From a virus (lineage: Duplodnaviria > Caudoviricetes), in IMG/VR virus record IMGVR_UViG_3300038974_000417, positions 9,312 to 73,311 of that record: 64,000 nucleotides of DNA. One strand, written 5' to 3'. How positions within the stretch are numbered: position 1 is the first letter of the stretch; the number at the start of each line of letters is the position of its first letter. The notes under the pieces were generated by a model that saw only the letters and a list, made by a program, of their open reading frames with translations, had not been told where the DNA came from and did no database searches. This document shows, piece by piece, positions 1 to 64,000 of this stretch. The translations under genes were made by a program, and so were the position numbers.

Positions 1-2
1 GA

Positions 3-1130
3 GAAGACACTGTACAAAAATTACAAGAACAATTAAAAAACATTCCAAATAGGCAAAATCTTAAGCATATTTTATTTAAAATCGATCCCAGCTTAGTTAA
101 GTCTATAGAACACCATACATACGGTGTACAGCTCTCTAGAAATACATTTGCAGAAAAAGCTTTTTATCTTATAAATGGAATGCCTCAGGATAATGCTGGA
201 AAAATTAAATATTATTTTGAATCTTTTGATACAGGATACGAGGAACGGTTCAAATATATTAATGAATCTAGGGGTGAGAATGAGGTAAGAAAATGGTTAA
301 ATGGCTTAGGTATTAGGACTGAGAAAAAGAGAATTAATAGATATCTTGAAATTGATATATATATGCCAGATTATAAAATCGGAATAGAATATAACGGTGA
401 GTATTATCACTCTAATTTATTTAAATCTCCTAATTTTCATTTAAATAAAACAGAACGATGTAGAGAACATGGTATAGTATTACTTCATATATTTGATAGT
501 GAATGGGTACAAAGACAGGAAATAATTAAATCTATTATTTTGTCAAAATTAAATTTAATTAAGAAAAAAATATATGCGAGAGAGTGTATCGTACGTAATG
601 TGAGTAGTGCTGAGCGAAAGTTGTTTTTGAATAATAACCATTTACAGGGAAACGACAAGTCATCAATTAGTGTTGGATTATATTATAATGATGAATTGGT
701 GTCAATAATGACGTTTGGTAACCGTAAGATAACAGGAAATACTCAATTTGAACTTCAGCGGTTTTGCAGTAAGCTTAATACTATAGTAATTGGTGGCGCT
801 TCTAAATTATTTTCATACTTTACAAAGACACATGGCAATATGAAGATTGTCACCTATGCAGATAGGAGACTAAGTACAGGTAATTTATATCCAAAACTCG
901 GGTTCACTTTATCTCATTATTCTCCACCTACATATTACTATTTTAAACCTGCTATGGGTGTATATATGAAATTATATCATCGATCCAATTTTCAAAAACA
1001 TATTCTACATAGACGTTTAAGTAGTTTTGACAGTGCCAAGTCGGAAAAGGAGAATATGAGTAATAATGGATATCTTCATGTTTACGATTGTGGTCATATG
1101 GTTTTTAAATATTGTGATTCTGCTCCATAG
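3..1130 (+). CDS. Hef-like free-standing homing endonuclease (PD-(D/E)XK/Vsr-like domain plus C-terminal GNAT-like domain); 5' end lies outside the window
   Basis: The frame is open from base 3 through the ATG at 180. Motifs EIDIYMPDYKIGIEYNGEYYHS, LLHIFDSEW, FELQRFCS, IGGASKLF and TYADRR are typical of phage Hef-like nucleases. Confidence 0.7.
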   Translation, partial: EDTVQKLQEQLKNIPNRQNLKHILFKIDPSLVKSIEHHTYGVQLSRNTFAEKAFYLINGMPQDNAGKIKYYFESFDTGYEERFKYINESRGENEVRKWLNGLGIRTEKKRINRYLEIDIYMPDYKIGIEYNGEYYHSNLFKSPNFHLNKTERCREHGIVLLHIFDSEWVQRQEIIKSIILSKLNLIKKKIYARECIVRNVSSAERKLFLNNNHLQGNDKSSISVGLYYNDELVSIMTFGNRKITGNTQFELQRFCSKLNTIVIGGASKLFSYFTKTHGNMKIVTYADRRLSTGNLYPKLGFTLSHYSPPTYYYFKPAMGVYMKLYHRSNFQKHILHRRLSSFDSAKSEKENMSNNGYLHVYDCGHMVFKYCDSAP

Positions 1131-1137
1131 ATATCGT

Positions 1138-1428
1138 GTGAACAACCAGTGGCTAAAGCGCACTGGCTTCAGTTTAGAGCTTTAAGGCGCTCAAGGTGGA
1201 TTCACTGCCACAGATTAACCTCTTCAGGGTACCAAAACGTTTGGTTTTATATCTTCTAGGCTTTCACCTCATCCATATACCGAAAGATATATGTTGTTTA
1301 TACCTATAATTATTTATGCTAACCAGCTAAATTTTCTTGCTTTTTAGCAAATTAATTTAATATAAACAATAAAGCTGGCAAAATTCATCCATGTGCTGAA
1401 GCATCATGGTTTTCTTTTGCAAGAAACA
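1138..1428 (-). mobile_element. Non-autonomous IS200/IS605-type element, copy A (291 bp, TnpB omegaRNA-like right end)
   Basis: 1138-1432 is the exact reverse complement of 32608-32902. On - it is preceded by TTAT and ends GAAGCCAGTGCGCTTTAGCCACTGGTTGTTCAC (subterminal hairpin with TTTA loop). It has no ORF of its own. Confidence 0.85.
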
Positions 1429-1435
1429 ATAAATA
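1428..1435 (+). promoter_or_regulatory. T4-type late promoter (AATAAATA) at the element junction, 5 nt before GTG 1441
   Basis: Removing element A gives TATAAATA, the gp55 consensus. A gp55-like sigma factor is encoded in the window. Confidence 0.6.
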
Positions 1436-1440
1436 TTGTC

Positions 1441-1710
1441 GTGAATAGCCGTAGACGTAAATTTAAGCCAGGTGATTTGGTACGTATTAAGAAGTCAATA
1501 CAGTATATATATCCGAGTGATTACGCTACTGCTATAGGAGTTATAGATGATATAGATGATTCAGATCAACTCAACACCGGTGTACTTAGTGTGCTATATG
1601 ATAATGACGATGTTAGTGTTCTTATACCTGCATCCAATTTAGAACATGTCATGCCTGATGTAACCCCTGAGACTGATAAAGCATATAGGGATATATTTAA
1701 AGACCTATAA
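1441..1710 (+). CDS. Small hypothetical protein with KOW/SH3-like start (FKPGDLVRIK)
   Basis: The ORF-track start (1393) lies inside the mobile element. GTG 1441 follows the late-promoter motif by 5 nt, like many other genes here. Confidence 0.6.
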   Translation: MNSRRRKFKPGDLVRIKKSIQYIYPSDYATAIGVIDDIDDSDQLNTGVLSVLYDNDDVSVLIPASNLEHVMPDVTPETDKAYRDIFKDL

Positions 1711-1734
1711 CTGCGATGAAATCTTCCTATAATG

Positions 1735-1775
1735 CATAAATATTCATAGATACACACCATAAATATCTACAGGAG
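1735..1775 (+). promoter_or_regulatory. Tandem late promoters (CATAAATA at 1735 and 1758) and Shine-Dalgarno AGGAG for the tail tube gene
   Basis: Two CATAAATA copies, then AGGAG at 1771-1775, 8 nt before ATG 1784. Confidence 0.6.
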
Positions 1776-1783
1776 AAACAATT

Positions 1784-2287
1784 ATGTCAATACAAGAATT
1801 TTATAGTACATCACAACAGAAGGAATTTGCGCGCGATTTTCAATTTCGCGTAGTAACCTTAGGACCATTTGATGCTCAGGACTTATTATACGTACAGACC
1901 GCGACGCTTCCCGCTAAGACGGTTCAAAATCAAACCGCATCATTTATGGGGCTAGATTTTAATGTTCCTGGTAGTGTAAAGTATGATGGTAGTTCCAGCT
2001 GGAATATTACATTTTGGTGTGATGAAGGCCTTAACATCCGTAATAAAATGGAAAATTATGTTAAGACTATTTTTGATGATGAAACAAGCACTGGTTTATA
2101 TGGAGTGCCCACTGAAATAGCAACATTAGATTTACTCGGAAAAAATCGTGAAACGCTTCGTAGATATGATTTTTACGGTCTTTATCCGGTTACTGTAGGA
2201 GAGATATCTTATGATATACAGGGTTCGGGTACTATATTAACTGTTCCTTGTACGTTTGCATATCAATTCTGGCGTTTGCGTAAATAG
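1784..2287 (+). CDS. Tail tube protein (T4 gp19-like)
   Basis: 167 aa with FARDFQFRV, ATLP, FMG..FNVPG, W.ITF..DE, FYGLYP..VGEISY and FAYQFW, the tail-tube pattern. Strong SD. Confidence 0.8.
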   Translation: MSIQEFYSTSQQKEFARDFQFRVVTLGPFDAQDLLYVQTATLPAKTVQNQTASFMGLDFNVPGSVKYDGSSSWNITFWCDEGLNIRNKMENYVKTIFDDETSTGLYGVPTEIATLDLLGKNRETLRRYDFYGLYPVTVGEISYDIQGSGTILTVPCTFAYQFWRLRK

Positions 2288-2348
2288 CATCTCAAGTCAA
2301 TCTGCGTACATTTAAATAGAGCAGCTAGCTGCTTTAGTAAATATTATT

Positions 2349-3899
2349 ATGGCAGATGTCGTTAGAGTTATAACAGCCGGCAATCCCGGAGATACCCTCA
2401 CCTCTTCAGTTCGAGGAATAGGTGGGGGTGCATTAGGTGCAGCAGCTGCAATGGCTACTCGAGCTACCTCTAATATACCGGGTGCAAATGTTGCAATCGC
2501 TGGTCTTCAGAATATAGCCGGTGATTTTCTACAGGGTGATAGAAATGTTACAGGAATTTATAATGGATTTCTTACTCAAATATTACAAGATTATACTAGT
2601 TCCCCATCTATTATGCCCCTGTGGGTGTGTTATATAGATATAGAAGAAAGAGATAAGATACAATTAGCTGATAAGTTAGATAAAAATAGTGGAGGTAAAC
2701 ATGTCACCACTAGACAGGGATTGCTGGGATTAAGTAGAGGTCAGCATTCGGCGGGAGATTTGGGTAGAGGTTTGGCTTTAATGTTTTGTCAGGGTGTACA
2801 GGTACCATCTGATTCTATATCTGTTAGACGAGATTCTTATAGTAGCGCAATTGGTGGATATATACCAGGATTAATAGGAGATAATAGAAGTCTTAGTGAA
2901 GTTACTATTTCGTTTCTAGAGAATAACGCAAGCTTTACGGATTTCGTTTTAAGGCCTTGGATGATGTATAATTCATATTATGGTATACCCAACGGAATTA
3001 AATCTAATATAATAATTGAAGAATATGTACGTACGTTACCTGATAAACCGTTGAGGTTAAGAAAGAAAATTACTTTACATAAAGCATTTCCAACAACTAT
3101 AGATTCATTAAATTTACGGTATAAAGATACTGCAGATACTAGACAAATTCAGTTTGCATATGAAAGTTATAATATAGAAGAGGGTGGAGATTGGGGAATA
3201 TCTCAGATTAATAAGAATCAATCATTATTGGGTAAATTGGGTGAATTAGCTTTAAATGTAGCAACTGGGCTGGTCAATAAAGAGATTGAAAAGTTTGAAT
3301 CTAATTTATTCTCAATTAAGCCTCAATTAGTTAATATAGAACCACCCGCTACACCCCCATCTGAGGTAGCTAAGCAAAGTGTATCGAACGTTAGTATTAC
3401 TAGCTCAGACCATGCTACACAATCGATTAAATCTCAAATAATAAAAAATATTAAAGATGATACACCTACGTTTGAATTGGTTAATAATAATACCAAAAAG
3501 GTTATTATACCTGCAGAGGATATGATTGATATTACTCAACTGAAAAACATATCTAAGATTGATCAAGTAATTATACCTGAAGCTGATGTTGTCACTGCAT
3601 CTGAAGTTCGAACTGATTATGTAGGAGTTTATCCACCTAAGGAAGACACGCCTACTCTAGCACCATTCAGAAGACCGGATCCTGCTACTATATTGCCACG
3701 TGATGATATGATTTCTAGATCTACTAAAATAGATAAACAATCTGCTATTATTGGTAAAGATGATGAGGCTCTTAAGTCTAGGATAAATGTACAAAAAATA
3801 TCAATTAATAGTAATGATTCTCGTAGAGACAAATCATACATACCTGTTCAAATAATATCTATTGGTACTAATGATTCTCGTGAACTACTAGGTAGCTAA
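2349..3899 (+). CDS. Baseplate/tail-tube junction protein (gp48/gp54-like tube domain) with long low-complexity C-terminus; last codons supplied by an inserted element
   Basis: Tube-like segment EVTISFLENNASFTDFVLRPW...LHKAFPTTI...IQFAYE, in a tail-gene context. The stop codon lies inside the element at 3880-4030. Confidence 0.55.
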   Translation: MADVVRVITAGNPGDTLTSSVRGIGGGALGAAAAMATRATSNIPGANVAIAGLQNIAGDFLQGDRNVTGIYNGFLTQILQDYTSSPSIMPLWVCYIDIEERDKIQLADKLDKNSGGKHVTTRQGLLGLSRGQHSAGDLGRGLALMFCQGVQVPSDSISVRRDSYSSAIGGYIPGLIGDNRSLSEVTISFLENNASFTDFVLRPWMMYNSYYGIPNGIKSNIIIEEYVRTLPDKPLRLRKKITLHKAFPTTIDSLNLRYKDTADTRQIQFAYESYNIEEGGDWGISQINKNQSLLGKLGELALNVATGLVNKEIEKFESNLFSIKPQLVNIEPPATPPSEVAKQSVSNVSITSSDHATQSIKSQIIKNIKDDTPTFELVNNNTKKVIIPAEDMIDITQLKNISKIDQVIIPEADVVTASEVRTDYVGVYPPKEDTPTLAPFRRPDPATILPRDDMISRSTKIDKQSAIIGKDDEALKSRINVQKISINSNDSRRDKSYIPVQIISIGTNDSRELLGS

Positions 3900-4030
3900 A
3901 GCTACGCTAGCTTCGAGTTTAAAGCTTTTACTCTGGTCTGATTCACATTGAGACCCATTCAACACCGTAAAATATCAAAATATAACAACATCCAAAAATG
4001 ATTCACAACGACAGGGAGATTCAATTAAAA
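3880..4030 (-). mobile_element. Non-autonomous IS200/IS605-type element B (about 151 bp)
   Basis: On - it ends AAAGCTTTAAACTCGAAGCTAGCGTAGCTTTAGCTACCTAGTAGTTCAC, homologous to element A with compensatory stem changes. The left boundary after TTAC (4031-4034) is inferred from ORF restoration. Confidence 0.7.
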
Positions 4031-4104
4031 GTAAGATAATAGAATCTCCAATCACTGATGTAAATAATAGTTGAACAACTTTTATATATGTATAAGTATA
4101 TTAT

Positions 4105-4962
4105 ATGAACACTACTAATATTGATATTAAATCCCTTTTAAATACATTAGATACTATTAACACTAAAAACTATGCATTTCATGTATATGTACCATCTCTA
4201 CAAAAAGATATACCGTTTCTACAGATAAGTACTAGTCAGCAAAAGTCATTAATTAAATCTGTTATTGATTCACCGGTATATAATACAGAATTTATATATA
4301 CTATACGTAGTATTATAAAAGATAATTGTCTGGATAAAGAGGTTAGCATTGATGAATTAACGCTACTTGATAAATTAGTTATATGTTTAGCTCTTCGAAG
4401 TAAGAGTATTAGTAGTACGTATGAATTTTCATATACTCATGAAGGAGCAGAGTTAAAATATAATATTGAATTGGATTCGTTAATTGAGGCATCTAAATCT
4501 ATAGATATTGAATTAGAGAGAGTCATAGAAACTCAAGACTATAAAATAACTACACGAGTTCCTACTATTGGTATTGAATATCAAGTAGAAAAAGAATTGA
4601 GATCAAAAAACCGCCAAAATAATGAAAATATTCAAAACAGTGAACAGCTTCGTGATATAGTAGGAGAAGCGTTTATGACTGAATTAATAAAATATATTAA
4701 ATGTGTAGAAATTCCACGAGGGGATACCGAGGTATTTAAGATAGAAATGAGTAATATGTCCCCTAAGGATGGTATTAGTATTTTGGGTAAATTCCCGATT
4801 AAAGTGCTTGAGAGTATATTAGATTTTGTTAATGATTATAGTCGGAGTATTAGTAATATAACTAAGATTAAAGTTCCTGGTGGAGTAAATACCGAAACAA
4901 ATGAAGTTGAATTCATAGAACAGGAGATTCCGATTAACGGGAATTTTTTTATAATTTCTTAA
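4105..4962 (+). CDS. Baseplate hub assembly protein (T4 gp26-like)
   Basis: VYVPSLQKDIPF..ISTSQQKSL and LTLLDKLVICLALRSKSI match the gp26 pattern (x.PS..K.I.FRP...K; D..Y..L.LR..SI). Followed by a gp51-like gene and the tape measure. Confidence 0.7.
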   Translation: MNTTNIDIKSLLNTLDTINTKNYAFHVYVPSLQKDIPFLQISTSQQKSLIKSVIDSPVYNTEFIYTIRSIIKDNCLDKEVSIDELTLLDKLVICLALRSKSISSTYEFSYTHEGAELKYNIELDSLIEASKSIDIELERVIETQDYKITTRVPTIGIEYQVEKELRSKNRQNNENIQNSEQLRDIVGEAFMTELIKYIKCVEIPRGDTEVFKIEMSNMSPKDGISILGKFPIKVLESILDFVNDYSRSISNITKIKVPGGVNTETNEVEFIEQEIPINGNFFIIS

Positions 4963-4967
4963 AACGA

Positions 4968-5198
4968 TTGTTTTATATTGATTTACACGAGATTTATCAA
5001 TCTATATACTTATTAGCCAGTAAGTGTAATTTATCAGGTGATTATATAGATTCTTTACCGCCGTATGATAGAGATCTGTATTTAACATATTATAAAGAAG
5101 AGTTAAAAATGTTGAAGGATCAGCAGCGAAAGGCTGATTCCGGCGTAAATATTTCTAGAGGGCCTATGATTGGTTCTATGCCCGATATAGGAATATAA
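4968..5198 (+). CDS. Baseplate hub assembly catalyst (T4 gp51-like)
   Basis: Short ORF with YLLASKCNLSGDYIDSLPPYDRDLYL, located between the gp26-like gene and the tape measure. TTG start. Confidence 0.65.
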   Translation: MFYIDLHEIYQSIYLLASKCNLSGDYIDSLPPYDRDLYLTYYKEELKMLKDQQRKADSGVNISRGPMIGSMPDIGI

Positions 5199-5199
5199 A

Positions 5200-8040
5200 A
5201 TGTCAACAAATACTGATATAAGTGCTCTAATAGAGCCGCTATTAAAAGATACTAATATTGCTTCCGATTTACAACGGAAAGTTAAGGATGTATACTCTAC
5301 TCTATTAGATAATTTATCCAAATCTGCCAAGGGTATTAAATTTGAGACTGGTACAGTTAATATCAGCTCGATGTTGGGGGTTGATCAAAAACAATCGTTA
5401 TATACTTCACATAAGTATCAATCTTTACAGCGAACTATACTGGATAGGGTTCAAAAGTATGTAAGAACCACAGAGAGTAATATAGTATCGGAAGGTATAA
5501 ATCTTGGTACTGTATTGGGTACATCTCAAAAAGAATCTTTTTTAACTTCTAGGAAGTTTCAATCCATAAAAAAATCTATTTTAGATAGACTGCAAACTGA
5601 TCTAGGACGCTATAAGGGTAATATAATTGGTAAATCCGGCATTAATTTGGGTGATATATTAGGAGGCGATCAAAAAGAATCTTTTTTAACTTCTAGGAAG
5701 TTTCAATCCATAAAAAAATCTATTTTAGATAGACTGCAAACTGATCTAGGACGCTATAAGGGTAATATAATTGGTAAATCCGGCATTAATTTGGGTGATA
5801 TATTAGGAGGCGATCAAAAGAATTCTATATTAATCTCCATGAAATTTCAGTCTCTTAAGCGTAAAGTACTTAAGAAATTGGAGACTGATTTAACCGATAA
5901 AAATTTAAGGTTGTTATCTACTGGCCAATTATCCATTGGTGATATAATGGGTGAGATCCCTGAAATGGGATTGTTTGAGCGTCTTAAGTTTCGTAAGCTT
6001 AGATCTAAAATGATGACTGCAATAGAGAAAAGTGTATTAGGCATTAAGGATGATAAATTAGATAAAAATGGAAACAAAGAGAGTGGTGGTCTTCGTATAT
6101 TTGAGGAAGAAGCTACACCAGTTAAGTTGGTATCTATTGATGATGATATATTAAAAAACCTGTCTGGTGTGCTAGGGGCGGGTACTGCTGTGACAGCTGT
6201 TGCGGGTGGAGTTGATGCTAAGCCACCGGCAGGATTAACCAAGTGGATTGCACCGATTATTATGATAATAGCTAGTTTAGGTGCCTTAGCTACAGGATTA
6301 ATGAGTACTGGTCCAGCTAAGGGTCTTATGACTATGCTTGGTAAAGTGGGTATAATGGCTAGTCTTAAAATGGTAGCCAAAATGGTGGGGAAGGTGTTAA
6401 CCAAAACTCTGAAGTGGATACCACTGGTAGGTACTTTTGTGGATTTAGCGGATGCTTTTATGAGATTTAAGAATAAGGATTGGGCTGGTGGCTCAATAGC
6501 TTTAGTAGGTGGTTTATTGTCTTTGATTAATTTAGCAGCTCCAGGAGTGGGAACTGCGTTGTCTTTGGGGTGTTCGGCCTTAAATGCGTTTTTGGATTTT
6601 AAGGCTGGTGGGTCCAGTGAGGAGGCAAGTGTCAAGAAGATGGATATGATAAAGGACTTCTTACGACCATTTGGTGATGCAATATTACCTATATTAAAAG
6701 CTCTACCTCCTGTAGCATTGGGGATTGGATTATATAAAATAGCTAAGGGTGATGTTAAAGAGGGATTTGAAGCTATGGCAAAGAGTGTGTCGTGGATTCC
6801 GGTTATAGGAGAACCAATGGCTCGAGTAGCTTCATTTTTAGGTGAAAGAGCACAAGAGTGGACGGAGGCTAAATTTGGTACTGAGAGGCCTTTATGGGAA
6901 TCTGTAAAAGATTATATTGTAGATAAATTCAAAAACGCTCTCAAGAGAGTTATAGCTATAGGTACTGGAATAAAAGAAATATTTACTGGGGATGTAGGTA
7001 AGGGATTTGGCACTGTTATTAGTGCTGTTTCTGATTTAGATTATATTGGTCCACCACTAGCTAAATTGGGGTCTTTCTTACAACAAAAAACCGAGAATTT
7101 TAATGCTACTCATGGAGAACCTGGTCAGCCATTGTGGGAGAAAATAAGAGATTATTTGAGAGATAAAATCCAGGCTGCATGGAAGCGTCTTATAATGTTT
7201 GGTACAGGTATGCTTGATGTAGTTAAAGGAGATATACCTAGTGCTTTCGATAAGTTTGCGCAAGCGACTGATGGATTAGGTATAGTAGGATCTGTATTTA
7301 ATACTCTTAGGTGTTGGATGGAGGAGGCAGAGGAAGAGGCACCGACATGTCCGGGGTGTGAAGGAACAATTAATTTCTTTGCAGCGTTAAAGGATATAAT
7401 GGTAGAAAAGATGTCTAGTGCTGTACAGAAGCTTCCCAGGATGGTTAGATTTGTATTATCTAAAATTCCAGGTTTTAAGGAATTCGTTGGTGATGAAAAT
7501 TTTGATAATATAGGAGATGAGATATCTGATGCAATTGGTGATCTGGGAGCTGGTATTAAAGATGTTGTTGGTAGTAAGATAAAGGCTGGTAAGGATGCTG
7601 TGAGTGAGGGGTGGGGGAAATTAAAGAGTTGGAGGCCGTGGGGAGGAGATGAAGAGCAGGGTAGTCCGATACCTGTTACTGATTTTGCTGGTGTTATCAA
7701 GCCTGGTAATATTGTAGGATCGTTTAGGAATAATCCTATAGTTAATAGTGCCACAGATTATGTAATTGGTGCAAAGAGAGGTGGTCCTATAGAGCAGAAG
7801 TTGACTGAATTAGTTGAATCTGTTAATAGTAATATGAAGGATTTAGCAATTAAAATATCTGAAAGTATTCAATCTGGTGTAGGAAATATACAACCAGCTT
7901 ATATACCGATTCCGCCACCCGCAGTTAATATACCACCTCCGGCTCCTGCATCTATTGGATCCAGTAAAGCACCGAGTTATGCTGTGGGTAGTATATATAA
8001 TCAACGTGCAAGATTTTATGCTTTATATGGAGATCAATAG
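5200..8040 (+). CDS. Tail tape measure protein
   Basis: 946 aa, helical and Gly/Ala-rich with hydrophobic segments and Trp-periodic repeats; internal 48-aa repeats; position after the gp26/gp51-like genes. Confidence 0.75.
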   Translation: MSTNTDISALIEPLLKDTNIASDLQRKVKDVYSTLLDNLSKSAKGIKFETGTVNISSMLGVDQKQSLYTSHKYQSLQRTILDRVQKYVRTTESNIVSEGINLGTVLGTSQKESFLTSRKFQSIKKSILDRLQTDLGRYKGNIIGKSGINLGDILGGDQKESFLTSRKFQSIKKSILDRLQTDLGRYKGNIIGKSGINLGDILGGDQKNSILISMKFQSLKRKVLKKLETDLTDKNLRLLSTGQLSIGDIMGEIPEMGLFERLKFRKLRSKMMTAIEKSVLGIKDDKLDKNGNKESGGLRIFEEEATPVKLVSIDDDILKNLSGVLGAGTAVTAVAGGVDAKPPAGLTKWIAPIIMIIASLGALATGLMSTGPAKGLMTMLGKVGIMASLKMVAKMVGKVLTKTLKWIPLVGTFVDLADAFMRFKNKDWAGGSIALVGGLLSLINLAAPGVGTALSLGCSALNAFLDFKAGGSSEEASVKKMDMIKDFLRPFGDAILPILKALPPVALGIGLYKIAKGDVKEGFEAMAKSVSWIPVIGEPMARVASFLGERAQEWTEAKFGTERPLWESVKDYIVDKFKNALKRVIAIGTGIKEIFTGDVGKGFGTVISAVSDLDYIGPPLAKLGSFLQQKTENFNATHGEPGQPLWEKIRDYLRDKIQAAWKRLIMFGTGMLDVVKGDIPSAFDKFAQATDGLGIVGSVFNTLRCWMEEAEEEAPTCPGCEGTINFFAALKDIMVEKMSSAVQKLPRMVRFVLSKIPGFKEFVGDENFDNIGDEISDAIGDLGAGIKDVVGSKIKAGKDAVSEGWGKLKSWRPWGGDEEQGSPIPVTDFAGVIKPGNIVGSFRNNPIVNSATDYVIGAKRGGPIEQKLTELVESVNSNMKDLAIKISESIQSGVGNIQPAYIPIPPPAVNIPPPAPASIGSSKAPSYAVGSIYNQRARFYALYGDQ
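5527..5814 (+). repeat. Perfect 144-bp tandem duplication (48 aa) in the tape measure gene
   Basis: 5527-5670 is identical to 5671-5814 (QKESFLTSRKFQSIKKSILDRLQTDLGRYKGNIIGKSGINLGDILGGD twice). Confidence 0.95.
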
Positions 8041-9101
8041 TGAACAAATTTAAAATAAATGATATTGATATAGTAAATGATACTCCTTTTGATATGGTAT
8101 CAGAAGGGGCATATAATATAGGAGTAGCAGTATTCGATACAGCTGATGCGGCAGAGGCAGCTGAATTGAATTTAGTAGCGAATGACGAGTTAGAAGCTGC
8201 TGAGAAGAAGGGCGGTCCGGCGTTAGATGTTGTAAATAGATATAAATGGACCTTAAATAGCAGCCCCGAAGCTAGAGCGTGTGCACCATATATTGATATT
8301 AATTTTTTAGAGATGAAAACCGGTCAGTTGGCTCAATTATTATCTCAGACAATTAATATGTTTACTGATCCATATGATGGTATGTATAAGCTTGAAGTAG
8401 TCAGGTCGTTGAGACTTCCATATATCAGTAATTATCACCATCAAAATATGAACAATTGGGAGCCTTTATCATTGGAAGCTATAGGTAATATGATGAGTGG
8501 AAATACTACTGGTGGTGCAGTTGGGGCAGCGGCTGCGGGTATAATTCAAGCGGGTCGAAGTTTAATTGCAGCAGCAGCCTTACCAGCTTATAAGACTGAA
8601 ACACCAAATGTTTGGAGAGATAGAAACGAAGAATCTGTAGTAGTAGATTTTAATCTTTATAATACAGATCCAGATGCATATAAACAAAATAAGGAATTAG
8701 TGGATGAATTAATATATTGGACTTTGCCTAAAAAGTTAAAAGCAACTTTTGCTTTACCTCCAGTATTATGTGAATATCATATTCCTGGTATTAGACGAGG
8801 ACTTATAGCCAAGGTAGATTTGCATGTGGGCACTAAGGGTCAATCAGTAATGATTGGGGGAGAAAACGTACCTGATGCATATAATATACAGCTTACTCTT
8901 GCTGATCTATTAATGCAGACCAAAAACATACATCCGCTATCCGGACCGACAGGATTAAACAGTAGTATACGAAGTAGTAGAGCTGTTAATATATATCAAG
9001 GTTCACCTGGAGTATCAATTAGCGATGTTATAGATGCGGGGAAGGCGATGAAGACTAAGGTGGATAACATGTTAGGGAGGATAGGCAGTGAAGCAGAATG
9101 A
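8040..9101 (+). CDS. Probable baseplate tube-initiator protein (gp48-like)
   Basis: GTG start overlaps the tape-measure stop. Tube-like VVVDFNLYNT and PPVLCEYHIPG; followed by a gp53-like gene. Confidence 0.45.
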   Translation: MNKFKINDIDIVNDTPFDMVSEGAYNIGVAVFDTADAAEAAELNLVANDELEAAEKKGGPALDVVNRYKWTLNSSPEARACAPYIDINFLEMKTGQLAQLLSQTINMFTDPYDGMYKLEVVRSLRLPYISNYHHQNMNNWEPLSLEAIGNMMSGNTTGGAVGAAAAGIIQAGRSLIAAAALPAYKTETPNVWRDRNEESVVVDFNLYNTDPDAYKQNKELVDELIYWTLPKKLKATFALPPVLCEYHIPGIRRGLIAKVDLHVGTKGQSVMIGGENVPDAYNIQLTLADLLMQTKNIHPLSGPTGLNSSIRSSRAVNIYQGSPGVSISDVIDAGKAMKTKVDNMLGRIGSEAE

Positions 9102-9441
9102 TATACCAGATTCATCAGTAACCCAGCTTCGATCGACTGAATTATCTAATATATTTAATGTATATTATAATGATGAAAATCGTTATATGTATAATTTGTT
9201 AAACTCTCTTTATATACCATCTCAGTTAAATAGGTTATTATATACTGCAGTGTATCCACTTCCTGGTGAGTATTTAACTCAATTTAGTTATAGAATGTAT
9301 AAGACTATTGATTTAGCTTGGTTAATTGCGGAGACCAATAAAATATATAATATGTTGGAACCTTTAAATCCTTCAGTTCCGCTTAGAGTATTAAGTGATG
9401 AAGTAGTAAGGGATATATTGCTTCGTATTAAATTATTATAA
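9088..9441 (+). CDS. Baseplate wedge protein (T4 gp53-like, LysM-like)
   Basis: LSNIFNVY, YNLLNSL and GEYLTQFSYRMYKTIDLAWLIAETNKIYN fit the gp53 pattern. Confidence 0.7.
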   Translation: MKQNDIPDSSVTQLRSTELSNIFNVYYNDENRYMYNLLNSLYIPSQLNRLLYTAVYPLPGEYLTQFSYRMYKTIDLAWLIAETNKIYNMLEPLNPSVPLRVLSDEVVRDILLRIKLL

Positions 9442-9443
9442 TA

Positions 9444-11153
9444 ATGATAAGTAACTTACCATTTCCAAATGAGATACCGTCGGATGCTATAAATCCACAA
9501 GTTCCCACGCTTGGAATAGATACTAATAAATTTACCGGGTTTATATCCACCAACACTGCAGGTGTAGTCCCTAAAGGAGTAGATATAGTTCAAGATTTAC
9601 AAAGTATTGTTAATTCAGTTCCATCACCGAAGCAATTAGAAGATGGACAAACGGAATTATCTATTATGGAGAATACTCCAGCTGCTCAATTTTTAGATAA
9701 TCAATTATGGAAAATTTCTATATCCTTAACAAATTATTCTCCACCAGTTAAGCCTGTTTTTATACCAGGTAATTATATACATGAATTAGTACTTGAACAT
9801 AATATTTTAGACCCCTGTTTTTGGAAGGGTAGTATGATTATTACAAGTAATCGGTTTGGAATATTGGAGGGAGAAAATCCGGAAGATAATTTAAACCTTG
9901 AGATGTTATTTAGAGGTGATGGTAAAGATGAAGCATTAATTGAAATTGTTCCACTTTTTTCTGATAGTATAGAATTGCCTTCCGAGACGTGGCATATTAA
10001 ATCTGATTTTATTATATATGATGTTGAGGATATACCGTGGAAAAATGGCGGTGGAATGGCTAAGAAATTATATTTTTGGCATAAAGCATATGCACTACTT
10101 ACGGAGCGTGGCACTCCATTCAGTACTGCTAAGCATGTTGATGTAGTTAATTTGCGGCGAGCTACCAATGAAGATCGAATGCTCCCCGTAGGAAGAGCTA
10201 TTAAACACCTATTGGAAGATAGTAACTTGAAGCAATATATTGATTACGATGAATGGGATGATGGATCATCCAATAGTAAGATTTTTTATAGTTCATTCGC
10301 GGGTAGTTGTGCACTAGAAAGTCTTCAAGATTTACTTTTGCGATATGTTAGTTCTGATGGTGGGCCTGGTTTATTGTACTTTAATAGAGGTAAGAATAAA
10401 TTTCAATTAATTGGTCTTAAAAAGTTTTTTGAAAAAGCTGGTATGTCTGATCCAGGAGAGTATTATTATGAAACCTTTATGTTAGGTACTGGTGATTCAG
10501 GAACTATGGATACAAATATTACTCCCAATAAAACACCTACTATAACTCAATCTAAATATGATCACGCTAACGTATTAAAGAAATATAATATTATAAGAGA
10601 CAATAGCTATATTATTACCGAATCATCAGGGGCGGATAGTATGGAGTCTTTTATATCTCATATGATACATACTTATAATCATGGAGATAAATTATTTAGT
10701 GTATTGTATAAGGATTCAGAAATAAAGAACCATAAAAAACTATTTAAGAAAAAATATACCGATAAACTATTACCTGGTGTACGCGGTCAGCCTTTAATAC
10801 TATTAAATTCGGCTAAAAAGAATCAATCACGTGTGTCGCAGAGGTTTGTATCATCTATTAATTTGACTACTGATATAATTAATAAAGTGGGTAGCAATTA
10901 CCTAGTACTATGTACACTATTTTTAAATATGGGTATAAATTTTAAGGTTCAAGGTAGTACTCATAGACACGCAGGAAGATTCATAGGTATAGAAAAAAAT
11001 AAAAATTCTGATAATAAGTATGATCATCGAATGCTGGGACAGTGGTTTACTACCGCAGTTATTACAAGGTGGAGAGATAACCAATTATATAATGAAATAG
11101 TTGCTAATAAGGTTAATAGTTTTAGTGATTTAAGGTTTAATGAGGAAGTATAA
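9444..11153 (+). CDS. Probable baseplate hub protein (gp27-like)
   Basis: 569 aa upstream of the spike gene; C-terminal INFKVQGSTHRHAGRFIGI...LGQWFTTAVITRW resembles hub-protein ends. Mainly synteny. Confidence 0.45.
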   Translation: MISNLPFPNEIPSDAINPQVPTLGIDTNKFTGFISTNTAGVVPKGVDIVQDLQSIVNSVPSPKQLEDGQTELSIMENTPAAQFLDNQLWKISISLTNYSPPVKPVFIPGNYIHELVLEHNILDPCFWKGSMIITSNRFGILEGENPEDNLNLEMLFRGDGKDEALIEIVPLFSDSIELPSETWHIKSDFIIYDVEDIPWKNGGGMAKKLYFWHKAYALLTERGTPFSTAKHVDVVNLRRATNEDRMLPVGRAIKHLLEDSNLKQYIDYDEWDDGSSNSKIFYSSFAGSCALESLQDLLLRYVSSDGGPGLLYFNRGKNKFQLIGLKKFFEKAGMSDPGEYYYETFMLGTGDSGTMDTNITPNKTPTITQSKYDHANVLKKYNIIRDNSYIITESSGADSMESFISHMIHTYNHGDKLFSVLYKDSEIKNHKKLFKKKYTDKLLPGVRGQPLILLNSAKKNQSRVSQRFVSSINLTTDIINKVGSNYLVLCTLFLNMGINFKVQGSTHRHAGRFIGIEKNKNSDNKYDHRMLGQWFTTAVITRWRDNQLYNEIVANKVNSFSDLRFNEEV

Positions 11154-12460
11154 TGCAAACTATAAGAGATAAGATATCCTTTGAGAGTATTAAGAGCTCT
11201 GCATTAAAACAGGTTGGTGAAATTGGAGATACTGCTGCTACCTCGTTTTTATCAACTGCCCAACAAGCGATATCTACTGTAATTGTTAATCCTATTTTAA
11301 ATACTATATCTAATATTAAAAGATTAATTGGAGCGGCAAAGAGTGAAATTAATAGTCTGATAAGTAGAATAATTGGAGATAAAAATCAAATTTTAGATCC
11401 TGATCGCGACAACATTTTAGATGTAACCTCTAAGATACCTGATGTTCTTGTGCCGGATATTGGTAATATTGGAGACATGAAGTCTATTCTTGCGGGTATA
11501 TTGACTCAGGCTAGTACGTTGGATTCATCAGCTATTAATCAACTAAATCAAATGTTTACTACTATTATGGATAATAAAGTAGTTAATAATAGTGATGAGG
11601 ACGAGCCTTTGACACCTGTTGATGTAGTAACTGATGTAGTGCAAGGAATGCCAGATTTGAATGAGTCTATTGTGACTAATAATCAGGGTGTATTAAATGC
11701 TAAAATTTTAAAGCAAAATTCTCAACTACCTGACATTAATACTCAAATTAACACATACAATGAATTAGAGGGTACTACCGTTGGGGAAACTATGTTTGTG
11801 AGAGGTAAGCTTAAGTCTCTAGTAACAAGTGGAGATTTATATCAAAATTCTATAGATTCGAAATATATAGGCGATGTATCTAATGTAGTTGGGTTGGCTA
11901 CATTAGGTCATACTATTGATACAATGTCTCTTGATCCTGAGGACTGGGGAGCAAGTGATGGGTCAACTGATGTATTAAGGGCAGGGCCGGCTAATTTATT
12001 ACCATTAGTGTCTAAGTATAAATTAAAGCGTAATATTATAGAACAATTTGAATCATCATACAATCAGTTGAATAATAAAATGTATAACAATTTATATAGA
12101 GATCGAAGAACATCTAATAGTGAACCGCAGGATTATCCAATTGCTCGTTATAGTGATGTGGATAAATATGGCATTAATATGGCTACTGTGAGCCATACAA
12201 ATATGGGAGATTATAGTAGTATTGGTTTTGCTAAAAAGATTAATACATCTGAGGATGAATTAAATAGTGCTAAAGATGTTGTGGGTGTAGAGCTTATGCC
12301 GTTGATTGGCTATCTATATAATGTAAATAATTTTAATACTATAACGGAAAAGCCAATATATAAAGTTAATATACAGGGAACAGAAATTTTAGTTGATTCG
12401 CGTGGGTCTAGATTTTTGCTTCCCGCTTCAAGGCCGGATGATACAGCTGTAACAATATGA
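11153..12460 (+). CDS. Hypothetical virion-associated protein
   Basis: 435-aa ORF translationally coupled on both sides within the baseplate operon. No recognised motif. Confidence 0.5.
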   Translation: MQTIRDKISFESIKSSALKQVGEIGDTAATSFLSTAQQAISTVIVNPILNTISNIKRLIGAAKSEINSLISRIIGDKNQILDPDRDNILDVTSKIPDVLVPDIGNIGDMKSILAGILTQASTLDSSAINQLNQMFTTIMDNKVVNNSDEDEPLTPVDVVTDVVQGMPDLNESIVTNNQGVLNAKILKQNSQLPDINTQINTYNELEGTTVGETMFVRGKLKSLVTSGDLYQNSIDSKYIGDVSNVVGLATLGHTIDTMSLDPEDWGASDGSTDVLRAGPANLLPLVSKYKLKRNIIEQFESSYNQLNNKMYNNLYRDRRTSNSEPQDYPIARYSDVDKYGINMATVSHTNMGDYSSIGFAKKINTSEDELNSAKDVVGVELMPLIGYLYNVNNFNTITEKPIYKVNIQGTEILVDSRGSRFLLPASRPDDTAVTI

Positions 12461-15318
12461 TAAACAATAATCAATTATATGGTAACTATGTTGGACTAGT
12501 TATTCAAAACGACGATCCTGAAAAACGAGGAAGAGTTAAGGTATTTGTACCTCATATTAATTATAGATCTTATAAGGGATGGACCGAAATTGAGGCTGAT
12601 AAGTTTTTTAATAATCTCGAGGATCCAGACGTATCAAATATATTAGCTGAATTGAGAGAGGTGCTGCCGTGGGCGGAGGTAGCTGGACCGTTGTTTGGTG
12701 GAAATGCATCGGGGAGATATAATGGGGTTAAGCGTAGAGTATATACGAGTAATTCTAATCGTTGGTTAGGGGATGACTTATTACAGGGAAATCGACCTGC
12801 TGCATCATATACAGGTGCTGGTAATGTTCATGATGGATTTAATGATGCTGGAAAAACCGGTATATTAAATCCGTATACTTTTGAATATGACCCGTCTGAT
12901 TATAGTAGTTTGGCCGCTGGTATGTTTACTATACCGAATGTCGGTGCACATGTATGGATCTTTTTTGAAAATGGTGATCACAATTGTCCTGTTTATTGGG
13001 CTAGTAGCTATAGTCAGTCTGATTATAAAAGAATATATACTACTGTTAAATTTACAGATAAAACATTATCCACTCTAGGTTCAGATGCTCTTAATAAAGC
13101 AGATGTAAGTGTGGATTATCCTAGCGAATATGAGAATAGTGATTTATCTGTTTTAACATCAGAGGCAAAAACATTTAGAGCAAAACATGTAATTAATACT
13201 AATAAAAATGTAATTGAACTAATTGATACTGATAATAGAGAGATGATTAAGCTTACTCATTTCTCTGGAAGTTTTAAGGAGTGGAATAATTATACTACTT
13301 CAGAGTTTGCTGCAAATAATGATCAACAACTCGTTATGGGTGATCGATTTGAAACAGTAAGAAAGAGTAAAAATACATATGTAGTTGGTAACAATAGGCT
13401 TTTTATAGACGGGGATAATATTAAAAGAGTAGGTGATAGTACCTATGATGATGTAAAGAATATCGGAGATATATTATTTAAAATTAATGAATATAAGCAA
13501 CTATTTGATACATGTAGGGTGGGGAGATTTATTTATCAAAGAACTTCAGGTCTACAAAGTTTATTAGATATAACGGGCGTAAATTCTCTGAGTCCGCATC
13601 AAGAGCAGAAGCCTAAGTTTGAAGGTATTAAGAGTTATGATGGTGTTCAATATAATAATGGTTTTGTGAGATGTTCAATTTGTAAAAATACTCCATATTC
13701 GGTCAATCCTACTAATTGGTCACTATCATATAAGGCTATTCCTGGTGAAGGTAATACCATGATATATGAGCCTATAATGCCTGAAGAGATACCGTTATAT
13801 AAAGATCTAGTAGCATTATCTAGTAGAACAGCTTTTGGCGACACCCCACCAGGAGTAGGCTTCTATGCTGGAGCTAAGTGCGATATATGTAATTCAGACT
13901 ATCTTAATATTCAGTTAAGGCGTCCAGGATTCAGTACTTCTACTGAGCATGGATTGTTTGAATATGAAGAAGCTAAGCAGCGCGGTGGAGACATGTTTAC
14001 ATATTACGTGTCTATTCGTGACAATCTAAATAAACTATTAGCGTCGTGTGCTGGTGGAGATGAAATAATCGAGATTCATAAAAATAAAATTGAATCAGTT
14101 GGGTTGGTGATGAATACCTCTGCGTCTTGTAGGGTTGATCCTATTGGTAAGTTGAGAGCCGAGTCGGTCTTTGTTGCACCGGAGGATGTTTATGTAGCTG
14201 GTAAGCCTAGTCCTCATGTTGAGCCAGTAGATGTAGTGGAGGTGCCGGGTGGTAGTTATGTGCTTACAGCGACCAATAAATACAAGCTTATAGTAGGAGC
14301 TAAAGGAGTAAATATAAAGACCTTTGGACCTATTGATATGTATGGGTCGATTGTTAATTTTACTGGAGAACAAATTAATATTAGTTCTCAAAACGAAATT
14401 AATTTTGATGCAGGAGAAAAGTGTTTAATAAGAGCGCGGAAAACTACTATTGTAAGTAAGGATCATGAACCCGTATTAATAGAAAGCCCTTTGCATATAT
14501 CTAGAAATCTTATTACTCGTGGTGGGTCCTATACTAATGGTGAAGTTGGGTTATTACATGTTACTACTTTGAGGGAATTTGGAGTAACATCGGGTCCTAT
14601 ATCAAATGAAGTCGGTGGATTACCGGCGGCAGAGGGGGGAATGGAGGTGGCTGTTAATACAGGGACTGTGGAGTCCAGGACGGCTAAGGATATTACGGAT
14701 TCTGTTGCTAAGGCTTCTGAGGATTCAGGTGGAGCGGATATGGCGTGGCTAGCTAGTCATGTTCATTTATACGAAAGAATTCCCACCACATTTTTTAATT
14801 CTGCGGAGGAAGTAAGAGCATACTTGAATGATCCGAGTAATGGTCTTGGTGCAACTATTAATAGTAGAAATAATATGCTGGCAGCAGCTGCTGTAAGTCC
14901 ATTTACCGGGCCATATTCTGAAATTGTTAAAGAGGCGTTGGATACGTTACAGTTTGATATTAAGGTTGATGCACTAATTAGATTATACTATATAAGCGGT
15001 CCAGGATCAGGTACTGTGCTTCCACCGTCGGTTCCACCGCCGATGATATCTAAATATTCAATAATAAATGCAACCGTATTAGATGGTAATTTTGTTAAAG
15101 CGTTAATACATAAAACTTATACTGTTGTTTCAGCTGCAACCAAAAAGCCTGTAATGGTAATTTTAAAAATAATGGTATCAGTACCGGTTGATAGAATTAG
15201 TGAAGGAGATAATACTGGTGGTCAATTGTATGAGTGGAATGGAGGGCCTTATATACCTGTACTAATGCCAAGTGAACCGGTTGGTGAGCCATGTGTACCT
15301 ACAGCAGGTATTTTTTAA
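12457..15318 (+). CDS. Baseplate central spike (gp5/VgrG-like)
   Basis: N-terminal OB-fold YVGLVIQNDDPEKRGRVKVFVP...LPWA...IPNVGAHVWIFFENGD..PVYWA; beta-helix-type repeats; two CxxC motifs in a central insertion. Confidence 0.8.
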   Translation: MINNNQLYGNYVGLVIQNDDPEKRGRVKVFVPHINYRSYKGWTEIEADKFFNNLEDPDVSNILAELREVLPWAEVAGPLFGGNASGRYNGVKRRVYTSNSNRWLGDDLLQGNRPAASYTGAGNVHDGFNDAGKTGILNPYTFEYDPSDYSSLAAGMFTIPNVGAHVWIFFENGDHNCPVYWASSYSQSDYKRIYTTVKFTDKTLSTLGSDALNKADVSVDYPSEYENSDLSVLTSEAKTFRAKHVINTNKNVIELIDTDNREMIKLTHFSGSFKEWNNYTTSEFAANNDQQLVMGDRFETVRKSKNTYVVGNNRLFIDGDNIKRVGDSTYDDVKNIGDILFKINEYKQLFDTCRVGRFIYQRTSGLQSLLDITGVNSLSPHQEQKPKFEGIKSYDGVQYNNGFVRCSICKNTPYSVNPTNWSLSYKAIPGEGNTMIYEPIMPEEIPLYKDLVALSSRTAFGDTPPGVGFYAGAKCDICNSDYLNIQLRRPGFSTSTEHGLFEYEEAKQRGGDMFTYYVSIRDNLNKLLASCAGGDEIIEIHKNKIESVGLVMNTSASCRVDPIGKLRAESVFVAPEDVYVAGKPSPHVEPVDVVEVPGGSYVLTATNKYKLIVGAKGVNIKTFGPIDMYGSIVNFTGEQINISSQNEINFDAGEKCLIRARKTTIVSKDHEPVLIESPLHISRNLITRGGSYTNGEVGLLHVTTLREFGVTSGPISNEVGGLPAAEGGMEVAVNTGTVESRTAKDITDSVAKASEDSGGADMAWLASHVHLYERIPTTFFNSAEEVRAYLNDPSNGLGATINSRNNMLAAAAVSPFTGPYSEIVKEALDTLQFDIKVDALIRLYYISGPGSGTVLPPSVPPPMISKYSIINATVLDGNFVKALIHKTYTVVSAATKKPVMVILKIMVSVPVDRISEGDNTGGQLYEWNGGPYIPVLMPSEPVGEPCVPTAGIF

Positions 15319-15320
15319 TT

Positions 15321-16328
15321 ATGAAGATTATAGAACATTTTAATAATAGTATAGAGAATAAAATAGAATTGTCGTTTATTCCTATTGTTAATTCTATGTC
15401 TCTTATGGTACGTGGTATATATCAGATAAATGGCATTGATTATGTTATTAATAATAAGGTGGTAGAATATATTGGAAGTGATTTATTTACTGATATTAAC
15501 GTTGAATATGAGTATATAACTTCTTTATCAATACCCGATCGTAGTAACTATGATGAACCACAATCACCCAGTGGATCTAATGTTGTTGTATTGTCAGATG
15601 ATAAAGAGAGAGAATATAGAACTATTAATAAAATATTGGATGATATTCAGGTTACATCAAATCCATATTCTCCATTATTAATTTCATTACTAACTACGTC
15701 AAATGTAAACACTAAGCCTGCAAGACCACCAATTCCTCCAGATCTATGTGAGTATATACCAGAGAATTTATCGTTGTATGATTCTGATAATTTACCCGCT
15801 GTGCCGGGTGTAGAATGGATTGATACCTTGAGTTCTAATATTGAGGGAGTATCCTCTTCGTTTTTTCCGGCAGATCAATGTATTGAACAATATGCCGAAA
15901 ACGGGGTATATGCTCAGCCCGGTGATTTGAATTATGCAAAGTGCGGAGATTTTAATGAGATTGAGGATCTATATAGTGCTGACTGGGTAGCTGCGGCGAT
16001 GTTTAATTCTGCGGCAGGTATTAATCCTGTTGCAGCGTGTGAGGGTGGATCTCTGGGATCTCCATACGGTCAGTTTTTATGGAAGCCCATAGGTGAACAT
16101 AGTGGTAATTTGGTAATTTTAATACCACCGGAGCTAACTCCAGGTGGTACTTGTACTGCTAATGGTGAATCGTTAACATATACTGGAGTGGGTAACGGTG
16201 GTAGATCTCATTTTAGGGGTAACAGACCGGGAGCTGCATACGGAACTAATGTTAAGGTATCCTTTAGAGGAGGTAAGGGGTCATATACTTGGACGATTCC
16301 AGATGGGGCGTGTAGATATAACGGATGA
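15321..16328 (+). CDS. Hypothetical virion protein downstream of the spike (Gly-rich C-terminal FLWKP domain)
   Basis: ATG 15321 preferred over the ORF-track start 15291, which lies inside the spike gene. Converges on the - strand block. Confidence 0.5.
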   Translation: MKIIEHFNNSIENKIELSFIPIVNSMSLMVRGIYQINGIDYVINNKVVEYIGSDLFTDINVEYEYITSLSIPDRSNYDEPQSPSGSNVVVLSDDKEREYRTINKILDDIQVTSNPYSPLLISLLTTSNVNTKPARPPIPPDLCEYIPENLSLYDSDNLPAVPGVEWIDTLSSNIEGVSSSFFPADQCIEQYAENGVYAQPGDLNYAKCGDFNEIEDLYSADWVAAAMFNSAAGINPVAACEGGSLGSPYGQFLWKPIGEHSGNLVILIPPELTPGGTCTANGESLTYTGVGNGGRSHFRGNRPGAAYGTNVKVSFRGGKGSYTWTIPDGACRYNG

Positions 16329-16667
16329 TTAATTTAATCCGTTATATTTTTTACTTTTAATTGATATTAAATAATCAGTATAAAGCTGTTCTAAGCTATC
16401 GGCGTCTTTAGGTGATCGAGTATGAGATATAGCTATTCTAGCACCATCAATAGCATGACCTAATATAATAAAATCTTCCAAAAATTCACTTATAAAGCTC
16501 TCCATATTAATTAATGAGTTTAATTGTTCATTATTAATTTCTTTGACAAGTTGTAGCTTTTTATAATCTTCATTAATTAGTCCCGACGGCATTGGGGACT
16601 CAGTTGATTTTAGTTTATCTGAGTTCTTACTTGTCTTTTTCTGATATTTGCGTGGTGTTGGCTCCAT
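16329..16667 (-). CDS. Hypothetical protein
   Basis: 112-aa ORF with TAAATA 5 nt upstream of the ATG. Confidence 0.6.
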   Translation of the reverse strand: MEPTPRKYQKKTSKNSDKLKSTESPMPSGLINEDYKKLQLVKEINNEQLNSLINMESFISEFLEDFIILGHAIDGARIAISHTRSPKDADSLEQLYTDYLISIKSKKYNGLN

Positions 16668-16679
16668 AAGTATATTTAC

Positions 16680-16727
16680 ACTCTTTAGCTGAGAAAGCTA
16701 GGATGGCTTAGCCACCTAGTAGTTCAC
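16680..16727 (+). mobile_element. Miniature IS200/IS605-type element C (48 bp)
   Basis: TTAC|ACTCTTTAGCTGAGAAAGCTAGGATGGCTTAGCCACCTAGTAGTTCAC. Hairpin CTAGG-A-TGGC-TTA-GCCA-CCTAG; same TAGTAGTTCAC end as element B. Confidence 0.7.
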
Positions 16728-17047
16728 TCTATTTTATTCATTTTCAACGAACTACCGGTAATATTTAATTTCGTTAAATAATTGGTAATGACTTCTATGC
16801 TACTAGTTTGAATTATTAGTTTGCTTGGAATAAACTGACCACCATCATATAATTCAAAAAATGAATCACCGATTTCGTCCTTGTTGACATAGCACGTACA
16901 AAATATACTGGCATTGCCCGGATCGATTATAATTGTCCATATTCTAGAATCTCGTTGATTAAAATTTTTATATACTTCTATACAATTATATCCACAATCT
17001 CTCAACCTCTTGCGAAAATATCCTAAAGTTGTGAGTTTATTGGCCAT
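16724..17047 (-). CDS. Hypothetical protein
   Basis: 107-aa ORF co-oriented with the clamp gene. Its TGA stop is supplied by the end of element C. Confidence 0.65.
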   Translation of the reverse strand: MANKLTTLGYFRKRLRDCGYNCIEVYKNFNQRDSRIWTIIIDPGNASIFCTCYVNKDEIGDSFFELYDGGQFIPSKLIIQTSSIEVITNYLTKLNITGSSLKMNKIE

Positions 17048-17048
17048 A

Positions 17049-17774
17049 TTATTTTACTAAACCGGATATAATATACTTTAATTTACACATATTGGTATCA
17101 ATTTGGAATAATAATATTTTTAAATCAGTATGAATGCTAACTACTACTTCCTCGCTTTTACCTAAGTGGAGTAATTTAAACGTATTAATGTTAATAGGTA
17201 ATTCAGTCTTTAGGCTATCACCCTGGAACACATCGGAGACCTTGAATCCGATATTATCTGATTGTGGTATGGTATAGTCTGTTAAATTAACGTATACTGC
17301 ATTATCTTTAGTATAAAAATATAGTTTATTAGTCTCCGTTGCAAAGCTGGTGGCTCTTAATATTTTCTGTACACTATTGGAGTTGAGTGTAAATGAAGTG
17401 TTAAACGTGAGGTTATTTATTTTATTTATATCTATAGTGTGTCGTTGTATTATTCCAGACTGAAGGAGATGATATTTAAATATAACATCATCCGTTTCAT
17501 ATGATATGTAGCCTGGAGATAAGTTAAACTCTACTTCATCTTGATCAACACAATCGAGAGCTCTCATTAATTTTTTTATATCACCAATGTTTAGATCTAT
17601 ATTTTCTGATGATACTATTGGAGATGAAATATATAAAATTATATTATTTTCTGTATTGTTAACTATACTAGTAATTCCCTCCGGAGATATTGATACTACA
17701 GCTCTTTCAACTAAAGTACTAATAGGAGATAGTATATTTTGAATAAAGGTAGATTTTTTTAATTTAAATTTCAT
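17049..17774 (-). CDS. DNA polymerase sliding clamp (T4 gp45-like)
   Basis: 241 aa beta-rich protein; DLNIGDIKKLMRAL..V.QDEVEF, FTLNSNSVQKILRATS; located in the replication block. Confidence 0.7.
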   Translation of the reverse strand: MKFKLKKSTFIQNILSPISTLVERAVVSISPEGITSIVNNTENNIILYISSPIVSSENIDLNIGDIKKLMRALDCVDQDEVEFNLSPGYISYETDDVIFKYHLLQSGIIQRHTIDINKINNLTFNTSFTLNSNSVQKILRATSFATETNKLYFYTKDNAVYVNLTDYTIPQSDNIGFKVSDVFQGDSLKTELPININTFKLLHLGKSEEVVVSIHTDLKILLFQIDTNMCKLKYIISGLVK

Positions 17775-17775
17775 A

Positions 17776-17958
17776 TCATATCATATTCTTGGAGAATTTT
17801 GTGTTCATATATGTTTGAACCATTTTAGTTTCTAGTCTATTTATACCATTTGAAATCTCATTGATCTGCTTTCGCATTTCTTTGATATGTTGCTGAATTT
17901 CTTTGGTTTGCTTTCCTATATCATCTAAATCAGATTTAAATTGTTTTAATTCATTCAT
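17776..17958 (-). CDS. Small coiled-coil protein
   Basis: 60 aa with heptad pattern; tightly packed and co-oriented with neighbours. Confidence 0.5.
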   Translation of the reverse strand: MNELKQFKSDLDDIGKQTKEIQQHIKEMRKQINEISNGINRLETKMVQTYMNTKFSKNMI

Positions 17959-17965
17959 TTTAATA

Positions 17966-18358
17966 TTATTCTACATACTTGCTAGTTTTGTTGTTAAAAT
18001 ATTTTTGCATGCTAGTCATTTTTTTGTTTATTTTACTTAGACTGGATGCTATATCAGCCATATATTTAATAATATCATCAATGTAATTAGTGGGTACTAA
18101 TGTTGGTTGAGCAGGTGGTGGACTTGGTATAGCTGTAGGGTGGTTTGGGGATGCTGAGGTAGATGGAGATATCTGAGGTGAGAGAGCCTCGGTGGGAGGC
18201 GAGTTACGCTTCACCACCGAGGGAGTATTGACAAATTTTTTAACATCTATACGATTAGCGGGTCCGGACGATGTAGGGGTCAACATTGATTTATCTACCT
18301 TATTAAGGTTAGAACTTACCATTGCCGCCAATTGTGTTATTTCATCAATACTATTCAT
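17966..18358 (-). CDS. Hypothetical protein with Pro/Ser-rich linker
   Basis: 130 aa; AAGGAG SD upstream. Confidence 0.6.
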   Translation of the reverse strand: MNSIDEITQLAAMVSSNLNKVDKSMLTPTSSGPANRIDVKKFVNTPSVVKRNSPPTEALSPQISPSTSASPNHPTAIPSPPPAQPTLVPTNYIDDIIKYMADIASSLSKINKKMTSMQKYFNNKTSKYVE

Positions 18359-18383
18359 GATATTACACTCCTTCTGTAATAGA

Positions 18384-19235
18384 TTATAAATCTTTTAATA
18401 GATCGTCTATTTCATCATCAGTAATAGCTACTTCCTCTGAAGTCTCCGGTACGGATGGACCCATAGGAATATCATCTTCATCTTCCACTGGTTTATCTAT
18501 AGAGGATTCATCAACTACTGAGTGTGTAGATGTTTTTAATAGATGAACATCAATAATCTTTTTAATTTCTTCATTTGAGTGAACCATTATTATTTTACTG
18601 AGATCAAAGGTTGAATTGTATATTTCCTTTGATTTCTCATCAGTAATTCCTGGCAAGCTACCAGCTTTAATAAACTTACTACTTATATAGGTTGGATATC
18701 CACCCTCATTAGTTTCAACCTTAATTCTTAAATTATTACCATTTTTAGATAAATCGAATATACTAGGTCCAAAGTCTTCAGAATCATCTCCGCTAATGGC
18801 ATCAGCAATAATCTTATGTAGTTGTTTACCGAATCGAATAATCTTTACTTGATTCTCAGTTTCCGGTGCAGTCGGGTTATTTACTACATAACAATTTACG
18901 AGCCATTGATTGTTTCTTTTTATGGTTTTAGCTAGCTCCTTTTCTCTTTCGCTTCCCTGATATAATTTAAATCGAAGCTCGTTGAGTGGGCATCGTTCAC
19001 CGAATGTAATCGGACTTACTACTGATATATATTGACCGGTTGCAAGACTAGTCCATCCAAATGTTGTATATGGAAAGATTGTATTATCCGGGTCGTGTAT
19101 ATTAGGAAGAAGCCGAACTACATATGTGTTGTTTTTTGTGAATCTCAGAATATCCTTAAATCCTGAGTTTGTATTCTTTTTGTTTAGAGACTCTTTAATC
19201 TTCTCAAACATGGATGCTGTGTATGTACTATTCAT
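18384..19235 (-). CDS. Single-stranded DNA-binding protein (T4 gp32-like)
   Basis: YVVRLLP, GERCPL, VNCYVVNNP, VKIIRFGKQLHKII, FDLSKNGNNLRIK, YISSKF; acidic C-terminal tail ending DDLLKDL. Confidence 0.85.
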   Translation of the reverse strand: MNSTYTASMFEKIKESLNKKNTNSGFKDILRFTKNNTYVVRLLPNIHDPDNTIFPYTTFGWTSLATGQYISVVSPITFGERCPLNELRFKLYQGSEREKELAKTIKRNNQWLVNCYVVNNPTAPETENQVKIIRFGKQLHKIIADAISGDDSEDFGPSIFDLSKNGNNLRIKVETNEGGYPTYISSKFIKAGSLPGITDEKSKEIYNSTFDLSKIIMVHSNEEIKKIIDVHLLKTSTHSVVDESSIDKPVEDEDDIPMGPSVPETSEEVAITDDEIDDLLKDL

Positions 19236-19277
19236 TTCATTTTACCTTTCTTGTGGTTTGTGGTTTATTTATTATTA

Positions 19278-19305
19278 ATAATATATGCTTCATAACATAT
19301 ATCAA
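19278..19305 (-). promoter_or_regulatory. Sigma70-like promoter upstream of the gp32-like gene
   Basis: On -: TTGATA-N16-TATTAT. Confidence 0.45.
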
Positions 19306-19307
19306 CA

Positions 19308-19955
19308 TTATTTATTAGACTTTTGGATTATCTCCAGCCCTTTATTGATTAATAATTTTGCTTTGGAACTATTGTTAAATTTTAATATATTACTATAAAA
19401 GTCTGTGTAGAAATCTGGTATTAGTATGTCAATAATATCTCGGTCTATTTTTTCAATTATGCTCCTGATGTTTGTAAATCCAAACATTATAAAGGGATCA
19501 ATATATCGATTCTTTATGTGAATAAGCCAGTCTGGATGCACTCCGTTAGATGAATGAATAGAATATTTTGCAACTGGTATTTTGGTATTAGTACAATAGT
19601 TTTTAATAAATTTTAAGCTTTGTTTGAGAAATTGTAGGTGATATATATTATCACACGGTAGTGATTGAAGAGCTTTTATATATAATGAATAGCATTTAAC
19701 TGCTCTTAAAGTAGTGAAAAATTTTAAATCGAATGATTCCCCTGGATGTAGAGCAAAGGGTGCCTTGAAGAATAATTGTATATCTATCTCGGGATGCTGA
19801 TTAAATATTCTCTCCAACTTAGTAGTATACGTATAGTATTCAGTTTCATTAAATTTAGAGAAGTCCTGGCGAAGTTTAAACGGTTTATTATGGGACGTTC
19901 GAGAGGTTATTAAATATGTATTATATATGAATTCTTGTTTTTTTGTTGTGGACAT
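19308..19955 (-). CDS. Hypothetical protein, possibly helicase loader (gp59-like)
   Basis: 215 aa immediately upstream of the gp32-like gene, as gp59 is in T4. No decisive motif. Confidence 0.35.
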   Translation of the reverse strand: MSTTKKQEFIYNTYLITSRTSHNKPFKLRQDFSKFNETEYYTYTTKLERIFNQHPEIDIQLFFKAPFALHPGESFDLKFFTTLRAVKCYSLYIKALQSLPCDNIYHLQFLKQSLKFIKNYCTNTKIPVAKYSIHSSNGVHPDWLIHIKNRYIDPFIMFGFTNIRSIIEKIDRDIIDILIPDFYTDFYSNILKFNNSSKAKLLINKGLEIIQKSNK

Positions 19956-20265
19956 TTTGTTTCCAATATCTAATACTATCTTTAACTGCTTTACTTTTCG
20001 TTAAACTGGGATTATAATCAAAAATTAAACATAACGCAACACTAAAGTTTTCACATGAAAAATATTCACAAAATTCCTGTTGTATTATTGGATCCTTTAT
20101 TATTTCCACAGCAAGAGCAACTTGATTAAGTTGTTTATTCTTTAAAATGGATATATAACTCCCGAATTTTAGCATGCATATATCCAGCTCCTTAGCTAAC
20201 ATGTCTGTGCGGGGATTGTGATCTAAGTGTTCTATTAAAGTTAGTACATTACTTTTATTGGACAT
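19921..20265 (-). CDS. Hypothetical protein
   Basis: 114 aa; TATAAATA (20271-20278, -) 5 nt upstream of the ATG. Confidence 0.6.
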   Translation of the reverse strand: MSNKSNVLTLIEHLDHNPRTDMLAKELDICMLKFGSYISILKNKQLNQVALAVEIIKDPIIQQEFCEYFSCENFSVALCLIFDYNPSLTKSKAVKDSIRYWKQNVHNKKTRIHI

Positions 20266-20301
20266 GCAATTATTTATAATAATTTATAATAATCCAACTA
20301 G

Positions 20302-21210
20302 TTATATATTATTTAATGGTTTAGCCTTTAGGGATTTACTCATTTCTATAAAGCCTTCTGATGCCGGACAACCTCCCGCAGCTTCATGACCACCACCACC
20401 CCATGATTCACATAGTTTACCCACATTTAAATCACACGATTTATTTCTCCTTATATATACCTTATTGAGTTTGTGATTATATAAAATTACAACATCAGCC
20501 TGTTCTGAGATAAAGAATATATCTGATAAATCATTTATGTATTTATCTGCTAATAGTGAACATACTTTATATGATTTATCATCAATACAAATTTCTCCAA
20601 CATATATTTCATTAATATTATTGTAATAGGTATTGAGAGAGTCTTGATATATTTTGATCATAGATTGCTGTTGAATAGAGAAACCGAAAAAGCCTCTTTT
20701 AAATATTTTACAAAAAGTGTTAAAATTATCTGTTAAGCTCCAATATACTGTATTCAGATTTTTACTTAATGGTGATTTGAGAGTGTATGAATCATAATCA
20801 TCTGTTAGGGCTATTAAGGTCTTTTGTTGAGGCGTAAGTTGGGTACTGGGAAATTTAGCAGATAGGATTTTATATATGAGTTTGCAGGCGCTGGTATACT
20901 TTTTAACAAAGGCTTTTGCGTGTTTATATTCTGTTTTTTCGTGAGTAGAATGATGATCTATTATTATAAAATTTGAATTATCTACAAGATCCTCGTTACC
21001 ACTTACATCTAAATCTAATATATAAATTCTTTCGTATTCATCGGGTTTGTGATTTAAGCACCAATTTAAATATATTTGACGAAATTCGTATGCGCTTCTA
21101 ACAGGTACTATTTCAAATGGTATATTAGGATAGAACCACGTAGTAGTTAGATAAGATACTACCCCGTCTAGATCTAAATGGGTAAATATGCATGTTTTTT
21201 TATCAGTCAT
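20302..21210 (-). CDS. DHH-family phosphoesterase (DHH + DHHA1)
   Basis: FTHLDLDG, ILDLD, IIDHH and GGGGHEAAGG motifs. Confidence 0.85.
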   Translation of the reverse strand: MTDKKTCIFTHLDLDGVVSYLTTTWFYPNIPFEIVPVRSAYEFRQIYLNWCLNHKPDEYERIYILDLDVSGNEDLVDNSNFIIIDHHSTHEKTEYKHAKAFVKKYTSACKLIYKILSAKFPSTQLTPQQKTLIALTDDYDSYTLKSPLSKNLNTVYWSLTDNFNTFCKIFKRGFFGFSIQQQSMIKIYQDSLNTYYNNINEIYVGEICIDDKSYKVCSLLADKYINDLSDIFFISEQADVVILYNHKLNKVYIRRNKSCDLNVGKLCESWGGGGHEAAGGCPASEGFIEMSKSLKAKPLNNI

Positions 21211-22537
21211 TCTGTAGTTCCTCTAATACTGTCTTTGCGGTGGATATATTATTATTTATAAACACATCTTCAGTTTCTGTTACATGTAATGTATCATAGT
21301 CTATTTTTAGACAAGTGCTACCGAAATTCGGACCGTATCTGTTTTTTTGCATGCCCATTCTCAATATTCCTAATTCTTTATCAGTGTCATCGGCCCATAA
21401 GCTCAATTGTACATCGGCTGTATGAGCTAGTCCCATGCTTTCACTAGTAGTTTCTAGACCTGGATCGGATTGATTATAACCAGACCTGTTAAGTTGGGTT
21501 GCACTCCAGACTGGTATACCACCAAAGCTATATGATAAACCCCTTAGATCTTCTGTAATAGATTTAATATCTATATATGAATTACCAGTGGTAATAACGG
21601 GTCTAAGAAGATTAATATAATCTACTATTATTAGGTCTGGCTTGAATTGTTTCTGCTGTACTAATTTGGTTAAATATGCTCTTAAAGTATTTACTGTGGC
21701 TGTTTTTGTAGGATATTCTTTTATTAATAGTTTACTACCTGGATGTATATTTTTATATTCTTTTACACTTTGAACTAAATTGTCTGAATGTTCTTTTAGC
21801 ATTTTTAGAGGTATTTTTGTAATACAGCTACTCACTCTTTTTGCATACATTTGCTCAGACATTTCGAGAGTAAATATGACTATCTTTTTATTTTGAGCGA
21901 GTACATTACTCGCCAAATTAGTAAGCATTACACTTTTACCTACGTTTGTAGCGGCGCTAATTATATATAGAGATTTACCATCGTTTACTATTCCACCATC
22001 TAACATTTTATCCAACCATTTAAAACCAGTACTGAAAGTGGAATTTACTGTATTGAGAGTCTTAATATATTCATCAATTCGATCTATATAATCTAGTCCA
22101 AAGTTATCTATTAGAGTTATACCACAGGCATTTTCAAACAATTTTAATGTTTTAGATAAATCTACTTCTTTATTTTGCCCTATTGTATTTGCTGTATTTA
22201 ATACTGCATTATATACAGCTTTTGTTTTGAGAAAATATTCAGTATTTTTTATAAGTTCATCTTCATTATATTCAGTGTCTAGCTTTTGAAACTCTAATAA
22301 TAACTGCTTAAAATGTTGTTTTTCTTGATCGTTGGCTAATCTAGATTTTATCTCTGTAAGATTTGGTACTGTTTTGTGCTCATTGTAGAATTCTTTTATC
22401 TTAAATAGTATAGTTTTAATACATCCATTATCAAAATAAGATGGATTAATATGCTCTACAATTGTAGAAAAATATGTAGATCTTTTTATAGAATTATAGG
22501 TCAATATATATTCAAAGAAATTGAAATCGAAGTTCAT
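21203..22537 (-). CDS. Replicative helicase (DnaB/T4 gp41-like)
   Basis: STGFKWLD, Walker A AATNVGKS, FTLEMSE, IIVDYINLL, VWSATQLNRSG, SESMGLAHTAD, KNRYGP. Confidence 0.92.
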   Translation of the reverse strand: MNFDFNFFEYILTYNSIKRSTYFSTIVEHINPSYFDNGCIKTILFKIKEFYNEHKTVPNLTEIKSRLANDQEKQHFKQLLLEFQKLDTEYNEDELIKNTEYFLKTKAVYNAVLNTANTIGQNKEVDLSKTLKLFENACGITLIDNFGLDYIDRIDEYIKTLNTVNSTFSTGFKWLDKMLDGGIVNDGKSLYIISAATNVGKSVMLTNLASNVLAQNKKIVIFTLEMSEQMYAKRVSSCITKIPLKMLKEHSDNLVQSVKEYKNIHPGSKLLIKEYPTKTATVNTLRAYLTKLVQQKQFKPDLIIVDYINLLRPVITTGNSYIDIKSITEDLRGLSYSFGGIPVWSATQLNRSGYNQSDPGLETTSESMGLAHTADVQLSLWADDTDKELGILRMGMQKNRYGPNFGSTCLKIDYDTLHVTETEDVFINNNISTAKTVLEELQND

Positions 22538-22538
22538 A

Positions 22539-23627
22539 TTATATCTTTAAATAATTATTAACACTTCGCACGCGTTCTTCCACTGTACCATCTATTGTGG
22601 TTACTAGATCCGGTATAAAGAGGCTAGCACACTGAATTATATTGTCAAATACACTGATTATATGTTTTCTAAACTCCGGTTCAGTACTCCGAAGTCCATC
22701 ATTTACCATTTGTAGGGTTGGTGGTAGGTAGAATATCTTAGTGTATCTATTCATGAATTCTACATTTAATAAACCTTTAGCGTATTTCATTACAGTATCG
22801 CTAATATTGCCACTCTCATATAATATTTTAGTATATGTATATCCGTCTATTATACTTCTATCTAATACACACGGTTTAGTTGCTACAAGACGTTCAAGAT
22901 GTTTATTTAGTATATAAAGCTGAGTCTCATCATTCCCTTGTTCGTTAATTTTATATCCTAACTGCTGTGCTTCTCGAGTCATACTAGTAATATACATGTA
23001 CTTGCCAAAAATATCTTTATCTTGAAGAGCTTTTACTAAAGTAGTTTTTCCTGTACAATGGGATCCTGATATTGCATATCTTAAGTTATACGGTCGAGTG
23101 AATTGTCTGGTAAAGAATAATTTCCATGATAATAAACTGGTATATCTTAGTCGATCATATATAGTACCTAAATCACAATTTTTAATAGATGTTATAACTC
23201 TATATTTAATCGGGCCATCATCTACCTCAGAAGTCACTTTATGTATTATTGATCCACTTATAGGCAATTTAAGATCATATGCTTTTTGCTGAGGATTAAA
23301 CCCCTTTAATTCTGGATATTGAACTACATCACCTGGGTGACCATTGTATATATTAAGTGTATTACATACTATTTCTGGAATTATTCGAAGCCAGCCGTGA
23401 AGAGTTACTAGAGTACAGTCTGATAGATATTTTAATAAAACGTATGGAGACTTGCTATCCTCTAGAGGAATATATATAAAGTCTGTCTGACTGGCTATTA
23501 TTTTGAGATCATCACATAAATTTTCATATGGATTGGTACTTAATATTACGCTGGGGATAATATTAAGATCATTACATATTGTTGCAAGTTCTCTTCCAGT
23601 TTGAGATAATAAGGCTCCCCATTTCAT
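22539..23627 (-). CDS. Fusion protein: PurN-like formyltransferase (N-terminal) plus nucleoside monophosphate kinase (AAA_28-like, C-terminal)
   Basis: LHGWLRII, YNGHPG and IHKVTSEVDDGPI retain the PurN Asn/His/Asp catalytic set. These are followed by ISGSHCTGKTT (P-loop), LDRSIID and IFYLPP. Confidence 0.75.
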   Translation of the reverse strand: MKWGALLSQTGRELATICNDLNIIPSVILSTNPYENLCDDLKIIASQTDFIYIPLEDSKSPYVLLKYLSDCTLVTLHGWLRIIPEIVCNTLNIYNGHPGDVVQYPELKGFNPQQKAYDLKLPISGSIIHKVTSEVDDGPIKYRVITSIKNCDLGTIYDRLRYTSLLSWKLFFTRQFTRPYNLRYAISGSHCTGKTTLVKALQDKDIFGKYMYITSMTREAQQLGYKINEQGNDETQLYILNKHLERLVATKPCVLDRSIIDGYTYTKILYESGNISDTVMKYAKGLLNVEFMNRYTKIFYLPPTLQMVNDGLRSTEPEFRKHIISVFDNIIQCASLFIPDLVTTIDGTVEERVRSVNNYLKI

Positions 23628-24454
23628 GTTCCGTATCCTTTATTTACAAATTGTCTAAACATTTTAACATTATAGTAGATTGTTTTAAGCTGTTCAACAC
23701 TAATATTTTTCTCTATTAGATCAACTAATTTTATAGAGTTCTTGGTTTTCAATCCATGTCTTGAATTATATTTAATTCCATGGATGCCGTGAACTATTGG
23801 ACTGCTGGTATCTACGGACTCAAACATGTATTTGGTAAAGCCAAAGAGTCCGGCCATTTTTAATTCTTGGGGTAATGAGCAACCTAATAGGTGATATTTT
23901 TTATTTCTTGGAAGCGATATATCCTCTTCTAGTCTTTGAATAAAGAGGTTTCTCCCGATACAAAATCTTTCCCATTTGTTTAGCTTGTTTATGGGTTTAT
24001 CTTCCGTTGACGATAAATAGTAACTATAATCAAAACTTATACCTATTTTTTCAATTGATTTTTTACTAGCTATAAATTGTATACATTCTTTTAGATCTTT
24101 ATATGTTTTACCTTGTAAGACGGCAATTTTTCTTCCTGGTAAATCATTATAATTTTTTAACCAATTTTCTATACTATTACATGTTTCAATTGTATCTTCT
24201 AATGTATCAGGAATTATATATTCATCCGGCCTAAGTTCGTCTATATATTTTGCAAATTTAACATGATTAAAACTTTTTCCTAATTCAAATATTGAATTAT
24301 CTAATAATACCCGTCTACCTATTTGTTTTTCCTGTAAATAAAAATGGTAGTATTGTGGATATAATTCAAATAAATGAACTAATGCATATGAGTAATCGTT
24401 AAAATTACGGGATTCTTCTAATAGGCTTATAGGTACTTCGTGGGATATTATCAT
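23624..24454 (-). CDS. TGT/DpdA-like TIM-barrel transglycosylase (putative 7-deazaguanine DNA base-exchange enzyme)
   Basis: VLLDNSIFELG, YIIPD, IAVLQG, YHLLG and ESVDTSSP line up with the TGT-family DSG, VQG, HLxG and catalytic-Asp segments. QueD and QueE are present in the window. Confidence 0.5.
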   Translation of the reverse strand: MIISHEVPISLLEESRNFNDYSYALVHLFELYPQYYHFYLQEKQIGRRVLLDNSIFELGKSFNHVKFAKYIDELRPDEYIIPDTLEDTIETCNSIENWLKNYNDLPGRKIAVLQGKTYKDLKECIQFIASKKSIEKIGISFDYSYYLSSTEDKPINKLNKWERFCIGRNLFIQRLEEDISLPRNKKYHLLGCSLPQELKMAGLFGFTKYMFESVDTSSPIVHGIHGIKYNSRHGLKTKNSIKLVDLIEKNISVEQLKTIYYNVKMFRQFVNKGYGT

Positions 24455-24457
24455 ATA

Positions 24458-25534
24458 TTACTCTTCGGTTAAGGGTGATAGATCTATTTTATTATAACAT
24501 AATTCTTTTTGCAACATGGGCTCTAGTTTTTCTATTATAGAGTTCCATACTTCTTCGTTGCTTTTCCATGTCTTAAAATATCCTAACTTTTTCTCACCGA
24601 GAGAATATGTAGATCCGTTCTGCTGTACTATATCATATCCAATTGCCATATCTAGCAAGCCTGCATATTTATATAATCCAGATTTAAAGTTTAAATATAA
24701 TTCTGTTTCTAAGAAGGGTGGTATAAATCTATTTTTAACTGTAAGTGCTCGAAGGGTTACTCCACTAACTTTATTGGCCATAGGTATTTTTATATCATCA
24801 TCATTTTTCTCATCATGCTTTTCATTACGAATAGCTAATTGTACTAAAAGACTGGCCAGATATAAGGGGCCTTTACCTCCCGATTGACTTTTAACTAGAC
24901 TGGGAAACATAGCCATTGGATCGTCATAAATATGATTTGCAAATATTACAGATACACCAGCTTTAGCAGCCTTGTATGTAATTGTACGCATCATACTTTT
25001 TAATCCCTTAGCTCTTTGTCCTAGATCGCTTGCAGTTTTATCTTTAGCGGCATCAGTCATTTCTTTTTGGCTGGCAAGGTTGCCTAGGCTGTCGATTGCT
25101 ACAATATATTTTCCATACGTTTTTTCACCACCAGCGATAACGTTATCTAGAAATTTAGATATTTGATTTCTACACTCTTCAATAGTTTCAACTGGGAGTA
25201 TTTTAATACGCTCAGGATTGACACCTACGTTTTTGATTGTATTTTTATCTGTTGCAGCCTCTGTATCCCATATTAGACCCCAGTGATCTGAGCTGAGAGA
25301 TTGAAAGTTTCCAATTATTTTATTGATAATAAGACTTTTTCCGCTTTGTGCTGGACCCACGAAGCCAGTGATTCTACCCTTAGGTATTCCCTTATATAAA
25401 CTACCGGAGCATATTGCATTTAATGCATAGCTTCCGGTATCAATCCATTCATTTACAGTGCTTAGATTGTGATCACTAAGCGTAGCAAAATCTGGATTAA
25501 GTTTATCGAGTCCTTCAAATACTCCGGTAGTCAT
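24458..25534 (-). CDS. uvsX: RecA/UvsX-like recombinase
   Basis: IDTGSYALN, GIPKGRITGFVGPAQSGKS, WDTEAA, IDSLGNL, ANHIY and GGKGPLYLAS. Confidence 0.9.
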   Translation of the reverse strand: MTTGVFEGLDKLNPDFATLSDHNLSTVNEWIDTGSYALNAICSGSLYKGIPKGRITGFVGPAQSGKSLIINKIIGNFQSLSSDHWGLIWDTEAATDKNTIKNVGVNPERIKILPVETIEECRNQISKFLDNVIAGGEKTYGKYIVAIDSLGNLASQKEMTDAAKDKTASDLGQRAKGLKSMMRTITYKAAKAGVSVIFANHIYDDPMAMFPSLVKSQSGGKGPLYLASLLVQLAIRNEKHDEKNDDDIKIPMANKVSGVTLRALTVKNRFIPPFLETELYLNFKSGLYKYAGLLDMAIGYDIVQQNGSTYSLGEKKLGYFKTWKSNEEVWNSIIEKLEPMLQKELCYNKIDLSPLTEE

Positions 25535-25542
25535 ATATCTCC

Positions 25543-25932
25543 TTATTGTTCGTCAAATAACTTAATTACTTCAGGCGGCGAAGCCGGGGATTCATTAGGT
25601 GTAACTATATTACCTGTACCACTTTGGGGTAACACTAAGTTAGAGAACATCTGCTGATATTGAGCTTTAATTCTGAAGTCCAGTTCAAATCCAAGATTTT
25701 CCGTAATTGAATTACGGTTGAATAGCCATACTATACTTTCATCTTTAGCGGCCTGAAATTCTTTAAATATAATAGGGATCATTCTTAATTGGAGCTGATT
25801 GGTCTGTTGGTTTGGAACTATATCTAAAATAACTGGGTTTTTTACAGCTAATTTATCAGTTGTATTCTGATCGGGAACAGCTTCTCCTAAAATGGTTCGG
25901 CTTAGTGTATCTAAAAACATTATTGTGTTCAT
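25543..25932 (-). CDS. Hypothetical protein (possible Sm-like fold)
   Basis: RTILGE...LAVKNPV pattern seen in T4-like Sm-fold proteins; weak. Confidence 0.4.
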   Translation of the reverse strand: MNTIMFLDTLSRTILGEAVPDQNTTDKLAVKNPVILDIVPNQQTNQLQLRMIPIIFKEFQAAKDESIVWLFNRNSITENLGFELDFRIKAQYQQMFSNLVLPQSGTGNIVTPNESPASPPEVIKLFDEQ

Positions 25933-25934
25933 TT

Positions 25935-26654
25935 TTATTCTCCTTTGTTTGTTATGTTTAATATTAATGGGTTATATTTTATATCATATTGTTCGTCTAA
26001 TAAACTAACGTTATACATATATACTTCTCGTCCCTCACGGGAGTCATGACACCATTTCATTCGATCATGATTACCCGAATGGATGTGTCCAAAAACTACA
26101 TATTTTGGATTTTTCATTTTGATTTCATCCATGAGCCATTTATTTCCTAAATTTTCCGTTTCGTTATATTCTAAAATAGTATCTCCGTATCCATAAGGAG
26201 GGCAGTGTGATATTAATACATCTATATCGTTATCTATTTTAGAATAATATTCCTTTGCATATTCAGGACCTTTATTATTAGGAATATTAAATGCCCAATT
26301 ACGAAGATGGGTGACCCATGGAGTACCATGAAATTTCACTCCGTCTAAAACTATATTACTATCTCTTAGATAAAATATATTATTAGGCAATTTTGATTTA
26401 AATTCATCCTCTGCTTGATCTTTAAATATATCCTGAAAATAGAAATCATGATTTCCGGCAATCAATATTTTATATTTAGCTGGAATAAGATTAAGATATG
26501 GAATGAAAGAATCCCAAAACCATTGTTTTTGAAGCCGTCCGCTACCCAATTCAAAATCTGGGAGTACATCTCCACCCATAACAAGAACATCACATTCTGG
26601 AATCTTATCGGCAAAATTTTTACCGTGAGTATCACTGACTGCTACTATTTTCAT
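25935..26654 (-). CDS. Calcineurin-like metallophosphoesterase
   Basis: SDTHG, GGD, AGNHD, LISHCPPYG and FGHIH. Confidence 0.9.
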   Translation of the reverse strand: MKIVAVSDTHGKNFADKIPECDVLVMGGDVLPDFELGSGRLQKQWFWDSFIPYLNLIPAKYKILIAGNHDFYFQDIFKDQAEDEFKSKLPNNIFYLRDSNIVLDGVKFHGTPWVTHLRNWAFNIPNNKGPEYAKEYYSKIDNDIDVLISHCPPYGYGDTILEYNETENLGNKWLMDEIKMKNPKYVVFGHIHSGNHDRMKWCHDSREGREVYMYNVSLLDEQYDIKYNPLILNITNKGE

Positions 26655-26672
26655 TTATATAATAATAATAAC

Positions 26673-29267
26673 TTAACTGAATAATGCAAGTAGATTATTT
26701 GCATATGTTATATTAAAGTCTTGGATAGGCCATCCAATACAATCATATAATCGATCAACTGCGGGCCTAATAATCTTGTTAAACATTTTTACATAATCCG
26801 GTTTAATATTGAATTCCTCGGGTAGATTAGCTATATAACTTAAACACTTAATATCGTATTTATTAGCGTCACAATAAAACCATTTAATTTTATTTCCGGA
26901 TGTAATAGATTCGTATTTATTATCTAATTTTAATATTTTAATTAAATTATTATAGTATATAGACCCCTTTACATGAGCGGGTGTACCTTTACCTATTCTA
27001 AACCCCTCACTACTATTTTCGTATTTACTGTAGTTATTAATACTAGATCTAAAGCAAATTTTATCTATATCTAAAGTTTTAAACTGTTCAAATATATCGT
27101 GATATATTTCATTTGTTTTGTTTATATCTCTAGTTTTAATTATAGTATTAATAACACTTCGTATAAGTACCTTTACTTCTTCAGATATTACACTCCGAGC
27201 AATCTCAACCCCCACAAACTTTAATTTATCACATGGTATACCCTCATCATCTAATATATGAAGAATATAGCGTTTCTTTTGCTGAAATATTCCTACATCG
27301 CATATCGCTTCTCTCTTAAATATAAATCTACTATTAATTGTGTTAAGTGTGCTTGTCGCCCAACTAGTAATATGGTTATTAAGATATTCACCCAATTCGT
27401 TTATTATATCATGAGATTGTTGAGATATATCATTACCATCAAGTAATTTGATATTAAGTTTATCCAATATTGGTTTAATAGTAATATAAACCGAATCTGT
27501 ATCATTATATATAGTTAAATCGGTTGATATGTCGTATTTTTCTTTAGCAAATTGTCTTACTATTTCGCTTGATTGCTTTACAGTGGCTTGACCTGTGAGA
27601 GTAATACTACTAGCTGCATCGATATCATAGAATGGGCTATGTCTGTTCCCGAATGTACCGTATATACTATTCAGTAGAGTTTTGATAGCACGTTGAGACA
27701 TATCAAGTTTTAATATTTCTCGTTCTAATTGTATACGCTCGTTTATACTATCAGTATCTTTATTGTTTTCATTTTGATTCTTAGCCATTAATTTATTTAA
27801 TTGAGCTAGTTGACGCTTTTTACTCTTCATATTCTTTTGAATGCCTACTCGCTCTTTATAGAGGTTTTCGATCATTTCTGGACAAAATCCCATAGTCTTT
27901 TGAGAATATAATACTTTGGCTTTGCTAATACTGAGTTGTTCTTTTTTAATGAATGCGGTTAGCTTCTCTGGGGATAGTGTGTATTTTTCACCAGAAACTA
28001 GTTGGACTGTTATTCCATTGCTATTCTTGCTCAGTATTTTACCCACCTTGGTTTCTGGACTAATATTGAGAGTAATTATTGTGTTGGGATATAGACTATT
28101 TGCATCAAAACTTACTACTGACTCTTTTATACCTCTGCTTGGGTCTTTTACAAATCCCCCGGCGTAGTCGGATTTAATACTATGCTTAAACGTTGGTATT
28201 ATTAATTTCTTCCTGCGAGCTTGTTGTGCCATTGCGCCTGTTACTATACTGATAGTACCAAGTGCTGCCTCAAAATTAGTCAGTCCTTTATATGCAATAG
28301 CTCTAACAAAGTTGATAAATTGAAGTTTATCATCAAGTTTTACTACAATTGAAACATCTTGGATGTTATAGTTAACAAAGGTTTCCCAGTCGCTGTCAGC
28401 CAACTTACTTAAATCTGTAGCATTATATTTGATTTTACCTTCACCAAGCTCTAATTCACCTATGAAGTTTAAATTATAGCTTTCTCTATCACCTCGAGAG
28501 AACTTTTTATATATATCTAAATAATCAATACAACTTACGCCGTTTATATACCATCTACCCATTTCCTTGCCGAAATCAGTTGGTATTCCTGGACGAAACC
28601 ATATATTACCTACAGGGCTCAATTTAGAGGCTTCCTCTTCTCCAAGTAAAGCGGTTATTCGATTAATTATATATGGTATATCAAATCCGATAATATTCCA
28701 CCCAGTAACAATGTCGTATTCTTCTGCTTGCCAGTGAGTTATAAATGAATTAAGTAGGGATTGTTCGCTATCACATTTAATATATATCACATCTGGATTT
28801 TTAGATATGTAGTTATTTTTTAATCCCCAAGAATAATACTTCTTTTTTATACTGTTATATATGGTGATAATATTAACTGGATGTTTTGCTTCTTCTGGTT
28901 TAGGAAATTCGTTAGCATATACTTCAATATCTATAAATCCGATCTTTAACTCATCTTTAGCAAAATCAGGAGAGTTATTTAAGTCGCTATAGTGATCAAT
29001 TAGAAATTGTTGATCTGGCGCTATATTATAAAATAATCGTGATATTCCACCTTCATTGGCAAACTTGCGACGTTCATATTGATTTGTAAACTCTATCTTT
29101 TTAAGGTCTGTATTGTATATACTTTTTCCGTCTTTACCATTTCGAGATTCTACATATAGATATGGCTTAAATGGAATTTTTTCATATATTCGATCTCCTG
29201 ATTTATTCCATTTCCATAGATGAATAGCTCTCGCTCTACTATCATAATATACATGCCTATAACTCAT
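26673..29267 (-). CDS. Family B DNA polymerase (T4 gp43-like)
   Basis: Exonuclease DIEV, GWNIIGFDIPY, YNIQD; polymerase SFDANSLYP, KTLLNSIYG, YNDTDS, KKRY. Confidence 0.95.
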   Translation of the reverse strand: MSYRHVYYDSRARAIHLWKWNKSGDRIYEKIPFKPYLYVESRNGKDGKSIYNTDLKKIEFTNQYERRKFANEGGISRLFYNIAPDQQFLIDHYSDLNNSPDFAKDELKIGFIDIEVYANEFPKPEEAKHPVNIITIYNSIKKKYYSWGLKNNYISKNPDVIYIKCDSEQSLLNSFITHWQAEEYDIVTGWNIIGFDIPYIINRITALLGEEEASKLSPVGNIWFRPGIPTDFGKEMGRWYINGVSCIDYLDIYKKFSRGDRESYNLNFIGELELGEGKIKYNATDLSKLADSDWETFVNYNIQDVSIVVKLDDKLQFINFVRAIAYKGLTNFEAALGTISIVTGAMAQQARRKKLIIPTFKHSIKSDYAGGFVKDPSRGIKESVVSFDANSLYPNTIITLNISPETKVGKILSKNSNGITVQLVSGEKYTLSPEKLTAFIKKEQLSISKAKVLYSQKTMGFCPEMIENLYKERVGIQKNMKSKKRQLAQLNKLMAKNQNENNKDTDSINERIQLEREILKLDMSQRAIKTLLNSIYGTFGNRHSPFYDIDAASSITLTGQATVKQSSEIVRQFAKEKYDISTDLTIYNDTDSVYITIKPILDKLNIKLLDGNDISQQSHDIINELGEYLNNHITSWATSTLNTINSRFIFKREAICDVGIFQQKKRYILHILDDEGIPCDKLKFVGVEIARSVISEEVKVLIRSVINTIIKTRDINKTNEIYHDIFEQFKTLDIDKICFRSSINNYSKYENSSEGFRIGKGTPAHVKGSIYYNNLIKILKLDNKYESITSGNKIKWFYCDANKYDIKCLSYIANLPEEFNIKPDYVKMFNKIIRPAVDRLYDCIGWPIQDFNITYANNLLALFS

Positions 29268-29302
29268 ATTATTATGGTATTATATAAACAGTAAGAATTC
29301 AA

Positions 29303-30589
29303 TTATATAATTTCGGGATTTAATCTTTTTAGCGCTGGACGAGGTTCGTTAGCTGATTTAAAATACATTTCACAGTGTTCGTCTATTCTGTCTTCTAGCC
29401 ACATGGAATCAGCGTATTTACGGACCTTTTTACACATGTTAATGTATTGACTCTGGTCTTTGAGTAGATACTCTATTTGAGATATCATTTCTTCTCCAGT
29501 TTTAAATTTGATGGGGCAGTCTTTGTATGTCACCATGTCTTGACATATTGCTGGAATTCCCAACATTGCAGGTTCGAGATATTTAATATTACTTTTTGCT
29601 CTATTAAATTCACAATCTATTAATGGTGCGATTACACAGTTTACGTCTAAGTTATCTATACCAACTGGATATTCAAGAATGGGGCTCCAGTTTACATATT
29701 CCATTATACCTCTATCAATAAACGGTTTAACTTTAAGAGGAAAACCACCCATAAATACCCACTTAAACTTATTTCTAGTTGATATAATATAATCTACTAC
29801 GTGTGCAAAATCATCTATTTGATTCGTTTTGTTTTGAATGTCAAAATGAGTACCAGATCCACAATAACCTATTCTGGGTCGTTTTTTATGAATATTATAT
29901 CGTTTACCCAGTTTATTAATGTCATATAACCTATCTCCCCAATACCGAGGAGGGTAGTTAGGTATTACTCTAATATTACTGTTACCTGTTTTCTTGATAT
30001 AATATTGTTTCATGTATTCGCATGTAACAGTGATTTCATCTGCAATATTCATCATTTCTAATACACTGGCTACTATTCGATCATCTAAAAATGCTTCCTT
30101 ACATCTATTAAAGTCTGGAATATCATCTTTAAAAATAATATCATCTACTTCGTATACTACTTTACCTCCAGTATCATTCATTACCTTTTTAACACACTTA
30201 AAAAAATCAAGCTGCTGTGGTGTAGCTTGACGTTGAAACTTAACGCATTTTAGGCCGTTTTTGTAATAGTTAGCATCACCGATCATACTGGTCATTCCCA
30301 TGATAACACCTTTTTGGTATCCGTTTATCACAGTTTCTGGCCAAATCATTCTCCAGAAGCCACATCCACCATAATCAGCATGGTAGTTTAAGGCCCTGGG
30401 TAGACCGTGACCCGGAAGAGGTATCGGGGGAGGAGTAAAGTTGTGAATTACAGGGATTATTTTGTTAATTACCGGTTGAGATCCAGGAATACCTGGGACT
30501 GAGAGACCTAGGGTCGCCGGCTCATATCTGATGGATGGTTTATTATCAGATGTTATTTGACAATTATGTTGATTTTTAAATTTTAGCAT
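29303..30589 (-). CDS. Glycosyltransferase (GT-B fold) adjacent to the DNA polymerase
   Basis: YEVDD, IRVIPNY, RIGYCGSGTH, IAPLIDCEFNRAKSNIKYLE, GIPAI. ATG 30589 preferred over 30625. Confidence 0.75.
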   Translation of the reverse strand: MLKFKNQHNCQITSDNKPSIRYEPATLGLSVPGIPGSQPVINKIIPVIHNFTPPPIPLPGHGLPRALNYHADYGGCGFWRMIWPETVINGYQKGVIMGMTSMIGDANYYKNGLKCVKFQRQATPQQLDFFKCVKKVMNDTGGKVVYEVDDIIFKDDIPDFNRCKEAFLDDRIVASVLEMMNIADEITVTCEYMKQYYIKKTGNSNIRVIPNYPPRYWGDRLYDINKLGKRYNIHKKRPRIGYCGSGTHFDIQNKTNQIDDFAHVVDYIISTRNKFKWVFMGGFPLKVKPFIDRGIMEYVNWSPILEYPVGIDNLDVNCVIAPLIDCEFNRAKSNIKYLEPAMLGIPAICQDMVTYKDCPIKFKTGEEMISQIEYLLKDQSQYINMCKKVRKYADSMWLEDRIDEHCEMYFKSANEPRPALKRLNPEII

Positions 30590-30630
30590 GTATATTATTA
30601 TATATATTAATTTGTTAAAAATCAACGGCT

Positions 30631-32427
30631 ATGAAGAAGATAATTTTTAAGAACATAAGAGTGTGTAATTTTTTATCTATTGGATCTAGAGAGATTAAAT
30701 TAGATTTTACTCCTGGTATAAATTTAATAACTGGTATAAATTTAGATAAAGAAGATACTGGAAACGGGAGTGGTAAATCAAGCTTAGTCAATTCTATATA
30801 TTTTGCTTTATATGGCAGAACTTTGAAGGATTTAAAGGTAGATAAAATTCCTAATAGTTTTACTAGAGGACCATGTCGGGTGACTCTGGATTTTGATGTA
30901 TGTCATAATAATAATTTTACTTCTTATTCGGTTATTAGATCTCTCCGCCCTACTAAATTAAAAATATTAAGGGATGGGGAGGATATTACTAAGAGTACTA
31001 TTATTCAGACTACCGAGTTATTGCAGGATATTATTAGTTGCTCTAGTACGGTTTTTGAAAATAGTATAGTAATGGATGCTAATAGTGCTACCAATTTTAT
31101 GTCCCAGAAGAAGGTAGAAAAGCGTAAATTCTTAGAGGGTATTTTAAATCTTACAATATTTGGTGAGATGTTGAGTATTGCTCGAGCTGATTATAATGAT
31201 GCACGATATCAGTTTGATATAGAAAACGCAAAGCTTCAGTCTGAGGTTTCAGCTCTTGATAATTATAGGAAACAATTAGACAGACAGAAGAGCGTAAGGG
31301 ACGAGAGACGTGAGGAATTACAGGGTAGAATTAATGAGATATCTAAGGAGATGGAGTCTTTAAGTAGTAACATTAAAAGCATTCCATCTGATGAAGAGTT
31401 GGGGGTTATAAAATCTAAATGTAGTAAATTGGATGATGCTCTGTCTACCAATCGATTAAATTATAAGAAGTTAATCAAGTTGGAGGCTGAGGTGAATCAG
31501 TCCAAGAAGCATTTGATGGAGAGGCTTGATAAGTTAATTAATTTACCTAATGAGTGTGTGGAGTGTGGTCGTTCATTTTCTGACGAGGATCGAAGGGTGG
31601 TGGGGGATGAGTGCGCGAAGATGAGGGTTGATATATCGGATATCACTAATAAAATTTCGGACGTTAGGAATCAAATTGGTGTAATTGAGGATCAATATAA
31701 AAAAATAGAACAGGGTAAGTTGTTATTATCTCAAAAGCAGAATAATATTAAGGCCTCTGAGAAGCATAATGAAACCGTTAATTGGCGAATTATGCAATTA
31801 TCTAAAACTCTTGATACTTTGCATAAGGATTTGATTGCAGTTGATAGGGACGATTCTGGGTTGACGGATACTATATCTAGTATATCTAAAAAGGTAGATG
31901 GTATACGGGAGACGGTCAACCGGTTGAATGTTAAGATGGATATATTAAAATCTTCTAAATTTATTTTATCAGAAGAGGGTATTCGTAGCTTTATAGTTAA
32001 GAGAATTTTACGAATACTTAATAGTAAGTTGAATATGTATTTAGCCAAGTTAGATGCTAATACTAGATGTGAATTTAATGAATACTTTGAGGAGTCTCTT
32101 TGGGATATATCTGGTAATGAGAGAAGTTATTATAATTTTAGCAATGGGGAACAGCGCCGAATAGACTTGGCTATTCTTTTTGCATTTCAAGATATTCGTC
32201 GTTTACAGGCTGATGTGGATATGAATATTAGTATATATGACGAACTGTTGGATAGTAGTTTGGATAGGAGGGGGTCAGAGCTGGTGATTGCTTTGTTAAA
32301 AGAGCGGGCTGATAAAAATAAGGAGTGTGTATATATAGTTAGTCATCGTAAGGAAGCTCAATCTAGTTATACTAATAAAGTTGTTACGTTACAGAAGAAG
32401 AATGGTATAACTACTCTGGTAGACTAG
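30631..32427 (+). CDS. SbcC/Rad50-like recombination ATPase (T4 gp46-like)
   Basis: NFLSIG, Walker A GNGSGKSS, central CxxC hook (CVECG), signature FSNGEQRRIDLA, IYDELLDSSLD, IVSH. Confidence 0.92.
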   Translation: MKKIIFKNIRVCNFLSIGSREIKLDFTPGINLITGINLDKEDTGNGSGKSSLVNSIYFALYGRTLKDLKVDKIPNSFTRGPCRVTLDFDVCHNNNFTSYSVIRSLRPTKLKILRDGEDITKSTIIQTTELLQDIISCSSTVFENSIVMDANSATNFMSQKKVEKRKFLEGILNLTIFGEMLSIARADYNDARYQFDIENAKLQSEVSALDNYRKQLDRQKSVRDERREELQGRINEISKEMESLSSNIKSIPSDEELGVIKSKCSKLDDALSTNRLNYKKLIKLEAEVNQSKKHLMERLDKLINLPNECVECGRSFSDEDRRVVGDECAKMRVDISDITNKISDVRNQIGVIEDQYKKIEQGKLLLSQKQNNIKASEKHNETVNWRIMQLSKTLDTLHKDLIAVDRDDSGLTDTISSISKKVDGIRETVNRLNVKMDILKSSKFILSEEGIRSFIVKRILRILNSKLNMYLAKLDANTRCEFNEYFEESLWDISGNERSYYNFSNGEQRRIDLAILFAFQDIRRLQADVDMNISIYDELLDSSLDRRGSELVIALLKERADKNKECVYIVSHRKEAQSSYTNKVVTLQKKNGITTLVD

Positions 32428-32611
32428 AGATTGCCCAAAAAATCTTTAAAGCTGTCGAATGTTTTAGATGAAGTATTTTTAATAGCTTCATATTCATTTG
32501 ACTTTTTAATAAATGCACTATTTGCTTCATGTTCACCCATTTTTTTACCTATTTGAGTGGGTAACCATTCATTCAATCTATGTTGTAGTTCTTCTAATAT
32601 AACCGACTTAT

Positions 32612-32902
32612 TGTTTCTTGCAAAAGAAAACCATGATGCTTCAGCACATGGATGAATTTTGCCAGCTTTATTGTTTATATTAAATTAATTTGCTAAAAAG
32701 CAAGAAAATTTAGCTGGTTAGCATAAATAATTATAGGTATAAACAACATATATCTTTCGGTATATGGATGAGGTGAAAGCCTAGAAGATATAAAACCAAA
32801 CGTTTTGGTACCCTGAAGAGGTTAATCTGTGGCAGTGAATCCACCTTGAGCGCCTTAAAGCTCTAAACTGAAGCCAGTGCGCTTTAGCCACTGGTTGTTC
32901 AC
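32612..32902 (+). mobile_element. Non-autonomous IS200/IS605-type element, copy A' (291 bp), identical to copy A
   Basis: Preceded by TTAT (32608-32611). Left hairpins TTTCTT-GCAA-AAGAAA and CCATG..CATGG; internal CATAAATA (32722-32729); right-end hairpin and GTTCAC. Confidence 0.85.
32735..32902 (+). ncRNA. Putative TnpB omegaRNA (reRNA) scaffold, about 168 nt; mirrored at 1138-1305 on -
   Basis: Series of hairpins. The loop GTGAA (32835-32839, in stem GTGG/CCAC) is complementary to the terminal TTCAC, as expected for the omegaRNA pseudoknot. The 5' end is inferred from the internal late promoter. Confidence 0.55.
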
Positions 32903-32962
32903 TCATTGTATTAATACTCCTTGTACGGCCTTTTATTATATTTATATATTCTAAATATTTGA

Positions 32963-33250
32963 ATGAAGAGGAAGTATAGGAGATTGCTTAATCGATCTGG
33001 ATTAGAGAAATGTGAGATATGTGGTAGAGAGGGAATTTTAGTACAGCATCATATCCGTGGTAGGAATATCCCTAATGCCAATCATCCGAGCAATTTAGCT
33101 AACATATGTCCCAACTGTCATGCTGATATACATAATGGTATTATTATATTAGAAGACTGGGTGATGACCACCGGTGGATATGAATTATTATATCATCATT
33201 ACAAAGAACCTAGTTTAACTGGTAATGATGCTAAGCCTTGGTTAATTTAA
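32963..33250 (+). CDS. Small HNH endonuclease
   Basis: CEICG, QHHIRG, NHPSNLANICPNCHADIH; TAAATA 5 nt upstream of the ATG. Confidence 0.8.
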   Translation: MKRKYRRLLNRSGLEKCEICGREGILVQHHIRGRNIPNANHPSNLANICPNCHADIHNGIIILEDWVMTTGGYELLYHHYKEPSLTGNDAKPWLI

Positions 33251-34228
33251 GTTGGTTATATCTATTGAATGTCTTATAGCTTGCCACATATCAAGGTATT
33301 TATATGTAGCTAGTCTCCCGGTGAATATAACATTTTTTTCATCTTTAGCAAGATTAGCATATTTTTGATATATTTCTTTACCTGAGCCAAACGGTATTGG
33401 ATAGAAGGGTATATTATTGTTATCATGTTCAATGGGATATTCTTCAGTAATAATAGTGCTGCCGGAGTGATTATAGGTGAAATAGCTATGATCGTATACT
33501 CTAGTATATGGAATATTTTTTATATTTTGATTTATTATAAATGTATTCATTTTTTCTTTATTTTGTTTATGTTTAAAATTTAGTGATCTATAGGGTAATC
33601 TACCGTACTGAAGGTTAAAGTATTCATCTATTTTACCGGTATATACTAATAAGTCACATTTTACATTTTTCCACTCGTTATTATCAACGCATAGGTTGTA
33701 TTTAATACCGTCTAACATATTAGTCATCATATTAGTATAGCCGTATTTAGGTATACATTGATACTTTTGACCTTCAAACCAGGTGGGATCTTCATGTTTT
33801 GCTACTTTAGGTATTCTGTTAATAATTTCTGTGGGTATTTGATTAAATTTTACTCCCCATTGTTTTTCTGAATATCCCACAAATATATATTTTAAAATTT
33901 CATCTTCTGATAATTCCCTACCAATTTCCTTTATAGTTTTTTTACTATATGGAAGCGACAGTAGTCCCAGTTTAGTATTACCCTTCGGCTTAAGTTGAAA
34001 TGGGATCCACTCAGTATATCTACTAAGTAGTAAATATACCTCTTCATCATCAGTGTGAAATATATGTGGGCCATATAGATGAACTAAAGTATTCTTTATT
34101 TTTTCATCATAACAATTACCACCTATATGTGATCTATTTTCAAAAATTTCTATATTATGTCCTTGTTCTTTAAGTTTTATAGCACATACAATACCCGATA
34201 AGCCGCAGCCAATAATATTAATTTTCAT
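33242..34228 (-). CDS. glf: UDP-galactopyranose mutase
   Basis: IIGCGLSG, HIGGNCYD, HLYGPHIFHT, KQWG, YQCIPKYGYT, LPYRSL, YTRV, PFYP, GRLATYKYLDM. Confidence 0.9.
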   Translation of the reverse strand: MKINIIGCGLSGIVCAIKLKEQGHNIEIFENRSHIGGNCYDEKIKNTLVHLYGPHIFHTDDEEVYLLLSRYTEWIPFQLKPKGNTKLGLLSLPYSKKTIKEIGRELSEDEILKYIFVGYSEKQWGVKFNQIPTEIINRIPKVAKHEDPTWFEGQKYQCIPKYGYTNMMTNMLDGIKYNLCVDNNEWKNVKCDLLVYTGKIDEYFNLQYGRLPYRSLNFKHKQNKEKMNTFIINQNIKNIPYTRVYDHSYFTYNHSGSTIITEEYPIEHDNNNIPFYPIPFGSGKEIYQKYANLAKDEKNVIFTGRLATYKYLDMWQAIRHSIDITNLN

Positions 34229-35043
34229 ATCGTTTGTATTAACCGATTTATTTCAACCAAAGCACTGTCGCGTGATAAGCATATGTTGTCTAATTTTCTT
34301 TGGTTATGAATGATATATTTTTGTAGTTCTTTATCTTTTTCGATTCTTTCATAGTTAATTAATAAATCAGAAAGATCGCGCTTTACTGGTATGAAGTTTT
34401 CCCATGGTTTAAGGTACCTATAAAACCATTCATACCACGGACGCGATACTATAAATACAATGCGTTTTGATGACAGTAGATATTTAAGTCTACCTGAATA
34501 ACCGACACCTTCTACGTCTATTAAATATTTCCATTTTTTTATCTGTTCTTCGTAATTCAAGTATTGTCCACCTATAATACAATCTGTGTTAATTCTGTCC
34601 CAGATGTTAGATCTTATATCAAGTGTATCTGTATTAGATTGTCCTAATTTATATAATGTCTTTCGAGTTGTAATACTATCTGTACCTGCCCCAATCCACC
34701 CTATCTTATTAGTCTCGGGAGTTACGTCGATTTTATTAATTAATGAGCGAACGTCTTCATAGTCCTTATATCCCACATGGCGATAGCAGTCATAGTTAAA
34801 GTCAGGGAATGTTTCGTTAAAATTTTGAGTAGTAGTTGAATATTTGAAGGTTTTAGCGCTACCTATATCATATGGTGAGTCATCTACATTAACGATAAAT
34901 TCAATTTGTTTTCTAATTTTAAATTTGTCAATGGTGCTTCTTATGAGTTTAATAGTACTTAAGCATCTGTCTTCATATCCATTTTCAATAAAGTAGCGCT
35001 GGTTGCTATTATTTAGCATGCATTTTACATACTGTATATTCAT
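34225..35043 (-). CDS. Glycosyltransferase family 90 (CAP10/KDELC-like)
   Basis: KWKYLIDVEGVGYSGRLKYLLSSKRIVF and EWFYRYLKPWENFIPVKRDLSDL. Confidence 0.8.
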   Translation of the reverse strand: MNIQYVKCMLNNSNQRYFIENGYEDRCLSTIKLIRSTIDKFKIRKQIEFIVNVDDSPYDIGSAKTFKYSTTTQNFNETFPDFNYDCYRHVGYKDYEDVRSLINKIDVTPETNKIGWIGAGTDSITTRKTLYKLGQSNTDTLDIRSNIWDRINTDCIIGGQYLNYEEQIKKWKYLIDVEGVGYSGRLKYLLSSKRIVFIVSRPWYEWFYRYLKPWENFIPVKRDLSDLLINYERIEKDKELQKYIIHNQRKLDNICLSRDSALVEINRLIQTI

Positions 35044-35058
35044 ATTATTGTACTTTCA

Positions 35059-36012
35059 TTATGTATTAATTGATTCAATCAATTGTATATATCTATCAAC
35101 CACCACGTTCCAGTCAAATTTACTAAGTACGTATTCCCTGATTTTGTCGCGCATATTAATAGAAATTCGTTTATTCTCGTCTATTACATTTCTGATATAT
35201 TGTTTGTCTGATATTTTATTTTCAGGTATTACTGCAATAAATGGTTGATCTACGTCTAAGTTTTGGCATGCGTATTCCGATAGCACTAATCCTAGACCTG
35301 CACACATGGCTTCCATGCAAACTAGCGGATGTCCCTCACCGTCGCTTAGTAGTACTAAATTTGCATAATCCGTCAGCTTAGTATAAATCTCTTCCTTAAA
35401 TAGCGTACCTTTGTAGTATTGTAAAAATCTATCCATCGTAGAGTCTTTTCGGACGCCATAGAAATCTATGTCCTGTGATATATCTTCAAGTATATATTGT
35501 CTTTTGCGAAACTCAACTGATGCTAAATATATTGATTTATTGGAATTACAAGTGCTGGAATATTTAATTTTTTCCTTATTGACTCCATTATATGATAGGA
35601 AGAGTCTTTTTTCATCAAAACCTGCGTCTCTATATACTTTCATTGCTTCTGGAGATAGACAAAATATATTACCTGAATACGAAAGAAATTTTTGAAATAT
35701 ATATGGATACGGTCTGAATACCGGGTGATATTTTGGTCGATCTAGATATCCATAGTGAGATGTGACAGCCTGTTTTTTGCAGTTTATATATTTCATTACA
35801 TCGATATGTTGATCGTGATGCAGGTGTACGAAATCCGGTGAAAACTCGTTTACATTTTTTACTATAGTACTAAAATCTTTTGTATTAGTAATCAATACCT
35901 TGTGACCCTTGTTTTTTAGAGTGTTAGCTACGTCCCATATTAATATTTCCGTTGCTCCCCAGCCTCTGGGTGGTATTTCTATTTCCCCTGGTCCTATTAG
36001 TGCTATTTTCAT
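35059..36012 (-). CDS. Glycosyltransferase (GT4-like)
   Basis: MKIALIGPG..IPPRGWGATE, DFVHLH, EGHPLVCMEAMCAGL, FDWNVV. Confidence 0.85.
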   Translation of the reverse strand: MKIALIGPGEIEIPPRGWGATEILIWDVANTLKNKGHKVLITNTKDFSTIVKNVNEFSPDFVHLHHDQHIDVMKYINCKKQAVTSHYGYLDRPKYHPVFRPYPYIFQKFLSYSGNIFCLSPEAMKVYRDAGFDEKRLFLSYNGVNKEKIKYSSTCNSNKSIYLASVEFRKRQYILEDISQDIDFYGVRKDSTMDRFLQYYKGTLFKEEIYTKLTDYANLVLLSDGEGHPLVCMEAMCAGLGLVLSEYACQNLDVDQPFIAVIPENKISDKQYIRNVIDENKRISINMRDKIREYVLSKFDWNVVVDRYIQLIESINT

Positions 36013-36776
36013 TGTTTTAATAAATCCCTATCAAATGGTATGTTATAATAATCCTTGACATAGTGCATTAACGACTCTCCGTTAAATTCGTGATCTGGGT
36101 CTGGCGCTCTTCTGGTTTTTTCGCTATGATTAAGCGATGGACCGTAGTTGAGACCTATCATTAAAAAAGTTGATGTTAAAAAGCAATCGGTATAACAAAA
36201 TCTATTTTCTATATTTTTCATAATATATTCATAGTCATAATTTCTGAAGAAATTATCTATTGCCTTGACTAGAGACGATTTCTTTAAAATAGTACCCCCA
36301 CACCCACCGTATCCCACATCACTTACGGATATATTATTTTTTGCTTTTATATATTTTGCCATAGAGTATAATCCTCCTCGCATACCGTGAGGCCCGGCAA
36401 TATCAGTACTCCATCTCTTATATATAGGTCCTCTTAATATTAAATCGTCCTCAGCGAAAAGTATAATCTCTGTAGATGTTAATCTGCAGGTAGTCTTTAA
36501 TCTTGCACAAAATGATACATAGTTATCATAGTTCAATAATAGAGGAGACGTATCTCCGGGTCTCATACTAAATGTGGATTTAATATGATGTATATATGTT
36601 ATATTTTTAAAATATTCAACTAAATCATTATAGTCATCACCATTGTCAGAATGGAGAAATATCTGTACCTTTGGATAGTATAATCTTATTGATTCAATAC
36701 ATTTAAAGGTGGCGTATTTTTGCTTATAACAATTTAAAAATACACAGAACTCGTTATCTTGTAATATTTCTGTCAT
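36009..36776 (-). CDS. Glycosyltransferase (GT-A fold)
   Basis: HSDNGDD, LFAEDD (DxD-like), YGGCGGTI; located in the GT cluster. Confidence 0.6.
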   Translation of the reverse strand: MTEILQDNEFCVFLNCYKQKYATFKCIESIRLYYPKVQIFLHSDNGDDYNDLVEYFKNITYIHHIKSTFSMRPGDTSPLLLNYDNYVSFCARLKTTCRLTSTEIILFAEDDLILRGPIYKRWSTDIAGPHGMRGGLYSMAKYIKAKNNISVSDVGYGGCGGTILKKSSLVKAIDNFFRNYDYEYIMKNIENRFCYTDCFLTSTFLMIGLNYGPSLNHSEKTRRAPDPDHEFNGESLMHYVKDYYNIPFDRDLLKQ

Positions 36777-36792
36777 AAATTATCCTCTATAT

Positions 36793-37599
36793 TCATGTAG
36801 ATAATATATCATTTAGTTTACTGTATCTATTATATTGATGTATGATGGAGGGTAGTAAATTGTTGTAGTATATTTTATTGTCTCGTATAGTAATGGCTTC
36901 AAATATGTTATTCAGTTCAACGTCTTGCGCCAGGTGTGCACATGTGTTGTTTGGCATTAAATGTAGTGTGACGTTTCGCCAGTCGAAGAAATAGTTATTA
37001 TAGCAGTATGTAGCTACTGCTTGATCTGATTGTTTTGCGCCACTTTTTATTATTATGCTTTGCAATTCATTTACAAATAGTTTTAGATATAGTAGTATAT
37101 CGCTATGTTTAATTATTATGACACCGTTATTTATTATTGGCTTATCATAATCTATAGAGAGTTGCTTGTATCCGTAGCATTGAGCATACCAGAGTGCATT
37201 TGTTATACACTGTCCGATTTTGAGTTTTTCTGCAAAAAGGTTTATGTCGTTTAATTCGGTCTTAAATGGATCGCTCTGTACATATACGTCATTAATATCA
37301 CTGAGTAATATATAATCGTATTGATCTTTTAGATGATACTTAATATACAGATATATAATAAAATATTTTACATTATATATTGATAGACTAGTATTAATTT
37401 TGTATTTTATATAATAGCTTGAATAGTCAACTAGCTTTACGTTGGGATAGAATTTTTTTATATTATCTATTATGTCGGTTCCTACGTCTTTGTATAAAAC
37501 GTGTATATCGGTATGAATTTTTGCTATAGAACTTATAAAGACTTTTATGTTAGTAAAGTCTTTATATCCACTCATCAGAGCTATTGTTAAATTTTTCAT
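36793..37599 (-). CDS. Glycosyltransferase-like protein (GT-A fold)
   Basis: ILLSDINDVYVQSDPF, INNGVII, DQAV, IIHQYNR. Confidence 0.65.
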   Translation of the reverse strand: MKNLTIALMSGYKDFTNIKVFISSIAKIHTDIHVLYKDVGTDIIDNIKKFYPNVKLVDYSSYYIKYKINTSLSIYNVKYFIIYLYIKYHLKDQYDYILLSDINDVYVQSDPFKTELNDINLFAEKLKIGQCITNALWYAQCYGYKQLSIDYDKPIINNGVIIIKHSDILLYLKLFVNELQSIIIKSGAKQSDQAVATYCYNNYFFDWRNVTLHLMPNNTCAHLAQDVELNNIFEAITIRDNKIYYNNLLPSIIHQYNRYSKLNDILST

Positions 37600-38408
37600 A
37601 GTACCTTTCTGGCGTATGTAGCTTTTAGTCTCTCTAACGATTCAATTACTTTGGGCTCATCAGTCGGTGGTATTTGAGTTGGAACACATCCGTATTTACG
37701 CGTGAATATTCCAATGGCATTTTGCATATTCTGTTGCCATTTTACTACGTCTTTACGAATTTCACTACCTTCAAAATTTTGTTTTATATCAGATATGTCT
37801 ATATGACTGTTGTGTGCATCTGCGAACCACCAGAATGGTGGATGTAGACCAGCCTTTATAATGTCGTACGTGTGAGCTACGTGCTCGAACGCATTTATAA
37901 ATCTTTCATCCATGTAGCCTACGTTCTTAATTACACCTTTATGATAATAGCTAAATGCACCTAGAATGTTGTGATAAAAATCAACTGTAATGCTATCTTC
38001 ATATTCAATTTGGTTTTTAATGTTAATTGCACCAGTTTGTGGATCTCTATTATAAGATCCGTGACCACCATAGTTCAAATGCCATATACCCGAAACCTCT
38101 GCTGTTTTAATATATTTTATGAAGATATCTGGATTATTAATTTTTATATCATCCTCTATTAAAAATAGATGATCACATCCATCTTGAATGAGGTATCTTA
38201 AAGCCTCGTTTTTACTTACCCCTACGCTCTTGTTTTTAGTATGTTGAATTATTTCTGTTATATTAGATGTATAAACATCTGGGGCATAGGGTGCGCCATC
38301 ATTTACAACTACCAGGGTATCAACTGAGGGGATAGACTTGATACATTCCTTGAAGAATGAATCACGATTGCATGTTATAACACCTACTCCTATTTTATTT
38401 TTCATCAT
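37596..38408 (-). CDS. Glycosyltransferase family 2
   Basis: IGVGVITCNR, VVNDG, KNEAL, FLIEDD, GYMDERF. Confidence 0.85.
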   Translation of the reverse strand: MMKNKIGVGVITCNRDSFFKECIKSIPSVDTLVVVNDGAPYAPDVYTSNITEIIQHTKNKSVGVSKNEALRYLIQDGCDHLFLIEDDIKINNPDIFIKYIKTAEVSGIWHLNYGGHGSYNRDPQTGAINIKNQIEYEDSITVDFYHNILGAFSYYHKGVIKNVGYMDERFINAFEHVAHTYDIIKAGLHPPFWWFADAHNSHIDISDIKQNFEGSEIRKDVVKWQQNMQNAIGIFTRKYGCVPTQIPPTDEPKVIESLERLKATYARKVL

Positions 38409-39442
38409 GATACCTTTTTGTATGTTTCTATTATATATGTCTCTACCTCTGATTTATAGGGTATGTCGATGTTTTCAATGTACTCATGGATACTTTTTAC
38501 TGTATCTACTCCGGTTATATTTAAATCATCACCTGGAGATATATCAGCTGAATCGGTTATATAGTCAATTTTTATATCTAATGGATTTAGTATTTTCAGT
38601 TTTTCAGTTATGGCAATTAGAGCGTCAGGATTTACTTTTATATCTACAATTATTTTTATCCAATTATTGGGAATGATTTGTTTAATATCGTTAGTTAATC
38701 CGTTCTTTTTAATGTCTGATACATATATTTTTTTATGTTTTGGAGATATAGTATTCTCGTAAAATTTATATGAGTTGTCTGTAACGTCTATAATATAGTA
38801 TCCCTTATCGGAGCTGTAGTCTCCCCAGTACAATTCAAAAGCACAGCCGGTGTATAATATTGTTTTATTATTAAACGTCCGTTCGTCCTTCCCATGGAAG
38901 TGACCTGAGATGGTTAGATCAGCTTTATCGAGTATGTTAATGGGGCTTAATCCGGATTCACATACTCTTTCTTTGGTCATATTGAACCCTTGAATTTCAA
39001 AATGACCGAATATTATATCACTCTTTGGTAGATTGGATGGATCTGACGCCCACGGGCAGAATGATATGGTTTTACCGAAGAATTTATCCGAGTATATGGA
39101 GTCTACAACTGTAATATTGTCCCAGTTTTTAAGCATTTCTAAGCTGTGTACATCACTACGCTCCTTGTAATAACTGTCGTGATTCCCTACAACAATTATA
39201 ATGTTAAATTGCTTCAGTGATTCAAACATCCTGGATACTACTGATAGAGTGGCTACGTTAACCTCATTTCGTTCATGAAGTATATCTCCTGGAATGATGA
39301 TATCCGCTATATCATGTTTAATGCACTCTTGCTTAAACCACTCACTCCACGATATTAATATATCGTGCCACTGAGTACTGTTTTGATGGACGCCCGCGTG
39401 TATGTCGCTGACTACTGCAACTTTAGGTTTTAGTATTTTCAT
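38405..39442 (-). CDS. SbcD/Mre11-like recombination nuclease (T4 gp47-like)
   Basis: SDIHAG, PGDILH, VGNHDSY, FGHFEI, SGHFH, YTG. Confidence 0.9.
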   Translation of the reverse strand: MKILKPKVAVVSDIHAGVHQNSTQWHDILISWSEWFKQECIKHDIADIIIPGDILHERNEVNVATLSVVSRMFESLKQFNIIIVVGNHDSYYKERSDVHSLEMLKNWDNITVVDSIYSDKFFGKTISFCPWASDPSNLPKSDIIFGHFEIQGFNMTKERVCESGLSPINILDKADLTISGHFHGKDERTFNNKTILYTGCAFELYWGDYSSDKGYYIIDVTDNSYKFYENTISPKHKKIYVSDIKKNGLTNDIKQIIPNNWIKIIVDIKVNPDALIAITEKLKILNPLDIKIDYITDSADISPGDDLNITGVDTVKSIHEYIENIDIPYKSEVETYIIETYKKVS

Positions 39443-40188
39443 GTATCTGTCGATCCTCTGGAGTTGCTTCCTGTATCTATTCCCTTTTGTAGTAGATTCT
39501 GATACACATCTTCTTGATATTTTGATATAGCTTCTCGATTGCGCGCTTCTATTTTAATTCTATTAATAAATGCATTTTCGGCAATCTTTGTAAAATATAA
39601 AAACGCATTACCCTTTTTACCATTTTTTCCTATCTTATCAGGATTGTATTTATATACCCTATTATTTAAAGCGAATATCATTCGTTCTATTGCATCACCA
39701 ACCATTTCCTCACGAAAGCTGTAGTTGACAAAATTGGGTCTATAACTAAGCCTATTGGCTATTTTATATACCCCTTCACAAAGTTCATCCGTTAATATAC
39801 CCTCCTTGTAGTAGTTTTCTATTTGAGCCTCAAATTCCACTGGCCTGACGTAGTGCTTATTTTTATTCCCTCGAGCATTTAAATCATCGTCAATCGTGCT
39901 GGTGACATTAGCCCCCTCGATTTCTTCATTTTCACCTTCTTCGTTTTCTTCATTTTCTTCATCTTCACCATTATCTTCATTTTCTATTAAGTGGTGGAGT
40001 GTTCCCGGTAAACTCGGAAGATCCTGAGATCTCTCAAACTCATCAATATATTCCTCCTCATTTAATGTGTCATCAGCTTCCAATATACTATAATCATCAT
40101 CGTCATAATTACTCTTTTTGAATCTCTTCCTAGCCACTTTTCGGCTCGGTGATTTGTTTAATTTTATACTTGATTTTTTCTTTCTCAT
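39439..40188 (-). CDS. Late-transcription sigma factor (T4 gp55-like) with long N-terminal extension
   Basis: KHYV, IANRLSYRPNFVNYSFREEMVGDAI, YNPDK, NAFLYFTKIAENAFINRIKIE; adjacent to gp47 as in T4. ATG 40188 has an AAGGAGG SD. Confidence 0.85.
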   Translation of the reverse strand: MRKKKSSIKLNKSPSRKVARKRFKKSNYDDDDYSILEADDTLNEEEYIDEFERSQDLPSLPGTLHHLIENEDNGEDEENEENEEGENEEIEGANVTSTIDDDLNARGNKNKHYVRPVEFEAQIENYYKEGILTDELCEGVYKIANRLSYRPNFVNYSFREEMVGDAIERMIFALNNRVYKYNPDKIGKNGKKGNAFLYFTKIAENAFINRIKIEARNREAISKYQEDVYQNLLQKGIDTGSNSRGSTDT

Positions 40189-41578
40189 AAAGGGATATCC
40201 TCCTTGTGTGATGTCGTTCACTGTATTTTAAGTTATCAGATATATCAAATATAACTAATCTCTTTTTATCATTATGCAACCGGAGACCTCTTCCTATACT
40301 TTGAACGATTTTTACCTTGGCCTTACCTCCAGCTGCGAAAAATATGTAATGTAAATTTTTTATGTTTATTCCTGTACTGAATATTGACGATATAGCTATA
40401 CATATAGAATTATTATTCTGCTCTAATATAGTCTTTATTCGCTCTCTCTCTATAGTATCAACAGCTCCCTTAATATAAAACGTTGATTTACCGGGTATAC
40501 CGCTCAGGTTATTGAATAGTATTTCACCATGCTCTATCCTGTCTACTAGAATTAATATGTTATTATCACATTTAGCTGATATTTTATTTATAATGTTGGT
40601 TCTAAATGTATTATGCATTAAGAAGTCTTTTTCTGCGACATATTGGCTGGTGAGACTTGACGGATTAGATGGTTCTGGACGAGATCTATATTTGATTTTT
40701 AATATTTGAACGATTACATCGGATATGTATTTTTGATTTCTCAATTCTATACTCTTCTTCTCCATTATAACCGGACCTATCAGACCCTTTACTGTCCATC
40801 TATCCAGTGGATCTTCCGGCATTGTGCCAGTAAATCCGAATCGGTAATTTGTTTTGAACTTTTTTATTAACTTGTTTATTTTGTTAGAATGACGCAGAGT
40901 ATGGACTTCATCTACCATCAGGACGTCGGCGTCTGTAAGCCATGTAGTGTCTTGTATTTTGCTTAATGCTATATTGGATCCTACTATTATTACATTACAT
41001 TCTTTATCAGGTAGATGTTCTCCCGTCCACCACGTTAGAGTCCATCTCGGATTATAGGATATAAATTCGTCGTATGTTTGTTTTGCTAGATGGGTTGGCA
41101 GTAATAGCACTATCTTTTTAAATTTATTATTAGCAATTAGTGTGGATATAAGGGAGCTCATTATTATAGTCTTACCGCCAGCTGTTGCTATCACAGAGAT
41201 ACCTCTACCTCTCTCCATACACATCTTCACCGCTTCCTCCTGGTAGGGTCTAAGAGTGTATGACGAGGTGTTTATAACATCATCTCCAGCGTTCAGCTTG
41301 GGTGATATTTTACGCTTTATTGGTGAAGTTATCTGTATTGTTCCGTCTGGATCAATTTGACGTATTTTCTTGTATATATCTGGTACTAGCCCTACTTCAA
41401 ATCTACCAGATGGGGTTATTGCAAACTTGCGAATAGATATAAAACTACCTCTTATTTTTCTTGCAATTTTGGCTCCTACATCTTCTACGCTAAACTGCTC
41501 CCTGATGAGGTCCAGGTTATTGCTAATTAAGATAGCAACGTTTTTTTTGGCGTCATAATCTATGATATAAGAACTCAT
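40130..41578 (-). CDS. uvsW: UvsW-like SF2 DNA helicase
   Basis: LRPYQ, ATAGGKT, VDEVH, GFTGT, STGINIKNLH, QSIGRGLRLH, FDISD. Confidence 0.9.
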   Translation of the reverse strand: MSSYIIDYDAKKNVAILISNNLDLIREQFSVEDVGAKIARKIRGSFISIRKFAITPSGRFEVGLVPDIYKKIRQIDPDGTIQITSPIKRKISPKLNAGDDVINTSSYTLRPYQEEAVKMCMERGRGISVIATAGGKTIIMSSLISTLIANNKFKKIVLLLPTHLAKQTYDEFISYNPRWTLTWWTGEHLPDKECNVIIVGSNIALSKIQDTTWLTDADVLMVDEVHTLRHSNKINKLIKKFKTNYRFGFTGTMPEDPLDRWTVKGLIGPVIMEKKSIELRNQKYISDVIVQILKIKYRSRPEPSNPSSLTSQYVAEKDFLMHNTFRTNIINKISAKCDNNILILVDRIEHGEILFNNLSGIPGKSTFYIKGAVDTIERERIKTILEQNNNSICIAISSIFSTGINIKNLHYIFFAAGGKAKVKIVQSIGRGLRLHNDKKRLVIFDISDNLKYSERHHTRRISLYEKEKIKYKIKQITEPKSG

Positions 41579-41582
41579 TGTA

Positions 41583-41987
41583 TTATGATGACTCCAGTTT
41601 GATTATATCTGCCAGGTTGCGAATATCGTATGTCATGCTTCGGGTTATTACCTCTACTTTAGTTAGATATTCGATTATAGTTTCGAGTTGAGATATCTGT
41701 TTATCTATTTTAACTATTGCTGATTGTTTAGTTGCAGCCTCGTCTTTTAATTTATTGGGTAGCTGAATTGGAGGAGCGGCTTGCCCTCTGAGTCTCTCAA
41801 CCGCTAGTCGTCGAATGGATTGAAGCTTTTTTAAATCACTTTTAGCCTGAATAAGTCGTGCTACCCATTTGTGTTTAATGGCTGGTAGTCTCATCTGAAC
41901 CTCCTTGATGTTTATTTCATCAAGAGCAATATCCAGTTCGATTTCTTTTTTATATTTTTCAAATATATCTACTTCAGGATTATTCAT
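41583..41987 (-). CDS. uvsY: UvsY-like recombination mediator
   Basis: Helical 134-aa protein with IIEYLTKVE...MTYDIRNLADIIKLE, adjacent to uvsW. Confidence 0.7.
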   Translation of the reverse strand: MNNPEVDIFEKYKKEIELDIALDEINIKEVQMRLPAIKHKWVARLIQAKSDLKKLQSIRRLAVERLRGQAAPPIQLPNKLKDEAATKQSAIVKIDKQISQLETIIEYLTKVEVITRSMTYDIRNLADIIKLESS

Positions 41988-42043
41988 AATGATATTATGT
42001 ATTATATAATTAATATTGCAACTTGATGTTATGCGGGCTTTGG

Positions 42044-42051
42044 TATAAATA
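42044..42051 (+). promoter_or_regulatory. T4-type late promoter TATAAATA
   Basis: Exact consensus, 5 nt before ATG 42057. Confidence 0.7.
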
Positions 42052-42056
42052 TTATT

Positions 42057-42305
42057 ATGAATTTCAGGGACATGTTTAATTTAATTATAGGTGAGGATAA
42101 TACAGCCGGGGGTGGGGACGTATTTGGTCCTGGTTCTGTTAATACTGGACAATCGATGCAGGGAGATAATATATATAATCCGGGAGATTACCGGTTGGCG
42201 ACTGGGCGCGGCGTTGTGTCGAGGCGAGGGGCTGTTGGAGGTAGGAGGAAGCGTCGTGGTGATCGTGGGCGGAGGAGATCGAAGAATCGAAGGAGAGTTA
42301 AGTGA
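42057..42305 (+). CDS. Small protein with Arg-rich C-terminus; candidate head-internal protein
   Basis: MNFRDMFNLIIGE leader; GGRRRKRRGDRGRRRSKNRRRVK tail. Confidence 0.6.
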   Translation: MNFRDMFNLIIGEDNTAGGGDVFGPGSVNTGQSMQGDNIYNPGDYRLATGRGVVSRRGAVGGRRKRRGDRGRRRSKNRRRVK

Positions 42306-42739
42306 ATTTAGGTCATTGGAGTGGTGCTCCTCCGCTATCGGGTGATGATATGCCATACGGCTTCGTATATCTAATCACTAATAAATTGAACGGTAGGAAG
42401 TATATCGGTAAAAAGCAGGTATTGACTGTTAGGAAGCGGCCCCCTCTTAAGGGTAGGAGAAACAGGCGACTTAGTGTTGTGGAGACCGATTGGAGAGAGT
42501 ATACATCATCATCGAATGAGGTTAATGGTGATATAAAAGCTTTTGGTAAGGACAATTTTATCTTTGAAATATTAAGATGGTGTAGTAATAAGGCGGAGCT
42601 GGGATACTTTGAAGCTAAGGAGCAGTTTGATAGAGATGTACTATTAAGGGAGGATTATTATAACGGAATAGTGAATCTTCGACTTTCTCGCTTTACTCCT
42701 GGAAAGAAACTTATAAATATAAAAAATGAATACAAATAA
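42302..42739 (+). CDS. GIY-YIG endonuclease
   Basis: GFVYLITNKLNGRKYIGKK, WREYTSSS, FIFEILRWC, YYNG. Confidence 0.85.
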   Translation: MNLGHWSGAPPLSGDDMPYGFVYLITNKLNGRKYIGKKQVLTVRKRPPLKGRRNRRLSVVETDWREYTSSSNEVNGDIKAFGKDNFIFEILRWCSNKAELGYFEAKEQFDRDVLLREDYYNGIVNLRLSRFTPGKKLINIKNEYK

Positions 42740-43358
42740 GAAGTCTTTATGTATATACTGCGGTCTGCCTACGTACGGCAGGGGGTGTAAATTTGCTCCA
42801 CACGGAATACATGTTCATCCAACTCCCGATAAATGTATGTATTGCGGACTTAAGTCCATTGGTAGGGGGTGTAAGTTTGCTCCTGGTGGCATACACGTCA
42901 GGTTTAGTGATTTTGGCTTTATACAGCGTGAAGATATAAATACTGGATTTATAATAGGTTATATACTTAATGAACTATCTATTCCAATAATTAATCATCC
43001 TGCGTATAAGATTGGTTTAATAAATGAAGAGGGTAAATTATTAAGAGTACCATCAACTGATCAGGAGAAGCAGGTATATACTCCAATTGATTCACTAATA
43101 ATAGATCTCAAGAGAAGATTTAAGAGACCCATTGATTTAACTGTTAATGAATCACTATTTAAGTGTTCAATGAATGAAGCTGATAAATTTAATCCACAGC
43201 AATATTCCGATGAAATTGATTTTAAATCAGCTATTGAACATATAGCCGAGCAATTCTATAATATAATTGAACTTTACAGTGATAAGCTGTCAAAAGAAAA
43301 AATGGATCAATATATTACAGAAAGCTTTATTAACAATGGACAATCCAACAATCGTTGA
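42726..43358 (+). CDS. Hypothetical protein with two Cys/His-rich (putative zinc-binding) repeats
   Basis: CIYCGLPTYGRGCKFAPHGIHVH and CMYCGLKSIGRGCKFAPGGIHV; TATAAATA 6 nt upstream. Confidence 0.6.
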   Translation: MNTNKKSLCIYCGLPTYGRGCKFAPHGIHVHPTPDKCMYCGLKSIGRGCKFAPGGIHVRFSDFGFIQREDINTGFIIGYILNELSIPIINHPAYKIGLINEEGKLLRVPSTDQEKQVYTPIDSLIIDLKRRFKRPIDLTVNESLFKCSMNEADKFNPQQYSDEIDFKSAIEHIAEQFYNIIELYSDKLSKEKMDQYITESFINNGQSNNR

Positions 43359-43806
43359 TTTCACTGAAATAGTGAGAACGGCTATAGATTCATCTAATCG
43401 AGATGCTGACTTGTATAATATTAGTATAAAATCTAAATATTATATGAGATTGTTATATCATTATACATTTAAATGTATATTCGATATTAAAAAATCTAAC
43501 ATAAATACCATATTTACATTAGATAATATTGACGATATAATTATTCTTCCGGACAATATTAAAACTAAATATATTAAATTTCTTAAATCTCTCCAACGAT
43601 ATATACCATCTATTATAATTACTAATTATACCGGTACATACCAATGTCCAAATCTCTTTAATATTTTAACAAATTTATCCGAGAAATCAACTAAGAAAAA
43701 TAAAAATTTTTACAGTCTTAGGAAGTTTTGTGACCACCATGGATTAGTGGATATATTAAATGTATATATTGAGGATTTAAACATTAGATACATCTTAGGC
43801 GCCTAA
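43336..43806 (+). CDS. Hypothetical protein
   Basis: In-frame ATG 43336 preferred over 43267. Confidence 0.5.
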   Translation: MDNPTIVDFTEIVRTAIDSSNRDADLYNISIKSKYYMRLLYHYTFKCIFDIKKSNINTIFTLDNIDDIIILPDNIKTKYIKFLKSLQRYIPSIIITNYTGTYQCPNLFNILTNLSEKSTKKNKNFYSLRKFCDHHGLVDILNVYIEDLNIRYILGA

Positions 43807-43823
43807 TTATATCAACTTAGACA

Positions 43824-43858
43824 GATCAATCGGTTTTCCCAGCTGATGAATATAAATA
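43824..43858 (-). repeat. Degenerate copy of miniature element D plus late promoter
   Basis: 31/35 identity to 50673-50707 (GATCAATCGGTTTTCyCAGyyGAwGAATATAAATA); lacks the GTTCAC terminus. Confidence 0.6.
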
Positions 43859-43863
43859 ATTAC

Positions 43864-44178
43864 ATGAATAAATTTAATACACTTTTTAATCGCATTTTAT
43901 CAGAAGCCGGACTAGCTGCAGGTGGTGATCCCGGTGCTACTATTGGTAAAGGATTTACTGAACTAACACAAGGAATACAAAATACAGCCCAAGCTCAGAT
44001 TGAGGTACTAACAAAGCAGAGTGATCAGCTTAAAAAGCAGCTGGAGGCTATACTAGCGCAAATTGCACAGTTGCAGAAGGCCGCCACTACTCAACCCACT
44101 ACTAATACTCAATCCACTACAACTCCCACATCTACACCCACTTCTGTCACCACTGGAGTTACACCAGCTATACAATAA
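43864..44178 (+). CDS. Hypothetical coiled-coil protein with Thr/Pro-rich tail
   Basis: ATG 43864 lies 5 nt after TATAAATA; MNKFNTLFNRILSE leader. Confidence 0.6.
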   Translation: MNKFNTLFNRILSEAGLAAGGDPGATIGKGFTELTQGIQNTAQAQIEVLTKQSDQLKKQLEAILAQIAQLQKAATTQPTTNTQSTTTPTSTPTSVTTGVTPAIQ

Positions 44179-44188
44179 AGGAGCTATA

Positions 44189-44653
44189 ATGATAATAACA
44201 CCATTTAACAGGCAACTAATAGATGAATTTAAGAGAGTAAATAGTACTAAATTCGATGAAGCATATGATCAATACGTCAGAATAATTGAACAGGGTGCCC
44301 CACCTCCAGACGCAGCTGCCTCTACACCACCTCCACCGCCCCCCGACATGGGTGGTGCTCCAGCAATGCCGCCCGACGCCGGTGGTGCGCCACCACCTCC
44401 CGAGGTAGTGCCTAATAAATCATATCCTGAAATATTGGAAATTATAGCAAAGGCACTAACTCTTAATTTGAATCAATCACCATCCGACGCATCACCTGAA
44501 AATGTAAAAAATATTGAACATCTCAAGGACTTCGTAGGTGAAGTATTAGAGGGAAGTAAAGTAAAGCAAATGGATAATTCAAAAGCACTTCGCATGTTGG
44601 ATTTGGTAAGGCGCAGTATTAATAGTGTAGTGGGTGGGATCGAGGAGATTTAG
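44189..44653 (+). CDS. Hypothetical Pro-rich protein
   Basis: AAGGAG SD before ATG 44189; PPPPPPDMGGAPAMPP linker. Confidence 0.6.
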   Translation: MIITPFNRQLIDEFKRVNSTKFDEAYDQYVRIIEQGAPPPDAAASTPPPPPPDMGGAPAMPPDAGGAPPPPEVVPNKSYPEILEIIAKALTLNLNQSPSDASPENVKNIEHLKDFVGEVLEGSKVKQMDNSKALRMLDLVRRSINSVVGGIEEI

Positions 44654-45747
44654 TGAATTTCAGTGAATACATCGAATTAATTAACGAAGGCGGCGCTGCT
44701 GGTCATATGGCTCACCCCTTTGATATACAGACTGTGCGATCAGGTAAAAATTTAATAGAAGTATTTGAAAAAACTGTTAATAGTATAAGAGTTAATCCTC
44801 CAGCGGTTAAGATAGACGGTGTAAATGCATCAATTAGATTGGTTGATATTGATGGAATTAAGCAGTTCGTGATCGATCGTGGTAGTAAAAAGGACTTAGA
44901 TGTTCGTGGAGTTACAGAAGGTGACCTATTGGCCAGATTCGGTCCAGGTCATGGAATGATTCAGATAGGAACGGAAGTATTACGTATATTTAATGAATCT
45001 ATGAATTCCATTATTACAGAGCTAAAAGACTTAGGTGTGTGGAAGAATTCTAATATTATGTTTAACATGGAATATGTTGCTGGTAAGACTAACGTTCAGC
45101 AATACAATAAAAAATTTCTAGCAATACACGGTCTATTACAGATATCCACGGAGGCAGTTCAGGGAAAGCGATCAATGCTAATTAATAGAGTAACTAGAGA
45201 GATAAATTATAAAGAAAAGGTGATGGAATCTTTAATTAATAAGATATCTCCTATTGCGAGAAAATATGGGTTCGAGATATACGGATCAATTCCCGCGAGC
45301 TTGAGTGCATCCCCTGATTTTACTTCGGTGCTAGGTAAAATATATACTATTAATTTTTCCGATAGACAAGAATCTCGTACTCTGAGACAGTGGCTGATGG
45401 GGATTAGAAGTATACCTAAAAATTCTACAGTAGATATGATAGTAGATGGTGTTAAGAAGACATTAGGTGCAGTCAGTAAGCAAGTATACTTTTCCGTTAT
45501 TGGTGGTGAAGTTGTGGATAACATAGTCGTAAATTCCAATCAAGTTAATACTGCTATTGATGGTGCGATTACTTATCTAGCAACAGAAAAAATGGGAGAT
45601 GCTATATTAGATTGTCTAGATTCACCATTAGGTAAAGTAAGTGAACACGAAGGCATTGTAATTAGAGACAGTAAAATATCATCAAGACCATTCAAAATAA
45701 CCGGTAGGTTTATTACGACAGGAGTTGAATCTCAATTTAGGAAATAA
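44653..45747 (+). CDS. Conserved T4-like phage protein (DUF6267-like)
   Basis: EGGAAGHMAHPFD, KIDGVNAS, EHEGIVIRD and FKITGRF; this family is usually found near phage cytidylyltransferase-like genes. Confidence 0.55.
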   Translation: MNFSEYIELINEGGAAGHMAHPFDIQTVRSGKNLIEVFEKTVNSIRVNPPAVKIDGVNASIRLVDIDGIKQFVIDRGSKKDLDVRGVTEGDLLARFGPGHGMIQIGTEVLRIFNESMNSIITELKDLGVWKNSNIMFNMEYVAGKTNVQQYNKKFLAIHGLLQISTEAVQGKRSMLINRVTREINYKEKVMESLINKISPIARKYGFEIYGSIPASLSASPDFTSVLGKIYTINFSDRQESRTLRQWLMGIRSIPKNSTVDMIVDGVKKTLGAVSKQVYFSVIGGEVVDNIVVNSNQVNTAIDGAITYLATEKMGDAILDCLDSPLGKVSEHEGIVIRDSKISSRPFKITGRFITTGVESQFRK

Positions 45748-45748
45748 T

Positions 45749-46930
45749 ATGAGTTTAAGTAAGACTTATGAACAATTACAGGGCGCTGGTCGCACGTTTA
45801 TTACTTTAGCAGAAGTGTATGACACTATGTCCCTTAAGCCTCTATCAGAAGAAGTAGATGTATTGATGCAACACAAGCCAGCCGGTAAAGTTGAGGAGTT
45901 TGAAATTTCAAACTCTCTTGCATCTAAATTTAAAAGAGAGATTCAACTCGAAAAACATTCTCTATCAGAAATAATAGAAAAATGGGTAAAATCAAGTGGG
46001 TGGACATCTCCTCATGCACGGAAACATCTTCCCGCAGCAATAGAATCTATAATATTAAATAGTGGCCTGGATCTATCAGACGATACTACTATTACCAATA
46101 TAGTAGAGGGTATAACTGCACTAATAACAAATAAAGAAAACATCGGTACCCTTTCACAGGCATTAGTAGATAAATCACCGAATCTAACTAGCTTTTTACT
46201 TAATACAATAAAGAAGTATGAGCCCGTCTCGGTACTAAATAGGCCAGATATTATAGATATAATGATTAAAGAATTACACTTTACAGAGGGTAATGTGGCA
46301 GTGGGGCCGGGTGAAGTATTTATCACTTTATTTAGTGAGGCAATTAATCCCTCAAAGGGAGATTTACAGATTAAGAATCCATTAACTGGTGATGAATTTA
46401 AAATTGAATTAAAAAGTGACGATGGTAGAGTTAGTAAAGAGGCCGCAATAGGAATTACTGCAGGTATGAAGGCCTTGGAGTCTGCTGTTGGAGGATTTAG
46501 TAAAATGGCCAGAGGTAGCTTTACCGAGCATTTCAATAAAATGCTGGAAGGACGCAATAAGATGACCAATATAAACAAGGCTATAGATATTATATTATCA
46601 TTTACAAATAATACCGATCGAGTGCCTGCAGATATTATAGAAAATTATATGCGTTCTTCTACTATATACGGAAGTGAATTAGCAGCCTCAGTAATAGGGG
46701 CTATACAAATCGCAGATTATCAATCAATTGAAGATTTTAAATATATAGTATATTTTAAGAGCAGTTCACCATATAGTCAGGTAGTACTAGGTCCGTTTAC
46801 TGAAAATTATAATAACAACTTACAGGTAATATTAGACGATATTCATAAGCTAAAAATTATTCCTAATACCGGAGGTACAGGTAAGTATGGAGAGGGTGGG
46901 AGAGGAGGATTCCCCATGAGGGTCAAGTAA
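45749..46930 (+). CDS. Hypothetical protein with possible PD-(D/E)XK nuclease motif
   Basis: VGPGE...KGDLQI...KIELKS arrangement; ATG 45749 preferred. Confidence 0.4.
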   Translation: MSLSKTYEQLQGAGRTFITLAEVYDTMSLKPLSEEVDVLMQHKPAGKVEEFEISNSLASKFKREIQLEKHSLSEIIEKWVKSSGWTSPHARKHLPAAIESIILNSGLDLSDDTTITNIVEGITALITNKENIGTLSQALVDKSPNLTSFLLNTIKKYEPVSVLNRPDIIDIMIKELHFTEGNVAVGPGEVFITLFSEAINPSKGDLQIKNPLTGDEFKIELKSDDGRVSKEAAIGITAGMKALESAVGGFSKMARGSFTEHFNKMLEGRNKMTNINKAIDIILSFTNNTDRVPADIIENYMRSSTIYGSELAASVIGAIQIADYQSIEDFKYIVYFKSSSPYSQVVLGPFTENYNNNLQVILDDIHKLKIIPNTGGTGKYGEGGRGGFPMRVK

Positions 46931-47799
46931 TGAAGACTTTTGAACAATATATCAAAGAAAATTTAGACGGTTTAGCGGTCGGTAAATCAATTAAAGATTT
47001 TTATAATAAATACTATCCTACTAAAAAGATCAGCTTCGATAGTTTTAAGGACGATTTCAAGTGTAAGGTAGAGGAGGGTATATCTGTTGAATACGAACAT
47101 ACTCGTGAGAAAGAAATTGCCAGGAAAATAGCACTAGATCATCTATGGGAAGACCTAAATTACTATTACAAGCTCAAGAAGTTTGTTGAACAAGCTCAAA
47201 AAACTGCAGTTATATCGTACGGTAGATTTAATCCACCGACAATAGCGCATGAAAAGCTTATTAGGACTCTATCAGAAACAGCTAAAGCAAATAACGCAGA
47301 TGCATACCTAGTGCCCTCGCACAGCGACTTCTACACAGCCAAGGCCAAGGTCGACAGAGAAAAAAACCCACTGACCTTAAGAGAGAAGATTAAGATATTA
47401 TCTAATATAGTACCTAATAATGTTATTATATCAAGCGATGGTCGTACTCTAATAAACATATTGAAGATTCTATCTGAACAAGGATATACAAATATAATTC
47501 AATTAGCAGGTTCGGATAGAATAGAGGAATTTAGAAATTTAATTAATAAATACAACAATGTTCCGGATAAAAGAGGTATAATAAATTTTGGATTTAAAGG
47601 ATATGAATTAATTTCATCTGGTGATAGAGACCCCGACTCAGAGGGTACAATAGGAATGAGTGCCTCTAAGCTGAGAAAATTAGCTCGCGAAGGTAACTAT
47701 GAAGAATTTGTAAAAGGTATGCCCCAATCACTTCAATCAAACGAATCCTTACTTAAAGAAATCTATAATATAATTAGAGAAAGATCTGCTAATAAATAA
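46930..47799 (+). CDS. Fusion: DUF5661-like domain plus cytidylyltransferase-like (HxGH) nucleotidyltransferase
   Basis: EGISVEYEHT...KIALDHLWEDLNYY, then SYGRFNPPTIAHEKL, AGSDR and MSASKLR. Confidence 0.7.
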   Translation: MKTFEQYIKENLDGLAVGKSIKDFYNKYYPTKKISFDSFKDDFKCKVEEGISVEYEHTREKEIARKIALDHLWEDLNYYYKLKKFVEQAQKTAVISYGRFNPPTIAHEKLIRTLSETAKANNADAYLVPSHSDFYTAKAKVDREKNPLTLREKIKILSNIVPNNVIISSDGRTLINILKILSEQGYTNIIQLAGSDRIEEFRNLINKYNNVPDKRGIINFGFKGYELISSGDRDPDSEGTIGMSASKLRKLAREGNYEEFVKGMPQSLQSNESLLKEIYNIIRERSANK

Positions 47800-47805
47800 T
47801 TCGTG

Positions 47806-47834
47806 TTGAATACCTGAATGTCTTATAATATTAT
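47806..47834 (+). promoter_or_regulatory. Sigma70-like promoter for the queD-queE-dCMP deaminase-kinase operon
   Basis: TTGAAT-N17-TATTAT followed by an AGGAG SD. Confidence 0.55.
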
Positions 47835-47853
47835 ATAGATTAGGAGATATACG

Positions 47854-48471
47854 ATGATTATAAGAAAATTATTTAAATTTGAGGGTGCTCATATTGTTCG
47901 CGATTGTTCGTCTGATAGATGTAAGAAATCCATCCACGGTCACAGCTACATTGTAGAAGTTAAGCTTAAGGCCAGTCACTTAGATAACGCCGGAATGGTT
48001 TTGGATTTCGGTCTGATGAAGGGTACCATTAGAGATGTGATTGATTCATTCGACCATGCATATTCGCTATGGACTAAGGAGAATAATGATTATAAAGAAT
48101 TCATTAAAGCTCATAGCGAGCGGTGGATTGAAATGCCATGTTCGCCGACGGCCGAGCTATACTCGGTAATGTTTTATGCTATTATATATAATATAATTAA
48201 TAAAACACAATTTAATAATGGTGAGAAAAACATAATATTAGACTCTGTAAGAGTTCACGAGACGGACACAGGCTGGGCTGAAGCTGATTATGATGATTAT
48301 ATTAATATATGGCTTCGTGGGGGGTATAGTATAAAACATATATTCTTTAGTCAGCAAATAAAGATGGAGTGGAAAGATACCAAAATGTGGGATAAACTTT
48401 TAGATGAAGATCCTAAATCCCCAGAAATGCCATTTATTAATCCTAAAATAACTCTATTATATAATAGTTGA
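47854..48471 (+). CDS. queD: 6-carboxy-5,6,7,8-tetrahydropterin synthase
   Basis: FKFEGAH, CKKSIHGHSY, GMVLDFG, FDH, PTAE, VRVHET. Confidence 0.88.
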   Translation: MIIRKLFKFEGAHIVRDCSSDRCKKSIHGHSYIVEVKLKASHLDNAGMVLDFGLMKGTIRDVIDSFDHAYSLWTKENNDYKEFIKAHSERWIEMPCSPTAELYSVMFYAIIYNIINKTQFNNGEKNIILDSVRVHETDTGWAEADYDDYINIWLRGGYSIKHIFFSQQIKMEWKDTKMWDKLLDEDPKSPEMPFINPKITLLYNS

Positions 48472-48499
48472 TTAAACTCCTGTACAGTTAAATATCTGT

Positions 48500-48781
48500 A
48501 TGAAAATTAATAGATATATAATTAGACTACCCAACTCAACACACCTTGAAACGATGAAGTTAGGTCAATTAATATTTTCAAACGAAGAAAATTTAGACGA
48601 CTCACAATTAAGAGGATTTATAAGTAATATATTTACCAAAACTAAGTCAATAGAAATATGTTTATTTGAATCAATTACATTAGAAGAGTTGAAAGAACAA
48701 AAATGTGATATATTATATTATGAAGAAGATTACGATGTTCAGAAAAGATTTAAAGAAATAGGACCGTTTACAAGGAATTAA
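48500..48781 (+). CDS. Hypothetical protein
   Basis: 93 aa; TAAATA 5 nt upstream. Confidence 0.55.
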   Translation: MKINRYIIRLPNSTHLETMKLGQLIFSNEENLDDSQLRGFISNIFTKTKSIEICLFESITLEELKEQKCDILYYEEDYDVQKRFKEIGPFTRN

Positions 48782-48782
48782 T

Positions 48783-49520
48783 ATGTTAAAACTAGCACCA
48801 GACAGCCCATTTTACTCAATTCAAGCGGAGGGTATATCAACTGGTATGCCTGCGGTTTTTATACGTACAACAGGTTGTAACTTCCAGTGCGGTCTCGATA
48901 GAAGTTCCCCAGGCACTTGGGTATGTGATAGTGAAAAGCTGTGGAAAAAAGGAACTGATTATACAAATGAGCAATTGGAACAAAAAATTATTGACCTAGG
49001 TGAGTTACCTTCTGTACTTCTAGGCAAAACACATCTTGTGTGGACAGGTGGAGAGCCCACGCTACCCCCTAATTCTGCCGGTATACAGGAATTTTTGAGA
49101 TACATTGATTTAAATCATCAAAATAATATGATATTTAATGAACTTGAAACCAATGGTAGCTTATTTTGTGAAGATTTAATACAAAAGATTCAGCAGATTA
49201 ATTGCTCTCCCAAGCTTTCCAATTCAGGAATATCAAAAGATCGAAGAATTAATACGGAATCAATTAAACAAATTATGAATCATAAGAATTTTTGGTTTAA
49301 ATTCGTAATAAGTACTGAGGATGACGTTCAAGAAATGATTAGAGACTATATATTACCCTTTAATATGCCTGCCGATAGAATAATTTTAATGCCTGGGGTT
49401 GATAGACAGAGTGAAATAATAGAAAGAACCCAGTTCGCCATCGAGATGTCAAAGAAATATCACTATAGAATGTGTACGAGAGTTCAGATTCTTTGCTATG
49501 ACAAGGAAATAGCGAGGTAG
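48783..49520 (+). CDS. queE: 7-carboxy-7-deazaguanine synthase (radical SAM)
   Basis: FYSIQAEG...VFIRTTGCNFQC-x11-CDS, TGGEP, ETNG, CSPKL, FKFV, ILMP. The spacer between the 2nd and 3rd Cys is extended. Confidence 0.85.
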   Translation: MLKLAPDSPFYSIQAEGISTGMPAVFIRTTGCNFQCGLDRSSPGTWVCDSEKLWKKGTDYTNEQLEQKIIDLGELPSVLLGKTHLVWTGGEPTLPPNSAGIQEFLRYIDLNHQNNMIFNELETNGSLFCEDLIQKIQQINCSPKLSNSGISKDRRINTESIKQIMNHKNFWFKFVISTEDDVQEMIRDYILPFNMPADRIILMPGVDRQSEIIERTQFAIEMSKKYHYRMCTRVQILCYDKEIAR

Positions 49521-49523
49521 TTA

Positions 49524-49997
49524 GTGAACAGACTCACTAAAATAGAGTATGGATGTCTAATAGCCTTGGCGGCTAGTGCAAGATCAGAGGATTTTACTAC
49601 TAAAGTAGGGTGTGCAGTAGAAGATTATAGTGGAAAAATCATATCCACCGGGTATAACGGCCTGAAAAGTGGGTGTGACATGCAAAACACACCGATTTTT
49701 ACGCGAGAAGACAAACTAAAATATTTTATTCACGCAGAAACCAACGCTTTAAGCGAAATAGTTAAGAATCAAATCAAAACAATCTATATAACTCACTCTC
49801 CCTGTCAATATTGTGCACAAAACATAGTAGCACACGGTATAAAAGAAGTAATTTATCTACAAGAGTATAATAACTGTAGTGCTTTTAAGGAAATATTTAC
49901 TACTTTTGGTATTTTTCATCGAAAAATTACTGAAATCGAGAAAAATAATATATTAAATCATATGAATCAGTTAGTTTCACAGTTAACAAAGGAGTAA
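49524..49997 (+). CDS. dCMP deaminase
   Basis: KVGC, STGYNG, IHAETNAL, THSPCQYC, GIKEVIY. Confidence 0.88.
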   Translation: MNRLTKIEYGCLIALAASARSEDFTTKVGCAVEDYSGKIISTGYNGLKSGCDMQNTPIFTREDKLKYFIHAETNALSEIVKNQIKTIYITHSPCQYCAQNIVAHGIKEVIYLQEYNNCSAFKEIFTTFGIFHRKITEIEKNNILNHMNQLVSQLTKE

Positions 49998-50000
49998 TTA

Positions 50001-50648
50001 ATGAGAATTGCAGTATCTGGTACATCTAATGTAGGTAAATCTACTTTTATACAGGATTTCATAAAGGAATTTCCAATGTACACAGCGAGTAAGGTGAATT
50101 ATAGAGAACTAGTAAAAAGTAAAGGGCTCAGACTCAACAAAAAAGGATCCGAAGAGAGTCAAGAGATAATTCTCAATAGCCTGCTCGACGAAGTAATGAA
50201 TACCCCAGGTAATTGTAATATAATATTTGATAGATGTACGTTAGATAATATAGTTCATACGCTATGGATTAAGGAAAAGTATCCCAAGCGTATATCAGAT
50301 GATTTTATACGTAAGTGCTTACATTTACATAAGCAAGCTACTAAATTTTATGATATTATATTTTTTATCCCAATAACTAAATACGACAACATACCAATAG
50401 AATCAAAAGAGAATAGAGAAACTGATTTGATATACAGGGATGAAATAAATAATATTTTTAATGCAATAATAAAGACATATCACCAAAAAAGCTCTGGTTT
50501 TTTTGATATGAGAGACTGCCCCGCCATTATAGACATATTTGGATCCAGAGAAGAGCGTATTCAAATGACCAAATTTTATGTTAATCCTGATACTGGTGAT
50601 CAATATGATGAAAAAGACGACCTGATATCCAAGGCTATTATACAATAA
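50001..50648 (+). CDS. Nucleoside monophosphate kinase (AAA_28-like P-loop)
   Basis: IAVSGTSNVGKST, IIFDRCTLD, YDIIFFIP. Confidence 0.75.
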   Translation: MRIAVSGTSNVGKSTFIQDFIKEFPMYTASKVNYRELVKSKGLRLNKKGSEESQEIILNSLLDEVMNTPGNCNIIFDRCTLDNIVHTLWIKEKYPKRISDDFIRKCLHLHKQATKFYDIIFFIPITKYDNIPIESKENRETDLIYRDEINNIFNAIIKTYHQKSSGFFDMRDCPAIIDIFGSREERIQMTKFYVNPDTGDQYDEKDDLISKAIIQ

Positions 50649-50651
50649 TTT

Positions 50652-50700
50652 GTGAACTACTGTTTGACTAAAGATCAATCGGTTTTCTCAGTCGAAGAAT
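50652..50700 (-). mobile_element. Miniature IS200/IS605-type element D (49 bp)
   Basis: On -: TTAT|ATTCTTCGACTGAGAAAACCGATTGATCTTTAGTCAAACAGTAGTTCAC. Same length class, CTGAGAAA core, TTTAG loop and AGTAGTTCAC end as element C. Confidence 0.65.
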
Positions 50701-50731
50701 ATAAATATTCTCGGAGACTATAACCCGAGGA
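50700..50731 (+). promoter_or_regulatory. Late promoter TATAAATA followed by an SD-sequestering hairpin
   Basis: TTCTCGG (50708-50714) pairs with CCGAGGA (50725-50731), which contains the SD for ATG 50740. Confidence 0.55.
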
Positions 50732-50739
50732 AACTATAT

Positions 50740-51654
50740 ATGAAATTTCACAAAATCTGTAATTTAACTATTAATGAAATGGCACGCGTCCCCAAAAGCG
50801 AGCAGTTTAATAAAGTGGAAATAAACACTGATATAGAGGTTACACCAGAAAAGGTAACCAATATTAAGATGTATCCCCCGCTAGATCAATTCGATGATAA
50901 TATTAAAGCAAAAATATTTAATTTTATTATCAAAGAATTAAAAGACGCAACCTTTGACGGGTACGAAGAACTATATAAGTTTGTCTCAGATAAGATTAAA
51001 GAAGGTATTACAGCAGAAGGTGGTAAATATAATTCAACTAATTTACAATATACCACTCGAGTAGTGTTTAATATGCTAGGTCCCAATCGTCTGAAGGTAA
51101 TTACTCCAGTAAAGGGTGATAAATCAGCTGATTTTGTGCAGCCTGCAGATGGAGATGTGGTAAGTCCAACGGATACAGCGGAAGTTGAACCAGTGGACTC
51201 CGGAAATAAACGAGGTTTATATGTAATAGACAATGATATGTTTTTATCAGACGGCATAGATCGGCTACAGGGTCTTCACCCTGCAGTGCTTGAGGCACTC
51301 ACAGTGTTTTTTGAAAATCATCATGGCGAAACCATGCCAGATATGAAGCTCAGATTAAGTATAGCCAGGGAAGTAGAAGATTCTCTCGGTGGAATAGATG
51401 AAAACATTAAAGATAAAATAATGAAAAGACTCAAGCAGGACAACATGGCTGGTCTTATAATAAATCTTAGAGCATCAAAAGCTATACACTCCCCTAACGA
51501 TAAAAAGAGGTCAGAAGACGAAGAGGTTCCGTTATTAGACATAGGAGAAGATGAACCAGAGGACATACTTTCGGCTGATGTTGAAAGATTGACGGGTGGA
51601 TATGGTCCGCGCCACGACGACTACGAAGTAAGTCGGATGAGTGAGTTTGAGTAG
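50740..51654 (+). CDS. Hypothetical protein; candidate head-internal protein
   Basis: 304 aa; MKFHKICNLTINE leader. Confidence 0.6.
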   Translation: MKFHKICNLTINEMARVPKSEQFNKVEINTDIEVTPEKVTNIKMYPPLDQFDDNIKAKIFNFIIKELKDATFDGYEELYKFVSDKIKEGITAEGGKYNSTNLQYTTRVVFNMLGPNRLKVITPVKGDKSADFVQPADGDVVSPTDTAEVEPVDSGNKRGLYVIDNDMFLSDGIDRLQGLHPAVLEALTVFFENHHGETMPDMKLRLSIAREVEDSLGGIDENIKDKIMKRLKQDNMAGLIINLRASKAIHSPNDKKRSEDEEVPLLDIGEDEPEDILSADVERLTGGYGPRHDDYEVSRMSEFE

Positions 51655-51666
51655 AGGAAAGTAACT

Positions 51667-52959
51667 ATGAATAATATATATCTAAAAGAATTACAACTAC
51701 AAGATCACCTAATAGAGCAAGCACCTCCCGTTACTCCACCTGCACAGCCTGCAGCTGCACCCGCTGCTTCACCATCGCCCGCAACACAGCCAGCCCCAGC
51801 AGCCAACCCCCCACCAGCCCCAGGACCAGAATCGACAGAGGAACCGACAGAGGCACCACCCATTCCTGAATCCACTAAAGCAGCTCTATCAACACCTGAT
51901 CCTACCTTCAATATGGACAAGCGTTATTATTTAAACATAGCCGGCAAGGATATGTCTCGTAAATTCGAATGGAAAAAGCTAAAAGATCAAGAACTAAGAG
52001 CAACCTTTGCAAGTACTTCTAATATAGCAAAAGCTATTCAAAACCTACAAAGATATGTAGACTCCATAGCCCCGGAAGGTGAAGATCAGTCAGCTGCTGA
52101 GTATCCAACCTCACCAACACCTCCACCGGCTCCCGCAGAAAGCTATGATATATACGCAGGCGGTAGTTTTACATCCTTGTTTGAGTATATAATGTACGAA
52201 CAAGCTCAAACAGAATCAGTTATTATTGACAATAGAAACGTTACAAAGCCACAGATACTACAAGGAGTATCTTACGTACTAAGTGATCCCGATAACGTCA
52301 AATCAGGTGTTTCAATAGATGAAGTACTAGATCAAGTAGTTGGTACAAATGAGTATTTCTTGAAGCTAAAAGAACAATTTGATCAAATATATAGAGGTCA
52401 AATTAAAAATGTTATAAACAATAAGTTTATACCTGGTATAGGTACCATAGATCTTAATAAGCAAACCATTACCCCTGAAGCTCCTGCCGGTCAACCCGCG
52501 CCAGCTCCTATAACAATTAACATAGACGGCTTCATAACCACTCTCGGAGCAACAATGACAGAGGCGATAAGAAACGCAAATACCTCCGATGAAATGATGA
52601 ACGCCATAGATCCGGAGGTGTTTATAACTAAGCTGTATAACGACAAAGTAATAACTTCACCACCAGCACCCGCAGTAGCAGACATATTCAAGGATAAAGA
52701 AGGTACGGCTAAGTCCTATAGAATGAACTTCTTCAAGCCTATCTGTGATGCTCTAGGTAAAACTCAGAAGACTTCTCAGAGGAAGGTCAATATTGAGCAG
52801 TGGTCTAATGTACACAAGATGATATTTGATAATCTATGTAATCCACCTAACGATTACGTGTTGTATCTTACAGAGGATCAGTGGAACGATATTCTTCTAG
52901 GCGGGTCAAAGGTAGGATCAATTCTAGGCGCACTTACTGCAATAGCAAAGAACTTCTAA
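51667..52959 (+). CDS. Hypothetical Pro/Ala-rich protein
   Basis: 430 aa; GAGG SD; several PAP-rich linkers. Confidence 0.6.
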   Translation: MNNIYLKELQLQDHLIEQAPPVTPPAQPAAAPAASPSPATQPAPAANPPPAPGPESTEEPTEAPPIPESTKAALSTPDPTFNMDKRYYLNIAGKDMSRKFEWKKLKDQELRATFASTSNIAKAIQNLQRYVDSIAPEGEDQSAAEYPTSPTPPPAPAESYDIYAGGSFTSLFEYIMYEQAQTESVIIDNRNVTKPQILQGVSYVLSDPDNVKSGVSIDEVLDQVVGTNEYFLKLKEQFDQIYRGQIKNVINNKFIPGIGTIDLNKQTITPEAPAGQPAPAPITINIDGFITTLGATMTEAIRNANTSDEMMNAIDPEVFITKLYNDKVITSPPAPAVADIFKDKEGTAKSYRMNFFKPICDALGKTQKTSQRKVNIEQWSNVHKMIFDNLCNPPNDYVLYLTEDQWNDILLGGSKVGSILGALTAIAKNF

Positions 52960-53963
52960 AACTTAATACTACTCAACAAAGCTGAGACGGTATTAGTATT
53001 AGAGTTATTCAAAATAATATTATAGTCAAACTCATTAATATTATTCATTGTACAATATTTGTTGAAATCCTTGTATAATATATTATCAGGCCAGATAAAC
53101 ACCTTATAACCTTCAGATAATATTTCAAGAGTTTTCTTTTTGCTAGTAGCATCAACATGTTGATTATCCAAGCACCAGATAATTTCATGAGCAGGGAATT
53201 GCTGTAATTGCTTGAGCTGTAATTTGGTCATAGATGTACCACATACAGCTACTCCATTCTTAACAAACATAGCATCAATCGGTCCCTCTACAACAAAGAT
53301 ATAAGGAAAATCTACATCAATACTATTTAATCCGAATACAGTCTTATCACTATATTGCTTGCTGAGATATTTAGGAGAATTATCATCCAATATCCTTCTT
53401 GTTTGATAAAATGTAATATTATTATTTATATCATAAAATGGTATGCATAATCTATTTTTATGTATAAAATCATTCAGACTGACGTATAATGCTATGGGCT
53501 TATTAATTGCTCTAGATAATCTTCTTTGTTTTATAATCTGTAAACATCTTCGAACTACTGGATTACTTTTATAAAACTTTACCTGATTTTTATCAAATAA
53601 ATTAATACTATCTAATGGTAGAGATGGTATATTACGAGATGGCTTAGTATCTACTATAGAGTTTACATCCAAAACTGGCTTACCACTATATCCAGAATTA
53701 ATTTCAGCTCTTATATCTTTATAAGACAAACCACAAACTTGTTTTATCCATCCCAAAGGGGACCAACCCTTATTACAATTATGGCAATAGAGTTGTTCCT
53801 TTTTAGGAAAATAAAATAATCTCTTCTTTCTACCCCAACTATTACCTTCTCTGCAGATCGGGCAGCACGCATTATAGGCCTTAATTCCTGGCTTATATAC
53901 AGGAAACCCGGTATATTGAAAAAACTTAGTAATTACATACTGCTCCGGTACCCTAAAATTCAT
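52956..53963 (-). CDS. DNA primase (T4 gp61-like)
   Basis: Zinc finger CPIC...CHNC, LCIPFY, QTR, PKYL, TOPRIM VVEGPIDAMF, CLDN, KDFN. Confidence 0.92.
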   Translation of the reverse strand: MNFRVPEQYVITKFFQYTGFPVYKPGIKAYNACCPICREGNSWGRKKRLFYFPKKEQLYCHNCNKGWSPLGWIKQVCGLSYKDIRAEINSGYSGKPVLDVNSIVDTKPSRNIPSLPLDSINLFDKNQVKFYKSNPVVRRCLQIIKQRRLSRAINKPIALYVSLNDFIHKNRLCIPFYDINNNITFYQTRRILDDNSPKYLSKQYSDKTVFGLNSIDVDFPYIFVVEGPIDAMFVKNGVAVCGTSMTKLQLKQLQQFPAHEIIWCLDNQHVDATSKKKTLEILSEGYKVFIWPDNILYKDFNKYCTMNNINEFDYNIILNNSNTNTVSALLSSIKF

Positions 53964-53969
53964 ATTATT

Positions 53970-54003
53970 ATAATATGCGATTATGAAGGAAATTCAATAA
54001 ATA
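53970..54003. promoter_or_regulatory. Back-to-back promoters: sigma70-like on - (primase) and late TAAATA on +
   Basis: On -: TTGAAT (53992-53997)-N16-TATTAT (53970-53975), 6 nt before the primase ATG. On +: TAAATA at 53998-54003. Confidence 0.5.
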
Positions 54004-54010
54004 TTTAACG

Positions 54011-54592
54011 ATGAATAAAACTGTATTGCTATCAACCAGAAGAGGTCCTAAGAAGCTGATTGGTACAAGGGTACATAAATCTAAAAAGGGACCAGGAAGT
54101 TACAAGAGATCTAAAGGAAAAACATTTATGAAACAAATGGATGAAAATAACAAGTATCGCAAATTCTTTAATATGCTATTAGAGCAAGAGAGTGATCCAA
54201 CCGCATCAGAGGTACCGGCTGTAGATGCTACGCCAGAAGAAGATGAGGCTGCTCTTGAAAAGGGGCTGGATCCCGGAACTGCTCCTGAGGAATTTGACGT
54301 AAAGCCTGTTGATATAGGGATCCAATCTGGTATAGTCAATAAGATTAAAGAATTTATTACGAAGATTGAAGAATTTTCTAAGTTTCTTAATGATGAAGCT
54401 GGTGACAGTGTTAATAAATTTATTAATGAAGCTGATAAAGAAGGTAGTATAGTAAAAGGTATATCTAGTGAGTCTAGTAAAGTTACTACTGTTGCAGAGA
54501 CTTTAGCTGGTCTAGCAGAAGCGTTTAAGGGTAGATTATTAGTAAGTCTTAGAAAGCATCGCGAGAATCAGGCGGCCATTCAAGAATTTTAA
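54011..54592 (+). CDS. ArfA-like basic N-terminal peptide fused to an acidic hypothetical protein
   Basis: RVHKSKKGPGSYKRSKGK resembles E. coli ArfA RVEKNKKGKGSYMRKGK. A second in-frame ATG at 54128 has an AGGA SD. Confidence 0.55.
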   Translation: MNKTVLLSTRRGPKKLIGTRVHKSKKGPGSYKRSKGKTFMKQMDENNKYRKFFNMLLEQESDPTASEVPAVDATPEEDEAALEKGLDPGTAPEEFDVKPVDIGIQSGIVNKIKEFITKIEEFSKFLNDEAGDSVNKFINEADKEGSIVKGISSESSKVTTVAETLAGLAEAFKGRLLVSLRKHRENQAAIQEF

Positions 54593-54613
54593 AAATAAAT
54601 AAGGAGATACAAT

Positions 54614-54904
54614 ATGAATAAAGATGAAAAGATGATAATTGAAGCTTATTTAAATAGTAAAAAAGCTATTAATGAAGACCATAAAGAAGCTATGGCAAAT
54701 TGGCCTGCCCTTAAAATGACTGTTGGAGATTTATTGGATAAACTAGAAAACGATCAATCTAATCAAGAATTGTATCAAAAAATTGAAGAGTATTTAAAAT
54801 CCACTCAGGGAAATTTACAGCCAACTAGACCAGGCAGTGATGTACTAACAACTGGTAGTGGTAATATGCCCCCACCCCCTTCTGCTCCACTAACGACACC
54901 ATAA
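54614..54904 (+). CDS. Hypothetical protein
   Basis: AAGGAG SD; 96 aa. Confidence 0.6.
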   Translation: MNKDEKMIIEAYLNSKKAINEDHKEAMANWPALKMTVGDLLDKLENDQSNQELYQKIEEYLKSTQGNLQPTRPGSDVLTTGSGNMPPPPSAPLTTP

Positions 54905-54987
54905 TGAGAACATATATTCCAATTATAACCGAAAAACGCTTTACTATTCCCCGTGTAGCACACTGCAAGGGTGGATGTAGGCGCTAG
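54904..54987 (+). CDS. Small 27-aa ORF (MRTYIPIITEKRFTIPRVAHCKGGCRR), below the ORF-track cutoff
   Basis: The ATG overlaps the upstream stop (TAATG), indicating translational coupling. It fills an otherwise empty gap. Confidence 0.45.
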   Translation: MRTYIPIITEKRFTIPRVAHCKGGCRR

Positions 54988-55057
54988 CCCTTAGTACGGC
55001 TTAAAACTGCTAATAATACGAGTTGCAATATCTAGCAAAACTCATATATTTAAATAT

Positions 55058-55390
55058 ATGAATATATTGCTAGATATTTTATTTGCCTGTAGTATTAAAT
55101 TTTTTATATTTGACTTCTCTCACTTACGCCGGATGAGAGACTTCTTACTTTCAGCAGATAACTGGTTTATAAATAAGCTGTTTAAATGTCCCTATTGCCA
55201 AGGTTTTTGGTGCGGCTTTTTAACACATGGATTTAAATATCATAATAGCATATTTGAAGACGTGTTTTTTGGTTTTTGTACAGCTATAATATGTTTGTGC
55301 TGGAATGCTATATTCTGGCCATTAATAGATAAATACGAACAAAAATATGATTACGACCTGTGCGGTCCAAGAAAAGATAAAAAGGAATAG
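55058..55390 (+). CDS. Small membrane protein with CxxC (DUF1360-like)
   Basis: Hydrophobic N- and C-terminal segments; LFKCPYCQGFWCG. Confidence 0.55.
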   Translation: MNILLDILFACSIKFFIFDFSHLRRMRDFLLSADNWFINKLFKCPYCQGFWCGFLTHGFKYHNSIFEDVFFGFCTAIICLCWNAIFWPLIDKYEQKYDYDLCGPRKDKKE

Positions 55391-55392
55391 TT

Positions 55393-55980
55393 ATGATTAT
55401 AGATAGAGATTCATTAAAAAATATATCTGGATGTGATTTTTATGATGGAAGCCTTATACATACACGATTTTCATATAAATTCTTTAGAGAACGAGTTGCT
55501 CGAATAGGTAATATAATTACATTTAGATCTCCAATGGAAGTCACCGCTAATTTGGTAGACTTGGAGGATTCTTTAAACGAAGATTACATTTATAGTGATG
55601 ATGCAATTAATTTTTGCATGGAGATTCCGGATATTGATCTATTTGGGGGTATATGCTTCCAAAGATTATTCAACTCACATCTTGCTACGCTATTAGCTGA
55701 TCAATATCTCAAAAGACCCGTCAGCGTAGATGGTGACGATATTATGATTCCAATAGAAGGCAGTGAGCCCAAGAAAGCTAGTGTTAGTATAGCCAAGAAG
55801 ACCAATGATGCAGTATTAATTCATACAGGAATTAATATTAAGGCCGGGAATAGAGCACCCAATTTTGCGTTTAGTACTGAATTAAGCGATGAACAAGCAC
55901 AAGAGTTTATGAAGAAGGGATGTGAAATTTTTTACACTCTTGCGCACGATATCTTTGTTAGCTCCACAAAGGTTGTATAA
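55393..55980 (+). CDS. DUF366-like protein (lipoate/biotin ligase-like fold)
   Basis: YDGSLIH, IITFRSPMEV, VDLED, IYSDDAINF, QRLF, VDGDDI, ASVSI, IHTGINI. Confidence 0.6.
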   Translation: MIIDRDSLKNISGCDFYDGSLIHTRFSYKFFRERVARIGNIITFRSPMEVTANLVDLEDSLNEDYIYSDDAINFCMEIPDIDLFGGICFQRLFNSHLATLLADQYLKRPVSVDGDDIMIPIEGSEPKKASVSIAKKTNDAVLIHTGINIKAGNRAPNFAFSTELSDEQAQEFMKKGCEIFYTLAHDIFVSSTKVV

Positions 55981-55983
55981 TAT

Positions 55984-56373
55984 ATGTTTGAACGACTCAA
56001 ACATTTAATTCAGACTAAACAGGAGTTAAAGGAGGATCTAGCAATGGATACCTCCTTTACTCCTTTTATGTCTCAACGCTGGCTAAGTATGTACAATAGA
56101 GAATATTGTATTAGAATAAACGATACAACCAATAGATTATATCAAGGCATTACTGATAAAAATGACTGGTATAGAATGCTACAAATGTTAGTACCGTGCA
56201 ATTCATACAGGTTTATTAAATATATCAAAAAGAAAAAGAACAGTAAACAATTAAATCATAAGTATATATGCTTTGTAGCTGAGAATTTAGAAATAAGTAA
56301 AAGAGAGGCAGAAGACTTCTTAAATAATAATCCATTTGTAATAAAACAATTAAAGAAATCGCTAGGAGAATAA
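55984..56373 (+). CDS. Clamp loader small subunit (T4 gp62-like)
   Basis: FTPFMSQRWLSMY, KYIKKKK, ISKREAEDFL. Confidence 0.6.
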   Translation: MFERLKHLIQTKQELKEDLAMDTSFTPFMSQRWLSMYNREYCIRINDTTNRLYQGITDKNDWYRMLQMLVPCNSYRFIKYIKKKKNSKQLNHKYICFVAENLEISKREAEDFLNNNPFVIKQLKKSLGE

Positions 56374-56375
56374 AT

Positions 56376-56792
56376 ATGAACCCACGGGAATTACAAGCGC
56401 ATGCCGCCGACACAGGAACGGGTAATAAGGGATTACCAGAATTAGAGATGTATGCTAATATGTCACTACCAGCCGATTATGAAATAACGGAAGTTTTAGG
56501 GGATATTATAATGGCGGAATTTGTCGATTGCTCTCAGGACGGTGAATTATTAATGAGGGGAGGAATTCTTATTAATAATAATATGACACAAAATACCTGG
56601 AGAGTAGCTAAGGTTCTTATACATGGTAAGGGATGTAGTGATATTATTAAAAAAGGAGTATTAATTATGTTTCCTAATGATAAGGGAATAAAGGCGGTAT
56701 TACCTGGTAAGAAAAAGAGACCTGTTATATTTTTAAATGAGGAGCGAATATTCGGTATAGTGTCGCAAAAAACAAAGGTAAAAGCAAAATGA
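56376..56792 (+). CDS. GroES-like co-chaperonin
   Basis: VLGDIIM, RGGILI, AKVLIHGKG, GVLIMF, FLNEERIFGIV. Confidence 0.7.
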   Translation: MNPRELQAHAADTGTGNKGLPELEMYANMSLPADYEITEVLGDIIMAEFVDCSQDGELLMRGGILINNNMTQNTWRVAKVLIHGKGCSDIIKKGVLIMFPNDKGIKAVLPGKKKRPVIFLNEERIFGIVSQKTKVKAK

Positions 56793-57181
56793 GAATGTCA
56801 CCTGCCGCTCTTAAGAGCCTTTTACAAACAAACGTGGCAGAAATAAAGTTCGCTCGTCGTCGCCCTAAGCCAGATGGATCCGATTCCAGAAGAATGCTAT
56901 GTACCAACTGTAGAATGTTCTTAAATACATTTAGTGCCAGAGAAGTGTTTCACTACACCCCACCGACCAATGAACCTCGATATAACGATGTAAGCAAAGG
57001 CCTAGTTATAGCGTATGATTTAATAATGCAAGGGTATAGAGCAGTTAATGCTACCTCCGCAGATGTAATAACTGTTATACCCGTTTATACGGAAAAGATG
57101 ATAGATGAATTCTGGGTATATTTTAATAAGAATATATTACCACTCAAGACCCAGCAGAAGACAGATTTTATGAATAATTAA
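56789..57181 (+). CDS. WYL_2/DUF2693-like SH3-fold protein
   Basis: LKSLLQTNVAEIKF...DGSDSRRMLCT...VIAYDLIMQGYR. Confidence 0.55.
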   Translation: MRMSPAALKSLLQTNVAEIKFARRRPKPDGSDSRRMLCTNCRMFLNTFSAREVFHYTPPTNEPRYNDVSKGLVIAYDLIMQGYRAVNATSADVITVIPVYTEKMIDEFWVYFNKNILPLKTQQKTDFMNN

Positions 57182-57182
57182 G

Positions 57183-57503
57183 ATGAATAATGTCTCTAAA
57201 TTAATTGATGAGGTGCTAAAGCAACACTTACAAAAAGATGTAACATTAAGTATAAACAATAAAAAAATTAAAACTGGTAAGTTTATACTATATAATTTTT
57301 ATGATTATCATATAGAGGTGTGTGTAATTTTTAAAAATAAAATCAAGAAGATACTAATACCTATACCATTTAAAATTGAACATTATGAAAGCGAAAATTT
57401 GATTTATTTTGATTATAGAATAAAATCATTATATAAGACTTTATCACTAAGACCCTGTGATAATAAATACTATAACAATATATTAGAAATACAATTCCAA
57501 TGA
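57183..57503 (+). CDS. Hypothetical protein
   Basis: 106 aa, tightly packed in the operon. Confidence 0.55.
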   Translation: MNNVSKLIDEVLKQHLQKDVTLSINNKKIKTGKFILYNFYDYHIEVCVIFKNKIKKILIPIPFKIEHYESENLIYFDYRIKSLYKTLSLRPCDNKYYNNILEIQFQ

Positions 57504-57775
57504 GTGACAATACAAAGCAGTTAATGTTTAGTCTTATAACTGGTGAAATATATACCATATTATCCGATGAATTAAAGGTAATGGATGAATATCAAGTACC
57601 TCTTAAACAGAAGCCACAATCGAACTGTAGTAAGTGCTACGGGAGGCTTTATATTGGAAAGGATCATATACATCAATTGTATATAATGTGCCCTAAATGC
57701 TCAATTAAATGTATTGATACAGAAAAGATTAAATCATTAATAGTACCTAGCAATCAGTCAATTGATTCAATATAA
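57500..57775 (+). CDS. Hypothetical zinc-finger protein
   Basis: CSKCYG...MCPKC. Confidence 0.55.
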   Translation: MSDNTKQLMFSLITGEIYTILSDELKVMDEYQVPLKQKPQSNCSKCYGRLYIGKDHIHQLYIMCPKCSIKCIDTEKIKSLIVPSNQSIDSI

Positions 57776-57782
57776 TTTTAAT

Positions 57783-59405
57783 ATGAAATTATTAGATTGC
57801 TTCCCTACTGGATATACTCCACGCACAGCTCAAGTTGAAATTATTCAGAGCATTCAGCATGCATTGGATGAAGACAAGAGATTTATAATAGTTCAAGCAC
57901 CTCCTGGATGTGGTAAAAGCTGTATATCTGCTGCATTGGTTAATTACAGTAGTGATCCCTCTGCGGAATGGCGGGATAAAGTTAGTAATAATATGCTGCT
58001 CAGTAAGTCTAAAGATGGTACATATAATGAAGCTTCTAATGAGGAACGTTGCGGAGCGTATGTATTAACTACTACTAAATATCTACAAGATCAATACGAG
58101 CAAATGTTTAGTGATCGATATGTATTAAAAGGTAAGGCTAATTATGACTGTGATTTAGAGCCAATGTTTAATGTTAGTGTAGCTCCGTGCGTATTAACAC
58201 CAAAATTGATTGACAAATGTATATTTAATAAAGGATGTAGCTACTATAACGCCCTTAATGATATGCTAAGTAATAAGTTTAGAATAACTAACTACAGCAA
58301 ATATATAACTCTACCAGAACCAGCTAGATTTTGTGATATATTAATATGCGATGAAGCTTCCGAAATAGAAGAAACAATAGTTAATTATTTTTCATTAAGT
58401 GTAAATTATAAAAGATTATATTCCCTCGGACTGAGAGGTATAAATCCAGTAAACTCTGATAAGAAGAAAGAAATCATACAATGGCTTAAAGAAGTAAAAC
58501 AAGAGGCAGATATTATATATAGGGAATTAAGTGACAATATAAGGGAATCAATTTATAGCCCCCAAACTAATGTAGATCTTAGTAAGTTATCAGGACTAAA
58601 GAATTTAATAGATCAATCTCAATTAATAATAGACAATTGGAGTTTTTGTGATTATATAATTGAGCGATCGGTGGATCAAGTGCGCATTACTCCATTGCGA
58701 ATTGATAAGCTTACGGATCGTCTATTTGCAGGCGCAAACAAAGTAGTGTTTTTAAGTAGTACAATATTTGATGTAAAATGCTTTACAAAAACATTAGGTA
58801 TAACAGATTATAAGTACATAGAACACCCCGGAGTGTTTAACCCCACAAAAAGTCCTATATATGCACCATGTAAAGTATCCTTAAATAGAAAAAATTTAAA
58901 GCAAAGTATTCCTATAATTTTAAAACAGATAAACGATATTTGTAATATGTTTCCTGATGATAAGGGAGTAATACATACTCATACTAATGATATAACCACT
59001 ATTTTACATAAACACTTTCGTAAGAATAATAGGTTTCTATTTAGGGTTGGTGATATAACTAATGAAAATATACTATTAGATCATAAAAGTAGTGATGATC
59101 CAACTATATTAGTAAGTCCCAGCTTAGCTTTTGGTATAGATTTACCTGATGAATTATGTAGATTTCAAATTATAGTTAAATTACCGTATCCATCATTAGG
59201 AGATAAGAGGGTTAATAAACTATCTAAAGAGTCTCCTGATTGGTATACTAGTAAAATGTTTACTAAATTAATTCAAATGTCCGGTAGAGGTACTAGAAAT
59301 GTAGAGGATTATAGCACCACCTTTGTTTTAGATGGTAATTTCATAAGATCTGTATCTTATAATATAGATAAATTACCAGAACATTTCAGATCTAGGTTGC
59401 AATGA
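57783..59405 (+). CDS. DinG/YoaA-like (Rad3/XPD) SF2 helicase
   Basis: PRTAQ, QAPPGCGKS, TTTKYLQDQY, KGKANY.C, ICDEAS, FLSST, GIDLPDELCRFQIIVKLPYP, QMSGRGTR. Confidence 0.88.
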   Translation: MKLLDCFPTGYTPRTAQVEIIQSIQHALDEDKRFIIVQAPPGCGKSCISAALVNYSSDPSAEWRDKVSNNMLLSKSKDGTYNEASNEERCGAYVLTTTKYLQDQYEQMFSDRYVLKGKANYDCDLEPMFNVSVAPCVLTPKLIDKCIFNKGCSYYNALNDMLSNKFRITNYSKYITLPEPARFCDILICDEASEIEETIVNYFSLSVNYKRLYSLGLRGINPVNSDKKKEIIQWLKEVKQEADIIYRELSDNIRESIYSPQTNVDLSKLSGLKNLIDQSQLIIDNWSFCDYIIERSVDQVRITPLRIDKLTDRLFAGANKVVFLSSTIFDVKCFTKTLGITDYKYIEHPGVFNPTKSPIYAPCKVSLNRKNLKQSIPIILKQINDICNMFPDDKGVIHTHTNDITTILHKHFRKNNRFLFRVGDITNENILLDHKSSDDPTILVSPSLAFGIDLPDELCRFQIIVKLPYPSLGDKRVNKLSKESPDWYTSKMFTKLIQMSGRGTRNVEDYSTTFVLDGNFIRSVSYNIDKLPEHFRSRLQ

Positions 59406-59420
59406 ACATAAATATTATGT

Positions 59421-60551
59421 GTGAAGAATTATACGTTTAATTTTGAAATTTTAACTCTAACTACTCAATTTGCTAATGCGTTCAATGATGTTGTTATAAA
59501 GAGATATAACAATGAACGAGTTGCAAACGGTCAGGAGATTGGAGTAAACTTTATATATGCACCAAAGCAACGAGTAATACATGATTTAACTAATAAACAA
59601 AACGAATTACGCTTACCGATAGTAAGTTATAATATTACTAATTTTTCACGCGATCCTTCACGAGTATTTAATAAGTTAGAAGGTCCCGAAATATTAAATA
59701 GCCGAAAGTATGAAAAGATCTTACAACCGGTGCCAGTCAACTTAGGAATATCACTTAACATATTTACAAAGTTTCAATTAGATATGGATCAAATTATTAG
59801 TAATTTTGTTCCATATTGTGATCCATATGTAGTAGTGAGCTGGCCCGATCCATATGCCGAACAAGAGATTAGAACCATAATTGAATGGAATGGTTCTGTT
59901 AGTATAGACTATCCAATAGATCAGTCCGCAACAACACCATTTTCTCGAATAGAAGGTTCAGCTAATTTTACCATTAAAGGCTGGTTGTTTAAGGCTCAAA
60001 CAGGTTCAATGGGAATTATTCATAATATATATAATAATTTCTTCGCGGTCAATGATATATATTGTAGTTACACAGCTATGAGATCCGTTACAAGTGAGTT
60101 TGCTACAGATTATCAAGTAGTAAGCGGTCGACCGGTATTAAATGGCGCGACACCGACCACTTTATATAATGAAACATCTGGTCAATTAGTAACAGTAACA
60201 GGAAGCATGTTTAATAAGACCACAGCATATTTTATATCTGGTCCAGAGAGTATAATAGGTCAATCTACTGTATATGACTTTACAACATCACGATATATAA
60301 GTGCATATATAGATAGTATTGAAGGTATTCAAATAACACCTAATATACTAAATGATTATACTCTTACTTGTACTATTAGTACAGGAGCCGGTAGTGGATA
60401 TTTTGATATAATTGCAATTAATGATGCAGGAATAGGAAGGTTATCCGTTGATAGTATACGACATGTACCGTGTCCGTATACGACTGAGGAAGAATGTGCA
60501 ACTTGGGAGCCATATCAACCTCCAACTATAAGCGGTATATATGTAATGTAA
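59421..60551 (+). CDS. Tail sheath stabilizer/terminator (T4 gp15-like) with C-terminal Ig-like domain
   Basis: QFANAFNDVVIKR, YAPKQR, LPIVSYNITNFSRDPSR, PVPVNL, QIISNFVPY, FTIKGWLF; then an IPT-like beta domain. Confidence 0.8.
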   Translation: MKNYTFNFEILTLTTQFANAFNDVVIKRYNNERVANGQEIGVNFIYAPKQRVIHDLTNKQNELRLPIVSYNITNFSRDPSRVFNKLEGPEILNSRKYEKILQPVPVNLGISLNIFTKFQLDMDQIISNFVPYCDPYVVVSWPDPYAEQEIRTIIEWNGSVSIDYPIDQSATTPFSRIEGSANFTIKGWLFKAQTGSMGIIHNIYNNFFAVNDIYCSYTAMRSVTSEFATDYQVVSGRPVLNGATPTTLYNETSGQLVTVTGSMFNKTTAYFISGPESIIGQSTVYDFTTSRYISAYIDSIEGIQITPNILNDYTLTCTISTGAGSGYFDIIAINDAGIGRLSVDSIRHVPCPYTTEEECATWEPYQPPTISGIYVM

Positions 60552-60592
60552 ATGGTAATTTTAAAAATTGACAGTAAATATAGGTAAGAATT

Positions 60593-62395
60593 ATGGCAGA
60601 TTATAATAATACAATTAATAGACCAATTAGTCCAGCGGCTAGTACAGGTGGATATGCTGGTCCTAACAGTCAAAAATTTCTAGGTACTTTATTAGCTAGA
60701 CTTCCGTTTAGCTATAGTTTTATTAACAAGATGTATGATAGTAATCCATACTTTAATACATTTTATAAAACCGGTACGTCACGTGAAGATAAAGTAGCTG
60801 CTAAAAGTGTATTTTATGGTGATAGATCTACTACCGGTGGGATGATGGTCGATAAGGGCTATAATGATTTTATATATGCTAAAGTAGATTCAAATAAAAT
60901 TCGCCGCATCCAGGACTATAGACGAATGGCAGCATATTATGTAGTAAGTGATGCATTAGATGAAATATGCGATGAGTGTATTAGTGAAAATGATAAGGGT
61001 GAAATAGTTAATTGTGATATAAATGGAACGTTTGCAGAGCCGATTATACGAGAGCTAAAAAAAGAATGGACCAAATTCTCATCATTATTTGATTTAAAAG
61101 AAAAGGGATACAATTATTTCAGACAATGGCTAATAGATGCAGAGTTATTTTTTGAAAACGTATTAGATGGTAAGAAACCCGAAAAGGGAATAGTTGGTGT
61201 AATATTACTTCCGCCAGAATTAATTAATCCTGTGTATGATAATTTACAAAATGAAATTATACGTCAATTTATATTAAGAAAACCGTCACCGATTGTAACT
61301 AATACTGAGCAAGAAGAAAAGATCATATTAGAAACAAATCAAATAACTTATATTAATAGTGGTATATGGAATGAAGATAAAACCATTAGAATGCCATATA
61401 TCGAAAATTGTAGAAAGGCATATAAGCAATTAAGTCTAATAGAAGATACCTTAATATTATATCGTTTATCTAGAGCCCCACAACGTTTGGTCTTCAATGT
61501 AGAGATGGGTAACATGGATACACCTAAAATGGAGGCATATCTTAAGCGATTAATGCAGCAAATGTGGAGTAGAAGAAGTTTCAATAATAGGGACGGTCAG
61601 ATTACTAATGCGTATGATACACATAACATGTTAGAGGCATACTTTTTTGCAAAAAGAAATGGACAGGGTACAGACGTTGAAAATCTAGAAACTAATTCCA
61701 ATTTAGGAAATCTTGAAGACCTTTTACACTTTAAAAAGAATCTATATAATTCACTAAAGGTTCCAGTGGGAAGATTGGATCCAGCTACTGTAGTAGGTTC
61801 TGGTGGACCTGAAGTTACTCGCGAAGAATTAAGATTCGCTAAGTTTATCATGAGACTTCAACGTCAATTTGCGCAAGGAATGAAAAAGTCATTCATCACC
61901 CACTTAAAGCTGAAGGGAATGTGGAAGAGGTTTTCATTAAAAGAAAATAATATATTTATAAAGTTTAATACGCCTACAAATTTCCAAGAGATGCGCGATA
62001 ATCAACTGTTTGAAATTAAACAAAATCAATTTAATCTTATGACTCAAAACCCGACGATAAGTCCTACATATAGTATGAAGCGTTATTTGAAGTGGGACGA
62101 TGCGGATATTAAAGCTAACCGCGCTTGGGTAAGAAGAGATGCTGCATTTATGTGGGAGATTGAAAAGATTAAGAGCGAAGGTCCTAATTTCCGCGAACAG
62201 GGTGCTGAATTGGATGATGCTATAGCAGAATTACAGAGTAATTCTACTGGCAGTGGTACATCTACTGGATCTCCACCAGAATTTGGAATATCTCCCGAGA
62301 CATCACCAGAAACTCCCGGTGCAACACCAGAAACACCAGAAGCCCCACCACCGACGGAACCTTCACCAGCTCAATCCTCCCCACCTTCAGCATAA
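60593..62395 (+). CDS. Portal protein (T4 gp20-like)
   Basis: DALDEICDE, FRQWLIDAELF, QLSLIEDTLILYRLSRAPQRLVFNVEMGN, MLEAYFFAKR, LKVPVGRL, REELRFAKFIMRLQ. Confidence 0.92.
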   Translation: MADYNNTINRPISPAASTGGYAGPNSQKFLGTLLARLPFSYSFINKMYDSNPYFNTFYKTGTSREDKVAAKSVFYGDRSTTGGMMVDKGYNDFIYAKVDSNKIRRIQDYRRMAAYYVVSDALDEICDECISENDKGEIVNCDINGTFAEPIIRELKKEWTKFSSLFDLKEKGYNYFRQWLIDAELFFENVLDGKKPEKGIVGVILLPPELINPVYDNLQNEIIRQFILRKPSPIVTNTEQEEKIILETNQITYINSGIWNEDKTIRMPYIENCRKAYKQLSLIEDTLILYRLSRAPQRLVFNVEMGNMDTPKMEAYLKRLMQQMWSRRSFNNRDGQITNAYDTHNMLEAYFFAKRNGQGTDVENLETNSNLGNLEDLLHFKKNLYNSLKVPVGRLDPATVVGSGGPEVTREELRFAKFIMRLQRQFAQGMKKSFITHLKLKGMWKRFSLKENNIFIKFNTPTNFQEMRDNQLFEIKQNQFNLMTQNPTISPTYSMKRYLKWDDADIKANRAWVRRDAAFMWEIEKIKSEGPNFREQGAELDDAIAELQSNSTGSGTSTGSPPEFGISPETSPETPGATPETPEAPPPTEPSPAQSSPPSA

Positions 62396-63127
62396 ATGAC
62401 AACATTACATCAATTTGTCACAGATAGAATATATAAAAATCGACTTTCCCCAAAATTTTGGGACGAAAACTTATATTTCGATGGTGATACTAGAATAAAA
62501 CTGCTTGAAATAGCTAAAGATTTCACTGACAGTTTGGGAATTACGCGATATATTAAGGATATCATATTAACCGGTAGTTTAGCTAACTATAACTATACAA
62601 GACACTCGGATTTAGACGTTCATATATTATTAGATTTTACTGATATAGATCAAAATAAGGTTTTAGTTAAAACTGCATTGGATGGCAAACGGTTTATGTG
62701 GAATATTAAACACAATATTATTATGAAAAAGCATGAAGTAGAGTTATATTTTCAAGATATAAATGAACCTCATATAGCATCTGGAGTGTTTAGTATACAA
62801 GACAATAAATGGATTAAGCGACCTAAGTATGATCCACCGGAAGTAGATGAAAAATACGTAGAGATGAAGGCAAATCAAATTAAACTTGATATAGTTTTGT
62901 TAAAAAATAAGCTTAATAGTGCGAATGATGAAGCAGATTTTAAAGAGCTACATGATAAATCCGTAAAGTATAGAGAAAAGATACTAAAAATGCGTAGAGA
63001 TTCTTTGAGGCTTAAGGGAGAATATGGGATTGGTAACCTAGTATTTAAACAATTGAGAAATGGTGGATATATAAAAGAAATTATAGACATAAGTAATATT
63101 GCTTATGATAAAATATTTAGTATTTGA
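62396..63127 (+). CDS. Pol-beta-superfamily nucleotidyltransferase
   Basis: DIILTGSLANYNYTRHSDLDVHIL, EVELYFQD, GVFSI, GNLVFKQLRNGGY. Confidence 0.8.
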   Translation: MTTLHQFVTDRIYKNRLSPKFWDENLYFDGDTRIKLLEIAKDFTDSLGITRYIKDIILTGSLANYNYTRHSDLDVHILLDFTDIDQNKVLVKTALDGKRFMWNIKHNIIMKKHEVELYFQDINEPHIASGVFSIQDNKWIKRPKYDPPEVDEKYVEMKANQIKLDIVLLKNKLNSANDEADFKELHDKSVKYREKILKMRRDSLRLKGEYGIGNLVFKQLRNGGYIKEIIDISNIAYDKIFSI

Positions 63128-63139
63128 TAAATATTGGTA

Positions 63140-63222
63140 TGAGTAACCGACTCGTGAGAGTCCAGATCAATCGAATTGATCCAGCGATATATTCGCCGTT
63201 TAATATTAGAACCAGTTACTCA
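63140..63222 (+). ncRNA. Putative multi-branch structured 5' leader RNA
   Basis: Closing stem TGAGTAAC/GTTACTCA encloses hairpins GACTC-GTGA-GAGTC, GATCAAT-CGA-ATTGATC and GCGA-TATAT-TCGC, plus a weak fourth hairpin. Confidence 0.55.
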
Positions 63223-63233
63223 AAGGAGATATT

Positions 63234-64000
63234 ATGGCAGATATTATATGGAGCAGAGGATATTCACCAGCAGAAGCTGAACGTGGTAAGTTTGTAGCAT
63301 TAGATGAAACAACACTCACTGATTTACCTTCTAGTAGTAGAGGTAGATATGCGATAGTTACCTGTGATATAGCAGGAACAGATTCTAGCGGAGCAGTATT
63401 AGGTACTTCGGCTAATCCAATGCATACTACAATAACCACTATTGTTAGTAATGTAGAGGTGGATGTCACTGGTATAATGTTAAATGAAACTATAAGTGCC
63501 GTTAATTGCACGGTTAGTACGTTTGAAACTAATCCTATTACATCTATAAGTGCTATTCAAATGGGTGAATGGAATATAGGCGCTTTAACTGATATTATTA
63601 GTACAGTAAATGTCAGTGAAGTTAATCCCGTTACGGCTGTTGACGTAATTAATACAGTAAATGTCAGTGAAGTTAATCCTGTTACGGCTGTTGACGTAAT
63701 TAATACAGTAACGGTTCAAGAGAATAGTGCAATTCGGGTGATCATGACTAAGGATTTAACCATTCCTAATACAGTATGGATTGGTAGTTCTAGCTTAGCT
63801 GCCGGAGTAGAATATGTTCCTTCATTAGCAAATGAGTTATTAGAAATAGAAATCCAGAATAAGACTGAAGGTCCTGTTTATTTCTTAGCCTCTGCAACTG
63901 ATTATATAGGAGTTGAATCAAACGGAATTACAATTGAATCAGATACATTTTATTCAACAAGAAAATATATCTCTGAATTTACTATAGGAAGTCTATCTGG
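63234..64000 (+). CDS. Probable virion structural protein, 3'-truncated by the window end (absent from the ORF track)
   Basis: AAGGAG SD; open frame MADIIWSRGYSPAEAERGKF... to base 64000; Val/Thr/Asn-rich beta repeats. Confidence 0.7.
   Translation, partial: MADIIWSRGYSPAEAERGKFVALDETTLTDLPSSSRGRYAIVTCDIAGTDSSGAVLGTSANPMHTTITTIVSNVEVDVTGIMLNETISAVNCTVSTFETNPITSISAIQMGEWNIGALTDIISTVNVSEVNPVTAVDVINTVNVSEVNPVTAVDVINTVTVQENSAIRVIMTKDLTIPNTVWIGSSSLAAGVEYVPSLANELLEIEIQNKTEGPVYFLASATDYIGVESNGITIESDTFYSTRKYISEFTIGSLS
63602..63711 (+). repeat. 51-bp (17-aa) tandem repeat, two copies plus a partial copy
   Basis: 63602-63652 versus 63653-63703, one synonymous mismatch (CCC/CCT); TVNVSEVNPVTAVDVIN. Confidence 0.9.

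Follow-up and report, generated by a model that had tools for sequence, protein, structure and literature searches.

At what level is guanine exchanged for a 7-deazaguanine in phages that encode DpdA3: on finished DNA, or on free nucleotides before the polymerase uses them? The question is raised by a locus of an uncultured, T4-like phage from anaerobic digesters, in which a predicted formyltransferase and a P-loop kinase are parts of a single polypeptide. The window, that is, the whole stretch of DNA to which the coordinates below refer (64,000 nucleotides), belongs to a 73-kb fragment with a CheckV completeness of ~35%, and the locus comprises the following features:

24458..25534, minus strand: uvsX, the upstream flank, in the same operon after a 3-nt gap (RecA, 1.6e-17; phrog_97, 1e-59)
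23624..24454, minus strand: dpdA3, encoding a predicted guanine/7-deazaguanine transglycosylase of 276 aa with a minimal TGT-fold TIM barrel
23624..23627, minus strand: the ATGA stop/start overlap at the junction of dpdA3 and the fusion gene
22539..23627, minus strand: the dpdN-kinase fusion gene, a single ORF of 362 aa
23097..23627, minus strand: the DpdN domain (residues 1-177), by homology a PurN-like folate-dependent N-formyltransferase
22542..23096, minus strand: the kinase domain (residues 178-362), with the P-loop GSHCTGKTT, a DR motif and a DDGxRS lid
21203..22537, minus strand: a dnaB-like helicase gene, the downstream flank, in the same operon after a 1-nt gap (DnaB-like match, 5e-26)

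The junction between dpdA3 and the fusion gene reads ggaacATGAaatgg; the stop codon of the former and the start codon of the latter share ATGA in a 4-nt overlap, indicating that the two genes are probably translationally coupled. No RNA dataset is among the sequencing runs listed for this sequence. A preceding annotation of the locus (hereinafter the sequence-only reading) had noted both a 4-bp overlap with an upstream TIM-barrel gene and a position between uvsX and a helicase gene; the shared ATGA at 23624..23627 bears out the former, and the RecA, phrog_97 and DnaB-like matches of the flanking genes the latter. The locus lies within a replication module that includes PolB, UvsX, DnaB and gp32.

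The fusion is real. Four sequencing runs, each from a different study, yielded contigs that span positions 22400-24600 with >99% identity and zero insertions or deletions, and ten metagenomic homologues (361-375 aa, 45-74% identity) are likewise two-domain fused proteins, which excludes an assembly artefact and upholds the earlier claim of a formyltransferase and a P-loop kinase in one polypeptide. The AF2 model of the fused protein has a pLDDT of 84 and a pTM of 0.85.

The 276-aa product of the upstream gene is confirmed as a DpdA3-type TGT-fold protein. It shares 44% identity over 269 aa with gp65 of the Flavobacterium phage immuto (E 5e-72) and 45% identity over 274 aa with gp056 of the Campylobacter phage CP220 (E 4e-63); these are two of the three founding members of DpdA3, the third being phiST CGPG_00065 (PMC10516641), and membership by sequence rests on the first two. 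The AF2 model (pLDDT 94.6) is a TIM barrel, and every one of its 50 best Foldseek matches is a tRNA-guanine transglycosylase (E about 3e-7). In structural comparison (VIA), the best folds are ArcTGT (Z 17.4), bacterial DpdA (7ui4; Z 16.8, 236 residues aligned) and TGT (Z 15.1), with generic TIM barrels at Z 12-15, below ArcTGT and DpdA. The protein thus groups with TGT and DpdA, as the sequence-only reading had supposed. Residues D52, D83, D215 and F56 are invariant among 34 family sequences, and the three aspartates with the D-x3-F motif match Asp95/Phe99, Asp130 and Asp256 of bacterial DpdA, in which an aromatic residue also stands four positions past the first Asp (PMC10164549). By this equivalence, which is one of motif and strand position, D52, D83 and D215 are the putative active-site aspartates (general acid/base, base recognition and nucleophile).

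At the sequence level the resemblance is faint. DpdA3 and bacterial DpdA differ in that their sequence identity is only 11% and DpdA3 is ~140 residues shorter. Searches with the phage protein gave no Pfam or NCBIfam match at E up to 1, including the Pfam TGT family PF01702; no TGT was found when the DpdA3 profile was compared with PDB sequences; and in hhalign the match to E. coli Tgt is weak (probability 3.7%, E 0.011), with the QG, HLLG and D-x-x-x-P motifs aligned. The probable relationship between DpdA3 and TGT accordingly rests on fold and motifs. The extra domains of TGT are missing from DpdA3, and its Zn-binding Cys/His cluster was not found in the DpdA3 family, where a single Cys column is more than 90% conserved. 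The median pI of the family is 5.3, that of the protein from this phage is 8.6 (basic) and that of E. coli Tgt is 5.97; charge was considered as a pointer to a DNA substrate and set aside as non-discriminating, E. coli Tgt being acidic too. DpdA3 proteins abound in phages from the environment: at least 1781 protein clusters belong to the family, and at least 554 loci are present in IMG/VR.

Residues 1-177 of the fused protein hold up as a DpdN orthologue, a predicted PurN-like preQ1 formyltransferase. An HMM of DpdA3-adjacent formyltransferases matches this half over its full length with 153 bits, and the identity to immuto gp67 (YP_010114479.1) is 41% over 171 aa (E 1e-37), which bears out the proposed link to DpdN. 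The catalytic motifs seen in the sequence-only reading, NGHP (residues 95-98) and VDDGP (residues 135-139), are indeed intact: N95, H97 and D136 align with N106, H108 and D144 of PurN (hhalign E 3e-6) and do not vary among 35 sequences of the DpdN family. Like GAR transformylase, DpdN has the PurN fold (5cjj; Z 20.0, rmsd 2.1 A over 170 residues) and the catalytic Asn/His/Asp. Unlike it, DpdN scores far under the cut-off of the PurN equivalog TIGR00639 (24.2 against 150.1 bits), and its Pfam formyltransferase score (20.8 bits) is also below the curated cut-off of 26.1. The loop SGNGSN of E. coli PurN, which presumably binds the 5'-phosphate of GAR, is changed to SQTG(S/K)E in DpdN, with an invariant Glu at the position of Asn13; because this GAR-phosphate loop is lost, nothing suggests that DpdN binds a 5'-phosphate as PurN does. 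Formyl transfer to preQ1 by DpdN is a prediction in the literature as well (PMC10516641). The criterion of Cui et al. for group 1 is a genome that also encodes DpdA and the FolE-to-QueF pathway; in this phage DpdN adjoins DpdA3 with the 4-nt overlap, and of the pathway the fragment carries QueD and QueE.

The other half, residues 178-362, is a P-loop kinase of the NadR-RNK/dNK/TMPK type and an orthologue of the kinase linked to DpdA3. Residues 183-335 match Pfam AAA_28 (7.6e-14) and phrog_2107 'thymidylate kinase' (1e-27), and the HMM of the DpdA3-linked kinases matches the fused protein with 174 bits over positions 3-178 of 182; identity is 32% to the immuto kinase and 29% to CP220 gp057 (E 1e-21). 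The invariant residues of the family are G-x4-GK-T, TR, INE, TQ, DR and DDGxRS. Among known folds (VIA), the kinase domain is closest to NadR-RNK (Z 11.4), dAK (Z 11.0), dGK (Z 10.5) and TMPK (Z 10.2), and its profile matched TMPK, dNK and NadR among PDB sequences; no polynucleotide kinase or ParB-like match was seen in these structural and profile comparisons. Of the earlier assignment to the NMP kinases, the P-loop kinase therefore stands (AAA_28, 7.6e-14), while the NMP class is not established, as nucleoside kinases tie structurally with TMPK. Public records label the family thymidylate kinase.

Two genes for early steps of 7-deazaguanine synthesis, and a second, distant member of the kinase family, are found elsewhere on the fragment:

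47854..48471, plus strand: queD, 6-pyruvoyl-tetrahydropterin synthase family, an early 7-deazaguanine step (PF01242, 8.6e-24)
48783..49520, plus strand: queE, radical-SAM 7-carboxy-7-deazaguanine synthase (28% identity to immuto QueE, 1e-17)
50001..50648, plus strand: a distant paralogue of the kinase, beside a dCMP deaminase gene (family HMM, 87 bits; AAA_28, 4e-5)

The queE product matches the QueE HMM built from DpdA3 loci with 1.6e-48. The kinase paralogue has a long branch and falls outside the clade of DpdA3-linked kinases in the tree. Searches of the 73-kb, ~35%-complete fragment, including tblastn with QueC, QueF, FolE2 and dUTPase of another locus (L086), turned up no QueC, QueF, FolE, FolE2 or dUTPase.

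In immuto DNA, all G is replaced by fdPreQ1, and dA, dC and dT are canonical (PMC10516641). The phage studied here resembles immuto in the order dpdA3, dpdN, kinase and in carrying QueD and QueE elsewhere in the genome. It differs in that a single gene encodes DpdN together with the kinase, where immuto has separate neighbouring genes, that no small ORF separates dpdA3 from dpdN, that QueF does not follow the kinase, that the operon lies between uvsX and dnaB and that the base in its DNA is a prediction, with QueC, QueF and FolE not found on the incomplete fragment. The Campylobacter phage CP220 (Firehammervirus), which has a dADG genome, shares the succession of dpdA3 (45% identity) and kinase (29%), but has no DpdN, makes 7-amido-7-deazaguanine and encodes a P-loop+HD protein upstream of dpdA3. 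Judging by these homologies, dpdA3 and the fusion gene very probably make up the central part of a DpdA3-type system, one of the fdPreQ1 kind, for replacing guanine in DNA with a 7-deazaguanine. The claim of the sequence-only reading that this phage makes a formylated deazaguanine is supported by homology and by the relatives, on which it rests because QueF, QueC and FolE are absent from the 73-kb fragment. The DpdA3/DpdN/fdPreQ1 system has been described before (Cui et al. 2023, PMC10516641), and the DNA chemistry to be expected in this phage is therefore no novelty.

The new element is the natural fusion of DpdN to the kinase, within a wider set of fusions that link the kinase to DpdA3, DpdN, QueF, GNAT and dUTPase. 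Across 80 IMG/VR loci, the operon order is dpdA3-(dpdN)-kinase-queF. Seven of these loci end too early; in all 73 untruncated ones (73/73) the kinase gene is directly downstream, in most of them with a stop/start overlap; DpdN, where present, sits between DpdA3 and the kinase, and QueF comes directly after. The same pairing is found in CP220 (gp056-gp057, without DpdN) and in immuto (gp65-gp68). On this conservation, the small kinase appears to be an obligate operon partner of DpdA3.

Fusions of DpdN to the kinase are rare (4 clusters at 50% identity among 1.84 billion representatives) and fall at three places in a quick tree. Other single proteins join a TMPK-like kinase to DpdN (P0145), DpdA3 to DpdN (P0221) and the kinase to QueF (P0152); the kinase is also fused to GNAT (P0224, P0254) and dUTPase (P0230), and dUTPase to DpdA3 (P0052). 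A 586-aa protein with a DpdA3 domain (P0134) gave no family match in its N-terminal 320 residues and was set aside as uninformative. One distant fused homologue (P0135) belongs to a complete cluster, QueD-QueE-PolB-QueC-dUTPase-DpdA3-DpdN=K-QueF-FolE2, and the locus of one relative (L083) is unfused, with a further ORF separating dpdN from the kinase gene. The fusion in the present phage probably arose when dpdN and the kinase gene, neighbours in the canonical operon dpdA3-dpdN-kinase-queF, were joined. Because adjacent overlapping genes fuse easily, such fusions, read as Rosetta-stone evidence, indicate a shared pathway, not a shared substrate. A role of the kinase as a formate activator, producing formyl phosphate, was considered and rejected given the operons that lack any acyltransferase and the fusions to GNATs of the acetyl-CoA type.

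If the kinase is a small-molecule nucleoside or nucleotide kinase, at least one step of the pathway would take place on a free deazaguanine (deoxy)nucleoside or nucleotide. In the simplest scheme, DpdA3 would act on a dG nucleos(t)ide and exchange its base; DpdN would formylate the aminomethyl group of preQ1 from 10-formyl-tetrahydrofolate, using the PurN Asn/His/Asp triad; the fused kinase would phosphorylate the product towards the dNTP; and the phage B-family polymerase would incorporate it. The substrates, the order of the steps and the final base in DNA are predictions of this scheme, which as a whole we consider about evenly balanced between right and wrong. The sequence-only reading had raised a nucleotide-level step from the fusion in this phage; the idea is reasonable because the kinase half is orthologous to the kinase that follows DpdA3 in all untruncated loci, and the kinase partner makes a nucleos(t)ide-level route plausible, at a level that approaches, or at best reaches, an even chance. 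More tentatively, DpdA3 may be no DNA transglycosylase at all but the first TGT-fold enzyme to exchange the base of a free dG nucleos(t)ide, with DpdN-kinase supplying a formyl-preQ1 deoxynucleotide to the polymerase and G being replaced before replication; this stronger version we find possible but slightly doubtful.

The logic proposed here would be analogous to that of hydroxymethylcytosine in T4, where gp56 dCTPase, gp42 dCMP hydroxymethylase and gp1 dNMP kinase form the route: a base-modifying enzyme that acts on nucleotides would, together with a dedicated kinase, lead to complete base replacement. The protein families differ, being unrelated, and in DpdA3 systems the nucleotide-level step is a proposal. 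Pre-replicative replacement of G, if true, would resemble hydroxymethylcytosine in T4 and 2-aminoadenine in S-2L and would contradict the published post-replicative model. The characterised members of the TGT/DpdA superfamily all act on polymers (tRNA, DNA and, for Cap10, protein), and no mononucleotide is known as a substrate of any of them, which stands against a nucleotide-level route, as do the published post-replicative model, the easy fusion of overlapping genes, a DpdN devoid of the PurN GAR-phosphate loop and the lack of QueC, QueF, FolE/FolE2 and any dGTP-depleting enzyme on the fragment. The search for enzymes of the latter kind (MazG, HD, dUTPase) found none on these 73 kb, an absence that says little because the fragment is only ~35% complete.

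The principal alternative, which we regard as a serious but less probable one, is that DpdA3 swaps G for preQ1 or formyl-preQ1 in finished DNA, DpdN formylating the base either while it is free or once it is in the DNA and the kinase being an accessory, either a DpdB-like ATP partner or a salvage enzyme. This is the model put forward by Cui et al., who took the presence of DpdA3 as its sign (PMC10516641) in a paper that proposes post-replicative insertion and makes no mention of the kinase (0 occurrences of the word 'kinase'). The folds that DpdA3 resembles most belong to transglycosylases with polymer substrates, among them DpdA, which inserts preQ0 into DNA (Z 16.8), and the DpdA3=DpdN fusion fits formylation straight after insertion. 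An NTP-binding partner has a precedent in the ATPase that bacterial DpdA requires (PMC10164549). That partner, DpdB, is however a ParB-like ATPase, whereas the partner of DpdA3 (an enzyme whose DNA substrate is putative) has the fold and the conserved substrate-site residues of small-molecule nucleoside/NMP kinases. Natural fusions of the kinase to QueF, a free-base enzyme, and to dUTPase, a dNTP enzyme, also argue against action on finished DNA, as does a DpdA3 stripped of the Zn cluster and the extra domains of TGT. Replacement in DpdA3 phages extends to 100% of G, which as post-replicative exchange would have no counterpart in the other DpdA subfamilies, where 0.1-30% is reached, and tests of DpdA3 activity in E. 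coli were unsuccessful (PMC10516641). Both facts are consistent with the nucleotide-level route, as are the detection of the ADG nucleoside in the cytoplasm of CP220-infected cells (PMC10516641) and the modified-dGTP route earlier proposed for Campylobacter phages (PMC6884629).

It is improbable that the kinase is an all-purpose dNMP kinase of the phage, an analogue of T4 gp1 that serves every nucleotide, with an adjacency to DpdA3 that reflects the clustering of nucleotide-metabolism genes and a fusion that is accidental. Such a reading would fit a locus inside the replication module, stop/start overlaps that ease fusion and the thymidylate kinase annotation in public records. It is hard to reconcile with the adjacency of the two genes in 73 of 73 informative loci, seen in Campylobacter, Flavobacterium and many uncultured lineages, with DpdN always between DpdA3 and the kinase and QueF directly after, or with recurrent fusions to four different pathway enzymes. 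The 362-aa protein, moreover, has no match to Pfam Thymidylate_kin or NCBIfam Tmk at E up to 1. A TIM-barrel enzyme adjoining a P-loop kinase in a phage DNA-modification locus also bears a superficial likeness to a thymidine-hypermodification pair, such as that reportedly formed by aGPT-Pplase and 5-hydroxymethyluracil DNA kinase. This reading is rejected as highly improbable because LC-MS of immuto DNA found canonical dA, dC and dT with G alone replaced (PMC10516641), the operon contains QueF and the cluster QueC, QueD, QueE and FolE, and DpdA3 has no Pfam match at all and has TGT and DpdA as its best folds.

As one protein, the fusion is a convenient reagent for studying formylation and phosphorylation jointly. 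Should the kinase be the mark of a nucleotide-level step, the account of how these phages replace all of their G would have to be revised, a TGT-fold enzyme would gain a new class of substrates, and enzymes of this type could serve to make 7-substituted 7-deaza-dNTPs.

P0001, the 362-aa fusion protein, is encoded in a single tightly packed replication operon comprising four genes of the window:

25534..24458, uvsX, separated by a 3-nt gap from the P0002 gene
24454..23624, minus strand, P0002, ORF of 276 aa
23627..22539, minus strand, P0001, ORF of 362 aa
22537..21203, dnaB-like helicase, separated by a 1-nt gap from the P0001 gene

As the sequence-only reading had noted, the P0001 gene lies between uvsX and the helicase gene and overlaps by 4 bp the upstream gene for a TIM-barrel, TGT-like protein, the two genes sharing an ATGA stop/start overlap. 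The 64-kb window comes from a 73.3-kb IMG/VR viral contig (completeness ~35% by CheckV); many studies have yielded metagenomes with near-identical DNA, sampled from anaerobic digesters, wastewater, bioreactors and landfills, and positions 22400-24600 are covered by contigs of four independent runs, with substitutions only and no indels. PolB, gp32, a primase and a DHH phosphoesterase are also encoded in the window and, together with a Rad50-like SMC ATPase and two calcineurin-like (Mre11-like) phosphoesterases (25935-26654, 30631-32427 and 38405-39442), point to a module for replication and recombination of the T4-like type. The gene for a UDP-galactopyranose mutase (PF03275, 1e-51) adjoins those for GT90- and GT4-type glycosyltransferases (33242-36012) and is followed on the same strand by several unannotated ORFs (36009-38408); this region could act in attaching sugars to DNA, to the virion or to the host surface.

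P0002 has no match in Pfam or NCBIfam and hits only the unannotated phrog_19058. It shows 44% identity to gp65 (“DpdA”) of Flavobacterium phage immuto_2-6A and 45% to gp056 of Campylobacter phage CP220, both of which were named DpdA3 by Cui et al. 2023 (PMC10516641). With the AlphaFold model of P0002 (34 homologues as input, pLDDT 94.6) as the query, all 50 top Foldseek matches in the PDB are tRNA-guanine transglycosylases (TGTs). Exhaustive structural comparison retrieves archaeosine TGT (Z 17.4) and the bacterial DNA preQ0 insertase DpdA (Z 16.8), with TGT (15.1), QTRT2 (14.8) and Cap10 (14.3) also ranking high; among generic TIM barrels, PdxJ alone falls inside the TGT-like range (Z 15.2), the others scoring 11-13. 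D52, D83 and D215 (P0002 numbering) are invariant among the aligned DpdA3 family members, and D52 and F56 are four residues apart, as are Asp95 and Phe99 of bacterial DpdA (PMC10164549). The family is very large, with at least 1781 clusters when grouped at 90% identity and no fewer than 554 loci in IMG/VR. The TGT zinc cluster was not found in this family, P0002 being a minimal barrel. Judged by sequence and model, P0002 is a DpdA3, in agreement with its initial TGT/DpdA-like assignment.

The two halves of P0001 correspond to separate proteins of immuto. Residues 1-177 are 41% identical to gp67 (DpdN), as anticipated, and match PurN structures with Z 20.0 and rmsd 2.1 Å; the intact N95, H97 and D136 correspond to N106, H108 and D144 of PurN and are invariant in 35 family members. 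The PurN equivalog TIGR00639 scores 24 bits (cut-off 150), and the counterpart of the PurN loop that holds the GAR phosphate reads SQTG(S/K)E, its Glu being invariant; this score and the remodelled loop set the domain apart from PurN itself. Residues 178-362 match AAA_28, such that formyltransferase motifs and a P-loop kinase indeed reside in one polypeptide, and show 32% identity to immuto gp68 and 29% to CP220 gp057. An HMM of the DpdA3-linked kinase family gives 174 bits for this domain; P0001 joins DpdN and the kinase that accompanies DpdA3. The best structural matches of the kinase domain are NadR ribosylnicotinamide kinase (Z 11.4), deoxynucleoside kinases (11.0-10.5) and thymidylate kinases (~10), and a kinase-family profile run against PDB sequences recovers the same three groups. 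Because of these matches, the kinase half is predicted to be a small-molecule kinase of either the nucleoside or the NMP class, between which the structural matches tie; the original label “NMP kinase” names one of these two.

In immuto, the gene order is dpdA3 (65), a small ORF (66), dpdN (67), kinase (68) and queF (69), whereas in CP220 dpdA3 (056) is followed by the kinase (057), without dpdN. A DpdA3 alignment retrieved 80 IMG/VR loci in which, with gene families confirmed by Pfam, the operon takes the form dpdA3-(dpdN)-kinase-queF; in most cases, the stop of one gene overlaps the start of the next. Of these loci, 73 have the kinase, 64 have queF and 30 have dpdN; the 7 that lack the kinase break off no more than a few hundred bases from dpdA3 or dpdN. 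Adjacency of queF is common but not obligatory since, as in the window, it is missing next to the dpdA3-kinase operons of a small clade (L048, L049 and L081). One relative has an additional 116-aa ORF between dpdN and the kinase (L083:2456-2806). Three loci encode long DpdN forms of 302-309 aa (L059:8919-9827, L065:2200-3129 and L077:2331-3242), with a C-terminal extension of ~125 residues that has no Pfam match; the adjoining kinases end in a Cys-rich tail of ~45 residues.

Ten metagenomic proteins (45-74% identity) share the P0001 architecture, with linkers of variable length, and these fused relatives retain the synteny PolB-x-UvsX-DpdA3-fusion-DnaB-DHH-..-gp32. In a maximum-likelihood kinase tree, the ten fused kinases form a single clade (100/99) within the DpdA3-linked family, across which the presence of dpdN switches several times. 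Among 1.84 billion representatives searched exhaustively, full-length DpdN-kinase fusions occur in four clusters only (P0009, P0013, P0135 and P0136), placed at three positions going by the topology alone of a quick FastTree tree. On the P0135 contig, the gene cluster is complete and compact: QueD-QueE-PolB-QueC-dUTPase-DpdA3-DpdN=K-QueF-FolE2, where K is the kinase. Other metagenomic proteins combine the components differently:

Other fusions
P0221, DpdA3 with DpdN
P0152, kinase with QueF
P0224 and P0254, kinase with GNAT
P0230, kinase with dUTPase
P0145, TMPK-like kinase with DpdN, in the opposite order
P0052, dUTPase with DpdA3

The GNAT acetyltransferase fusions, which branch at two distinct points of the kinase tree, hint at phages in which the preQ1 amine is acetylated instead of formylated, possibly yielding an undescribed DNA base. 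The dUTPase-fold domain, joined to the kinase in P0230 and to DpdA3 in P0052, could act as a conventional dUTPase or as a pyrophosphatase directed at dGTP; at one locus (L086:4720-5995), the beginning of dpdA3 overlaps with a dUTPase gene.

Two genes of 7-deazaguanine synthesis are present in the window:

47854-48471, queD
48783-49520, queE

The 73.3-kb fragment yielded no QueC, QueF, FolE, FolE2, MazG, HD or dUTPase; as it lacks about two-thirds of the genome, this does not imply their absence from the phage. Directly upstream of queD is the gene for a cytidylyltransferase-like protein (phrog_3041, 6e-42) with an N-terminal DUF5661 (46930-47799). Just downstream of queE, 49524-50648 encodes a dCMP deaminase (PF00383, 3e-19) and, immediately after it, a divergent AAA_28 kinase of 215 aa (50001-50648), a distant paralogue (87 bits with the DpdA3-linked kinase HMM) that could perform a second phosphorylation step or be an unrelated dNMP kinase. 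In immuto DNA, fdPreQ1 replaces every G (PMC10516641). By homology, the product here is probably 7-(formylamino)methyl-7-deazaguanine DNA, in line with the formylated deazaguanine originally proposed.

Cui et al. concluded that all 7-deazaguanine modifications are post-replicative, since each such phage has DpdA (PMC10516641). Several observations sit uneasily with this conclusion: DpdA3 activity in E. coli could not be demonstrated, G replacement is 100% in DpdA3 phages vs 0.1-30% in those with other DpdA subfamilies, the ADG nucleoside was observed in CP220-infected cells, and the kinase is nowhere mentioned (PMC10516641). A modified-dGTP route had been proposed earlier for Campylobacter phages, as noted by Hutinet et al. 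2019 (PMC6884629). The reading we favour, with evenly balanced confidence, is that at least one step of the DpdA3/DpdN/kinase pathway would occur at the nucleos(t)ide level, because the kinase is an obligate partner of DpdA3, belongs to a predicted small-molecule class and is naturally fused to DpdN, QueF, GNAT and dUTPase; the nucleotide-level route that the sequence-only reading had raised as a possibility from the fusion is accordingly plausible. There are three serious counter-arguments: fusions of genes that are overlapping neighbours demonstrate a common pathway rather than a common substrate, no TGT-fold enzyme is known to act on mononucleotides, and the kinase could be a functional analogue of the ATPase partner that bacterial DpdA needs (PMC10164549).

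The DpdA3/fdPreQ1 system itself is already known, and the fused DpdN-kinase is a new architectural variant of it. The fusion adds evidence on whether G replacement in DpdA3 phages precedes or follows replication, and the fused protein is a handy reagent for addressing this question.

Follow-up and report, generated by a model that had tools for sequence, protein, structure and literature searches.

A protein-less IS200/IS605 mini-transposon with a predicted omegaRNA scaffold moves within a T4-like phage population

The window, by which we mean the entire 64,000-nt stretch of DNA analysed here, spans positions 9312-73311 of an IMG/VR contig of 73,311 bases whose completeness is estimated at 35%. 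Its gp46-like, portal, gp15-like, sheath and terminase genes are those of a T4-like phage, and the size of the phage genome is estimated at ~200 kb. The gp46-like protein is only 27% identical to that of the closest cultured phage, and we draw no inference about the host from it. Relatives of this protein in IMG/VR, at 32-61% identity, are too distant for the comparison of empty sites. The metagenomes from which the lineage comes are of digester, sludge and landfill types, and DNA of this phage is present in SRR21487925, SRR21487923, SRR24332396, SRR32971144 and the study to which GCA_033813915.1 belongs.

Two positions in the window, 1138-1432 and 32608-32902, form an inverted pair of repeats that are 100% complementary over 295 nt and consist of a 291-nt element together with the TTAT that precedes it. 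This is the only such pair, and the flanks of the two copies (termed A and A', respectively) differ from 32903 on the + strand and from 1137 on the - strand. Mini-elements of the same type (A-type) occupy at least 12, and probably 18, distinct sites, and their copies are 96-100% identical. An identical repeat of 295 nt at two sites, accompanied by copies of 96-99% identity at ~12-18 sites in other contigs, is not due to chance. The features of the element, its flanks and related sites in the window are as follows.

32612-32902, + strand: copy A' of the 291-nt element, assigned to the non-autonomous IS200/IS605 elements (PATEs); defined by the repeat search and precisely missing from 99.8%-identical contigs
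1138-1428, - strand: copy A, identical to A'; an empty allele is present in L088
32608-32611, + strand: TTAT target of A', the presumed TAM; the empty alleles L095, L096 and L097 join TTAT directly to 32903 onward
1429-1432, - strand: TTAT target of copy A, within a late-promoter-like octamer of the empty allele; L088 reads TATAAATA across the joint
32903-32920, + strand: flank giving the predicted A' guide; the same sequence follows TTAT in L095, L096 and L097
1120-1137, - strand: flank giving the predicted copy A guide; its first 16 nt are replaced in L088
32612-32753, + strand: left module, with 75% identity to L004 3289-3444 and L008 11949-12093, upstream of tnpA
32627-32630, + strand: left-end TnpA guide tetranucleotide AAAA, from the AAAA/TTAT pairing rule
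32631-32651, + strand: left-end hairpin, with compensatory stem changes between variants a and b
32722-32729, + strand: promoter-like box CATAAATA, matching 7/8 of the T4 late consensus, 173 nt before the element end
32747-32766, + strand: hairpin S1, homologue of the first hairpin in the scaffold that overlaps tnpB; same loop and covarying stem in full elements; located at the deletion junction
32771-32809, + strand: ~55 nt unique to the A-type mini-element, with a second GTGAA-containing hairpin and a hairpin at 32795-32809
32829-32844, + strand: hairpin S2, whose loop GTGAAT is invariant and is proposed to form a pseudoknot with the element's final five bases; four stem versions, compensatory
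32848-32863, + strand: hairpin S3; a G-C pair is replaced by A-U in L059 and L060, a compensatory change
32870-32902, + strand: right end, comprising the guide tetranucleotide GAAG, the right-end hairpin and the tail; nine hairpin versions, all complementary
32874-32894, + strand: right-end hairpin (within the right end), TTTA loop at -20 to -17
32895-32902, + strand: 8-nt tail TTGTTCAC, ending in the cleavage motif TCAC
32427-32906, - strand: 63-codon late gene split by A'; ATG at 32906-32904, with a ribosome binding site and TATAAATA further upstream; the intact gene is at 4294-4485 (- strand) of L096
~3880-4095, - strand: element B, derived from a related tnpB element and now decayed; it has a different version of the right-end hairpin, a 23-codon TnpB remnant, and the GTGAA loop on a different stem
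63126-63127, - strand: empty target site in the window; 99%-identical L054 has a 292-nt A-type copy exactly here

No protein-coding gene is found inside the element: tblastn with TnpA and TnpB gave no match, and the only internal ORF is a 41-codon frame on the minus strand that overlaps the right end. Subterminal imperfect hairpins are present on both sides, and terminal inverted repeats are absent. An earlier note on this DNA had described two 100%-identical 291-bp copies, each after TTAT, that end in a hairpin followed by TTGTTCAC, and the repeat search and the positions listed above agree with it. They also bear out its GTGAA loop complementary to the terminal five bases, which is that of hairpin 32829-32844 and is kept on another stem in element B, and its internal CATAAATA at about 170 nt from the end (173 nt as measured).

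The parent family of the element was sought by a scan of IMG/VR for the right-end hairpin, which returned 11 loci, and by a looser right-end pattern, which added three viral loci and 56 metagenome loci. At one of the 11 loci, L004, a 372-codon tnpB and a 138-codon tnpA precede a right end that matches the mini-element. Pfam assigns the tnpA product to Y1_Tnp (1e-39) and the tnpB product to Cas12f1-like_TNB (1e-20) and OrfB_IS605. Full elements with the same right end are also present at L008, L015, L016 and ~20 metagenome loci. The mini-element shares its last ~40 nt with L004, and over the last 45 nt mini- and full elements are identical. Full tnpB genes occupy ~20 distinct sites at 77-93% identity, and the RuvC motifs of the family align with those of solved TnpB and Cas12f chains. 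Some of these sites have tnpA on the same strand, some have a distant tnpA on the opposite strand, and many are without it; tnpA and tnpB occur together with homologous left and right ends at L004, L008, L082 and L085. Phages in GenBank contain no DNA similar to the 291-nt element. When genome contigs were scanned for the right-end pattern, L029 proved to be a chance match, and L030, where a 3.7-kb contig from a Crocinitomicaceae MAG ends in a hairpin resembling the right end, offers too little for host assignment. A TnpB relative of 59% identity lies on a contig labelled as a Methanogenium MAG, from which, as a binned contig, no host conclusion is drawn.

Comparison with the full elements reveals how the mini-element is composed. 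Its left ~145 nt have their homologue in L004 and L008, where it comprises the left end and the sequence preceding tnpA, and its right ~150 nt are homologous, on the tnpB strand, to the 3' end of tnpB and the right end in alignments that include 20 distinct tnpB 3' ends. The deletion junction lies at a short shared motif before hairpin S1. Given the homology of both modules to full elements and the presence of this junction, an internal deletion has fused the left end and promoter region of the IS to its RNA scaffold and right end. Other deletion derivatives that arose independently are L031 (with 102 tnpB codons left), L035, L068 and element B of the window, and the spectrum of this family in one T4-like phage lineage extends from full tnpA-tnpB elements through tnpB-only elements to 291-nt and 48-nt derivatives. 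Single-hairpin units of 48-49 nt with the same tail are also present in the window. The 291-nt element is almost certainly a PATE of this IS200/IS605 family. Derivation from a TnpB-bearing IS200/IS605 element is implied in the earlier note and holds for both modules, and cognate tnpB genes with the same right end exist in related phage contigs. The note's description of a stand-alone guide-RNA cassette would fit the right part, which is a homologue of the scaffold formed by the tnpB 3' end and right end, but taken as a whole the element is a non-autonomous transposon in complete form, in which a TnpA guide tetranucleotide and a hairpin mark the left end.

The ends of the family follow a simple rule of guide and target. 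Among 26 distinct left ends with three types of hairpin, AAAG is paired with TTAC in 16/16 and AAAA with TTAT in 10/10, the latter set including both copies in the window, so that the rule holds for 26 of 26. Right ends in the family have GAAG in front of the hairpin and TCAC as their last four bases. Uninterrupted sites were found in sister contigs for 16 insertions, and TTAC or TTAT always stands directly before the right flank. Insertion occurs 3' of the tetranucleotide, target duplications are lacking and the empty sites are scarless. A 17th flank match, to L039, was discarded as a palindromic artefact. Shorter versions of the element begin just after TTAT sites internal to it, and they too are preceded by TTAC or TTAT. 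Excision and insertion of the 291-nt element as single-stranded DNA would be carried out by a Y1 transposase (TnpA) provided in trans.

Contigs nearly identical to the window were retrieved by exact-protein look-ups of neighbouring genes; in IMG/VR, no match was obtained with exact 22-mers that joined TTAT to each of the predicted guides or with a 26-mer beside site A. L096 and L097 are 99.8% identical to positions 28133-32612 of the window and then continue straight on at 32903, with A' precisely absent and with TTAT followed by the exact 18 nt of the predicted A' guide. At the same site L095 is a second empty allele and L093 is filled. The intact 63-codon gene in L096 and L097 reveals that A' split this gene just after its ATG; a pattern search found no relatives of the gene. 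The site at 63126-63127, empty in the window, is the one filled in L054, which is 99.1% identical to positions 60707-63404. In L088, with 98.4% identity over 11 kb, the copy A site is empty and the joint restores TATAAATA; this contig itself starts within a further A copy located just past the start of the window's contig. With three sites polymorphic among near-identical contigs, the element is moving within the phage population, and it has moved recently within this very phage.

Two of these contigs carry alleles that are altered at the target. At the copy A site, L088 is identical at 40/40 nt on the TTAT side and at 44/44 nt beyond position 16 on the other, and the 16 nt that abut the right end, which equal the span of a 16-nt guide, have given way to 14 nt that cannot be aligned. 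Frame and stop of the upstream gene are preserved. Only four blocks of such density occur in the 11-kb alignment, which puts a coincidence with the target at ~1 in 100. L094, which is 99.8% identical, has neither the element nor TTAT at the A' site; a single C is present instead, the gene that A' splits is in frame, and the TAM is gone. The guides predicted in the earlier note are matched for A', whose target with TTAT is present in empty alleles at 99.8% identity, but the only empty allele of copy A mismatches its guide. L088 and L094, being two cases, are no more than suggestive: they could be escape alleles under RNA-guided cutting or re-insertion, or footprints of imprecise loss or patchy recombination.

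The predicted omegaRNA scaffold occupies the last ~100 nt of the full elements, where four hairpins (S1, S2, S3 and the right-end hairpin) all vary by compensatory changes. The mini-element keeps all four and has ~55 nt in addition, which form a second GTGAA hairpin and one more hairpin. Every stem substitution among six distinct versions of the A-type module preserves pairing; stem 32795-32809 has three versions that all pair, one of them through a U-G pair that is possible on the top strand only. The sequences that carry this covariation are few (6 A-type and 20 full elements). In two comparisons between mini-element variants, identity is 98% and 88% in the right module versus 77% and 63% in the left. 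TnpA requires only the two ends, and the better conservation of the right module therefore points to selection on the RNA, although module recombination could contribute to the asymmetry and the high conservation could in part reflect recent spread rather than selection. The GTGAA of the S2 loop could pair with the five bases that close the element, to which it is complementary. For this proposed pseudoknot covariation is absent because both partners are invariant, and the tail is also constrained by TnpA cleavage. The scaffold insertion of ~55 nt could impair TnpB binding.

Directly upstream of the scaffold, the promoter-like box of the mini-element lies ~18 nt before S1. Full elements have the same box, with the same six or seven following bases, upstream of tnpB (12 nt from the ATG) or of tnpA (~42 nt from the ATG). 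There are three types of left end, and wherever the left end of a full element is readable the box is kept, the exceptions being L037 and L047, which are of the type with tnpA opposed; in L039 it is a perfect TATAAATA located 12 nt before the tnpB ATG. Within the window, 12/49 sites of ATAAATA lie at most 60 nt upstream of starts, versus 3.3% expected, and ATAAATA is the most start-proximal of 21 composition-matched 7-mers. The simplest reading of this pattern is that the IS family has adopted a promoter of the T4 late type, and we infer that the box may be used and that its use would be late in infection. The earlier claim that the cassette carries its own phage late promoter is right in that the promoter-like box is real and conserved, but the cassette did not acquire it: the box belongs to the IS family, in which it stands upstream of tnpA or tnpB.

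A tblastn search of the 73-kb contig (the window and the other 9.3 kb) with the cognate TnpB and TnpA revealed no tnpA or tnpB, the only match being the 23-codon TnpB remnant in element B; this remnant aside, the result agrees with the earlier note, which saw neither protein in the window. Five other fragments that carry mini-elements likewise have no tnpA or tnpB, and the contig and these fragments, from genomes of about 200 kb, are 9-35% complete. A full tnpB element and a mini-element are present on the same contig in L008, L055 and Ga0255345_1000869, and the cognate TnpB proteins of related phage contigs have intact RuvC motifs. L078 is a tnpB-only element with an AAAA/TTAT left end. A tnpB gene of 82% identity is also found in L101, a phage-like contig from an assembly with a neighbouring accession; L101 and L098-L100 do not overlap the window's contig.

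The explanation that we favour, and regard as fairly probable overall, is that the element is a PATE with ends mobilised by TnpA and with an omegaRNA expressed from the box, for which TnpB acting in trans provides retention and possibly homing. The box would drive synthesis of a top-strand RNA in which ~165 nt of the element are followed by 16-20 nt of flank, and this RNA would serve as the omegaRNA. The source of TnpB could be a full element, located either in another part of the genome or in a phage that co-infects the cell. Together with the RNA of the element, it would cut alleles that lack the element and present TTAT and the target, and the recombination machinery of the phage would then copy the element back, which would retain it after excision and might allow it to home into naive genomes during co-infection. 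Retention and homing guided by TnpB have been demonstrated in bacterial chromosomes and plasmids. The specific step in which the RNA of the element is made and used by TnpB in trans we judge, on the sequence evidence, to be evenly balanced.

The main competitor to this explanation is an inert mini-transposon that can still be mobilised, whose RNA-like part is a leftover of the deletion, provides no functional guide and goes unused by TnpB. The lack of tnpB in the contig and in the five other carrier fragments, the ~55-nt insertion relative to the scaffold of full elements, the copy identity of 96-100%, which may mean that conservation is a matter of youth, and the disruption of a gene by A', as would be done by a purely selfish element, all fit this view. 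It accounts poorly for the much stronger conservation of the right module, relative to the left, in variants whose end hairpins differ, for the few substitutions of the right module being all compensatory, and for a promoter box placed ~18 nt before the first scaffold hairpin, and on balance we consider it somewhat unlikely. At the other extreme, the mini-transposons could be RNA-guided homing cassettes, from whose drive L094, by loss of its TAM, and L088, by rewriting of its 16-nt target, would have escaped. We think this stronger proposal unlikely.

Other functions for the element were also considered. The solo scaffold might act as a decoy or competitor that absorbs or redirects the TnpB of rival elements or phages, for which solo guide RNAs on protein-less phages and satellites provide a precedent (VIPR preprint) and for which it may be relevant that A-type copies share sites with full elements. 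Nothing in the sequence separates this role from ordinary use in trans, however, since the guide is the flank as in any IS605 element, and we consider it quite improbable. The orientation of the A' box toward an HNH gene at 32963, and the frequent position of insertions next to a late-promoter core in reverse orientation, with an ATAAATA core left in place, could be taken to indicate a domesticated, portable promoter or regulatory cassette that drives, for example, the downstream HNH gene or preserves the late-promoter core. Yet genomes that are 99% identical differ in whether they contain the element, A' has destroyed the start of a gene and copy A points into a convergent gene, which together make a regulatory function very improbable. 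The fold of the element is more stable than that of shuffled controls (z = -3.2), as might be seen if its likeness to an IS end were superficial and it were an unrelated structured RNA (an intron, a ribozyme or the gene of an sRNA). This possibility is effectively refuted by homology to both ends of tnpA-tnpB elements and by precise empty sites of the transposon type, and Rfam 15 contains no match for the element at gathering score or at E values up to 10. The intron, ribozyme and known sRNA readings were dropped after nothing relevant was found in Rfam at either the gathering or the permissive thresholds.

Palindrome-associated transposable elements (PATEs) often encode omegaRNAs that need TnpB in trans (Meers et al., PMC10055086), and examples are known from Geobacillus stearothermophilus (PMC10055086) and Haloquadratum walsbyi (PMC3119063). 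Like the element in the window, they are without protein genes and bounded by left- and right-end hairpins of the IS200/IS605 type; they are mobilised in trans, as this element would be. In contrast to PATEs of cellular chromosomes, the element described here resides in a T4-like phage of the virulent type, has the phage-late-type box of its family fused directly to the scaffold and ~55 extra nt, and occurs in a set of near-identical phage genomes whose alleles are filled, empty or altered. IS608 of Helicobacter pylori, whose TnpA uses the same relation between left guide and target, resembles the family in this rule: insertion 3' of TTAC and a guide AAAG 5' of the left-end hairpin are shared, and the guide-target relation, which can be re-set in IS608, has natural AAAA/TTAT variants here. 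At the right end, GAAG goes with TCAC in the window family and GAAT with TCAA in IS608. The window family, unlike IS608, is hosted by a phage and has many members without tnpA.

A close parallel for the RNA is the omegaRNA of ISDra2, in which a UUUA tetraloop lies at -20 to -17 and positions -6 to -2 form a pseudoknot (PMC10097598). Overlap of the scaffold with the tnpB 3' end, a stop at the right-end boundary and the position of the terminal tetraloop are shared (PMC10097598). In ISDra2 the bases just 5' of the guide pair upstream, and the window element is predicted to be capable of the same; the proposed partner is a hairpin loop ~65 nt upstream here versus ~100 nt in ISDra2. The two have no sequence similarity, and their TAMs are TTAY (presumed) here and TTGAT in ISDra2. 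Phages and satellites that are VIPR-null keep solo vrRNAs after loss of the effector and use the effector of another element (bioRxiv 10.64898/2026.10.15.759431). Those RNAs work with another effector family and another recognition code and lead to silencing, and the solo loci arise by deletion in place, whereas the window element is a transposing unit.

TnpB genes are frequent in phages (PMC12607003), and co-infected phages have been listed as theoretical targets of TnpB homing (2026 review, PMC13565253). With PATE omegaRNAs and the idea of homing in phages already published, no new mechanism is put forward here. The value lies in where the element is found: an IS605 family has adapted to a phage of the lytic type and is active there, with defined filled, empty and altered alleles in genomes that are 98-99.8% identical. 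This natural system, with its defined guides, TAMs and target alleles, could show whether a protein-less guide cassette drives super-Mendelian inheritance between phages and whether phages evolve escape at the TAM or the target; if the RNA is inert, the locus would remain a clear case of single-strand transposition that took place recently in the genome of a lytic phage. The outcome proposed is the same as for the free-standing Seg and Mob homing endonuclease genes of T-even phages and for 'transposon non-restorative homing' (PMC13565253), in that the element-free allele would be broken and repaired from the genome that bears the element. The predicted difference from Seg and Mob is that an RNA would guide recognition and that the nuclease would be provided in trans.

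Near-identical relatives of the window carry empty or altered alleles of sites that are occupied by A-type elements, the protein-less 291-nt IS200/IS605 derivatives. The window itself has an empty target site at 63126|63127, where a 99%-identical contig (L054) carries an A-type insertion. This insertion breaks ORF 62396-63127 within its stop codon, and an ATAAATA core, of the late-promoter type, lies directly after the insertion point. An empty allele of the copy A site is found in L088 (10821-10834, compared with window 1122-1137), in which the 16 nt that match the predicted guide have been rewritten. The sequence flanking this block is identical to that of the window on both sides, and only four such blocks occur in 11 kb. 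For site A′ there is a third allele (L094:1-40, compared with window 32586-32920), wherein a single C replaces the element and its TTAT; the split gene is in frame and the TAM is gone.

Past the HNH gene, gene content diverges between the window (33254 onward), which has a Glf-like gene, and the 99.8%-identical contig L096 (4833 onward), which has an epimerase-type gene. This switch is a mosaic boundary adjoining a homing-endonuclease-type gene. In contig bases beyond the window, a terminase large-subunit gene of 915 codons (L014:2675-5422) contains a LAGLIDADG-type insert, probably an intein.

The sequence TATTTAY, which is the late-promoter core reversed, is present at approximately 10 of 26 insertion sites, far above the expectation based on composition. 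Sites of this type are the following:

1426-1436, window
16673-16679, window
50701-50707, window
63127-63133, window
junctions in the loci L012, L007 and L052

The excess may reflect either a longer TnpA preference or the survival of insertions at gene boundaries.

Shorter versions of the A-type element (229-236 nt) are found in the loci L042, L067, L083 (6090 site) and L007. These lack the left-end hairpin and start right after internal TTAT sites of the element, and at several sites they are still preceded by TTAC or TTAT, which suggests that alternative left cleavage sites are in use. Locus L060 has an A-type copy on its minus strand (about 763-1070) that resides within the left end of another family member, inserted at the TTAT immediately past the promoter box of its host element. 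The copy has the same right flank as a full element of L049, and therefore one site is common to different family members.

A related tnpB element has left a decayed derivative in the window:

3880-4095, minus strand, element B

Element B retains the last 23 TnpB codons, the scaffold hairpins S2 and S3, and another version of the right-end hairpin; on its right-end side it overlaps with the final codons of plus-strand ORF 2349-3899.

Only two cellular-labelled relatives were found, and neither is sufficient for naming the host: L030, the end of a Crocinitomicaceae MAG contig (binned, 3.7 kb) with a right-end-like hairpin, and P0136, a TnpB of 59% identity encoded on a binned contig of 22 kb that is labelled as a Methanogenium MAG.

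Units made of a single hairpin, 48-49 nt long and preceded by TTAC or TTAT, lie at these window positions:

16680-16727, plus strand, ending in the family right-end tail
50652-50700, minus strand, ending in the same tail
43823-43851, minus strand

Guide and target are AAAG and TTAC in unit D, and AAAA and TTAT in unit E, and thus both obey the IS608-like guide-target rule of the family.
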